From an uncultured Pseudomonadota bacterium (lineage in GTDB: Bacteria; Pseudomonadota; Alphaproteobacteria; RF32; CAG-239): a DNA stretch of 64,000 bases. The position numbers and the translations under genes were made by a program. This document shows, piece by piece, positions 1-64,000 of this stretch. The notes under the pieces were generated by a model. That model did no database searches, had not been told where the DNA came from, and was given only the letters and a program-made list of their open reading frames with translations. The stretch lies in NCBI GenBank assembly GCA_949298065.1, contig CASFUZ010000001.1, positions 18,793 through 82,792 on the forward strand, written 5' to 3'. Position 1 is the stretch's first letter. Every line of letters begins with the position of its first letter.

Positions 1-1698
1 TCCGTAACCATTGCCATCTCGGTCTTAATTTCGGCCTTGGTTGCCTTAACGCTGACGCCGTCTTTGTGTGCGCTGATAATCAAGCCGCATAAAGAAGGTC
101 ATGAGCCCGCAAGATTTTTCCGTTGGTTCAACGCCTTTTTTGACAAAGTAACCGAATGGTACTTAAGCGGCGTAAAGCTATTTCTGCGTTGTCGCAAAAC
201 GGCGATATTATGCTTTATCGGCGTTTTGTTAGGTATATGGGGGTTGTTTAAGATTGTCCCCGGTGGTTTGGTCCCGATGGAGGATATGGGTAATCTGTTG
301 ATGGCTTATGATATGCCGCCGGCATCATCACTGCCGAGAACCGAGAAATTTACGGATGCTGTTTCTTCAGAAATCCTAAAGGATAAAGATGTCGCGGATG
401 TCTTAACCATTAATGGCTACAATATTTTGTCTTCTTCGCAAAATACTTATTCCGGTGTAAGTTTCATCACCTTGCAAGATTGGGATAAGAGAGAAGGTGC
501 TGCCAACTCCGCCTCAACTTTAGCAAACGTATTTACACGAATTGGCACCAGTCGTCCGGATGGTATTGGCTATGCGTTCAGTATGCCGCCGATTACGGGC
601 TTGAGTATGACGGGTGGCTTTGAAGGCTATATTCAAAACCGTGCGGGTAAAACCTCAGAGGAGCTGATGAACAAAGTTAACGAGTTTATCGCCGCCGCTG
701 AAGAAAATCCGGCATTGCAAAATGTTAAAACCACGTTTTCGGTTTCAACGCCGCAGTATCGGATTGATTTGGACAGAGAAAAAGCGCGTATACTTAATGT
801 TTCCATCAATGCCATTTACGCCGTGTTGCAGTCAACATTTGGCAGTATGTATGTCAATGACTTTACCTACATGGGGCGCAACTTCCGTGTAACCTTGCAG
901 TCAGAGGATAGATTCCGCCGCACACCGGATGACTTGCGCTATGTTTACGTTAAGTCAAATAATGGCGAGCTGATTCCGATAAGCACTTTGATAACGGTTG
1001 AGCGCGTAACCGGACCTGAACTGGTCAACCGCTTCAATATCTTTCCGGCAGCCAAGATTATGGGCGACCCCGCACCGGGATATAGCTCGGGTCAGGCAAT
1101 TCAGGCGATGGAAGATGTCGCTAAGCAAGTGTTAGGCAATGATTATTCTTTGGCATGGGTTGGTTCAGCTTATCAGGAGAAATTGGCAGGAGGCGCAAGC
1201 ACACAAGCTTTTGCCTTTGGTTTAATAATGATTTTCCTGATTTTGTCGGCGCAGTATGAAAAATGGTCTTTGCCTTTTGTGGTTTTGCTTTCCGTACCTT
1301 TTGCGGTTTTGGGAGCTTTGCTTGCCGTATGGTTAAGAGGTATTGAGAACGACCTTTACTTCCAAGTCGGTCTGGTAACCTTGATTGGTTTGGCGGCCAA
1401 GAACGCCATCCTGATTGTGGAATTTGCCGTAATGAAGGTTGAGGAAGGCTTAAGTTATGCAGAAGCAGCGGTTGAGGCCGCCAAGCTGCGTTTCCGCCCG
1501 ATTGTCATGACCTCTTTGGCCTTTACCTTCGGTGTGTTGCCTTTGGCAGTCTCTACGGGAGCCGGCGCGGCCAGCCGTCATGCTATCGGTACGGGGATGA
1601 TTGGTGGTATGATATTATCAACCTTTGTGGCAACCTTGTTCGTTCCGATGATGTTTGCCATCATCGGCGAAGCTTTTGCACCTAAGAAGAAAGGATAG
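1..1698 (+). CDS. Multidrug efflux RND transporter permease (AcrB/AcrD/AcrF family), C-terminal part; the 5' end is cut off by the window start
   Basis: The frame is open from nt 1. The translation shows the RND periplasmic porter subdomains followed by the C-terminal TM bundle (FGLIMIFLILSAQYEKWSLPF..., VGLVTLIGLAAKNAILIVEF, MTSLAFTFGVLPLAVSTGAGAASRHAIGTGMIGGM), which is a typical AcrB C-terminus. Confidence 0.85.
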   Translation, partial: SVTIAISVLISALVALTLTPSLCALIIKPHKEGHEPARFFRWFNAFFDKVTEWYLSGVKLFLRCRKTAILCFIGVLLGIWGLFKIVPGGLVPMEDMGNLLMAYDMPPASSLPRTEKFTDAVSSEILKDKDVADVLTINGYNILSSSQNTYSGVSFITLQDWDKREGAANSASTLANVFTRIGTSRPDGIGYAFSMPPITGLSMTGGFEGYIQNRAGKTSEELMNKVNEFIAAAEENPALQNVKTTFSVSTPQYRIDLDREKARILNVSINAIYAVLQSTFGSMYVNDFTYMGRNFRVTLQSEDRFRRTPDDLRYVYVKSNNGELIPISTLITVERVTGPELVNRFNIFPAAKIMGDPAPGYSSGQAIQAMEDVAKQVLGNDYSLAWVGSAYQEKLAGGASTQAFAFGLIMIFLILSAQYEKWSLPFVVLLSVPFAVLGALLAVWLRGIENDLYFQVGLVTLIGLAAKNAILIVEFAVMKVEEGLSYAEAAVEAAKLRFRPIVMTSLAFTFGVLPLAVSTGAGAASRHAIGTGMIGGMILSTFVATLFVPMMFAIIGEAFAPKKKG

Positions 1699-1702
1699 AG
1701 AA

Positions 1703-2014
1703 ATGACCCAAGCCATTATTCTGACTATGGTAAACAGCAAAGAGCAGGGAAAACTGATTGCGCATAATCTGGTTGAGGCAAAACTGGCTGCTTGCGTTAA
1801 TATTATAGAAAAAGTCACTTCGGTTTATTGGTGGCAAGGAAAAGTTTGCGAAGAGCCGGAGCTTTTGCTGATAATAAAAACCGAGTCTGCAAACTTTGCC
1901 GAGGTCAAGGAACGAATACTCAGTCTGCACGAATATGAACTGCCAGAGGTCATAATGTTTAACATAGACAAAGGCTATGATGAGTATTTGAAATGGATAA
2001 CAGCCAATAGCTAA
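1703..2014 (+). CDS. cutA: Divalent-cation tolerance protein CutA
   Basis: About 104 aa and CutA1-like (MTQAIILTMVNSKEQG...LAACVNII...SVYWWQGKV..E.E..L..KT). An ATG at 1703 follows an RBS-like AAGGATAGAG, and the upstream in-frame Met overlaps the acrB end. A rho-independent terminator follows the gene. Confidence 0.75.
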   Translation: MTQAIILTMVNSKEQGKLIAHNLVEAKLAACVNIIEKVTSVYWWQGKVCEEPELLLIIKTESANFAEVKERILSLHEYELPEVIMFNIDKGYDEYLKWITANS

Positions 2015-2018
2015 AAAA

Positions 2019-2046
2019 TTTCCCTCAAAAGAGGGATTTTTTTTGC
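2019..2046 (+). terminator. Rho-independent terminator after cutA
   Basis: Hairpin tccctcAAAAgaggga at 2021-2036 followed by a T8 run at 2037-2044. Confidence 0.7.
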
Positions 2047-2462
2047 GTTTTTTTACCATTTATTAAACTTGGATGATGTAGCTTACAGACAGTATTTTAC
2101 AATTATAACTAAGTTTCTGTCTTAAGCTTTTGTTCGTGTCGATTCATCGCTTTATTTGTTCTGATTCCTCTTTAAACCGATGATTTTCTGACCAGATTAT
2201 TTGCTAGCTTCAAACATTTAGGTTGTCGGATAAATGTTTGCGAAAAAGCCTGATTCCCCATCACGCTTTTATTTTGGCTCCGTGTTCATATCTCTGAACA
2301 AGTCGGAGAAGTTACACGGCAGCATTTCTCAAGTCATCTGAATTTTTTCGTAATTGCAAGTGCGAAAATTTTTGGAAGACAATCCCCATAAATTCAGTTC
2401 CGGCCGGACTGCTATTTATAAAAAATTAGTTGGTTGATTATTTTAGTATATATACTGTCAAA

Positions 2463-2505
2463 AAACGCTTCTGAAACAAAAACCGAGAAGCGTTTTTTTG
2501 TTTTT
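2463..2505. terminator. Terminator-like hairpin in a long ORF-free intergenic region
   Basis: aacgcttctg...cagaagcgtt stem at about 2464-2494 followed by a T7 run. It lies 50 nt upstream of the preferred start of the next CDS and about 450 nt downstream of cutA. Confidence 0.4.
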
Positions 2506-2553
2506 AAATATTGCAATTCGGGCAGATTTCCGTTAATCCTGAAAAAAAGGACT

Positions 2554-3012
2554 ATGCCCATGATATTCATAAAATCTCGTCAACGCCGCGAAAAAAGAAA
2601 ACGCATCATAAAAACACTGTCGGTAGTGCTTGCTGCAGTGCTATTTTCGGTTGTTGTGTCATATTTGTTTTTGTCAGGATTTAATTATCTGGAAACTTGG
2701 CTCGGCTGGAAGAAAAATATTATTGCCGGTTTAATAACAGGCCTGATGGCTTGCTGGTGCCTGTTGGGGGTAATTATCCGTTATACGGCGCAAAATAAGT
2801 ATCATAAGTTTTATGATAAATTATCTTTGGGTGTATATGGCTTTTTGTTTGTAGGGCTGATTGTTGCTTTCTTCCTGAACTTTGGGGCAGGGATAGGCAT
2901 AAGTTTTTTGTGTTTGAGCTTGGCAGAAAGCGGTTGGGTTTGGTGGCATCAGGCGGATAAAGGCGCAAGGAAGAGATTGAAACGCCGCCTGCCATGGATT
3001 TTTTATCGTTAA
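2554..3012 (+). CDS. Hypothetical integral membrane protein (about 4 TM helices)
   Basis: Basic N-terminus (KSRQRREKRKR), then four hydrophobic segments. I chose the start at MPMIF (2554) because the longer ORF from 2434 would run through the terminator-like hairpin. Confidence 0.5.
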   Translation: MPMIFIKSRQRREKRKRIIKTLSVVLAAVLFSVVVSYLFLSGFNYLETWLGWKKNIIAGLITGLMACWCLLGVIIRYTAQNKYHKFYDKLSLGVYGFLFVGLIVAFFLNFGAGIGISFLCLSLAESGWVWWHQADKGARKRLKRRLPWIFYR

Positions 3013-3019
3013 AATAAAC

Positions 3020-3046
3020 CAAAGCCCCTCAGCGAGGGGCTTTGAA
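3020..3046. terminator. Bidirectional terminator between convergent genes
   Basis: Hairpin gcccctcAGCgaggggc at 3024-3040, flanked by T/A runs on both strands. Confidence 0.65.
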
Positions 3047-3054
3047 ATATAAAA

Positions 3055-3669
3055 TTACAAGTCGGCAATCACGCTCATACTGATAATCTCATCAGGGTCA
3101 TAAACCGCGCCGTTCGGGCCTTCGCCGAGTTTGATGAGGTCAACAAACTCCATACCGGAAGTAACTTCGCCCCAAACCGTATATTGTCCGTCCAACCAAG
3201 GACAATCGGCAAAGCAGATAAAAAATTGGCTGTCGCCGGAATCAGGGTTCATTGCGCGAGCCATAGAAACCGTGCCGCGCTTGTGCGGGTTGCGGTTAAA
3301 TTCAGCCTTGAGCTTATGCCCGGTGCCGCCCGTGCCGTTGCCGTAAGGACAACCGGTTTGCGCCATAAAGCCGTCAATAACACGATGAAACTTAAGACCG
3401 TTATAAAAACCGGCACGAACCAATTCCTTAATCCGAGCTACATGGTTTGGCGCATCATTAGGATACATCTCAATAATTACATCACCGTCTTTGAGTTTGA
3501 GCAAAAGGGCGTTTTCCGCATCCTTAACTTTGTAGGAATGCTTGATTTTCTTAGCTCTCGTTTTGCTGACGGAAAGTTTTTTTGTTTCATTAGCTTTCAG
3601 GCTCTTGGTTGAAGGCTTGCTAAGCTTTTTAGCCTCATCATTTTTAAGCATTTTTGTTTCTTTCGCCAT
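3055..3669 (-). CDS. Cyclophilin-type peptidyl-prolyl cis-trans isomerase with a roughly 50-aa lysine-rich N-terminal extension
   Basis: Core motifs FHRVIDGFMAQTG...GTGG...SMARAMNPDSGDSQFFICF...WLDGQYTVWGEV. The N-terminus MAKETKMLKNDEAKKLSKPSTKSLKANETKKLSVSKTRAKKIK lies in frame upstream of the core with no alternative internal start. It is the last gene of a six-gene minus-strand cluster. Confidence 0.8.
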   Translation of the reverse strand: MAKETKMLKNDEAKKLSKPSTKSLKANETKKLSVSKTRAKKIKHSYKVKDAENALLLKLKDGDVIIEMYPNDAPNHVARIKELVRAGFYNGLKFHRVIDGFMAQTGCPYGNGTGGTGHKLKAEFNRNPHKRGTVSMARAMNPDSGDSQFFICFADCPWLDGQYTVWGEVTSGMEFVDLIKLGEGPNGAVYDPDEIISMSVIADL

Positions 3670-3682
3670 AATTCATTCTCCG

Positions 3683-4120
3683 TTAATAAACAATCTCAGA
3701 AAAGTATTCATTATTAATATAGTTATCAATAGCGCGTTTTGCATAATCTGAAATATTATCAGGCAGTGCGTTGAGTGCAAACCAATGCAAATCAGAGCAT
3801 TTGTCAGGTTCGGTTATTTGTGGTTGACCGCTGAATTTTTTAGTAACCAAAACATATTCTATGGATTGCCAGTTCCAAGGCGTAATTCTGTGCATGGCAG
3901 AAACAATGTCTAAATCTGCTTCAGCAACATTTAAGGTCGTTTCTTCCATAATCTCGCGGCGTGCAGCTTGTTTGACCGTTTCGCCGTCTTCCATACAACC
4001 GCCGGGCAGAGAATATTTTTCGCTGTCAAACTTGTTTTTGCGCAAGGTCATAAGAATTTCGTTTTTTTCATTAAGGATAATGTTTAAAACCCCGCCGATG
4101 AGTTTGAAACGCTCGCTCAT
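3683..4120 (-). CDS. NUDIX hydrolase
   Basis: Nudix box GGCMEDGETVKQAARREIMEETTL. It overlaps the upstream HD gene by 4 nt. Confidence 0.8.
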   Translation of the reverse strand: MSERFKLIGGVLNIILNEKNEILMTLRKNKFDSEKYSLPGGCMEDGETVKQAARREIMEETTLNVAEADLDIVSAMHRITPWNWQSIEYVLVTKKFSGQPQITEPDKCSDLHWFALNALPDNISDYAKRAIDNYINNEYFSEIVY

Positions 4121-4743
4121 TTTTCCTCCTTAATGCCTAAAACCTCATAAATATCTTTACCGCATTTAGCATCAAAATATGCTTTGAGCTCATATAGGCG
4201 TTTAATAATTGGAGCAATTTTTTCCGGCAAAATATGATATCTTTTACTGATACTATCCATTCTATACTCAATACTGCAGGTTTTGCCCATATCATTCATC
4301 ACATCAGCCAGCTGGATAAGCCTGTCATAGTCATCATATTCAATATTGGCTAAATATCTCTTGGCCTCTAAGAGTTGCTCTTTGTTTTGCGGATAAGTGT
4401 TGATGTCAAAATCTTTATTATAAAAACAATGCGTAACCGAGATTTTTGCAATCTCCGGCAGATTTTTTTCCATCAGATAATGATAACCGATAATCCCGTG
4501 AAAAGTGTTGCCTCTGGGTTCATCCTCAATTCTGCCGGCATCATGCAAAAGACCAAAAATATAGGCTTTATCAGTGTCCAAATCAGAACAATTTGCCGCA
4601 ATTGTTTCGGCAATACGTGCCACAGCAGCACAATGCGCCCGAAAAGTTTCCTCCATATCTCCTTCAAAAGGAAGCTTGCTGGCGTTCCTTTGGGCGACAA
4701 CTTCTTCAAATAAGTCTTGTGCTTGTTTTCTGGTTAAGTCCAT
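4117..4743 (-). CDS. HD-domain phosphohydrolase
   Basis: H...HD metal-binding signature (RAHCAAVARIAE...GLLHDAGR). About 208 aa and coupled on both sides by overlap or 1-nt spacing. Confidence 0.65.
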   Translation of the reverse strand: MDLTRKQAQDLFEEVVAQRNASKLPFEGDMEETFRAHCAAVARIAETIAANCSDLDTDKAYIFGLLHDAGRIEDEPRGNTFHGIIGYHYLMEKNLPEIAKISVTHCFYNKDFDINTYPQNKEQLLEAKRYLANIEYDDYDRLIQLADVMNDMGKTCSIEYRMDSISKRYHILPEKIAPIIKRLYELKAYFDAKCGKDIYEVLGIKEEK

Positions 4744-4744
4744 T

Positions 4745-5740
4745 TTACTTTCCTGCCTTGTTTAAGACATAATCCACGCGCTCTTCGGGAGAAAGTTTCT
4801 TAGGATAATACTTATCAATTTTTTTCAAAATTTGCGCCAAACCTTTGCCGTTGGCAATCTGAATTGCCAAACCGGGGCGAGCATTCAGTTCAAGCATCAT
4901 CGGCCCTCTAAATTCATCAAGGACGATATCTGCACCCAAATATCCCAAGCCAGTCATTTCATAACCCTTGGCGGCAATGAGCAAATGCTCGCGCCAGAAG
5001 GGAACTTCCAAAGTAGAGAGGTCAGCATTTGTATCCGGATGAAATTCTATCGGCATATTCCACATAACGCCTTTAAGGCTTTTTCCGGTCTTAATATCCA
5101 AGCCAACCCCGACAGCACCTTGGTGTAGGTTAGCACGCCCGCCTGATGCTTTGGTGGAAAGGCGCATCATAGACATAGCCGGATAACCTTTATAAACAAT
5201 AACACGCACATCCGGCACACCCTGATAGCTATATTCCGAAAAAATCGGGCTAAAATGCACCAATTCCTCAATCAAAGCCACATCATATTGTCCGCCCAAG
5301 CTGTATAATCCGCTCAAGATATTTGAGATGTGTTGGTAAACTTCATTAAAGGTCAAGAGCCTGCCCGAGGTTGTTTCAAATTCGGTTGGTGTATAACGTT
5401 TGATAACCAAAACACCTTTGCCGCCGCTGCCATGTGCCGGCTTAACCACAAATTCTTTGAAACCCTTAACAATCTCTAACAGGTTTTTAACCTCATTCTG
5501 CACGGAAACCACGCCGATAAGGTGAGGGGTAGTAATACCGACTTTCTGTGCCAAAAACTTGGTCTGAACCTTGTCATCAACCAAAGGATAAAGGCGGCGA
5601 TTGTTGTATTTTGAAATCACATTAAAATTACGCCTATTCATACCGAGCACACCGGCTTTCCTGAGCTCAGACGGAGAGGCAAAATTTTTCAGCCAGCCGA
5701 AACCAAACATCTCACTATCCTTTCTTAACCAAGGGTGCAA
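4745..5740 (-). CDS. RimK-family ATP-grasp alpha-L-glutamate ligase-like protein
   Basis: ATP-grasp fold motifs (VVKPAHGSGGKGV, ELNARPG). The start is more likely the ATG at 5710 (MFGFGW..., preceded by an AAGAAAGGATAG RBS) than 5740, which overlaps the upstream gene. Confidence 0.8.
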   Translation of the reverse strand: MHPWLRKDSEMFGFGWLKNFASPSELRKAGVLGMNRRNFNVISKYNNRRLYPLVDDKVQTKFLAQKVGITTPHLIGVVSVQNEVKNLLEIVKGFKEFVVKPAHGSGGKGVLVIKRYTPTEFETTSGRLLTFNEVYQHISNILSGLYSLGGQYDVALIEELVHFSPIFSEYSYQGVPDVRVIVYKGYPAMSMMRLSTKASGGRANLHQGAVGVGLDIKTGKSLKGVMWNMPIEFHPDTNADLSTLEVPFWREHLLIAAKGYEMTGLGYLGADIVLDEFRGPMMLELNARPGLAIQIANGKGLAQILKKIDKYYPKKLSPEERVDYVLNKAGK

Positions 5741-7250
5741 AACGCTTGAGCTCGGTCAGTCTGTATCCCGTATAAGTACCTAACAGCATAACAATGAACA
5801 AGATAACCAGATTAAGCTCGTTGAATGCGAACATAATATGGCGGATATACTCGTTACAAATGACGAAATAGGTAATAATGGCAACCAAAATGCTGAAAAC
5901 AATTTCTTTGGTCGCGTTCATAGCACCGTCTTCTTCCCAAGTAATTGAGGCACGCTCAATAATCCATGCCGTAATAATAATCGGGAAAAATACGGCGGAA
6001 GCAGCAATGTCAAGTTTGAGCTGATAACCGCAGATTGTTAAGGCCTGCATCATCAAAATCACCACAATCACAACCGCCGAGATTCTCGGAACCAACAGCA
6101 AGTTCAGTTTAGAGAGCAGGGCTCGGATAAGCAGTCCGATAAAGATGATGAAAGAAAAGCAAATTAAGCCGGACCAAAAACCGGTCTTAACCAAAGCCAT
6201 AGAAATCAGCATCGGCGTAAAAGTTCCCATTGTCTGCACGCCGATAACATTGCGCATTAAGACAATAATCAAAATAGCCAGAGGGAAAATCATCAGCCAT
6301 TTAAGTGTATTTTGCTCAGCCAAAGGCAAGCTATAGATAGAAAAATCAAACCAAGTGGTTTGGTTAGCAAGCTTTGCTCTATGGCGTGCCAAATTAAAGG
6401 AAGAGCTGATAGATTTTAGTACAGAATATTTAACAACGGAATCTTCTCCGCCCTCAACATCAAGCAAAGAATCTCCGCCGCGCTGAATAACCACAAAGTC
6501 TTCAGGCAAGCCTTTTTTGCCGGTCTTGAGGCTATAAAGTGTCCATCTTCCTTCCGTATAAGCCTCAATCATCAAATCCGGCGTAAAGGATTTTTTGTTT
6601 TCTTCCAGCTTAATACCGCGTACCAAACGAGTCGGCACATTTTTAAGAGCTAGGAGGTTCATTGTGGCTTCCGCAATGTCTTTTTGCTTCTTTTTCATCG
6701 GCAAAAAGGCCAAAACCGTAGCATCAGGCGGTGTTTGGTTTAGAAGGCGAATAACCTGTTGTGGCAGATTACCCGGTTGTTTAGCGGAAAGTTCCAAAAG
6801 CTCTTTGGCAACAGCCATTTTTTGCTCGTCAAAAATCGGTTTTTCAGGGTTGGACGGAACGGGAGCGGGAATTTTGCCTCGGCCATCTTCATTATCAAAC
6901 AACAAAATCCGATAATAAAGCTGCTGTTTTTCTTCTCTTGGAGCTGATGACAAAACAATGCGGTTTTCCTTTGTGTCTTTGCTAACCTTATAACCTTCAG
7001 CCACAACATCTTCATCAAGAATCTTATATTCTTTACTGACTTTTGGGGTAGTTAAGGAAACTTTGATTGGCTCTCCCGTTGGCATAAAGTTGATTTGAGC
7101 CTCTATCGTCCACACGGTTGTAGATTTTTTAGGAGCCCAATCAAAACCCCAATAGCGAATTTTATAATAAATGCTATATGCGGCAAAACAAACGGACAAA
7201 ATCAGACCGATTGTCAAAATAAAGCGAACGGAAGTAAATTTTTTAAGCAT
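5715..7250 (-). CDS. Inactive-transglutaminase domain fused to a 7-TM module (7TM_transglut / Transglut_i_TM-type)
   Basis: One N-terminal TM, then a roughly 300-aa extracytoplasmic domain, then seven C-terminal hydrophobic helices. It sits between the retropepsin-like and RimK-like genes, as in the described conserved neighbourhood. Confidence 0.65.
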   Translation of the reverse strand: MLKKFTSVRFILTIGLILSVCFAAYSIYYKIRYWGFDWAPKKSTTVWTIEAQINFMPTGEPIKVSLTTPKVSKEYKILDEDVVAEGYKVSKDTKENRIVLSSAPREEKQQLYYRILLFDNEDGRGKIPAPVPSNPEKPIFDEQKMAVAKELLELSAKQPGNLPQQVIRLLNQTPPDATVLAFLPMKKKQKDIAEATMNLLALKNVPTRLVRGIKLEENKKSFTPDLMIEAYTEGRWTLYSLKTGKKGLPEDFVVIQRGGDSLLDVEGGEDSVVKYSVLKSISSSFNLARHRAKLANQTTWFDFSIYSLPLAEQNTLKWLMIFPLAILIIVLMRNVIGVQTMGTFTPMLISMALVKTGFWSGLICFSFIIFIGLLIRALLSKLNLLLVPRISAVVIVVILMMQALTICGYQLKLDIAASAVFFPIIITAWIIERASITWEEDGAMNATKEIVFSILVAIITYFVICNEYIRHIMFAFNELNLVILFIVMLLGTYTGYRLTELKRFAPLVKKG

Positions 7251-7275
7251 AGAGGCACCTTAAGAATGCAAGGGT

Positions 7276-7815
7276 TTAGTGAAGTGTGTTTTCCAAAGCC
7301 GTATCCACAATGGCACGTCCGGTCAAAATGTTACGACCGATGAGGACTTGATATTCAAATTTTTCACGGTTAGCAAGAGAAAACTCTGCAGAGATAATTT
7401 CGTTGCCAAGCTTAACGTCCAACATAACAATTTGACGTTTTTCATGCTTGTTAATACGAACAATGCTTGTTTGGCGAACCAATTCTTTTTCAAAATGATG
7501 AGTTTCTCCCGTATCTTTATTAACAATAGTAAAGGAAACCCATTTTTCGCCGTCGCGCTCAAAGGTTTTGAGGTTTGAAACATCAATAGAAGAAGTTTCG
7601 GCACCTGTATCAATACGAGCAGCCAAAGGTGCCTTCATCGGCAGAACATAGACAGGTTCAACCGCTCCGATAACACCTAAAGAATGTCTCATCTTATGAT
7701 GTTTCGGTGTCTCAATTTCTGCCGGAGGAACAATCGCCGGAGTAATATTCGGAGTTTTACAAGCGCTACACATGGCAACAACAATTCCTAAAAACAAAAA
7801 ACTTATATTTTTCAT
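7276..7815 (-). CDS. Retropepsin-like aspartic protease of the RimK-associated family (annotated in databases as 'ATP-dependent zinc protease', PF05618-like), probable lipoprotein
   Basis: Signal peptide with Cys (VVAMCSAC). Catalytic motif ARIDTGAETSSID (D-T-G-A). First gene of the cluster. Confidence 0.65.
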   Translation of the reverse strand: MKNISFLFLGIVVAMCSACKTPNITPAIVPPAEIETPKHHKMRHSLGVIGAVEPVYVLPMKAPLAARIDTGAETSSIDVSNLKTFERDGEKWVSFTIVNKDTGETHHFEKELVRQTSIVRINKHEKRQIVMLDVKLGNEIISAEFSLANREKFEYQVLIGRNILTGRAIVDTALENTLH

Positions 7816-7982
7816 AGTCTTACCGCATATCTTTCAAAACACATTTATCTTTGCTATTTACAAACAAAACGCACCAAAAGTAAAGCTAAAATAACAACTT
7901 CTGCATAGATTTTTTTAATGATTTTTACAGATTCTTGTGCTATATTTTAAACATTAATCAGCAACAAGAATAGGTTAGGGAT

Positions 7983-8900
7983 ATGGCAACAATAACACCA
8001 CAAGAGCGAACAAAAAATCTGAAAAATCGTATTAAGAAGAAAAAAATTGCTTTGCTTAAAAGTGTTAAGCGAATAACGATGTATGTTGCTTTGCAGTGTG
8101 CCGCAACCATTCCCCAACCTGGAAACACTTTGCTTGGCACCCAGGCTGCCAATTCGGCCAACAACACCAAAGAAAATATAACAAAGGAAATTGCGTCTAA
8201 AACAGAGCTAAAAGAAGCTTTAAAGGAACGTAAAGACTGGCTTATTAATGATAATTTTTTTTCAAAAATTACTGAGTATCAAAATATTCTAAAGTCAAAA
8301 TCACCTACAGAAAAGAAAGATTATATTAAGAAGAATTTTTTTGACACGGTATATCCTGTTGGGGGTATTCCCAAAGGTTCAAATTATTGCATTGCAGCGG
8401 CAATGCGTTGCCTTTATGATGTGAACAAAGAAACGGGAGATTTGGAAAAATTTATGCCCGATGGCAATACAAGAGAAGGACATAGTATGGTATCTTGCCC
8501 GATGTTTAAGGAATATATAAAGAAGAATTTTCCGGATTGCATTATTGAAAAACCAAGCAAAGAAGACATAAGTTCCTTGGAAAATGGTGATTTTATACTC
8601 TCTCGCTCCAACAGCCGCAACACAACCAGCGGACTGCATTTTACAACGGTTTATGATGCGCAAAATGGTTTGGAAGCGAGTTTTAATACGGATGGCATCA
8701 GAGCATTCAAACCCGAAAAAATTGCGTGTATTGTGAAGTTTGGAAAAATCATAGACATTTGCTTACAAGAGAAGGTGAAGCAAATGGATGCGCATTCTGC
8801 CTTGCAGGCGATGAAAAGCGGCGTTAAAGATAACAAAGATTATCAGCTCACCGCTATGAACTTTCGCCAAACTTCACAAAAATCATCAGACAGAAGCTAG
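7983..8900 (+). CDS. Hypothetical protein; possible papain-like or C39-like cysteine peptidase fold (weak)
   Basis: No signal peptide and a basic N-terminus. Cys within NYCIAAAMRCLYD and a downstream His (GHSMVSCPMF) resemble a Cys/His peptidase arrangement. I see no recognisable homology beyond that. Confidence 0.4.
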   Translation: MATITPQERTKNLKNRIKKKKIALLKSVKRITMYVALQCAATIPQPGNTLLGTQAANSANNTKENITKEIASKTELKEALKERKDWLINDNFFSKITEYQNILKSKSPTEKKDYIKKNFFDTVYPVGGIPKGSNYCIAAAMRCLYDVNKETGDLEKFMPDGNTREGHSMVSCPMFKEYIKKNFPDCIIEKPSKEDISSLENGDFILSRSNSRNTTSGLHFTTVYDAQNGLEASFNTDGIRAFKPEKIACIVKFGKIIDICLQEKVKQMDAHSALQAMKSGVKDNKDYQLTAMNFRQTSQKSSDRS

Positions 8901-8907
8901 CTGATTT

Positions 8908-10137
8908 TTAGAAGAAGAAGGTTGCGCGCAAGGAAAGGACTGTCGCGTAATCTGACTTCGGGTTTTCTGCCGGATCAATATAGAACTGAACATCAGGCGT
9001 TAAGGTCATCCATTTTGAAAAGCCCCAAGCCCAATAAGCCTCAATCACTTTTTCGGCATCATGAGCAAGCTCGCTACCGACAGCTTCTTCATCAATCTTG
9101 TTATAAGCAAAAGCCAGACCGATTTGGTCAAGCGGGTTACGGTCCAGCGGGTTGTTGTAAACACCACCCAACACCCAAGACTGATTAATTGTTTCCACAT
9201 GTCCCGAAACACCGTTGATTCTGGCAAAGAGGTTGAGTTTTTCACCAAAGTTTTGGGAGAAGTTCAACGACCAGCCATTGGTGGTTTCGTTTTGCTCTTC
9301 AACTGCCGGCATATTATATAACAAAATAGAATATTGTCCAGCACCCAAACCTTTAATATTTGGTGTATAAGAGATAGAACCGAAGGTGGCATAATGCTCT
9401 TCATCTAAGTTATCAAAACTGACGCTCGGGGCATCTACGTTAGAAGCATCTTGCGCACCAAAGACAAAGGTCCAATCAGAGTTAGGCGCAATCTGTACAT
9501 AAGAACCCAGACCGGCTGTTGCATAAGAGGAGCTTGCATTTTGAGATAAGGCGTAGTTAATGAAATTGACTTCTTGGTTGGAGTTATAAGCCGAGCCGTC
9601 AAAATTAGAAAATGGAAATTGTCCGAGCCCGATAGTCAACCAATCCCATTGTCCGCCGAGCTGATAAGTAAAGAGCAATTCATCAAAACTGGTTGTCGGA
9701 TTATCAGAATCATTAATAGGTGTTGCCGCCCCGATATTGCTGTTAAGCTTCTGAGCCTGAATACCGCCATATTTGGTAACACTATAAGCAGCCGTAACCG
9801 TTCCCGTACCATATTCATTTTGAAAAGCGGTCCAAGATGCGGTCGGGTAAATTACAAACTGCTGTGAGGCTTTTTTGCCGCCTGGAGCGCCGCTTTGCAA
9901 CAGATAAGTCATATCAACCGAATAATCAAAGTTATATTCTTTGCTCAAATAATCCTTAAAATCCGTATAATCATCAGCAAATTTTTTGCGCAGTTCTTCA
10001 TTTGCGGCAATACGTTGTTGTACGCTTTTGGTGGCAAAGACATCAGATGAATCCGCAAAAGAAGAGGGGATTATAGCCGCACTGCTGAGCAAGAAAGAAA
10101 GTAAAAATAATTTTCGGTTCATTTCAAGCATCCTCAT
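8908..10137 (-). CDS. Outer-membrane beta-barrel porin-like protein
   Basis: Signal peptide (MNRKLFLLSFLLSSAAIIPSSFA). Composition rich in G, S, T, N, Y and alternating residues. C-terminal ...SLRATFFF ends in the Phe typical of OMPs. Confidence 0.5.
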   Translation of the reverse strand: MRMLEMNRKLFLLSFLLSSAAIIPSSFADSSDVFATKSVQQRIAANEELRKKFADDYTDFKDYLSKEYNFDYSVDMTYLLQSGAPGGKKASQQFVIYPTASWTAFQNEYGTGTVTAAYSVTKYGGIQAQKLNSNIGAATPINDSDNPTTSFDELLFTYQLGGQWDWLTIGLGQFPFSNFDGSAYNSNQEVNFINYALSQNASSSYATAGLGSYVQIAPNSDWTFVFGAQDASNVDAPSVSFDNLDEEHYATFGSISYTPNIKGLGAGQYSILLYNMPAVEEQNETTNGWSLNFSQNFGEKLNLFARINGVSGHVETINQSWVLGGVYNNPLDRNPLDQIGLAFAYNKIDEEAVGSELAHDAEKVIEAYWAWGFSKWMTLTPDVQFYIDPAENPKSDYATVLSLRATFFF

Positions 10138-10252
10138 ATAATGAAAAAAACAAAGACTGCCTTTTATCTAAACCTTGTTTTTCAAATAAAAAGAGCTGAA
10201 AAGAAAATTTTTTGCATATAAAGATTGACGGAAAAGACAAAATAAGCTATAT

Positions 10253-10921
10253 TTGTCGCAATCAAATAAGAATTATGTCAAACCCATTTATTATATTTTA
10301 ATTATGAAGCGCAACATCACCATGGGACAGATTGAGCAACGTTTGGCCGATTTGTTCCCGATGCAGAAATTGTCTAACGTCATCCGCTTTTCGGCAGCGG
10401 ATTTCAAAGTCGGAGAAGAGCAAATGCACAAAGAGTTGTGTATTTTGTTTTCTTTTAAAAACAGCCGAGTTGAATACTGCTGGGACTTAGATAAAAATAT
10501 AATCTTCGCCAACATTGCGGAGATTAAGTTCAAGCCGATAGAACCGGGAAACACCATCCATCTTAGCGGTAAAGCCTATCGTTTTTATCGCTTTGACAAG
10601 GACATTTGCCTTGAGGTTAGAGATGAACCCAAGCTCAAGACCTTGGCAGATGTCTGGCGGGTATGGAAAAAAATAGAAAAGGACTATAAGGAAGAGTTCC
10701 GCGGCCATTTCTATCCAACCTTCGTCAAGGCCTTGGTGGATGGAAATCAGGGCTGGCTGATTGCAATGAAATATGCGGACAACGGCTACCGCGATATTTT
10801 ATTCATCCGCGCTGACGATGCTGCCGATATCCGCATCCGCCATGCCAAGAGGCTGGTGCACTATGTATATCTGGAAACCCCATCCAAAACAATGGTGGAA
10901 TATCCGGATTACATTAAATAA
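10253..10921 (+). CDS. Hypothetical protein
   Basis: ORF of 222 aa with no recognisable motifs. The start may be internal (MKRN... or MGQIEQ...). A terminator follows the gene. Confidence 0.4.
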   Translation: MSQSNKNYVKPIYYILIMKRNITMGQIEQRLADLFPMQKLSNVIRFSAADFKVGEEQMHKELCILFSFKNSRVEYCWDLDKNIIFANIAEIKFKPIEPGNTIHLSGKAYRFYRFDKDICLEVRDEPKLKTLADVWRVWKKIEKDYKEEFRGHFYPTFVKALVDGNQGWLIAMKYADNGYRDILFIRADDAADIRIRHAKRLVHYVYLETPSKTMVEYPDYIK

Positions 10922-10937
10922 AAAATTTTTATGAACC

Positions 10938-10970
10938 AAGGGTCGTCCGTTTACGGATGACCCTTTTTTG
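10938..10970 (+). terminator. Rho-independent terminator
   Basis: Stem gggtcgtccgt / ggatgaccc around 10940-10963, followed by a T6 run. Confidence 0.65.
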
Positions 10971-10980
10971 TGGTTAAAAC

Positions 10981-11006
10981 AAAACCCCTCAAAGGCGAGG
11001 GGCTTG
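10981..11006 (-). terminator. Rho-independent terminator of the giant autotransporter gene
   Basis: Hairpin cccctcAAAGGCgagggg at 10985-11002. On the minus strand it is followed by TTTTGTTTT. Confidence 0.65.
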
Positions 11007-11009
11007 ATT

Positions 11010-14000
11010 TTAGAATTTATATCCCATACCGGCACTTAGGGCATAACCATCACTCTCTTCCAAGAACTTGTTGGCTTCAAAGTAGAAGTCAAAGCCCTCA
11101 TGCTTATAATCCATACGGAAGGTGAGGATACCGCGGTCGCGTTCGGCATCATAGCTATCCATCTGGTAGCTGCCGACCATTCCGGCAATTCTGGCTCTGG
11201 CGGCCTGATAGGGGTTGTTGAACTCATGATACCATGTTCCGCCGGCGCGCAAGGTCAAATCATTTTCATCTTTAATGCTGAAGGACTTGCGGGCATAAAG
11301 TCCCAAACCGCCTTCAACCGAGAGATTATTAGCCGACTTAACTTCCAAACCGTTCTTTTCTTTAGTGCTGTCTTGATACATACCCAAGACATTAAACTCG
11401 GCAGTCGGTTCCAAAACAACGGCACCCAAGTCAAATTCCTTACGAACTTCATTAGTGATACCATAGTAGTAGTTCTTGGTGTCAGCCTTATTGTCAAATC
11501 CGTCAGCTCTGCGGTTATATTCACCCCAACCGATACCCAAGCGCGGCATAGCAATAGCCTTAAGTCCTTCTGTTGTATAAATCAACGGGGTTAAGACTTG
11601 AGCAATAATTTCATCACGTTCTGAACCATTGTCATAATCACTCTCATATCTCGTGAAGCTTACACCTAAGCCATAACGGAAGTTGCTGTTATATTTGCGG
11701 TCAAACATAGCATAAGCACTCAAAGCTTCGTCTTCATAACCACTCAGCATATCAACATCATTTTGCTCACGATAATCATAGACAAAGTCAAACATCGCCC
11801 GAACATCTTGTGCACTTTGGTTAGCAAACAAAGTTTGGCTCATATGGCGGTTAACAGCCTTCACAATATCCATATTTTGCTTAGCAAAGCTCGGAACAAT
11901 ATCCAGCCCCATCTGACCGGCAACCGCAGCCGTGAAAGAGCTGGCGTCGGGAGCCGATTTCAGAATACTGTACATATCCATGTTGGTTCCCAACGTATAA
12001 TTGTTGGTCAGGAAGTTTGCCACACTGCTATTGTCAACGACATCGGAAAATTCCTTCATTATCATCACAACGTCCTGATTACCGTCTTCATTTGTAACCA
12101 GATATGCGTCAAAGAGGTAAGAACCCGAGCTCAGCTTGAGCCCCGCGTCGGTACCGATAAACGAATCCTCATTAACATAGGTAGTTTTGTTGCCTTCCAT
12201 AACAATATCGGCAGAAGCTGTTACAGGACCTGAATGCTCAGGAGCAATGTAAGAACCTTTGGGCGCAAGCACGAATGTCCCGCTGTTGGCCGCAGACATA
12301 AGGTTAAAGTTAAGCGCGCTTGTCGAGATGACTTGTCCGCTATTAACAAACGTAGCCCCATTTGCAACCTGAATAAAATTACCGCAGCCGGCAGCCGTAC
12401 AACCAGTATTGTCTGTATCAGGGTTAGTGCTTGAAGAAGCCCCCGGATATTCTGTTGAAATAGAAGCCCCGTTCAAGATAATATTGCCATAGTTGGTAAT
12501 AGAACTTCCACTACCTGTTGCATACATACCGACAGCATTAGTTCCATTTACATTGATGGTAGCGCCGGCAGCATTAACCAGAGAAGCCCCGCTAGAAGCA
12601 TACATACCATAAGAAGTTCCGCTACTACTTCCCGTAACCGTAATAGTTCCAGAGTTTGTCGCCGTTCCGCTACCTGTTACAAACATACCGGTAGCATTTG
12701 CAGTTGTACCATTTACACTAATGCTAGATTCAGCAGAGTTAACCAGAGAAGCCCCGTTAGAACCATACATACCATAGGAAGTTCTGCTATCTTTTCCCGT
12801 AACCGTAATAGTTCCAGAGTTTGTCGCCGTTCCGCTACCATTCAAAACTATACCATAGGCTTGCCCATCAGAAACAGAGATATTATTTCTGTTTAGGACA
12901 GTTCCGCCTGTACTGTACATACCATATGAAATTCCGTTACCCGAACCAGTAATGGTTAAAGCTCCATCATTTGTCAAACCACCACCATACAAGCCATAGG
13001 ATGTTCCGTTACCGGTAAGATTAAGGTTAATATTGCCACCATTTGTGAGTATGCCGCCATTATTCATATTGATACCATATCCTTGTGCGGCACTAACAAT
13101 AATGTCAGACATATTACTAACATAATTACCATTACTGAAAATACCATAGGAATAACCGGCACCAGAACCTGTAACACTAATTTTGCCACCGGTAGTATTA
13201 ATAACTCCGCCATACATACCATAAGAAGTTCCGTTCCCCATTCCCGTAACCGTAATGTTTCCGCTATTTGTAAGAGTCCCGTCACCTGTTGCATACATAC
13301 CAGTAGCATTAGCCGCATTTACACTGATGGTACCCCCGGCAGAGTTAACCAGAGAAGCCCCATTTGAACCATACATACCATAAGAAGTTCCGCTGTCTGT
13401 TCCGGTAAGCGTAATTCTTTCTTTGTTTGTGGCAGTTCCACTACCGTTCAATGCAATACCATATCCTTGCTCTGCTGAAACATCGATTTCTGAAGAGTTT
13501 TGAACCGTTCCTCCTGTACTATATATACCATAGGCAGTTCCATTTGCTGTTCCGCTGGCAGTTCCGGTAACTTTTATTACACCGCCATTAGTCAAACTAC
13601 CGCCATACAAACCATAGGATGTCCCGCTTCCCGTAAGATTGAGCGTAATATCTCCACTATTTGTAAGAGTTCCGCTACCATTCATGTTAATACCATAACC
13701 TTGCGCGGCATTAACAATAATGTCAGACTGATTGCTAACATTACCTCCGGTACCAAAAATACCATAAGAAGCTCCCGTGCCAGTACCTGTAACACTAATT
13801 TGGCCATCAGTTGTATTAATAACGCCGCCATACATACCATAAGCAGAAAGTCCTCTAACTGTTATATTTCCTCTATTATTTTGTTGTACAGCAGAAGAAG
13901 AGTAGATACCATAGGCATTACTTTTATCAGAAGAGACATCTATCGTATTAGTGTTGGAAACAGTAATTCCACTGTTTGAATTTGCATAAATACCATAGAC

Positions 14001-17000
14001 ATTATCTGAAGATGTTGAGCCTTTATAATTAACATCAATAGAGCCGGTGTTGGTAATATTTCCGCCGCCCGTTGTGTTTGTAGCATAAATACCTGCAGCA
14101 TTATTTTGAGCGGAGTTAACCGTAAGAGTGCCGGCATTTGTAATTGTACTGTCTGTTGCATAAATAGCAGCAGAAGAGGCTTGCCCGACAGTTATATTGC
14201 TATTGTTCTTGAGCGTACTGTTTGTTGTTCCATACATTGCGTAAGAGCCGGAATAAGAATCACCGATTGATATAGCTTTATTATTTGTTGCCGTGCCACC
14301 GTTAGAAGCAAATAAAGCATAAGCATTATTTGCATTAATTTGAATGGTTCCGTTGTTTGTAATTTCGCTAGCCCCACTGACAGACATAGCTTTTCCCGAA
14401 TTAGACAAGATAATACTTCCGCCGCTGGCATTTTCAGCGGTTCCGCCACTGCCGGAAATAGACAAACCAATACTATTCAAAGCATTAAGCGTAATGGAAC
14501 CGTTGTTTACAAGAGAACCTACTTTAGTGAACAAAGCCGTTGCTCCGCTTTGCAGAACACTAATATTACCAGAATTGGTGATATTTGCGTTTGCGCCATA
14601 CATAGCATAACTTCCTGTTGCGCCATTATTAAGATTTATAGTTCCTGTGTTGGTCAAAGTAGCAGTAACACCGTCAGCAACTTTCATGGCATAAGAATCT
14701 ACGGTATCAACAGTAAGCTTGCCGGAATTTTGTGCAGTACCGCTACCTGTTACATTCATAATTATAGAGTCGGCAAAACTCAAATCAATATCAGCCTGGT
14801 TAATTATTGTACCATTCCGAGTTTGCATCAACACACCAGAGGCCGACATATTAATAACACCGCTAGAGCTGTTGGTAATCTTGCCTTGTTCAGCGTATAA
14901 TGCAATAGAACCGCTGGCGCCTCCGTCTACACTAATCGTACCGCTGTTTGTAAAAGAAGCATTTTGGTTATCAAGCAACACACCGTAAGAATCATCCGAA
15001 TACACGGAAATTGTACCGCTGTTGCTGGATGCCGTGCTTGCTGCCGTACCATCTATCAAAATACCAACATTATTAGTTCCGGAAGCGGCGGTAGATGTAC
15101 CGACATTAATTGTTTTGGTATTCGTTGCATTTCCACCGTTTGCAACATGCATAGCGTTAACATTGCTTGCCGACACGGCGGTATTCAAAGTTCCGTTATT
15201 GGTAATATTCCCCCCCATAGCCTTCATAATATCAGTATCACTCTGATTTAAATTAACAGTACCTGTTGAGGCATTAATAGCATTTCCGCTATTACTTAAG
15301 AAGGCGAGGGAGCCTGTTGCGTTATCGCTAATAGTAATTATACCAATATTTGTAACAGATCCGCCATTACTTTGCAAAGCAACAGAATCTGCAGAATTTA
15401 CATTAATATCCCCCTGATTAGAAGCATTACCTCCGGTAACATTAATACCAACAGAATTAGGAGCTGCAGAATTGTCTGTTCCAATATTAATATCTCCCAG
15501 ATTATAGGCATTTCCACCGGAAACATTCATACCGGTCAGATTACTTCCGCTCAAATTAATAACACCAGAAGCAACATTGTTTAAAGTTCCGCCGGATGTT
15601 CCAATTCCCATTGCGGACATATTGCTACCATTGATATTGATTGTACCATTATTATTGGCCGAGCCACCGTTTGTATAAACGCCAAAGATTTGATTTCCGG
15701 CGTTTGGATTACCAGAGAGAGAAATTGTTGCATTTAAGGCATTAGTAACACTTCCGGAAGAAGTGGAATATAATGCATATAAAGAACCGTTTAGACCGGA
15801 ATTTATAGTAGCAGAAATATTATTTTTGTTTTGAGCATTTGTAACACTTCCTGTTGCATACATGCCATAACCGCCACCGTTTAAGTATATATTATCATTG
15901 TTCGTCAGAGAGCTTCCCCCTGAACCATACATACCATAAGCCCCGGATGCATTAACATTAATCAAGGCATTATTTGTTAAACTTCCGGAGCCGCTTGCAG
16001 ACATACCCTGAGCTCCGGCAGCATTAACGGCAATATAAGTTTTTGTATCTTCAGTATCTGTTCCGTCTTCATTACCGTGAATGGCAGAACCACCACCTTG
16101 TACAGAAAGTCCAACTGAATTTTCACCATCAAGAGTAATATTTCCTGTGTTAAGTAATTTTCCTACAGAAGTAAACATAGCCGTTGAAGAGCTCTGCAAT
16201 ACATCAATGGTAGCAGTATTGGTTATATTGGCACTTTGACCGTACATAGCAAAGGAGTTGCTGCCATCGCCCTCTAAAGTAAACTCACCATTATTAACCA
16301 AGGTAGCTGCAAAACCATCATCAGCCTTGAATCCGTAAGAATTGCTGCCCAGAACATTAATAACGCCGTTTTGTTGGTTTGTAACGGTTCCGGTACCTTG
16401 AATTAAGAAAGCGGTAGAATTATTGCCGTTAACACTAAGAGTTCCGGAATTATCGGCATTATTTGTACCGGAAACGACAATACCTGTAGCATTATCACCT
16501 AAGGCAATAGTTCCTTCATTATAAGTTTGCCCATTAATGGCCTGCATCAATATACCTTCGCCAAACATATTGATGGTACCTTTATTGTATATATCGCCGT
16601 TTTGGGCATATAAAGCAACGGAACCGTCAGCACCTTCCATAATAGATATCGTACCGTTATTAACTAAATCACCGGTATTGTTAATTAGTTTAATTGCATA
16701 AGAATCTTGCGTATAGACATTAATATTACCTTCATTAACAACGGATCCGCCATCCACAAACATACCAATATTATTAGATCCGGTCGCACCATTTCCGGTT
16801 CCCACATTAATTGTTGCATCTGCGGCATTTGTAGCCGTACCTGTTCCTTGGATGTGCATAGCATTAACATTACTCAAATCGCTGTTAATATTAAGCGAAC
16901 CATAATTGGTCAGAGAACCTCCAAGAGATTTCATTAAATCTGTATTGGATTGATTTGAATTAATAATACCGCTTACACCATTAATAGCAGTTCCGCTGTT

Positions 17001-20000
17001 GCTCAAAATAGCATAAGAATTTGTCGCTGTTTCTGAAACATTGATTGTACCATTATTGGTAATAGTACCGGTTTCGGCATCACTCTGCAAACCGACAGAA
17101 TCATTGGAGTTAACATTTATAACACCCTGATTAAAGACCGCACCACCTGTTGTCTGCATACCAATAGAGTCGGATGAAGCCGTAAGTGTTCCTTCATCAT
17201 CAATCGTACCTATATTAATTGTTCCGTTGTTTTTAGCCGTAGCTCCGGCAGAGGTCATACCAATATTATTACTTCCCGTAAGATTAATAACAGCATTTTG
17301 CATATTGGTAAGAGAGCCGGTTGTATCAGATCCAGCATAAGCCATACCGGTAGAATTGCTACCATTAATAAAGATATTACCGAGGTTGGTTCCTTCGCCT
17401 TGGTTAACATAAATACCGAAAGCCTGAGTAAGCATAGAAGCCGTAGAAGCGTTACTATTGATGTAGATATTAGCGTCAGCCGTATTATTTGCAATAGCAC
17501 CGCCATCAGCATAAATGCCATAAGAAATAGAATTATTATCATTATCAGGAACATCAATAGTAATATCGCCTGAATTAACCATTAAGGCATCAGCTCCGTT
17601 TCCATACAAACCTGTACCACCGGCATTCATTAAAATAGTACCGTTATCATTTTTAATAGTTCCGGCGGTAGTATACATTCCCCACCCATACATATTATCA
17701 AAGGTAATTGTACCAAGATTTGTCGCTGTACCACCGGCAATAGAAATACCATATCCTTGTTGAGAATATGAAGGAGAGTTAACGCTACCGGTGAGAGTAA
17801 TGTTATTATTATTAGTAATATTTGCATTAACAGCGGAAGCAGAAGCCTTAATACCGTAGTTATTTTCTCCGGAATAAGTACTGTTTATATTGATAGTTGC
17901 GTTATTATTCGCAATGGCATCTTGTCCAGTCAGTTCAATACCGGTAACATTGCGACCGGACAAGTCAATGATATTATTATTATCTACTAACAAACCTGCT
18001 TTAATACCTGTAGCACCGTTTCCGTTTGTAATTGTGATGGTTCCGTTATTGGTAATTTTACCAGCTTGAGCCACAATACCCGTACTAGCAGCCGTATCAT
18101 TATCATTGATAATAATAGAGGCATCAGTAGCATTTAAAACGTCACCATTTGAAGAAGAAATACCTGTGCCGCCTTGTTCCAAAGTAATGTTACCTAAGTT
18201 CTGTACATATCCTGACGTTGTAGCGATACCCGTACCTCTCTTATGAAAAGTAATACTTCCATCGGCTGTGTTTGTTATATTTGCGGAATCACTAAATATA
18301 CCATAAGAGTCAACACTTGTTGAGCCATCTGTTGAAACCAACACATTCATATCAATAGTACCGTTGTTTATCACATTACCGGCCTGAGCCTGAATGCCAT
18401 AGGATGCTTCTGTAGGTACCCTTGAGGTATTTGAAACAAAAATTCCGGCACCATTTGTACCGTTATTAGTAGCTGTTCCATCTTCAATAAAGATACCTTG
18501 AGCCCCATCAGCATTGTAAATCGTAATAGTACCGTTGTTAATGGCTTGAGCATTGGTCAGATTTTGTTTAATTGCTGCTCCGGATTCGCCGGTAGAAGTA
18601 TCACCGCTACCATCAGCACTGTCTGAACCAGAAGTTTGACTATCTGTTGTCGGATCACCAGATTTCAAAACCATACCTGCGCCACTATTTTGTAAGGTAA
18701 TATTTGCGCCTTCGCTGTTAGTTAGGATACCGGTATTTGTGCGCATACCGGTACTATCATTTTGCATTGTGATGGTGCCGTTATTGGTTACTTTACCACC
18801 ATTAAAGGAAGCCATACCGAAACCATCGGTACTGGTAACCTCAATTATTCCTGTTTCTGCATTTGTCAGAGTAGGAGCTAAAGCATCAATCTCAGAGTTG
18901 TTCCCTTGGCCGCGAACGCTAAGCATACCATAATTACCCATACCACCAACAACGGAAATAATATTTTCATTGCTGATAGTGCCACCATGAACAGCTTGCA
19001 TGCCAGCACCGGCATTATCCACCCCGGTAGACAACAGTAAACTGATATTTCCTTCATTAAGTGCGGTAGTTTTTGCATCGGCACGCATACCTACAATACC
19101 GCCATTACCCATAAGTAAAGTATTTTCATCAGGGGCATAAGTTCCCGTACCGGAAAGAGTGTAATTAAGAGAGATGTTTCCATTTAAGGTATTTGTAAGG
19201 TACAAGCTGCTTGCCCGCCGAATTAATTTTGTGCCATCTAAGAAGTCTTGATCCAGATACCCGCCCATTCCGATGAGAGAGGTTTTAATTGCGGCAGAAT
19301 CGCTTTGTGCATTAAGTGTTATATTTGCATTATTTGAAGCAGTTGCTGCAGGAGTAAGGCTCGGGTAAGGAACTTCATTGATTGTTCTAACTTCCATACC
19401 TATAATCGTACCGGCATTAGCTGTTGTCGTTGTATCACCGCTGGTTCCAGAACCACCTGTAGAACCGCTGACATCAATGGTATTACCGGTAATATTCCCA
19501 AAATTTAGGATAGAAGAATAAGTATCGGCATACATACCGATAATAGTATCCTGATTATTAAAACCTTTAAATTGTAGATTTATGTCACCGCTTTGGTTTG
19601 TTGCGACAGAATGGTTACCGGCAATCATACCGAAAGCCCCATTTTGTGCTAAAATTTTAAGAGTACCGTAATTTGTTGCCTGGCTATAATCATCAGCAGC
19701 CATTCCGACAGAAGCCTCACCGATTGTAATCATCGGAGCATTAGAGCCGGCATCTTCAGAACCATTGATAACAGAAGAATTATTGCGCGCCTTCATTCCG
19801 ACTTTAAGATAGACCGCATAATCCAAAATGTTTCCGTTAAGGTCAATAAGATTGACCAATTGCTGAAGTTCACTTCCCCCATTGGCATTAGGGACAACGA
19901 CTGAAGAATTGTTGCTGACGGTAAAGTCATTTGTTTGAGCCCCATCAGCCTGATTCGTAATAGTTTTGTTATTATCAGCAAAATAAGTAATAGGTTTATA

Positions 20001-26545: not shown

Positions 26546-27526
26546 TTAATCCAAATATTCTGACTTTACACTTCCGTCCGCATCTACATAGCTGTGTTTT
26601 CTCCTTTTGGTATATTCATCATAGCGCATACCGCTATAGTTATAGAGAGATTTATCCGCACCGGCAGCAAGCAAAATGTCAACAGCCGCCTGATTCCCGA
26701 AGGCATAAAATAGCGGTGTGTTTCCTTGTGCGTCCCGAATATTTACATCAGCACCTTTAGAAATCAAAAACTTCAATATCTCTAAATCTACGGGACGCGT
26801 TCCGACTAAGGCAGAAAAGATAACCGGTTTGCCGTCAGAATCTTTGGCATTCACATCAGCACCATTCTCAACCAACAAAGTCACGGTTTTCAATACATAG
26901 TCGTCCGCGCTTTGCGAAGCAATCTTGTAGACCTGATTAATCTTATATTTCAAAAGATCCAAATCTTCCTGCGTTACGGCATCACACGACTTAGCAAAAT
27001 TAGCAATACAATAATTGTTATCCATACCGGATTTTATTGCATCCACAAGAACATTATAAAAATTTTTTTCAAAACCATCAATTTTAAACGGAATAAGCAT
27101 AGCGGATTCTAATGGTAAATTATGCAATTTACTTCCGCTTTCTTGATTGGGGTTAGCACCGGCTTCCAATATAATCTTAACTTTTTCCAAGGCGTTATCA
27201 GGAGAAATTTGCGACGTAAGCGCTCCGAAAGCATAAGAAACGGCATCAATAGCGTACAATAATGTATTTTTCCCGTTATAAGTAAGATTAACATCAAAAC
27301 CATCTTTAATAAGGTTGCGCAAATCATCAGGCGAGCCTTCAAGCATAATTTTTTTGAATTTTTCATAAGTTTCTTTGCTCATTTCATTTTGTGAGGCAGG
27401 CGCAACAACGCTATTCTCCGCACTCAGGCTCAGTGAGAGCGGTGTAAGACAAAATATTCCCGACAAAGCCAAAGCAACAAAAGACAATTTTTTCATAAAA
27501 ACTCTCCTCAAATTATTTAAAGACAA
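26546..27526 (-). CDS. Secreted ankyrin-repeat protein
   Basis: Signal peptide (MKKLSFVALALSGIFCLTPLSLSLSA). Several ankyrin repeats (GANPNQES..., NGADVNAKDSDGKPVIFSAL, KGADVNIRDAQGNTPLFYAF, LLAAGADKSL). Its start overlaps the upstream HD gene by 14 nt. Confidence 0.75.
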   Translation of the reverse strand: MSLNNLRRVFMKKLSFVALALSGIFCLTPLSLSLSAENSVVAPASQNEMSKETYEKFKKIMLEGSPDDLRNLIKDGFDVNLTYNGKNTLLYAIDAVSYAFGALTSQISPDNALEKVKIILEAGANPNQESGSKLHNLPLESAMLIPFKIDGFEKNFYNVLVDAIKSGMDNNYCIANFAKSCDAVTQEDLDLLKYKINQVYKIASQSADDYVLKTVTLLVENGADVNAKDSDGKPVIFSALVGTRPVDLEILKFLISKGADVNIRDAQGNTPLFYAFGNQAAVDILLAAGADKSLYNYSGMRYDEYTKRRKHSYVDADGSVKSEYLD

Positions 27527-28139
27527 CTTTAAGTAATTCTTTATATTCTTTATTTATTTTGTTGTAATTTCTTAATTTATTGTTTAATAATTCTCCGATT
27601 GTTTCATAATACCAATGCTGGTCTTCTTTGCCGGAGTTATAATCTTGCCACATACTTTCGCCGCAGTCTTGCAAGGTTCTGTAAAAAGACCGCAGGTTAG
27701 AAAGCTTGTCGGCGGCAATCAAAAGCATACCGTTTTTGCTCTTTGTGCGCTTAAGATAGCCGATTGTTTCCAGCTTGCGCTGTTTCCATGGCATAGATTT
27801 ATCTTTTTCGGTGTCAGCCAATACAAGTTTGATAATCTCTTTGGCTTTGGAAGGAGCAAACAAACATTCCATATCCGCAATTGTCTTGTTGGTGTCTTCC
27901 AAAACATCGTGGAGTAGGCCGGCAATAACCAAGTTTTCGCAAGCTTTGTGCTCCATCAAAATTCCGGCGACTTCAAATAAGTGAGAAACATAGGGAATAT
28001 CAGAGCTTTTGCGCGTTTGTCCGCGGTGCGCCTCCATCACAAACTCTGCCGCCACAATCATCGGAGCAGTCAGCTCATTCTGATGTTTTGCCAAAAACTC
28101 CTGAAACAACTCAACCGCCCACTGATGATTATATCGCAT
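27513..28139 (-). CDS. Small alarmone hydrolase: stand-alone SpoT/RelA-type HD domain ((p)ppGpp pyrophosphohydrolase-like, Mesh1-like)
   Basis: AHRGQTRKSSDIPYVSHLFEVAGIL...ENLVIAGLLHDVLEDT matches the RelA/SpoT HD hydrolase signature. It is only 208 aa and has no synthetase, TGS or ACT domains. Confidence 0.65.
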   Translation of the reverse strand: MRYNHQWAVELFQEFLAKHQNELTAPMIVAAEFVMEAHRGQTRKSSDIPYVSHLFEVAGILMEHKACENLVIAGLLHDVLEDTNKTIADMECLFAPSKAKEIIKLVLADTEKDKSMPWKQRKLETIGYLKRTKSKNGMLLIAADKLSNLRSFYRTLQDCGESMWQDYNSGKEDQHWYYETIGELLNNKLRNYNKINKEYKELLKVVFK

Positions 28140-28152
28140 TTTTTCTCTCCAA

Positions 28153-29220
28153 TCAGTCGTTAATCACAATCTGCCAAGATTTTCCTTGAGGTTCATATTT
28201 ATCAAATAACAAGTCGGCCATAAACTTTGTAACCACGCGCTCGTTATATTCGGTATGAATTTTTTGCCAACCTTTGCGCGCAACTTCCATTCGCTTTTGC
28301 GGATTTTCTTTAAAATACCGAAGCTTATCAAAAAATTCTTCTTTAGTATCATAAAAAGCGGCTTCATCTTCCTCAAAGAGCGTAGAAAATCCGTTTCTTC
28401 TGTCAATAAAAGCCAATTGTCCGTCCGCCATAATATGCGCCAACCTGTCAGAGCTATACAAATATATATCGTTAACACGGCTCAAGTTCAAGCCCATAGC
28501 CGCTTTGCCCAAAGCCTCAATATATTCGTAGCCGTTGAGGTTAGGGTTGCCTTTAAGTCCGGCCAAAAGCCATTTCAGATTCGGAACTTTTGCATTCGCT
28601 TCATCAATAACTTGCTCAATTTCCTCATCTTTTCCGCAAAATTGGCGCTTGCCCGTATTTGTGCAAAGCATAATATCATAGGGCAGGCTTTCTTTCTCAA
28701 AGCAACGGTTTGTTTCAATAGAATTATCAGCCATATTAGGAAGATAAGCCACTTTATTGCGCGGGAGCTTAAATTGCCGCAGAAGCTTTTCATCTCCGGT
28801 TGAAATCATCAAAACATCAACCGCATCCAAATATTTCTTTAAGGCGGCAATATTGCGCTCAGCCAACCCCGGAACAATCCAATCACAACTCCATTGCATA
28901 ATGCGAAGGTGAGGGAAAATCTCTTTGATTTTTAAGATGGTGTCTGCTTCAATTAAATCTGCATGCCCGATAAGCAAAGCATCTGGTTTAACGGTTTTGC
29001 AATAGTTGATGAGGTGCTGGTTGAGTTTTCTCTTGCCCCAAAAATTCATATGCCCAAAACCAAACATCCGACACAAATCTCTGTCCGGATAGTTCAAAAC
29101 CGCATAGCCGTTACGAATCAAGCCATTAGAAATTTTAATCGGAAAACCGTTTTGAAAACAACCCTTTAGGCGCATAAGATTAAAGTTAGATATATGGACA
29201 ATATTCTTCATAACCGACAC
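28153..29220 (-). CDS. CgeB-like glycosyltransferase (GT1-related)
   Basis: 355 aa. Overall resemblance to the CgeB/DUF3880 glycosyltransferase family. It is tightly coupled (1 nt) to the upstream hypothetical gene. Confidence 0.5.
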   Translation of the reverse strand: MSVMKNIVHISNFNLMRLKGCFQNGFPIKISNGLIRNGYAVLNYPDRDLCRMFGFGHMNFWGKRKLNQHLINYCKTVKPDALLIGHADLIEADTILKIKEIFPHLRIMQWSCDWIVPGLAERNIAALKKYLDAVDVLMISTGDEKLLRQFKLPRNKVAYLPNMADNSIETNRCFEKESLPYDIMLCTNTGKRQFCGKDEEIEQVIDEANAKVPNLKWLLAGLKGNPNLNGYEYIEALGKAAMGLNLSRVNDIYLYSSDRLAHIMADGQLAFIDRRNGFSTLFEEDEAAFYDTKEEFFDKLRYFKENPQKRMEVARKGWQKIHTEYNERVVTKFMADLLFDKYEPQGKSWQIVIND

Positions 29221-29916
29221 TCATTGTTTAAGAGATAACAAAAATTTAGCCAAGATTTTAAATAATGGACGCAAAAAACGCGGAGCTTGCCCAACGGCAG
29301 AGAACATAACCGCAATTCTGTGAATATTGCAGTCTATGGCCACCCCCATACGATGATGTCCTTGATTAAGCGTGTCTTGCACGCCCAAAATACGGCAAAG
29401 CATAATATCTATCGGAAAACGGTCATCATATCCGTTGGTTAACATACTTTCCTTAAGTTTTGCATACATATCTTTTCTTTGGGCTTTGGCTATTTTGTGC
29501 TTAGAATTGGTAAATTTATAAGCATTTTCTTGAGTCCTGAAATTTCGCTCAATCTTTTTTTCCCTAATTTCAAAGGGATCAATATGATAAACCCGAGAGG
29601 AATAGAACTTATGTTTGTATCTCAACACGCGGATAAGCGGTGATAATAAGTCAAAACGGCTGATTTTGGGTACAAAAGCAATCCGAACCGGGATAAAAGC
29701 TTGTTTTTGCTCAATAGCTTTTTTCACCGCTTCGCGCCCGCGCAGGAGCGTGTCCGGTGTTCCGCTTGATTTATCAATCCAAATCGGATTATGTCCGATG
29801 AGTAAGATAACTTCATCTGAAACATTAACATCATCTTTTATATTGCTGTCTTTTAATGAAATTAAATCATTCGGGTCAAGATGATATATTTCAGATGAAT
29901 AGCAGATACAAGACAT
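29221..29916 (-). CDS. Hypothetical protein; possible sulfotransferase/P-loop-like (IWIDKSSGTPDTLL), weak
   Basis: I placed the start at MSCICYSSE (29916), preceded by an AAAGGAGC RBS. It is the first gene of a four-gene minus-strand operon. Confidence 0.45.
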   Translation of the reverse strand: MSCICYSSEIYHLDPNDLISLKDSNIKDDVNVSDEVILLIGHNPIWIDKSSGTPDTLLRGREAVKKAIEQKQAFIPVRIAFVPKISRFDLLSPLIRVLRYKHKFYSSRVYHIDPFEIREKKIERNFRTQENAYKFTNSKHKIAKAQRKDMYAKLKESMLTNGYDDRFPIDIMLCRILGVQDTLNQGHHRMGVAIDCNIHRIAVMFSAVGQAPRFLRPLFKILAKFLLSLKQ

Positions 29917-30100
29917 AAAAAAGCTCCTTTTCCTACACAAAGTACAATAAATAAGCCTTTGACGCAAACAAAATCTGCGCACATTCCCACGCTTTTTAAA
30001 CAAAGTCGTTTTGTTACGTTTTTGTTACAAAATCAGTTGTTATGCGCTTTTGTTTATGCTATAATAAAACTATAATATAATTATGGAACGGAGGCCTAAT

Positions 30101-30613
30101 ATGAGAGAAATGATTGAAACTCCGGGCATGACCTTTTTAAGAAGATTGGACATTGCCAAAGAGAACAAAACGACATTATTTGCGTTTTTGTACCAAACCC
30201 TACAGAAAGCCAATCCGTCAGAAGACAGCAAAAATTTAAGCAAAAAGCTGGATGAAGTCAGCGACTTAGATGCTATGGTCAATTACCATGGTATTCTGGC
30301 CGAGTTCCAAATCAAGCGCAACGAAGAAGCCATACAACATTCTCAAAAGCAGCTCAGAGGCCTGCGCTGCTTGGGTGAAAACAGTTTTGACTATGAGGCT
30401 ATGATGCAGCGTAAAATAGCTGTTTTATCAAGTTTCAAGCCGGAAGCCAAAGATTGCATATATTTATCAATGTTGCGTTATGTAAAAGACAAAAATTATG
30501 GTTCTGCAAAAGATTTTAAACGCGAGTTCAAAAGTTACATTAATTCTTATAATCAAAATTATACAATGCAAAAAGCTTTTGCAATGCAAAGAGAAGGCGG
30601 AATTAATTATTAA
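30101..30613 (+). CDS. Hypothetical protein
   Basis: A GGAGG RBS lies 8 nt upstream of the ATG at 30101. No recognisable motifs. Divergent from the glycosyltransferase operon. Confidence 0.4.
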   Translation: MREMIETPGMTFLRRLDIAKENKTTLFAFLYQTLQKANPSEDSKNLSKKLDEVSDLDAMVNYHGILAEFQIKRNEEAIQHSQKQLRGLRCLGENSFDYEAMMQRKIAVLSSFKPEAKDCIYLSMLRYVKDKNYGSAKDFKREFKSYINSYNQNYTMQKAFAMQREGGINY

Positions 30614-30666
30614 TAAACCAAAATCAGATAAAATCTCCTTGTTCCGCAAGACAGGGAGATTTTTTT

Positions 30667-32046
30667 ATGACTGCTGTTTATACTTTGGGCATAATGACCG
30701 GAAATTCGTTGGATGCTACGGATGTTGTGCTGACATCTTTTGAAGACGACAATATTTCGGATATTGCAGCTTATAGCAAAGCTTACCCGAAAAGCCTAAC
30801 GCAAAAAATGCTTGCTTTGCGGCAGAAAATAAACGCAGTTAATGCAGATATGAGCAAGCTTGAGCAAGATGAAGAAGTTATCAATGCCATCAATGAATAT
30901 ACTATGGAAGTGGCGCAAACGGTTAACGAGTTTCTGCAACAGACGGATTTTCCCAAAGAAAAAATAGCCGCCATTGGTTTTCATGGTCAAACTTGTGATC
31001 ACTTTCCGCCATCTATCGCTCAAGGCAAAGCACCATACACCATTCAGGTTGGCAACGCGCAAATGCTGGCTGATTTGACCAAAATTCCGGTCATTTATGA
31101 TTTCCGCTCAGATGATATTATGAACGGAGGCGAGGGCGCGCCGCTTGCGCCGGTTCACAACCAACATTTAGCCAAAGCCTTACAACAAAAAGGAGTATTT
31201 CCCGTTGCTTTTTGCAATGCAGGCAACACGGGTAACATTGCAATCATATCCAAGGATAATAAAGGCAAAAGCATTGTCAAAGGCTGGGATACGGGGCCTT
31301 TCAATCATTATACGGACTATCTTCTCCGCAAATACAAAAACTTGCCTTATGACAAAGATGGAGCTTGGGCAGCAAAAGGGCAGATTATTCCGGAGCTGTT
31401 AAGAGAATTATTTAATACCCTTGCGGTTAATGCCAATGGCAAAAACTTTTATCTTCTGCCGCCGCCGAAATCATCTGACCCCAGCTGGTATAAAGAAACC
31501 GAAAGTCTGAACTGTTCCGAATATTCCTTTGAAGACACCTTAAGAACCGTGCTTTATCTGAGTTCTTATGGTTTTGCACATAGTTTGTCCTATGTTCCGG
31601 ATGATGTCTTGTTTCCGTCAGATTTTCTGATTTTTGGCGGCGGCTGGAAAAATCCGGTAGCGCTAGCTGATTTTAAGGATTTATTACAAGGAAAATCGCT
31701 AATTCTGCCGGAACATCAGGAAACTTTTGCCGAAATATATAAGCGTTTAGGTCAAGAGCCAAAAGTTGATTGGTCAGATAAATACGGCATCAGCGGTCAA
31801 TATATGGAAGCGCGTATCTTTGCAGATATGGCTTATTGCCGCATCATAGGCGAGGCTTTTACTTATCCTGAGAGTAGCGGTTGCAAACAGCCCGTAATAG
31901 GGGGAATATATGTCTTGCCCTCTGAAAACAAGCCTTATTTGCTGACAAAACTATTGGAAAAACACCAAACGGCAGATTTAAATAAAGAAATCCCGGCTCC
32001 AAAGTTATGGAACCGGGCTATTAAAGCTTGGCAAACTATAAAATAG
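30667..32046 (+). CDS. anmK: Anhydro-N-acetylmuramic acid kinase
   Basis: N-terminal LGIMTGNSLDATDVVL (the AnmK GxMSGTSxDGxD-type motif). ASKHA-fold length, with an extra roughly 80 aa. Confidence 0.75.
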   Translation: MTAVYTLGIMTGNSLDATDVVLTSFEDDNISDIAAYSKAYPKSLTQKMLALRQKINAVNADMSKLEQDEEVINAINEYTMEVAQTVNEFLQQTDFPKEKIAAIGFHGQTCDHFPPSIAQGKAPYTIQVGNAQMLADLTKIPVIYDFRSDDIMNGGEGAPLAPVHNQHLAKALQQKGVFPVAFCNAGNTGNIAIISKDNKGKSIVKGWDTGPFNHYTDYLLRKYKNLPYDKDGAWAAKGQIIPELLRELFNTLAVNANGKNFYLLPPPKSSDPSWYKETESLNCSEYSFEDTLRTVLYLSSYGFAHSLSYVPDDVLFPSDFLIFGGGWKNPVALADFKDLLQGKSLILPEHQETFAEIYKRLGQEPKVDWSDKYGISGQYMEARIFADMAYCRIIGEAFTYPESSGCKQPVIGGIYVLPSENKPYLLTKLLEKHQTADLNKEIPAPKLWNRAIKAWQTIK

Positions 32047-32427
32047 TTATTGCTGAGCTTCAGCTTCCTGATTAGCAACAGATGCTTTGATTTGCTCGGC
32101 GAGCTTGCGCATCATATTCTGCAACGCAGCCATATATTCGTCTTCGCTGAGCAAACCATCATTGTCCGTATCAAAGCCGTTGAAAGCATTTTCAGCTTTG
32201 ATTCTGGCCTCTTGAGTTGAATAATCAATAAATTCGTTCAAAGAGATTGCGCCGTCGCTGTTTGCATCCACATTCGCAAATTCAGCCTTAACGGCAACTT
32301 TCAACTTTTCCTGAATTTCCTCGGCAGAAGGTTGTGTTTGCTGTTCTTCTGAAGCTTCTTGCGCATAAGTCAGGTTCACCGAGAACAATAAAGCCAAAGT
32401 CGCAGACAATAACATCAATTTTTTCAT
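32047..32427 (-). CDS. Secreted EF-hand calcium-binding protein
   Basis: Signal peptide, and two canonical EF-hand loops: DANSDGAISLNEF and DTDNDGLLSEDEY. Confidence 0.7.
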   Translation of the reverse strand: MKKLMLLSATLALLFSVNLTYAQEASEEQQTQPSAEEIQEKLKVAVKAEFANVDANSDGAISLNEFIDYSTQEARIKAENAFNGFDTDNDGLLSEDEYMAALQNMMRKLAEQIKASVANQEAEAQQ

Positions 32428-32451
32428 AATTTGCTCCTTTATAATAAGGGG

Positions 32452-33972
32452 TTAATAGCTTCTGGCATAGATAACATCAATTGTTGCGTCAGCTTTGCCG
32501 GTCAGCAAACATTCGCCTTTTGTACCGCTTTGGTCAAACGGAATACAACGAATGGTGATTTTCATAGCCTTCAAAAGCTCTTCAGAGTTAGCATCTCCGC
32601 TCCATTTTCCGCGAACAAAGGCAACTTTTCCGTCTTTGCCGTCTTCAATCCAAGAGTTGGAGTTAGAAAAATATTCCTGAAAATCTTTTTGCGTTTTGAT
32701 ATCCGTACGCACATTCTTTTCAAGACGAGCTTTAGCTTTTTCAAACATTTCTTTTTGGATGTTTTCCAAGCGTTGTGCAACGGTCTTAACAAATTCGTCT
32801 TTGTTAAGTACCATTTTGCCTTCCGCTGTGCCGAGACGAATACGCTCTTTGAGCATAACATTATTTTCAGCCACATCGCGAGGTCCGATTTCAAGAATAA
32901 TCGGCGCACCTTTGCGAGTCCACTCCCAAAACTTATCAACACTCTTGCGATCGCGCTTATCAAGCTTGATACGGATTTTCTCGCCGAACGGCTTTTGCGC
33001 CAAAAGCTCAGCTTGCAAGCCTTTAATATAAGACATAACATTTTCTTCATCACTGTCATTTTTGATGACGGGGATAATAACAACCTGATAAGGTGCAATT
33101 TTCGGCGGAACAACCATACCCTCATCATCAGCGTGCGTCATAATCACACCGCCGATAAGACGTGTTGACACACCCCAAGAGGTTGTATAAGCAAATTCTG
33201 GTTGGTTGTTTTTGTTAACAAAAGAGATATTAGCAGATTTTGCAAAATTCTGTCCGAGGAAGTGAGATGTACCGGCTTGCAGAGCTTTACCGTCTTGCAT
33301 CATAGCCTCAACGCAATAAGTGTCAACCGCGCCGGGGAATTTTTCGTGCTCAGGTTTGCGTCCGCAAATAACCGGCATAGCCAAAGTTTCTTCACAAAGC
33401 TCACGATAAGCTTCCAGCATACGTTTGGTTTCTTCTTCGGCCTCTTGCGCAGAGGAGTGAGCCGTATGGCCTTCTTGCCACAAGAATTCGCGTGTTCTCA
33501 AAAACAGGCGAGGGCGCATTTCCCAACGGACCACGTTTGCCCATTGGTTAACCAAAACCGGCAAATCGCGGTATGACTTAACCCATTTTGAGAAAGAGTC
33601 GGCAATAATAGCCTCTGATGTCGGGCGTACGATTAAAGGTTCATCCAGTTCTGAATCGGGCGTAAGTTTACCGTCTTTCATAGAGAGGCGAGAATGCGTA
33701 ACCACAGCCATCTCTTTGGCAAAACCGTCCACATGTTCAGCTTCTTTTTGGAAAAAGGAAAGCGGGATAAACATTGGAAAATAGCAGTTTTCGTGGTCGG
33801 TTGACTTAATTCTCTCATCAAAAACATCGCGGATACGCTCCCAAATACCATATCCCCAAGGTTTAATAACCATACACCCCGGGCTGGATGAGTTCTCGGC
33901 CATATCTGCTTCAGCCACAACGTTTTGATACCATTCCGGATAGTTACCGGCTCTTGTATTTTTCAATGTCAT
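32452..33972 (-). CDS. proS: Proline--tRNA ligase, archaeal/eukaryote-like type (no INS editing domain; C-terminal Zn-domain ending ...YARSY)
   Basis: Class II aaRS motifs and an anticodon-binding domain. The C-terminus ...GKADATIDVIYARSY is typical of the ProRS-C_1 domain. I placed the start at MTLKNTRAGNYPEWY (33972). Confidence 0.85.
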   Translation of the reverse strand: MTLKNTRAGNYPEWYQNVVAEADMAENSSSPGCMVIKPWGYGIWERIRDVFDERIKSTDHENCYFPMFIPLSFFQKEAEHVDGFAKEMAVVTHSRLSMKDGKLTPDSELDEPLIVRPTSEAIIADSFSKWVKSYRDLPVLVNQWANVVRWEMRPRLFLRTREFLWQEGHTAHSSAQEAEEETKRMLEAYRELCEETLAMPVICGRKPEHEKFPGAVDTYCVEAMMQDGKALQAGTSHFLGQNFAKSANISFVNKNNQPEFAYTTSWGVSTRLIGGVIMTHADDEGMVVPPKIAPYQVVIIPVIKNDSDEENVMSYIKGLQAELLAQKPFGEKIRIKLDKRDRKSVDKFWEWTRKGAPIILEIGPRDVAENNVMLKERIRLGTAEGKMVLNKDEFVKTVAQRLENIQKEMFEKAKARLEKNVRTDIKTQKDFQEYFSNSNSWIEDGKDGKVAFVRGKWSGDANSEELLKAMKITIRCIPFDQSGTKGECLLTGKADATIDVIYARSY

Positions 33973-34080
33973 ATCTAAATTCCTTTTTTTTAATATCGCA
34001 ATTAAAGACCCGCAGCCCCAATGCCGCAGGTAACGCCCCAATTTAACAAAGAATTTTTAATTTGTGAATAGCTAATTTAT

Positions 34081-34113
34081 AAAAAAAACAGCTCTGTTAG
34101 CCGTCAGAGCTGT
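34081..34113 (-). terminator. Rho-independent terminator for the 34136-34531 gene
   Basis: Stem acagctctg/cagagctgt at 34088-34113. On the minus strand it is followed by a T8 run. Confidence 0.65.
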
Positions 34114-34135
34114 TGGAAGAAAGAGGAGTTTTTTT

Positions 34136-34531
34136 CTATAAAATATCGTCAACTTCTTTGACAGCTTTGCGGTTAGACTTATCTTTCAAAATTTCGGCGC
34201 GATAAGGTTCTCTTGCGGTTTGATTTTTCTTCATCAAATCATTAATTTCTTCGGCTTGTTTTATAGCCAAATTTTTGTTTTCATCAGCTTGTTGCTTGAG
34301 CAGATTTTTAAGGTTTTCATCCAACTGGGATTTATCAATCTTATAAATAGCCTTGTCATATTGCTCAGTAATATCCTTTTTTTCTTTGGCCAACCAATGA
34401 CTTTCAACCAAGAACTCATCTTTGTCGGATTTAGCTTCTGCATTAGACAAGGAGATAACAAACAAAGGCAAAAACAACCCCAAAAACAAAAATGACTTTT
34501 TCATCAACAATCCTTTCCGCAATTTGAACAC
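34136..34531 (-). CDS. Secreted hypothetical protein (charged, helical)
   Basis: Signal peptide (MKKSFLFLGLFLPLFVISLSNAEA), followed by K/E-rich sequence. Confidence 0.45.
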   Translation of the reverse strand: MFKLRKGLLMKKSFLFLGLFLPLFVISLSNAEAKSDKDEFLVESHWLAKEKKDITEQYDKAIYKIDKSQLDENLKNLLKQQADENKNLAIKQAEEINDLMKKNQTAREPYRAEILKDKSNRKAVKEVDDIL

Positions 34532-34690
34532 ACTAACAATATAATAATGAAAAAGAAAAAAACAACCACTAACAGGCTAATAAATTATCTTGCCAAGATT
34601 TGAGAACTATATTACTAATTTAAAGGTAGTCGCCGTTAAAAAGCTTCTATAAACAAAGCGTATCAACCTGTTTGTGAAAAGGATAAAGTT

Positions 34691-34897
34691 ATGGCAACAG
34701 GAACAGTAAAATGGTTTAATAACAAAAAAGGTTATGGCTTCATCACTCCGGATGAAGGCGGTAATGATATTTTCGTTCATATTTCGGCAGTACAGGCCGC
34801 CGGTATGAGAACACTTAATGAAGGAGCCAAAATCAATTATGAATTGGCTACCGAAAGAGGCAAAACGGTTGCCGGAAGTCTTAAATTAGCCGAATAA
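34691..34897 (+). CDS. cspA: Cold-shock protein, CspA family
   Basis: GTVKWFNNKKGYGFITPDEGGNDIFVHIS carries the RNP1/RNP2 motifs. 68 aa. Confidence 0.9.
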   Translation: MATGTVKWFNNKKGYGFITPDEGGNDIFVHISAVQAAGMRTLNEGAKINYELATERGKTVAGSLKLAE

Positions 34898-34922
34898 TTA
34901 CCGGCCATTTTACGAACAAAAA

Positions 34923-34955
34923 TTAAGCTCCACTGATTTGCGGAGCTTTTTTTGA
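34923..34955. terminator. Bidirectional terminator (cspA on plus, murE on minus)
   Basis: Stem agctccac/gcggagct at 34925-34948 with T7 runs on both strands. Confidence 0.7.
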
Positions 34956-34957
34956 GA

Positions 34958-36364
34958 TTACAAGTTTTTCAAAACCTCTTTTTTATCATTAAAAGGTAGA
35001 ACCTTGCCTTGGATGATTTGTCCTTCTTCATGTCCTTTTCCGGCAAGGAGAATAACATCGCCTTGAGAGGCATTTTGCATAACATATTTAATAGCCTCGG
35101 CTCTTCCGCCGATTTCAAGCGCATTAGGTGCGGCAGCCAAAATCTGCCGGCGAATATCAGCCGGATTTTCAAAGCGCGGATTATCATCCGTAACAATAAC
35201 CTCATCAGCCAAGGCGGCCGCAATAGCCCCCATTTTAGGGCGCTTGGTCGCATCCCGATTTCCGCCGCAGCCGAAAGCAATCCAGAGCTTGCCTTGTGCA
35301 TGGTTTTTGAGCGATTTTAACGCATTTTCAATGCCGTCAGGCGTGTGCGCAAAGTCAACATAGACGCTGGCACCTTTGGCTGTTGTACCGACAAGTTCCA
35401 TTCTTCCTTCAGGATTTTTAAGTCGGGATAAAGCTTTTATAGCGTCTTCTTCGCTAACACCTGTTGCCAGAGCCATACCCAGAGCACAAAGGGCATTCCA
35501 AGCCTGAAAAGCACCGGTGATTTGTGTCGGAACGGAATATCTTTTGCCTAAAATTTCTAAATCCAAATCTTGTCCGACTTGGTGCAGATTTTGGCGGAAG
35601 AGTTTAAGCTCTTTTCCTTTTTTGCCGTAAGACCAAACCGTTAAGCCCAAAGATTCGCATAATTCTTTAATTTTTTCAAATTCCGCAATATCTGCATTAA
35701 GCACAACCGTTGCACCTTTTTCCATATAATTTTCAAAAAGTTGCATTTTGGCATTAAAGTAGTTTTCCATCGTGTGATGAAAATCCAAATGGTCTTGCGT
35801 AATATTGGTAAATCCGGCTGTTTTGAATTTGAGACCAGCAAGGCGATTCAGAGCCAAACCATGGCTTGAGGCTTCTATGGCAATGTGAGAAATTCCTTTG
35901 AGCGCAACTTCATTAAGTTTCTGATACATCGTAACATTATCAGCCGTTGTCCAACCGGTATATTCGGTTTTATCTTGAGTGCGAACACCGAGTGTTCCGA
36001 AACTTGCGGCATTAAGGCCTGAAAAATCCCAAATTTGGCGCAAAAAAGATACTGTGGATGTTTTGCCGTTAGTGCCCGTAACAGCAGCAAAAACTTCGGG
36101 CAGGGGTTGATAGAGTTTTTTGTTTATTTCACCCAGCAAAAGAGCAGCATCTTTGCGGCAAACAACGGGAACAGACGAAGCGAGAGAAGCATCATCCGTT
36201 AAAACCGCAGCCGCACCTCTGGCAACGGCATCTTCTGCATATTTTTTATTAAGGTCGGAATCTCCCGTAAATACGGCAAATAAATCACCTTTTTCAACCT
36301 TGCGAGAGTCAACCGCAGTTTTTGCAAACTCAATATTGCCCAAAATATCAGACATCTTCATCAT
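34958..36364 (-). CDS. murE: UDP-N-acetylmuramoyl-L-alanyl-D-glutamate--2,6-diaminopimelate ligase
   Basis: Mur ligase P-loop VTGTNGKTST, and a DNPR-type motif (TDDNPR). I placed the start at MMKMSDIL (36364). The ORF is open up to 36391. Confidence 0.85.
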   Translation of the reverse strand: MMKMSDILGNIEFAKTAVDSRKVEKGDLFAVFTGDSDLNKKYAEDAVARGAAAVLTDDASLASSVPVVCRKDAALLLGEINKKLYQPLPEVFAAVTGTNGKTSTVSFLRQIWDFSGLNAASFGTLGVRTQDKTEYTGWTTADNVTMYQKLNEVALKGISHIAIEASSHGLALNRLAGLKFKTAGFTNITQDHLDFHHTMENYFNAKMQLFENYMEKGATVVLNADIAEFEKIKELCESLGLTVWSYGKKGKELKLFRQNLHQVGQDLDLEILGKRYSVPTQITGAFQAWNALCALGMALATGVSEEDAIKALSRLKNPEGRMELVGTTAKGASVYVDFAHTPDGIENALKSLKNHAQGKLWIAFGCGGNRDATKRPKMGAIAAALADEVIVTDDNPRFENPADIRRQILAAAPNALEIGGRAEAIKYVMQNASQGDVILLAGKGHEEGQIIQGKVLPFNDKKEVLKNL

Positions 36365-36494
36365 AAAAGTCCTCAAAGTAAAAAACTCCAAATATTCTAA
36401 TCCAAAATTATGTTTTTTAAACCATTATTTTAAGTTTTATTGAAACAAAAAAGCCCCTGCAAAGAGCAGAGGCTTTCTTTTGGGCAGATATAGA

Positions 36495-37034
36495 TTAAAA
36501 TTCTTCCTGCAACTCAAAGAAATATGCTTGCGGGTGGTCGCAAACCGGGCATTTTTCAGGAGCTTTGGGGCTTTCAACTCTATAACCGCAGTTAGCGCAT
36601 TCCCAAATAACTTTTGTCGGGCGCTCAAAAATTTTGCCTTCAACCAAAGAGTTTAAAAGAGCCTGATATCTTTCTTCGTGTCCTTTCTCAATTTTTGCAA
36701 CAGATTCAAAGAGAAAAGCAATTTTTGTAAAACCTTCTTCGTGAGCTTCTTTAGCCATGCGGTCATACATCGTTGTCCACTCATAGTTTTCGCCGGCAGC
36801 AGCATCTTTGAGGTTAGTAATTGTGTCAGCAACTGCGCCGTCATGGAGCAACTTGAACCAAATTTTTGCATGTTCTTTTTCGTTGTTTGCTGTTTGCTCA
36901 AACTTATCCGCAATGATATTATAGCCTTCTTTTTTAGCCTTAGAAGCATAATAAGTATATTTATTGCGAGCCATAGATTCGCCGGCAAATGCTTCCATCA
37001 AATTTTTCTCGGTTTTAGATCCTTTAAGTTCCAT
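36495..37034 (-). CDS. rbr: Rubrerythrin (ferritin-like diiron domain plus C-terminal rubredoxin-like CxxC...CxxC)
   Basis: [13 protein letters not shown]..., [10 protein letters not shown], and the C-terminal CANCGY...CPVCDH. I placed the start at MELKGSKTE (37034), after an AAGGAG RBS. Confidence 0.85.
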
Positions 37035-37056
37035 AGTTATCTCCTTGAAACAGTAG

Positions 37057-37437
37057 TTAGTTATGTTTTTGACAATGCTGACAAATACCCTTAAAAGTAA
37101 TGTCATGGGTGATTACTTGTAGCCCCGTGCGCTCCAAAACTTCATCATTTAAGTTCGGGGCAACATCATAAGGCACATCGTAAACTTTATTACATTTAAT
37201 GCAAACAAAATGATAATGGTTGTGTGTATTATGGTCAAAATGTACAGCACCATCCAATCCTTCAATCTTGCGAATAATTCCCGCTTCAGCAAGCTGATTA
37301 AGATTTCGGTAAACAGTTGCCAGACTAATGTTTGGCATCTGTTGCTTCATCTTTTCATAGATAAAGTCAGCACTCGGATGACAAACATTCTCTTGCAAAA
37401 CCTGTAAAGTAAGTTCTCTTTGACGCGAATATCTCAT
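37057..37437 (-). CDS. Fur-family transcriptional regulator (PerR/Fur-like)
   Basis: Winged-helix N-terminus, HHF motif, and CxxC...CxxC (CIKCNKV...CQHCQKHN). Operonic with rubrerythrin. Confidence 0.8.
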
Positions 37438-37450
37438 TTTGCTTCCATAA

Positions 37451-37471
37451 ATGATAATGATTATTGTTATT
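37451..37471. promoter_or_regulatory. Fur-box-like operator in the divergent fur-rbr / flavodiiron promoter region
   Basis: gataatgattattgttatt matches the consensus GATAATGATAATCATTATC at 15 of 19 positions. It lies 14 nt upstream of the fur start and about 90 nt upstream of the flavodiiron gene. Confidence 0.55.
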
Positions 37472-37561
37472 GTTTATATTTTATTTTAAATTATTGTCAA
37501 CAACAATTTTTCAGATTATCTATATAGCAACACAAAAAATATTTTAAATAAGGAGAAGAAA

Positions 37562-38740
37562 ATGAACGGCGTAGAAATTAAAAAAGATATCTATTGGGTC
37601 GGCGTAAAGGACTGGAATTTGGTAGAGTTCCATGGTTATACAACGCCGCATGGCTCAACTTATAACTCCTATCTGATTATGGATGAAAAAATCACTCTGG
37701 TAGATGGCGTAAAACATTATATGTCAGATGAGATGATTGCAAGAGTTAAGAGCTTAACGGACTTCTCAAAGATTGCTTACGTTATTGTAAACCATGTTGA
37801 AATGGACCATTCCGGCAATATTCCGGAAGTTATGAAATTGGCACCCCAAGCCAAAATTGTTACCAATGCGGCAGGAAAGGCGGCATTAGAGGCGCATTTT
37901 GATACTGAAGGTTGGAATTTTGAAATTGTTAAGACCGGAGATACCTTAAATATCGGTCAAAGAAACTTGGCATTTATGACCACGCCGATGCTTCATTGGC
38001 CGGATTCTATGATGACTTATGTTAAGGAAGATAAATTATTGTTGTCCAATGACGGATTCGGTCAGCATTATGCTTCTGATGGCATTTTTGTAAAAGACGA
38101 ACCTTTTGATGTCGTAATGCAGCATGCCAAAAGCTATTACGCCAACATTTTATTCCCCTTTGGCGCACAGGCTTCCAAAGCTTTGGACACGGCCGGCAGC
38201 TTAGGTCTGGATATTGATATGATTGCACCTTCACACGGTTGTATTTGGTCAGGAGAAAAAGAAGTTGATACCATTATCGGCGCTTATTCATATTGGGCCA
38301 GCGGAGAGAACAAAGGCAAGGCTGTTATTGTTTATGATACGATGTGGGGCGCAACCGCAACTTTGGCGGAAGCTGTAATGTCTGTTTTCCAAGATGCCGG
38401 CATTCCGGTGGTTAAGCATTGTTTGGCGGTTAAAAATGTTTCTGAAGTTATGGTAGACTTTTTGGATGCCAAATATGTCTGCATCGGCAATCCGACACTC
38501 AATAATCAATTATTCCCGCGTGTTGCCGGCTTTTTAACTTATATGAAGGGGTTAGCTCCGAAGAACAAAAAAGCTTTTGCTTTTGGTTCTTATGGTTGGA
38601 AACCAGGTGTTGTTAACCAGATTCAGCAAGTATTTGAAGAGTTGAAATGGGAAACGATTGCGCCTTTTGAGGAAAAATATACACCTAAAGGCGATACGGT
38701 AGAAAAAATCAAAGAGCGTGTTCGCGAAATGATTGCTTAA
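37562..38740 (+). CDS. Flavodiiron protein (metallo-beta-lactamase-like diiron domain plus flavodoxin domain; no rubredoxin extension)
   Basis: HVEMDHSGN (the H-x-E-x-D-H diiron ligands), the flavodoxin-like C-terminal half, and 392 aa. Confidence 0.85.
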   Translation: MNGVEIKKDIYWVGVKDWNLVEFHGYTTPHGSTYNSYLIMDEKITLVDGVKHYMSDEMIARVKSLTDFSKIAYVIVNHVEMDHSGNIPEVMKLAPQAKIVTNAAGKAALEAHFDTEGWNFEIVKTGDTLNIGQRNLAFMTTPMLHWPDSMMTYVKEDKLLLSNDGFGQHYASDGIFVKDEPFDVVMQHAKSYYANILFPFGAQASKALDTAGSLGLDIDMIAPSHGCIWSGEKEVDTIIGAYSYWASGENKGKAVIVYDTMWGATATLAEAVMSVFQDAGIPVVKHCLAVKNVSEVMVDFLDAKYVCIGNPTLNNQLFPRVAGFLTYMKGLAPKNKKAFAFGSYGWKPGVVNQIQQVFEELKWETIAPFEEKYTPKGDTVEKIKERVREMIA

Positions 38741-38760
38741 ATAAAACAAAGCAGACACAA

Positions 38761-38808
38761 AAAAAAGCCCTCAGAAATTTATTCAATAACAATAAATCTG
38801 AGGGCTTT
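38761..38808. terminator. Long-stem hairpin terminator between convergent genes
   Basis: aagccctcagaaatttatt ... aataaatctgagggctt at about 38765-38806. The A6/T6 run is on the minus-strand side. Confidence 0.55.
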
Positions 38809-38825
38809 AATAATCTAGATTAAGT

Positions 38826-39820
38826 TCATTTAGGTTTTGCATAATAGTAAAAATCATCAAGAGGTCTATATTTGGCGTCCATTCCCATCTCAGACATAAA
38901 TTCAAAATAAAAACTCAAGTTATTAAGCTGCCTTAAGTTGTAGGAATTATTAGCCTGAAACATAGAACCGCCCATGTTATAAAGTTCCCCAACGCTCAAA
39001 AGCAAATAGATGGGAACCCAGCGAAGATTTGCCATCTGCAAAGCAGAAATAGGTTTTCCGGCAGGCAAATCATTTCTTTGTTCGGGATCAAAGATATTAA
39101 GCGGGTATCTATAAATTTGCCCATTTTCAATTTTCAGAATCAGATAACCATCCTCGCAATAAGTTTGGACAAGAGCATATCTGTACTCACCTCTTTTGTC
39201 TTTTTTACAAAATTCGTGAGGAGAATCATACAAGGCCAAACCGGCAGAAATATATCCTTTATCCGATTTTGAATCATCATATTCCGGCTCAGAATCTATC
39301 TCACTAAAGAAAAAACGGCCATTTTCATAAGACTGAATACCAGCATTGCAAAAGCCATTCAGAAACAATCCATTGTAAATTAAGGTATAAGGATATTTTT
39401 TAGAAACATCTCTATCTTTCAGAATGGAATGCAACACAAATACTCTTTCGTCTTTTTCAATAACGGGAGGAGTCTCAAACTTAGTTTCATCTTTTTCCAC
39501 GATAGCAGGTATAGGTTCCCCATATCCGACCAGCAGTGTAACTTTGTTTTTCTTCACTTGGTCATAATATTCTTCTTTGATTTGAGACAATTCAAAAGAA
39601 TACTGTTGACCGTTAAGATCAAAATTCAAAGTCTGAGATGAGGCATCGTAGTTTGAAAAGCAAAATCCATAATCACAAACTCCGTTTTTGTGTTTTTTTA
39701 GGATAAGAAACGAAATGTTACTTTCCTTAGATTCTTCTTTACTTTTATTTCCGAAGGAAGAGCCTGAAGAAGTACAGGCGGTAGCGACCATGATCAGACC
39801 TACCAAAAATAATAAATTTT
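38826..39820 (-). CDS. Hypothetical lipoprotein
   Basis: Signal peptide with lipobox (LVGLIMVATAC). The start may be MKNLLFLVG (39820); the ORF is open up to 39890. Confidence 0.45.
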
Positions 39821-40088
39821 TCATAATATAAAAAATATTTAATGGTTCTGGACAAATAGATAACACATTTTTTTTTTTAAATCTAGACAAAACTTACAAA
39901 ACTATTTATTTTTATACTAAAAATAGAAAATAATTTACGCAAATTCAAGCAAAACAAAAGATAATAAAAACAAAAAATTTTGTGTATTTGTTTAAAAATA
40001 ATATGTTTAAATCAGATAGTGAAAAAACAGATAATTAAGTTGATTTTTAATCTTTTTAGGCAATAATGATAATAAATTAAACGAAAGG

Positions 40089-40631
40089 ATGAAGAAAATG
40101 GCTTTTTTTGTGTGTTTATTACTTTTGTTGGCTGTAACTTTTCCCGCTTACGCTAATCCGGCTTGCGCGGTTTGCACCATTGCTGTCGGTGCTTCTTTGG
40201 AGATTGCGCGCTCATTAGGTGTAGATGATAGCGTTGTAGGCGTTTGGGCCGGTGCATTTTTAACCTTGCTCGGCTTCTGGTGCATTAAGTGGTTTGATAA
40301 AAAAGGCTGGAATTTTAAGGGGCGCGATTGGACTATAATTATTGTTTCCGTAGCTATGATTGGCTTTATGTACATCAGCGAACTTGAGTATCACTCGGAA
40401 GTCATTGGTATTTTATACCTTGATCCATTCTTGTTTAGCACGATTGTCGGTGCTTTGGTCTTGATTTGGTCTTCGGACTTTTATCAGTGGATGAAAGCCA
40501 AAAACGGTGGGCACGCACATTTCCCGTTTGAAAAAGTTGTTGTTCCGGTTGTTGCCTTGTTTTTGGCAAGTGCTTATTTCTATTATTTCCCGATTTGTCA
40601 GGAAACAGGTGCCGAATTATATAATTTTTAG
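40089..40631 (+). CDS. Hypothetical membrane protein (about 5 TM)
   Basis: Signal/TM N-terminus and hydrophobic helices. Coupled (3 nt) to the downstream ORF. Confidence 0.45.
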   Translation: MKKMAFFVCLLLLLAVTFPAYANPACAVCTIAVGASLEIARSLGVDDSVVGVWAGAFLTLLGFWCIKWFDKKGWNFKGRDWTIIIVSVAMIGFMYISELEYHSEVIGILYLDPFLFSTIVGALVLIWSSDFYQWMKAKNGGHAHFPFEKVVVPVVALFLASAYFYYFPICQETGAELYNF

Positions 40632-40634
40632 GAG

Positions 40635-41225
40635 ATGAAAATGAACAAAGCTAAAAGTGTGAAGGAATTTGTAGAAAGAATTGATAGTTCAAAAAAAGTA
40701 AATCCTAAAGATTTGTCTTCGGATCAGGATTTGACAATTGCGATTATGAACCTGATTTCTATTGAGGAACACCTGATGTTTTCAGGAGCTAAGACGGGTA
40801 AGACTTCCTTTTATGACCTGATTGAAGAGATTAGGGAAACTCGCAAAACCCTTATGCAGAAGGTTATTCCGGCTTATGAGGGCGAAGTTTGGTGTATATC
40901 TAAGCACTTGCTGGCTTCATCTATGCGTTTGATGGAAGTCGGCACCAAGCAGCAAAGCTTGGGCAATAAGGAACAGGCTTATGATTTGTTTAATAAAGCC
41001 TATGACCTTTATTGCCTGTTCTGGGGCTTGAATATGAATATGCTCAATGTTGACGATGTCAAATGGATAAAAGATGATGTTGAAACGGTCAAAAAACTGA
41101 CCGCCAAAGTCAACGAAGCCACGGCGGAAGCTCAAACAGAAGAGAAGGTGGCAGAAGCTCCGAAAGGTGCTTTAGCAAAGATGAAAGCCTTTGTCCGCAA
41201 GGCTGTAGATTGTTGCATTGAATAA
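40635..41225 (+). CDS. Hypothetical cytoplasmic protein
   Basis: 196 aa, helical, no recognisable motifs. A terminator follows. Confidence 0.4.
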   Translation: MKMNKAKSVKEFVERIDSSKKVNPKDLSSDQDLTIAIMNLISIEEHLMFSGAKTGKTSFYDLIEEIRETRKTLMQKVIPAYEGEVWCISKHLLASSMRLMEVGTKQQSLGNKEQAYDLFNKAYDLYCLFWGLNMNMLNVDDVKWIKDDVETVKKLTAKVNEATAEAQTEEKVAEAPKGALAKMKAFVRKAVDCCIE

Positions 41226-41245
41226 AAAAGCTTATTTATAAAAAA

Positions 41246-41290
41246 GAGAAACCCCTCCGGTCATCACGACGAAGGGGTTTCGTTTTTCTG
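41246..41290. terminator. Bidirectional rho-independent terminator
   Basis: Stem aaacccctcc/gaaggggttt at about 41248-41280 with T runs on both strands. Confidence 0.65.
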
Positions 41291-41305
41291 CATGCTATGA
41301 CTTAT

Positions 41306-41677
41306 TCACCTTTTTTCAAAAGCGCCGCAGAAAAAAGCGCTTTTTTCTTTTTTCATTTCATCTGGGCTAATATAGACGGCGATTTTATCTCCAGCCTCTA
41401 ACCCCCATGCACTCGGGTTTTTGTCCCGATGGAAGTATATTTTTTGCCCATTACTTAATTCCACTTTTCTGCTCCAGCTCAAGAAGCCGCCGGAAACAGA
41501 TTTAATTGTTACGGTCGGAGCATCGTTCAAGTCCTCTTCAAAGAGAGAAGATACATATGCTTCCATACCGTTCCAAGTACCAGTCATCATAAAAAGATAA
41601 CCGGCATAAACACAAAATAACACAACTGCCGCTAAAATTACCTGCGCGGCTTTTTTTACAAAATTTTTCATTTTCAT
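41306..41677 (-). CDS. Hypothetical membrane-anchored protein (DUF3592-like?)
   Basis: N-terminal TM helix followed by a small beta-rich domain. Confidence 0.4.
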   Translation of the reverse strand: MKMKNFVKKAAQVILAAVVLFCVYAGYLFMMTGTWNGMEAYVSSLFEEDLNDAPTVTIKSVSGGFLSWSRKVELSNGQKIYFHRDKNPSAWGLEAGDKIAVYISPDEMKKEKSAFFCGAFEKR

Positions 41678-41837
41678 TATTTTTTAAGTTTAACATTTGA
41701 AAAAAAATGAAAAATCAGTTCGCAAAAGTCTTAAATAAAATTCAAGAGTTTCGCCTCAACATCACCATAATCAACATACTAATTTTTCACATAGCAAGGA
41801 TAATAGCATATTTATTTAACCTTGTCTAGACAAAAAA

Positions 41838-41876
41838 GCCAAAAAAATACCTCGCATTTTCCTACGAGGTATTTTA
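41838..41876 (-). terminator. Rho-independent terminator of ppiD
   Basis: Stem atacctcg/cgaggtat at 41847-41872. On the minus strand it is followed by a T8 run. Confidence 0.65.
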
Positions 41877-41893
41877 AGAAAAGAAGAGGGGCT

Positions 41894-43774
41894 TTAGTCA
41901 GCCAAACCAATCAGCCGATATTTCACCCGAACATCATAATCTTCGCCAAAGCTGTTGACCAAAGCATTGGCAACATCTTGGCTAAGGTCAATCTTAACCC
42001 TACGCTCAACGCCAAAGGCAAGTTCTTCATCAGGTTTTTCGTTCTTGCCGATTATTTTGTCCGTAACGGCAATAATCTTTTCATCACCCTGCGTAATGAG
42101 CTTGGGTTCGCCAAGGCTTTCTTGGAACAACTCAATCATAGCCGCCTGAGACAATCCCTCAAAGCTGCCGCCGCGGTTAAGCGGTTTGGTTGTCTTAACA
42201 TTTAAGCCGAAACGCTGCGCAACTTCGTTAATTTTGTCGCCGTTTTCAAGGTCGTGCATAACATCATTAACAATTTCTTGCGCAATAGCCGAACGCTCGT
42301 TAATCTCCCACATCTTTTCAATTTCACCGCTAACAGCTTCAACCGGCAAGGGATGAGCCTCGGCAATCTTGTCAACTCTGGCCACAACAAAACCATCATC
42401 TGTTTCCGTAACCTGGCTGACTTCGCCGACATTATAAGAAAAGGCGGTGTCCACAAACTCGGAAGATTTCAAGGTTTTGTCATAACCTTGTGGAGCGGAA
42501 GCATATTGGCCGTCTTCGCCCAAAGCTTTTACAACCATAACCTTAGACTTCATCTCTTTGGCAATATCTTCCAAACTTGCGCCGCCGCCGATTTTATCTT
42601 CAATTTCAGATGCAACGGCATAAGCCTCATCATAAGCACGCTCTTTTTTCAAGGCTTCAACAATTTTGGCTCTGGCTTTGGCTTTGTCCATTTTAGAACC
42701 GGCCTTAATATCGGTCAGCTTCATAATATGCCAGCCCAAGTCGGACTTAACAGGGCCCAAGACATCACCGACTTTGGCAGAGAACATATCATCAGCCATG
42801 TCGGCAATCAGCATATCTTTGGCAACAAAGCCCAAATCCGTTGCTTCTTTGGTCTGTCCGGCAACTTCCTGCGCAACTTTGTAAAAGTCTTTGCCTTCAT
42901 TGAGCTGAGCCATGGCTTTATCTGCATCTTCTTTGGTATCAAAAGCCATTTGCAGGATATTGCGTGTTTCCGGCACCTCAAATTGTGCAATATTTTCAGC
43001 ATAATAAGCCTCAATCTCAGCATCATCAAGAGCCATATTCTGTGCCATCTCATCAACAGATAATACAATGAAAGAAACGTCACGTTTTTCAGGCTCAATA
43101 AAGTTTGTGCTGAAATCGGTGTAATATTGTTCAATTTCCTCCGGCGTAATTTTGCGGTCAACTTTTACATTTGCAGGATCAACCACAATATATTTAAATA
43201 CGCGGCGCATATTCTCAACTTTAGCCAAATTGTTGAGCAAAACATCCGGCACATTCATATTTGCAGAAGGATTTTGGATAAGCTGTTGTTTAACAATATC
43301 TTTTTTCAAGGCCTCAATATAGCGTTGTTCGGTCCAACCGGAAGCTGAAAGGACCATACGCAAGCGTTCCAAGCTGAAGTTACCGTTTGCATCCAAAAAC
43401 TCCGCCTGAGAATAAATAATTTTTCGGATTAAATCATCACTGATGTGAATATTATGCTTTTCAGCCGTTCTTTCAATAATGGCGTTTGTCAGTTCTCTTT
43501 GAACTAAACCTTGCAACATCGCATTACGAATTTCGTCCGTAAGTTGCAGATTATCGCCAAAGAGGTTGCGCGCCATCTGTTGCTCCTGTTCAAAAAGCAG
43601 AGCAAACTGCTGTTGCGAGATTTTAATATCATCCACCTTAATAACGGGCTTATTTCGTGCCGCGCCGGTTAAATATCCGGAAACCCCGAACAAAGACACA
43701 AAGCTCAAAGCCGTCAAAATCAAAATAAATTTTGATAACCAGTTTTTCTGAGCTCTTGCTAATTTATCCATCAT
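41894..43774 (-). CDS. ppiD: Periplasmic chaperone PpiD (SurA-N-like domain plus parvulin PPIase domain), N-terminally anchored
   Basis: N-terminal TM, a parvulin motif (GDVLGPVKSDLGWHIMKL), and 626 aa. Confidence 0.8.
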   Translation of the reverse strand: MMDKLARAQKNWLSKFILILTALSFVSLFGVSGYLTGAARNKPVIKVDDIKISQQQFALLFEQEQQMARNLFGDNLQLTDEIRNAMLQGLVQRELTNAIIERTAEKHNIHISDDLIRKIIYSQAEFLDANGNFSLERLRMVLSASGWTEQRYIEALKKDIVKQQLIQNPSANMNVPDVLLNNLAKVENMRRVFKYIVVDPANVKVDRKITPEEIEQYYTDFSTNFIEPEKRDVSFIVLSVDEMAQNMALDDAEIEAYYAENIAQFEVPETRNILQMAFDTKEDADKAMAQLNEGKDFYKVAQEVAGQTKEATDLGFVAKDMLIADMADDMFSAKVGDVLGPVKSDLGWHIMKLTDIKAGSKMDKAKARAKIVEALKKERAYDEAYAVASEIEDKIGGGASLEDIAKEMKSKVMVVKALGEDGQYASAPQGYDKTLKSSEFVDTAFSYNVGEVSQVTETDDGFVVARVDKIAEAHPLPVEAVSGEIEKMWEINERSAIAQEIVNDVMHDLENGDKINEVAQRFGLNVKTTKPLNRGGSFEGLSQAAMIELFQESLGEPKLITQGDEKIIAVTDKIIGKNEKPDEELAFGVERRVKIDLSQDVANALVNSFGEDYDVRVKYRLIGLAD

Positions 43775-43948
43775 TGTTGAAAAATCCTATTAAATCCAAA
43801 AATTCAAACTTTCCGTATTATATGGTAATTTTAATAATTTATGCAATCTTATAAATATTCGTGTTGAAAAGTTTTTTTAGCTGGAAAATATATTTTTGTT
43901 GTGCTACAAAGACGACAATGAAAATTTATAAGTAGAGGATTGTAAATC

Positions 43949-44719
43949 ATGGCAAGAAAAAAACTCATTGCAGGTAACTGGAAAATGAATGGCCTTATGG
44001 AAGATGGCATTGCTTTGGCAAAAGGCATCGCTCAGGAAGTTAAGGCTTTTGGCAAATCTGAATGCGAATTTTTGGTATGTCCGCCGTTCACTTTGTTGGC
44101 TTCGGTCAAAAAAGCTTTGCGCGGTGCAAAAGTTGCTCTCGGCGCACAAGATGTTCACTTTGCGGAAAAAGGCGCGCACACGGGCGACATCAGCCCCTTG
44201 ATGCTCAAGGACTTGGGTTGCACCTATGTTATCATCGGTCACTCTGAACGCAGAGCAGACCATTTTGAATCAAATGAACTGATTTGCAAAAAAGCCGTTG
44301 CCGCTCACGCAGCCGGACTTAAAACCGTTATTTGCATAGGTGAAACAGAGGCACAAAGAGATGCCGGCAAGACCATTGATGTTTGCAAAGAGCAGATTTT
44401 AGGTTCTGTTCCGGATGATTCTACCGCTGCTGACACGGTTATCGCTTACGAGCCTGTTTGGGCAATCGGCACGGGCAAAACCCCGACAGCCAAAGATGTT
44501 GAGGAAGTTCACGCCGCTGTTCGTAAGGTCTTGGCCAAGAAGATTGGCAAAGGCAACGCCAATAAGATGAAGATTTTGTACGGCGGTTCCGTAAAACCCT
44601 CAAACGCCAAAGAATTTTTGTCTTTGCCGGATGTTGACGGTGCTTTAATCGGCGGTGCCAGCCTGAAAGTTGCTGATTTTATGGCCATTGCCAAAAACGC
44701 TAGTGAAAATAAGAAATAA
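43949..44719 (+). CDS. tpiA: Triose-phosphate isomerase
   Basis: LIAGNWKMNG, IIGHSERR, AYEPVWAIGTG. Confidence 0.9.
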   Translation: MARKKLIAGNWKMNGLMEDGIALAKGIAQEVKAFGKSECEFLVCPPFTLLASVKKALRGAKVALGAQDVHFAEKGAHTGDISPLMLKDLGCTYVIIGHSERRADHFESNELICKKAVAAHAAGLKTVICIGETEAQRDAGKTIDVCKEQILGSVPDDSTAADTVIAYEPVWAIGTGKTPTAKDVEEVHAAVRKVLAKKIGKGNANKMKILYGGSVKPSNAKEFLSLPDVDGALIGGASLKVADFMAIAKNASENKK

Positions 44720-44731
44720 GGAATAAAAATA

Positions 44732-45049
44732 ATGGAAACAGTTTTATTAGTGGTTCACTTGCTGGTAGCAATCTTTTTGGTTGCTCTGATTTTGATGCAG
44801 CGCTCCGGCGGCGGAGCTTTGGATGGTTTGGGCGGCGGCAGCGGCGCAAGTTCTATCTTGAGCGCACGCGGCACCGGCAATATGCTGACCAGAACAACAG
44901 CCATTTTGGCAACAATCTTTTTCTTAACCAGTATTTCGCTCTCAATCTATTATAAAGGCGCACAGCCGCAACCGACCTCCATTTTGGAGCAAGCACCGGC
45001 CACTTCATCGGCACCTTCGGTTCCGAGCGCACCGGTAGCTGAGAAATAA
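44732..45049 (+). CDS. secG: Preprotein translocase subunit SecG
   Basis: Two TM helices with LMQRSGGG between them. Positioned tpiA-secG-pyrG. Confidence 0.8.
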   Translation: METVLLVVHLLVAIFLVALILMQRSGGGALDGLGGGSGASSILSARGTGNMLTRTTAILATIFFLTSISLSIYYKGAQPQPTSILEQAPATSSAPSVPSAPVAEK

Positions 45050-45141
45050 ATGACAAAGATGACCAGACATAAGGCACCCTCTCTTTTGAGACGGTGCCTT
45101 TGTCTCTTTTAAGTAACCAAATTTATATGGGAATTGTACGA

Positions 45142-64000: not shown

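What the first reader, a model, noticed from the sequence alone, without database searches (positions are those of the whole stretch)
3055..7815. Six-gene operon extends the RimK / 7TM-inactive-transglutaminase / retropepsin triad with HD and NUDIX hydrolases and a Lys-tailed cyclophilin
Seen in sequence: six minus-strand genes are packed with gaps of about 25, about 4, 1, -4 and 13 nt. In order they are:
- a retropepsin-like protease (D-T-G-A)
- an inactive-transglutaminase-7TM protein
- a RimK-like ATP-grasp ligase
- an HD phosphohydrolase
- a NUDIX hydrolase
- a cyclophilin with a roughly 50-aa poly-Lys tail

Established knowledge: the first three form a conserved neighbourhood that has been predicted, but not experimentally characterised, to be a membrane-linked peptide-ligation and processing system (ATP-grasp amidoligase plus retropepsin-type protease plus 7TM sensor).

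Inference: the tight co-transcription with two nucleotide hydrolases and a PPIase is not part of the canonical description. It suggests a nucleotide-signal-controlled peptide tagging or processing module, and the Lys-rich tail is a conceivable acceptor or partner for a Glu-adding RimK enzyme. This is the best candidate in the window for an under-described system.
Basis: partly seen in the sequence, partly recalled or inferred. Interest (0 to 1): 0.8.

Follow-up and report, generated by a model that had tools for sequence, protein, structure and literature searches.

The report
Known rloABC operon with local add-ons
The six genes are real, but the first three are the already-described rloABC stress-tolerance operon; the cyclophilin is a neighbour kept only in one group of gut Alphaproteobacteria, and the HD and NUDIX genes are a patchy, dispensable insertion rather than parts of a new system.

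Summary
Six minus-strand genes lie at 3055-7815 with the stated spacing and the stated families.

- **The triad.** The first three genes are rloA-rloB-rloC. This operon was characterised genetically and structurally in Pseudomonas aeruginosa in 2025, so "uncharacterised" is out of date.
- **Distant relatives.** In 59 distant rloABC loci (RloB 32-39% identical, 636 kb) the three-gene order is kept. No cyclophilin or HD relative is present, and the only NUDIX ORF lies 3.7 kb away on the opposite strand.
- **Cyclophilin.** Within the window's own clade of uncultured gut Alphaproteobacteria, the cyclophilin follows rloC in 32 of 33 loci. What lies beyond it varies.
- **The rloC-cyp spacer.** It carries a conserved promoter-like element and has been hit by unrelated insertions.
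- **HD and NUDIX.** They occupy about 1 kb inside that spacer. They occur only in one sub-lineage (3 of 33 RloB-anchored loci). They are absent from a lineage nested inside that sub-lineage, and NUDIX is internally deleted in two sister species.
- **Where HD comes from.** The nearest HD relatives outside the locus sit between mnmG and rsmG.
- **The "Lys tail".** It is an N-terminal basic repeat region, not poly-Lys. The protein ends in ...VIADL, which is not a RimK-type acceptor.

Verdict: a new member of a known operon with lineage-specific accretions. Interest is low to moderate.

The parts
7276..7815 (-). rloA: secreted retropepsin-like aspartic peptidase, with a signal peptide and a possible lipobox (MKNISFLFLGIVVAMCSAC)
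   Evidence: PF05618, E 2e-29. Best NCBIfam match is RloA3, below that model's cutoff. Its best solved-structure match, 9g58_A, carries the residues the paper names for P. aeruginosa RloA at a numbering offset of 20. Against it, D69 aligns with catalytic D48, and R67, R114, R127 and R150 align with the poly-Glu-contacting K46, R92, R114 and R137.
5715..7250 (-). [quoted passage not shown]
   Evidence: PF14400 (E 3e-26) plus PF14402 (E 3e-83). Full-length alignment to the NCBIfam RloB model at 282 bits, which is below that Pseudomonas-specific cutoff. There are 1091 representatives with E<=1e-10.
4745..5710 (-). rloC: cytoplasmic ATP-grasp, alpha-L-glutamate-ligase-like protein (ATG start at 5710; the longest ORF starts at the TTG at 5740)
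   Evidence: TIGR02291, 431 bits against a cutoff of 314. PF14397, E 2e-85. RimK equivalog PRK10446, 21 bits against a cutoff of 331. dN/dS is 0.003-0.006 against sister species.
3745..4743 (-). HD-NUDIX block of about 1 kb, lying inside the ancestral rloC-cyp spacer (approximate boundaries)
   Evidence: In the alignment with L003, which lacks the block, it takes the place of 15 nt of spacer. GC3 is 0.36-0.39, against 0.47-0.50 for rloC and cyp.
4117..4743 (-). HD-domain phosphohydrolase, substrate unknown
   Evidence: PF01966 and PF08668. The invariant H37, H67-D68, H82, H105 and D147 are present. The AlphaFold2 model has pLDDT 96. The nearest folds are SP1746, the PgpH HD domain and YqeK, but only at TM about 0.4 and E>0.01. 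dN/dS is 0.08-0.13.
3683..4120 (-). NUDIX hydrolase, MutT-like, substrate unknown; its start overlaps the HD stop (ATGA)
   Evidence: PF00293, E 3e-19. It is below every NCBIfam equivalog cutoff. The Nudix box GCMEDGETVKQAARREIMEETTL is read directly from the sequence. Its last ~20 codons are read through the ancestral spacer. It carries a 341-nt internal deletion in L002 and L009.
3716..3744 (-). Promoter-like element ATGCAA-N17-TATATT, embedded in the 3' end of the NUDIX ORF about 47 nt upstream of the cyp ATG
   Evidence: The CTAnAT core is invariant in 12 clade spacers whose mean column identity is 54%. TGCAA is kept in most of them. The element falls below the threshold of the generic sigma-70 scan. 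Its function is inferred, not shown.
3055..3669 (-). Cyclophilin-type PPIase with a conserved basic N-terminal extension of about 55 residues (codons at 3505-3669)
   Evidence: PF00160, E 2e-41. The core runs from residue 55 onward. The extension is conserved across 15 clade sequences. It has no signal peptide, which is read directly from the sequence.
3019..3045 (-). Intrinsic terminator closing the gene string
   Evidence: A 12-bp stem with 7 G-C pairs followed by a T-run. It is the only strong terminator-like site on this strand in 2900-8100.
7816..7982 (.). AT-rich divergent intergenic region upstream of rloA, the likely promoter region of the operon
   Evidence: Read directly from the sequence. 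No site scored above background.

Best explanation
**What it is.** The locus is an rloA-rloB-rloC operon of an uncultured gut alphaproteobacterium.

**How it most likely works.** This is by homology with P. aeruginosa.
- The cytoplasmic ATP-grasp ligase RloC, together with the membrane protein RloB, makes or exposes a glutamate-rich (poly-alpha-Glu-type) product.
- The secreted retropepsin RloA trims that product.
- The balance between the two affects envelope integrity and tolerance of osmotic stress.

**The three extra genes are not core components.**
- The cyclophilin is a cytoplasmic PPIase whose position directly after rloC is inherited throughout this clade. It probably has its own promoter as well as read-through from rlo. 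The transcription unit ends at the terminator after it.
- HD and NUDIX are a two-gene nucleotide-hydrolase block that entered the rloC-cyp spacer in one sub-lineage. The NUDIX ORF runs on through the old spacer, and this alone creates the 13-nt gap. The HD gene is probably a copy of a clade-native HD gene that normally sits beside mnmG. The block is functional where it is present, but it is dispensable.

**Shown here:** gene identities, synteny counts, insertion boundaries and the selection regime.

**Inferred:** the biochemical roles, the cyp promoter and co-transcription.
For: **Triad identity.**
- RloA keeps the catalytic Asp and all four pseudosymmetric poly-Glu-binding basic positions of P. 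aeruginosa RloA.
- The genetics and poly-Glu cleavage are reported in PMC12239564.

**Distant loci.**
- 59 loci keep rloA-B-C in order. None has a cyclophilin or an HD relative. One unrelated Nudix-box ORF lies 3.7 kb away on the opposite strand.
- The first two ORFs downstream of rloC in 42 of these loci hit 80 different Pfam families, and no family occurs in more than 3.

**Clade loci.**
- cyp lies directly after rloC in 28 of 33 loci.
- It lies after an HD(-NUDIX) block in 3 and after a 2.8-kb unrelated insert in 1 (L004). It is missing in 1 (L033).
- rloA-B-C is never interrupted.

**HD-NUDIX block.**
- The insertion boundaries, and the NUDIX tail read from the old spacer, are shown.
- NUDIX is deleted in L002 and L009.
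- In trees of the flanking genes, the L003/L021/L026 lineage, which lacks the block, is nested between lineages that carry it.
- HD copies at <=60% identity lie in mnmG-HD(-HD)-PHP-rsmG-parAB.
- dN/dS is 0.07-0.13 for HD and NUDIX, against 0.003-0.006 for RloC.

**Transcription.** The only strong terminator is the one after cyp.
Against: - cyp is linked to rloC far more constantly than to its own downstream neighbour. There are more than 15 different gene clusters at the next position. This is more than simple synteny inertia predicts and could mean a functional tie.
- The rloC-HD-NUDIX-cyp order persists under purifying selection in lineages diverged to 82-85% RloC identity and 66-70% HD identity. 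The block is therefore not a very recent accident.
- No transcript data were available.
- Relatives with RloB 40-53% identical were not sampled.
- The product of RloC is unknown even in Pseudomonas.
Confidence: 0.75

Rival explanations
1. In this gut alphaproteobacterial clade the cyclophilin is a genuine fourth component of the rlo system. For example, its basic [E/D]TKxL-repeat extension might bind the anionic poly-Glu product, or the PPIase might assist RloB or RloC. HD and NUDIX would remain accessory.
For: - cyp is present after rloC in 32 of 33 clade loci, down to 53% RloB identity. The gene beyond cyp is highly variable.
- It lies on the same strand with 40-95 nt spacers that have no terminator hairpin.
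- The only terminator lies after cyp.
- The N-terminal extension is conserved across the clade.
Against: - No cyclophilin lies within up to 10 kb of rloABC in 59 distant loci.
- The spacer keeps a conserved promoter-like element.
- The spacer tolerates insertions, including an opposite-strand gene in L004.
- Linkage is broken in L033.
- The upstream porin is also widely conserved, so local synteny is generally high.
- The cyclophilin is predicted to be cytoplasmic, whereas RloA acts outside the cytoplasm.
Confidence: 0.17
2. All six genes form one functional module in which HD and NUDIX supply nucleotide-signal control of peptide ligation, and the Lys-rich cyclophilin is the acceptor.
For: - The six genes are tightly packed, with an ATGA overlap between HD and NUDIX.
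- The order recurs in diverged contigs L101 and L102.
- There is a loose analogy with RimA, a c-di-GMP phosphodiesterase that regulates RimK in the rim operon (PMC12239564).
- The weak fold neighbours of the HD protein include cyclic-dinucleotide phosphodiesterases.
Against: - HD and NUDIX are absent from 30 of 33 RloB-anchored clade loci and from all distant loci.
- NUDIX is deleted in L002 and L009, and the whole block is absent from the nested L003 lineage.
- The HD family's other home is the mnmG-rsmG cluster.
- The 13-nt NUDIX-cyp gap arises because the ORF reads through the old spacer.
- The protein has no HD-GYP motif, which is read directly from the sequence.
- The Lys-rich region is N-terminal and the C-terminus is ...VIADL.
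Confidence: 0.05
3. HD-NUDIX is a mobile anti-phage or other horizontally acquired cassette that landed by chance beside rloC.
For: - GC3 is lower than in the neighbouring genes.
- NUDIX hits the PADLOC candidate PDC-S07 (41 bits) and phage MutT/NUDIX families.
- The same spacer received a phage tail-fibre-like insert in L004.
Against: - There is no integrase, flanking repeat or close phage relative; the best phage match is about 30% identical.
- The HD protein has no PHROG hit and only marginal Cas3-HD similarity.
- The nearest HD relatives are chromosomal genes of related Alphaproteobacteria.
Confidence: 0.03

Closest known systems
rloABC operon of Pseudomonas aeruginosa (rloA, rloB PA14_41710, rloC PA14_41730; Lormand et al., mBio 2025, PMC12239564)
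   Same: - The three protein families are the same, in the same order, on the same strand and tightly spaced.
- RloA has a signal peptide, the DTG catalytic motif and the basic poly-Glu-binding positions.
- RloC belongs to TIGR02291.
- RloB has both Pfam domains.
   Different: - The host is an uncultured gut alphaproteobacterium. The paper describes the operon as mainly gammaproteobacterial.
- The proteins are only about 30-50% identical to distant homologues and fall below the Pseudomonas-tuned NCBIfam cutoffs.
- A cyclophilin is appended clade-wide, and an HD-NUDIX block in one sub-lineage.
rimABK / RimK-RimB ribosomal protein S6 polyglutamylation system
   Same: An ATP-grasp glutamate ligase is paired with a retropepsin-like peptidase that cleaves poly-Glu. 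In some Pseudomonas the operon also carries a nucleotide-signal phosphodiesterase, RimA.
   Different: - The ligase fails the RimK equivalog model (21 bits against a cutoff of 331).
- The peptidase is secreted, unlike cytoplasmic RimB.
- RloB has no counterpart in rim.
- The HD protein is not an EAL or HD-GYP enzyme and is not conserved with the ligase.
Predicted amidoligase neighbourhood of Iyer, Abhiman, Burroughs and Aravind 2009 (ATP-grasp plus inactive transglutaminase/7TM plus aspartyl peptidase)
   Same: Pfam families PF14397, PF14400 and PF14402 stem from that work (my own knowledge; the paper is cited as ref. 26 in PMC12096838).
   Different: I could not read that paper here. Whether it lists HD, NUDIX or cyclophilin neighbours was therefore not checked.
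YqeK / SP1746 / PgpH-type HD phosphohydrolases and MutT-type NUDIX hydrolases
   Same: - The HD fold has the full H...HD...H...H...D metal-site pattern.
- The Nudix box is intact apart from one Gly-to-Thr change near its end.
   Different: No sub-family cutoff is reached. Fold matches are only TM about 0.4 with E>0.01. Substrates cannot be assigned.

Membership tests
rloABC operon | Retropepsin-like PF05618 peptidase with an N-terminal signal peptide and a catalytic D-T-G | tested here: met
   PF05618, E 2e-29. DTGA at residues 69-72. A hydrophobic N-terminus with Cys residues is read from the sequence. No SignalP run was possible.
rloABC operon | Basic residues lining the substrate channel that coordinate poly-Glu (RloA K46, R92, R114, R137) | tested here: met
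   All four aligned positions are Arg in the window protein (R67, R114, R127, R150). The flap lysines are not conserved.
rloABC operon | [quoted passage not shown] | tested here: met
   PF14400 plus PF14402. It aligns end to end with NF052267, but at 282 bits against a cutoff of 900, which is an 'exception' model tuned to Pseudomonas.
rloABC operon | RloC: ATP-grasp protein of the alpha-L-glutamate-ligase-like family | tested here: met
   TIGR02291, 431 bits against a cutoff of 314.
rloABC operon | Gene order rloA-rloB-rloC on one strand | tested here: met
   Gaps are 25 and 4 nt. The same order is found in all 93 related loci where the genes are present, with one exception, L082.
rloABC operon | Role in hypo-osmotic stress tolerance, with rloB and rloC loss epistatic to rloA loss | not testable with these tools
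   This is a genetic phenotype known only for P. aeruginosa.
RimK (ribosomal protein S6 glutamate ligase) | Match to the RimK equivalog model | tested here: not met
   PRK10446, 21 bits against a cutoff of 331. TIGR00768, 43.5 bits against 143.
RimB | Cytoplasmic retropepsin-like endopeptidase without a signal peptide | tested here: not met
   NF052261, 70 bits against a cutoff of 200. The window protein has a signal-peptide-like N-terminus.
HD-GYP / EAL-type second-messenger phosphodiesterase (RimA analogue) | HD-GYP signature (HHExxDGxGYP) or an EAL domain | tested here: not met
   No such motif is in the sequence. Only the generic HD and HDOD Pfam families match. Bd1817 is only a weak fold neighbour.
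YqeK (Ap4A hydrolase, COG1713) | Sequence or fold match to YqeK | tested here: inconclusive
   There is a weak match to the HD part of the NadD-YqeK fusion model PRK07152 (24.8 bits against 315). YqeK structures 8wmy, 2ogi and 2o08 match at TM about 0.4.
MutT (8-oxo-dGTP diphosphatase) | Match to the MutT equivalog | tested here: not met
   TIGR00586, 48.6 bits against a cutoff of 97.9. The NUDIX superfamily itself is met (PF00293, 69.8 bits against 21.1).
Cyclophilin-type PPIase | Pro_isomerase domain | tested here: met
   PF00160, 142.5 bits against a cutoff of 21.7. The best solved-structure match is 2mvz, E 6e-35, over residues 55-183. The PpiA and PpiB equivalogs are not met (about 76 bits against about 300).

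The most novel reading that the evidence does not exclude
In gut (RF32-like) Alphaproteobacteria the rlo system has become a four-gene unit. Its last member would be a cytoplasmic cyclophilin whose conserved basic [E/D]TKxL-repeat extension binds the poly-glutamate product, or acts as a chaperone for RloC or RloB. In one sub-lineage an HD/NUDIX pair would add nucleotide-dependent control, analogous to RimA in the rim operon.
Probability: 0.12. Interest if true: 0.55.

Novelty: new member of a known kind. Interest (0 to 1): 0.25.

Why it matters
The product and substrate of RloC and RloB are still unknown, even in Pseudomonas. If the cyclophilin link were functional, it would give a testable lead. 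As things stand, the main value is negative. It stops a six-gene "new system" from being catalogued. It shows that tight spacing can arise when an inserted ORF reads through an old intergenic spacer. It also extends the recently named rloABC operon to uncultured gut Alphaproteobacteria.

Tried and rejected
- **RloB homologue search.** The best 120 hits were all at least 62% identical to the window protein, so the search did not reach outside the clade. I replaced it with the representative search and the metagenome scan.
- **Search with the cyclophilin extension alone.** It returned only 16 short clade fragments and says nothing about wider distribution.
- **An HD-NUDIX fusion protein (P0059).** It shares only the Nudix box with the window NUDIX, at 30% identity over 47 residues. 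It is not evidence for an orthologous pair.
- **Generic sigma-70 and terminator scan.** Hit counts were at shuffle level apart from the terminator after cyp. The conserved element upstream of cyp falls below that scan's threshold.
- **Defence and phage origin of HD-NUDIX.** PADLOC, PHROGs and the phage tblastn search gave only generic NUDIX and weak Cas3-HD matches.
- **Fold search of the HD model.** It did not resolve a sub-family.
- **"Recent species-level insertion".** I dropped this first reading of HD-NUDIX after contigs L101 and L102 showed the same order in more diverged lineages.
- **The 2009 Iyer et al. paper.** It is not held in the library.

Full report
**1. Observation**

Six minus-strand ORFs fill 3055-7815.

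| Gene | Coordinates | Family evidence |
|---|---|---|
| Retropepsin-like peptidase | 7276-7815 | PF05618, E 2e-29 |
| Inactive-transglutaminase / 7TM protein | 5715-7250 | PF14400 and PF14402 |
| ATP-grasp ligase | 4745-5740 | TIGR02291, 431 bits against a cutoff of 314 |
| HD phosphohydrolase | 4117-4743 | PF01966 |
| NUDIX hydrolase | 3683-4120 | PF00293 |
| Cyclophilin | 3055-3669 | PF00160 |

- The junction sequences give gaps of 25, 4 (rloC from the ATG at 5710), 1, -4 and 13 nt, as reported.
- Each gene has its own Shine-Dalgarno-like motif.
- The only strong terminator on this strand follows the cyclophilin gene (3045..3019).
- The "poly-Lys tail" needs correcting. The basic region is N-terminal, with 16 Lys in the first 57 residues and no run longer than two. 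It is made of [E/D]TKxL repeats followed by TRAKKIKHSY. The protein ends in ...SVIADL.

**2. The triad is a known, named operon**

- NCBIfam now carries models called RloA1-3, RimB and RloB. These led me to Lormand et al., mBio 2025 (PMC12239564).
- That paper describes rloA, a secreted retropepsin-like peptidase. In vitro it cleaves runs of at least 8 Glu.
- It also describes rloB (inactive transglutaminase plus 7TM, in the inner membrane) and rloC (a cytoplasmic ATP-grasp protein).
- A triple rloA mutant cannot grow in hypo-osmotic medium. It also has defects in biofilm formation, antibiotic tolerance and cell shape. Deleting rloB or rloC suppresses these defects.
- The window's RloA aligns with the solved structure 9g58_A. 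That chain carries the residues the paper names for P. aeruginosa RloA at a numbering offset of 20. The window protein keeps the catalytic Asp and an Arg at all four pseudosymmetric poly-Glu contact positions.
- The ligase is not RimK: it scores 21 bits against a cutoff of 331 on the RimK model.

The statement that the triad is uncharacterised is therefore out of date. The biochemical product of RloC remains unknown.

**3. Where the window comes from**

A scan of one genome per species with RloB returned 14 loci. All are uncultured gut Alphaproteobacteria MAGs from human and animal gut, with RloB 53-99% identical to the window's.

**4. Synteny anchored on the triad**

*Species set.*
- rloA-B-C is followed directly by the cyclophilin gene in 10 of 14 loci.
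- An HD gene lies between rloC and cyp in L001, L002 and L009 only.
- An intact NUDIX gene is present in L001 only.
- L004 has an unrelated 2.8-kb insert between rloC and cyp. It encodes a tail-fibre-like 547-aa protein and an opposite-strand cytidylyltransferase-like gene.

*Metagenome scan.* I used a 50-sequence RloB alignment. It gave 21 further clade loci and 59 distant loci (RloB 32-39% identical).
- Nineteen of the clade loci include sequence beyond rloC. Eighteen of these have cyp directly after rloC, and none has HD or NUDIX.
- L033 has opposite-strand rhodanese and CoA-disulfide-reductase-like genes instead of cyp.
- The distant loci total 636 kb. They keep rloA-B-C but contain no cyclophilin and no HD relative. 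One Nudix-box ORF lies 3.7 kb from rloC on the opposite strand.
- The first two ORFs downstream of rloC in 42 distant loci fall into 80 Pfam families, and no family occurs more than three times.

The general rlo operon therefore has three genes and no fixed downstream partner.

**5. The cyclophilin link**

- A position-by-position tally in the clade shows rloA, rloB and rloC are never separated.
- cyp is the next gene in 26 loci in that tally. Counting interrupted and partial cases, it is present in 32 of 33.
- The gene after cyp belongs to more than 15 different clusters.
- Upstream, a porin and a 305-aa hypothetical gene are also widely kept.

The link is therefore stronger than cyp's tie to its other neighbour. 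It is confined to one clade, and it has been broken or interrupted three independent times. The 40-95-nt spacers have no terminator hairpin. They do share an invariant CTAnAT and, in most, a TGCAA 17 nt upstream of it. I read this as a promoter for cyp. That is an inference.

**6. The HD-NUDIX block**

*Position.*
- Alignment with L003 shows that about 1 kb (roughly 3745-4743) takes the place of 15 nt of the spacer. It begins at the base after the rloC stop codon.
- The last ~20 codons of NUDIX are the old spacer, including the promoter-like element, read in frame as far as a TAA 13 nt before cyp. The tight NUDIX-cyp spacing is a by-product of this.
- L002 and L009 have lost 341 nt from inside NUDIX.

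*Distribution.*
- HD homologues 66-100% identical to the window's are found in the same rloC-HD-NUDIX-cyp order. This includes two diverged contigs with RloC 82-85% and Cyp 88% identity.
- In trees of the flanking genes, the block-free L003/L021/L026 lineage is nested between block-bearing lineages. This implies a loss or a recombinational exchange.
- HD homologues at 60% identity or less lie in mnmG-HD(-HD)-PHP-rsmG-parAB clusters, with no rlo or NUDIX nearby.

*Selection and function.*
- HD and NUDIX are under purifying selection, with dN/dS 0.07-0.13. This is looser than for RloC, at 0.003-0.006.
- GC3 is lower than in the neighbouring genes.
- Function cannot be narrowed. The HD model is confident (pLDDT 96), but its best fold neighbours (SP1746, PgpH, YqeK) reach only TM about 0.4.
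- NUDIX is MutT-like but below every equivalog cutoff.
- There is no convincing signal for a defence system or a phage origin.

**7. Mechanism**

The first three points are inferred by homology and were not tested here.
- RloC and RloB generate a glutamate-rich product.
- Secreted RloA trims it.
- The balance between them affects the cell envelope.
- The cyclophilin is a cytoplasmic PPIase, probably co-transcribed by read-through and also from its own promoter.
- HD and NUDIX are housekeeping-type nucleotide hydrolases that happen to sit in the spacer.
- RimK-type ligases extend a C-terminal Glu. The cyclophilin's basic region is N-terminal and its C-terminus is ...ADL. The acceptor idea therefore has no sequence support. 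An electrostatic interaction with poly-Glu cannot be excluded.

**8. Verdict**

- The six-gene nucleotide-controlled module is not supported.
- This is a new member of the known rloABC kind with lineage-specific accretions.
- Interest is about 0.25. The residual novelty lies in the clade-wide rloABC-cyp block.

Noticed in passing
window 7983-8900 (+): A 305-aa hypothetical protein is transcribed divergently from rloA. It has no Pfam or NCBIfam hit, yet it is conserved at this position in 17 of 30 clade loci. It contains Cys (NYCIAAAM) and His (SGLHFTTVYD) motifs that look like a papain or NlpC/P60-type dyad. That resemblance is unverified.
   Followed up: partly
window 8908-10137 (-); L103 10634-11454: An OprB-family porin is most similar to the chlamydial arginine/agmatine porin AaxA (274 bits, below the cutoff of 600). 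In the near-identical contig L103, a pyruvoyl-dependent arginine decarboxylase and an amino-acid permease (AaxB/AaxC-like) lie on the far side of the AcrAB genes. An aax-like system therefore seems to be split around the rlo region.
   Followed up: no
window 11010-20594 (-): A 3194-aa ORF has hundreds of Gly/Asn/Thr-rich beta-helix-type repeats and a C-terminal beta-barrel-like region. It is presumably a giant autotransporter adhesin.
   Followed up: no
L004 12637-15125: The rloC-cyp spacer of this relative holds a 547-aa phage tail-fibre-like protein, a 123-aa ORF and an opposite-strand cytidylyltransferase-like gene. This is a second, independent insertion at the same spacer.
   Followed up: partly
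L015 6001-7273; L107 276-1519: Related Alphaproteobacteria carry one or two tandem copies of this HD family between mnmG (gidA) and a PHP-domain gene, rsmG and parAB. This conserved placement near the origin-region cluster is unexplained.
   Followed up: partly
window 1655-2014 (+) and 37-1698 (+): The longest cutA ORF, from a TTG start, overlaps the end of the AcrB-type RND transporter gene by 44 nt. The true cutA start is probably further downstream.
   Followed up: no
L046 676-1610: In this metagenome contig, rloC matches in two overlapping pieces. This suggests a frameshift, either a pseudogene or an assembly error.
   Followed up: no

Follow-up and report, generated by a model that had tools for sequence, protein, structure and literature searches.

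A RelH-type small alarmone hydrolase gene beside glycan and ankyrin genes in an uncultured alphaproteobacterium

Small alarmone hydrolases (SAHs) usually show a scattered, HGT-prone distribution across bacteria (PMC3153485). In the RelH group (Corynebacterium glutamicum, 7QOC/7QOD; Leptospira levettii, 7QOE; Listeria Lmo0812, 4YF1) the protein is a single HD_4 domain of ~190-210 aa, and RelH_Cg and RelH_Ll, from the first two species, hydrolyze ppGpp and pppGpp in vitro (PMC9293644). Mesh1/Mesh1-L and XccSAH are orphan enzymes (PMC9765508), and a stand-alone hydrolase domain of the RelA/SpoT-homologue (RSH) type is also found in the SAH antitoxins of toxSAS modules and in Aph1 and PaSAH. PaSAH, XccSAH and Aph1 protect against the Tas1/Apk toxins (PMC9765508; PMC10083569). 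In the alphaproteobacterial Rickettsiales, RAGE elements carry hydrolase-only SpoT homologues and ankyrin genes as accessory cargo (PMC10732058).

The SAH described here was found in a 64,000-nt stretch of DNA (the window) from an uncultured alphaproteobacterial MAG. It shares the single-domain architecture of the RelH group, its Mn-binding (H, HD, D) and catalytic (R, ED, N) residues are identical to theirs, and the alignment is full-length and takes in the C-terminal helices that characterize dimeric SAHs (PMC9293644). It differs from that group in its identity (roughly 35-40%), in an N-terminal extension of ~27 residues, and in its setting, an alphaproteobacterial MAG in which it sits at the tail of an operon with a glycosyltransferase; its activity is predicted. 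Mesh1 and XccSAH have the same HD fold and catalytic residues, but the profile match to Mesh1 is weaker and not full-length. Unlike RAGE, the locus occurs once, intact, at a chromosomal position of stable synteny, and its ankyrin protein bears a Sec signal peptide.

Gene order and expression

Four co-directional ORFs lie tightly spaced on the minus strand at 26546-29916, at the place given by a first-pass annotation made from the sequence. The features are as follows:

29917-30082, no strand, intergenic region between gene 1 and the divergently oriented 176-aa and AnmK genes, putative promoter region by sequence reading
29221-29916, minus strand, gene 1 (g1), 231 aa, first gene of the operon, ATG at 29916 with AAAGGAG 7 nt upstream
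28153-29211, minus strand, gene 2 (GT), 352 aa, GT-B fold, GT4-like glycosyltransferase of the CgeB-like PF13524 family
27513-28139, minus strand, gene 3 (SAH), 208 aa, stand-alone RelA/SpoT-homologue HD hydrolase, RelH-type
26546-27496, minus strand, gene 4 (ankyrin), 316 aa, Sec-exported ankyrin-repeat protein, last in the block

Upstream of the four genes, 29917-30082 is the sole non-coding gap longer than 16 nt. Spacers within the block are 9 nt between g1 and GT (or 0, if GT starts at the alternative GTG at 29220, which directly abuts the g1 stop codon), 13 nt between GT and SAH, and 16 nt between SAH and the ankyrin gene. Gaps of 1, about 14 and -14 nt had been reported; the tight spacing stood, and the -14 nt overlap did not. 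The SAH ATG lies 13 nt past the GT stop and is preceded at 5 nt by the Shine-Dalgarno sequence GGAGAG. The ankyrin start had been placed so as to overlap the SAH stop, which requires TTG at 27526, a codon with no Shine-Dalgarno site; ATG at 27496, 16 nt past the SAH stop, is favored by GAGGAG at 27509-27504 (7 nt upstream) and by the relatives, in every one of which the start is called at the equivalent ATG and the SAH-ankyrin gap is 16-28 nt. The translational coupling proposed for the two genes rested on the wrong start codon and is not supported. A consensus promoter/terminator scan, which performed no better than on shuffled sequence, found no minus-strand terminator inside the block. Given the short spacers, a Shine-Dalgarno site for every gene and the lack of a visible terminator, the four genes are probably co-transcribed as one mRNA from the g1 promoter.

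The hydrolase and its orphan setting

The 208-aa protein had been annotated as a RelA/SpoT HD hydrolase with no synthetase domain, and the Pfam, NCBIfam and PDB searches agree with this. Over residues 30-152 it scores 45.1 bits with PF13328 (HD_4), for which the cutoff is 27.2, and it matches TIGR00691 (spoT_relA) over the hydrolase part only; the HD_4/HD matches stand alone, with no synthetase, TGS or ACT domain. The best PDB sequence matches were 7qoe (RelH, L. levettii; 3e-28), 4yf1 (4e-26) and 7qoc (RelH, C. glutamicum; 2.5e-25), and the profile search ranked the same RelH structures (4yf1, 2e-54; 7qoe, 5e-52; 7qoc, 8e-51) ahead of Mesh1 (3e-33), long RSH proteins (5e-30), PaSAH (1.5e-17) and Aph1 (1.6e-12). 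A check of the Mn-binding and catalytic residues had been set beforehand. All eight residues (R43, H53, H77, D78, E81, D82, D144 and N148) are present and invariant in an alignment of 27 homologues, and they align to R24, H34, H58, D59, E62, D63, D122 and N126 of RelH_Cg, whose residue roles are taken from PMC9293644. By this correspondence H53, H77-D78 and D144 bind Mn2+ and E81-D82 form the catalytic ED pair, together with R43 and N148. The N-terminal extension (M.YNHQ.A..LF..F) is specific to the clade. The protein is convincingly a genuine RelH-type SAH with an intact active site, and its sequence predicts a Mn2+-dependent 3'-pyrophosphohydrolase converting (p)ppGpp to GTP/GDP, a substrate assigned by similarity. 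Enzymes like RelH could act on (p)ppApp or NADPH as well.

The base-contacting triplet of the SAH is R43-K44-S45, like R43-R44-S45 of TtRel and unlike D24-K25-A26 of Aph1 (PMC10083569). An Aph1-type, (p)ppApp-specific hydrolase, judged by signature residues (D24, R119 and others) and a compact eight-helix fold, was rejected: Arg43 occupies the D24 position, and the match to 7smg (1.6e-12) covers the N-terminal half only. A toxSAS-SAH toxin-antitoxin module was also rejected; neither the window nor the 18 relatives' loci hold an adjacent small alarmone synthetase gene, and the neighbors of the SAH are the glycosyltransferase and the ankyrin protein. No second HD_4 ORF was found in the window, the RelA_SpoT synthetase domain is absent from all window ORFs of at least 150 aa, and no synthetase motif was found on either strand of the window and the 18 loci (300 kb in all).

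An orphan hydrolase of this kind might serve as immunity, guarding the cell in a dense gut community against (p)ppApp- or (p)ppGpp-synthesizing toxins of competitors or phages. Orphan SAHs are known to protect against interbacterial killing (PMC9765508; PMC10083569), no cognate synthetase lies near this one, and the relatives' loci come from metagenome samples. We nevertheless regard this role as unlikely: the SAH is far nearer to RelH (~1e-51 to 1e-54 by profile) than to PaSAH or Aph1, the Asp24 that specifies adenine in Aph1 is replaced by Arg, and no toxin, T6SS or prophage genes were found in the window.

Distribution in relatives and origin of the block

Conservation of all four genes together in relatives, a condition set in advance, was found in eight loci representing six distinct lineages (L001, L004-L008, L017 and L018; SAH identity 63-99.5%). 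These belong to a narrow clade, the only one in which the four-gene block was seen, and the whole neighborhood is syntenic within it. Outside this set the block is incomplete in a graded manner. L009 and L011 carry g1-GT-SAH with no ankyrin gene and a convergent gene directly after (SAH identity 51% and 47%), and L014, at the syntenic position flanked by AnmK and Fe-ADH_2, carries g1-GT with no SAH. Elsewhere, GT occurs in unrelated glycan clusters (L015, L016), and g1 occurs alone or next to GT10/GT2 genes (L010, L012, L013, L015). The glycan clusters with GT or g1 homologues (L013, L015, L016) contain no HD gene, nor does any of the six GT or g1 contexts sampled beyond the clade. An Hsp70-like gene has been gained and lost at the junction that holds the SAH and ankyrin genes. 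This stepwise presence and absence speaks against an old functional unit or conserved module of four genes. The two functions first suggested for the block, alarmone-linked control of the envelope or an effector cassette, found no comparative support: the clade is narrow and syntenic, and more distant loci lack the SAH (L014) or the ankyrin gene (L009, L011).

We think it rather probable that the SAH gene and later the ankyrin gene were accreted stepwise onto the tail of an older g1-GT operon, so that the SAH is an orphan whose linkage is positional. The SAH gene would have inserted 3' of a two-gene envelope-glycan operon (g1 and the GT4-like GT) in a single lineage of uncultured Alphaproteobacteria with a probable gut association, and a narrower sub-lineage would have gained, behind it, the fast-evolving ankyrin gene, whose product is exported via Sec. 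The SAH would then act as an accessory hydrolase that trims alarmone pools beside any long RSH of the genome, and its tie to the glycan and ankyrin genes would be one of shared transcription with no dedicated biochemical pathway; we infer no functional link with its neighbors. The order of gain, with the ankyrin gene apparently the youngest of the block, is read from identity levels rather than from a rooted species tree, and loss in L014, L009 and L011 instead is formally possible.

Dedicated coupling is the other way to read the junction: the SAH would belong to an envelope-glycan program, being produced each time the g1-GT operon is active and so lowering alarmone while glycan is built, or else acting on a (pyro)phosphorylated non-alarmone nucleotide of the pathway. 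The GT-SAH junction is tight in all SAH-bearing relatives (a 19-nt overlap in L009, gaps of 2-15 nt elsewhere), the g1-GT-SAH trio persists at 47-51% SAH identity, the neighborhood is envelope-related (AnmK, MurE, and G1P-dehydrogenase-like and HAD genes), and promiscuous SAHs exist, XccSAH and Mesh1 cleaving NADPH (PMC9765508). Selection for co-expression of the SAH with the glycan genes is accordingly possible, given a trio that persists to 47% SAH identity with a tight junction. Set against coupling are the g1-GT pair of L014 and the six contexts outside the clade, all with no SAH or HD gene; the synteny of the whole neighborhood in SAH-bearing loci, whose conservation may equal simple inheritance; and an active site of the canonical (p)ppGpp-hydrolase type. 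On balance dedicated coupling appears improbable. Its stronger form is more doubtful still, namely that the SAH was recruited because the glycan pathway draws on its activity, perhaps for alarmone clearance tied to glycan synthesis, perhaps for stripping the 3'-(pyro)phosphate from a g1 by-product that is a nucleotide or is related to nucleotide sugars; if true, it would give a RelH-type hydrolase a role outside the stringent response.

If the accretion reading holds, the series g1-GT, then with SAH, then with the ankyrin gene is a clean natural series for the acquisition and expression of accessory alarmone hydrolases. Should the SAH depend on the promoter of the glycan operon, its dose would be set by envelope-gene expression and not by stress, a simple mode of regulation that lends itself to testing. 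For these uncultured, host-associated Alphaproteobacteria, about which little is known, the block contributes an intact orphan SAH of the RelH type; it leaves the understanding of the stringent response unchanged.

The ankyrin protein, the glycosyltransferase and gene 1

The first-pass description of gene 4 as a signal-peptide-bearing ankyrin-repeat protein was borne out. It matches Ank_2, Ank_4 and Ank in Pfam at 1e-14 to 1e-15, and six orthologues share its Sec signal peptide, which bears an SPase-I-type site (LSA|E); a lipoprotein was rejected, the cysteine not being conserved. The sequence predicts a periplasmic or secreted protein exported via Sec. Within the block the ankyrin gene evolves fastest; in L001 its identity is 47.5% and that of the SAH 75%.

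An SAH-ankyrin effector or defense cassette, either host-directed or an anti-phage HD-ankyrin pair like the PADLOC candidate PDC-M72, was weighed against these data. Wherever SAH identity is at least 63% and the sequence reaches downstream, the pair is kept; both hydrolase-only SpoT and ankyrin genes are cargo of Rickettsiales RAGE (PMC10732058), and the ankyrin protein matches PDC-M72A (9e-15) and the SAH PDC-M72B (0.0019). However, a synthetic consensus ankyrin scores better against PDC-M72A (1e-24), so the first match is generic, the second amounts to 16 bits and is confined to the HD motif, and the gene order is reversed relative to A-B in PDC-M72. Membership in PDC-M72, which requires specific matches to both models, was rejected, neither having been obtained. 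The SAH also occurs with no ankyrin gene in L009 and L011, and the two proteins would sit in different compartments, since the ankyrin protein is Sec-exported and the SAH has no signal peptide. A Dot/Icm T4SS ankyrin effector was rejected likewise, the T4SS Ank-effector models scoring 15-30 bits against cutoffs of 500-1400 and the Sec signal peptide being conserved. No mobile-element genes (integrase, transposase, tra), tRNA or flanking repeats were present at the window, and the base composition is unremarkable. A cassette thus seems highly improbable.

Gene 2 had been called a CgeB-like glycosyltransferase, and its match to PF13524 (Glyco_trans_1_2) at 2.3e-18 upholds the call. A PDB sequence search gave no match at E <=1; 414 homologues were found. 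The AF2 model (pLDDT 95.6) has the two-Rossmann GT-B fold that accompanies the PF13524 match, and its structural neighbors BshA, PimA and WlaC/PglH place it beside the CgeB-like/GT4 retaining glycosyltransferases. Unlike CgeB-like enzymes, it is partnered here with the ParB/Srx-like g1 and not with spore-coat genes.

Gene 1 had no match in Pfam, NCBIfam or the PDB sequence search; 199 homologues were found. A P-loop NTPase or sulfotransferase, suggested from its KSSGT motif, was rejected: in a 30-sequence alignment the stretch around KSSGT varies and contains indels, the PDTLL that follows has a single invariant residue, its Asp, and no P-loop or sulfotransferase fold was among the structural matches of the AF2 model (pLDDT 91.9). 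The motif G186-H187-H188-R189-M190 (GHHRM) is invariant. We tentatively read gene 1 as a probable nucleotide-binding protein with a divergent ParB/Srx fold. Its family is small and unnamed, with 168 clusters at 50% identity among 1.84 billion representatives. In distant relatives it is fused to domains of three kinds, rhamnosyltransferase, APH kinase and phytase-like esterase. A less expected by-product of the analysis is this family, whose ties to APH-type kinases, glycosyltransferases and phytase-like esterases take the form of adjacency or fusion.

Gene layout of the block

The block occupies positions 26546-29916 of the window, which has a G+C content of ~41% and matches the uncultured Alphaproteobacteria MAG contigs CALXVR010000003.1, CALXYB010000003.1 and CASEZG010000006.1. 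Its four genes were placed as follows:

29221-29916, minus strand: g1, 231 aa; ATG start with Shine-Dalgarno sequence AAAGGAG
28153-29211, minus strand: glycosyltransferase (GT), 352 aa; alternative GTG start at 29220
27513-28139, minus strand: small alarmone hydrolase (SAH), an HD protein of 208 aa; ATG start with Shine-Dalgarno sequence GGAGAG
26546-27496, minus strand: ankyrin protein, 316 aa; ATG start at 27496 with Shine-Dalgarno sequence GAGGAG

The spacers measure 9 nt between g1 and GT (0 nt with GTG 29220), 13 nt between GT and SAH and 16 nt between SAH and the ankyrin gene. The first-pass annotation had correctly described a same-strand, close-set group that includes an SAH; its further claim, that the ankyrin start overlaps the SAH stop and that the two genes are translationally coupled, was not upheld. 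That overlap depends on a TTG start at 27526, which lacks a Shine-Dalgarno sequence and was rejected in favor of ATG 27496, which has one, is called in the orthologues and leaves the 16-nt gap; in gene calls the ankyrin gene begins 16–28 nt past the SAH stop in every relative. There is thus no overlap-type coupling of SAH and ankyrin gene. The spacing of the block is operon-like despite the lost overlap, and judging by it the four genes are probably co-transcribed. No minus-strand terminator was found inside the block by consensus scan, a scan that was uninformative because its promoter and terminator counts were no better than those in shuffled sequence.

The small alarmone hydrolase

The SAH passed the Pfam HD_4 threshold (45.1 bits; threshold 27.2), and its match to TIGR00691 (spoT_relA) was confined to the hydrolase part. 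The closest solved structures were 7QOE (RelH of Leptospira levettii, 3e-28), 4YF1 (Lmo0812, 4e-26) and 7QOC (RelH_Cg, the RelH of Corynebacterium glutamicum, 2.5e-25), with alignments running nearly full length. These entries are identified, and the active-site residues of RelH given, in PMC9293644, where both RelH enzymes hydrolyzed both ppGpp and pppGpp. By pairwise alignment, RelH_Cg residues R24, H34, H58, D59, E62, D63, D122 and N126 correspond to SAH residues R43, H53, H77, D78, E81, D82, D144 and N148; no loss of catalytic residues was seen, all eight being invariant in a 27-sequence alignment extending down to 31% identity. A profile of the 27 sequences ranked RelH structures first (2e-54 to 8e-51), followed at a wide distance by Mesh1 (3e-33), the hydrolase domains of long RSH proteins (5e-30), PaSAH (1.5e-17) and the ppApp-specific Aph1 (1.6e-12). 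The original assignment of the 208-aa product as a RelA/SpoT-type HD hydrolase was correct, and by its sequence the SAH is an ordinary RelH-type member.

The SAH appears without a partner. The window contains no second HD_4 ORF and no RelA_SpoT synthetase domain in any ORF of at least 150 aa, and no synthetase motif was found in the 300 kb made up of the window and 18 fetched loci of relatives (L001-L018). A role as antitoxin to a toxic small alarmone synthetase (toxSAS) was rejected for want of a synthetase in the window or the 18 loci. Resistance to ppApp toxins or turnover of NADPH, both roles of orphan SAHs (PMC9765508, PMC10083569), would be possible as a secondary function of the SAH and is less favored by its sequence. 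The base-contacting triplet R43-K44-S45 is like that of guanine-binding TtRel, in contrast to the D-K-A of Aph1 (PMC10083569).

A PADLOC two-gene candidate, PDC-M72, gave matches to both the ankyrin protein, at 9e-15, and the SAH, at 0.0019. In controls a synthetic consensus ankyrin matched the PDC-M72 A model better (1e-24), so that the ankyrin match is generic, and other SAHs gave no match; the SAH match to the B model amounts to 16 bits and covers the HD motif only. Membership in PDC-M72, of which no mention was found in the literature, was rejected on these two matches and on the different predicted compartments of the two proteins. PHROGs matches were to generic phosphohydrolase and ankyrin families only.

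The g1 family and the ankyrin protein

For the protein g1, searches of Pfam, NCBIfam and PDB sequences were all negative. The P-loop/sulfotransferase-like reading of its KSSGT motif in the first-pass annotation was dropped, as KSSGT falls in a variable, gapped region of the homologue alignment and is not conserved; the invariant features are DTLL.GR, P.R.AF and GHHRM. Weak but consistent indications point to a ParB/Srx-like fold and fit the DGxHR-like motif of that fold. This is a small family, with 168 clusters (50% identity) among 1.84 billion representatives, and Pfam has no model for it. Distant members are fused to a phytase-like esterase (n=3), an APH-type kinase (n=2) or a putative rhamnosyltransferase, and unfused homologues often adjoin GT10, GT2 or GT1 genes. 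These fusions and glycosyltransferase neighbors place g1 in glycan or phospho-glycan chemistry, where it may be a new modifying enzyme; this unnamed ParB/Srx-like family is the most original by-product of the analysis.

In 6/6 ankyrin orthologues a Sec signal peptide and its SPase-I-type site are kept, bearing out the signal peptide noted at first pass; the cysteine is not conserved, so the protein is not a lipoprotein. It scored far under the cutoffs of Ank-effector models, and a T4SS ankyrin effector was accordingly rejected. The ankyrin gene evolves fastest in the block (47.5% identity in L001, versus 75% for SAH and 78% for GT). A 35-nt direct repeat (27464-27498 and 32395-32429, 71% identical) spans the start and signal-peptide codons of two genes, the ankyrin gene and that for an exported EF-hand protein (32047-32427), and probably just reflects similar MKKL... 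leaders.

Conservation and origin of the block

The same four genes occur together in L001, L004, L005-L008, L017 and L018 (SAH identity 63–99.5%), so the block is conserved in relatives, and synteny in these loci extends to the whole neighborhood (AnmK, a 176-aa protein, Fe-ADH_2, HAD, CNNM). In L009 (SAH 51%) and L011 (SAH 47%), the ankyrin gene is missing and a convergent gene comes straight after g1-GT-SAH, and in L014 the same site holds g1-GT only. In every locus with an SAH, the GT and SAH genes lie close together or overlap. GT homologues of 45–46% identity lie in other polysaccharide clusters of L015 and L016, and g1 homologues in L010, L012 and L013 are solitary or adjoin other glycosyltransferases. 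A further g1 homologue was located:

L015, 7993-8601: g1 homologue

An HD gene was present in 0/6 contexts outside the SAH-bearing loci (L010, L012, L013, L014, L015, L016).

A mobile element or recent horizontal transfer was rejected as the source of the block: no tRNA genes were found near it and no mobility genes in the window, it has no flanking repeats apart from an internal ankyrin repeat and the signal-peptide look-alike, and the GC and GC3 of its genes are inside the range of their neighbors. Rickettsiales RAGE elements, whose cargo includes hydrolase-only SpoT homologues and ankyrin genes (PMC10732058), are a loose precedent for the co-occurrence of SAH and ankyrin genes, although the block itself shows nothing mobile. 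The simplest reading of the compared sequences is accretion at the operon tail, in which a RelH-type SAH would have joined an old g1-GT unit in one lineage, an exported ankyrin gene then following in a sub-lineage. Such accretion, with probable co-transcription, fits the sporadic, HGT-prone distribution of SAHs (PMC3153485) and the proposal that their control is mainly transcriptional (PMC3153485, PMC9293644); if the block is co-transcribed, SAH dose would follow expression of the envelope operon.

The first-pass annotation had suggested alarmone-linked control of envelope modification or an effector cassette. The block comes apart in L009, L011 and L014, and no support emerged for a dedicated biochemical link that would tie the SAH to the glycan genes or to the ankyrin protein; with GT-SAH junctions this close, such a link keeps a small probability. 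What was called an "unusual combination" is an arrangement specific to one lineage, and nothing indicates that its genes function jointly. In the parts of the literature available to the search, a query for an SAH and glycosyltransferase operon turned up reviews only.

An Hsp70-like YegD-type gene (25241-26545, plus strand) converges on the ankyrin gene with 0 nt between their stops; L018 has an 8-nt overlap there. The window, L001, L002, L004, L007, L009 and L018 carry the Hsp70-like gene, and it is absent from the same site in L005, L006, L008, L011 and L014, a variability downstream of GT that marks the junction as a hotspot of gene gain and loss. Between the 176-aa gene and g1, several relatives carry a gene of 445–457 aa with no Pfam hit:

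L001, 4705-6048
L004, 4701-6044
L009, 4531-5868
L017, 2863-4236
L018, 778-2118

The window is without this gene, the site being a 166-nt intergenic region (29917-30082). Conserved convergent neighbors are Fe-ADH_2 (glycerol-1-phosphate-dehydrogenase-like) and a HAD phosphatase (23396-25217, plus strand), joined in L009 (9685-12476) by a cytidylyltransferase and a hexapeptide acyltransferase; beside the glycan operon this set looks like an activated polyol-phosphate decoration pathway. P0253 (549 aa, from a 2.8-kb metagenome contig) joins an N-terminal PilZ half to the C-terminal two-thirds of a GT homologue, and could be a c-di-GMP-responsive fusion or an assembly chimera.

Elsewhere in the window, a giant ORF of 3194 aa (11010-20594, minus strand) has no Pfam match at E <=1e-3, and adjacent large ORFs of 679 and 1331 aa (51503-57649, plus strand) have sub-threshold coiled-coil-like Pfam matches only. 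A cassette at 4117-7815 (minus strand) encodes an HD/HDOD protein (208 aa, not of RelA/SpoT type), a sugar-transfer-associated ATP-grasp protein, a 7TM protein fused to an inactive transglutaminase and a putative Zn protease.
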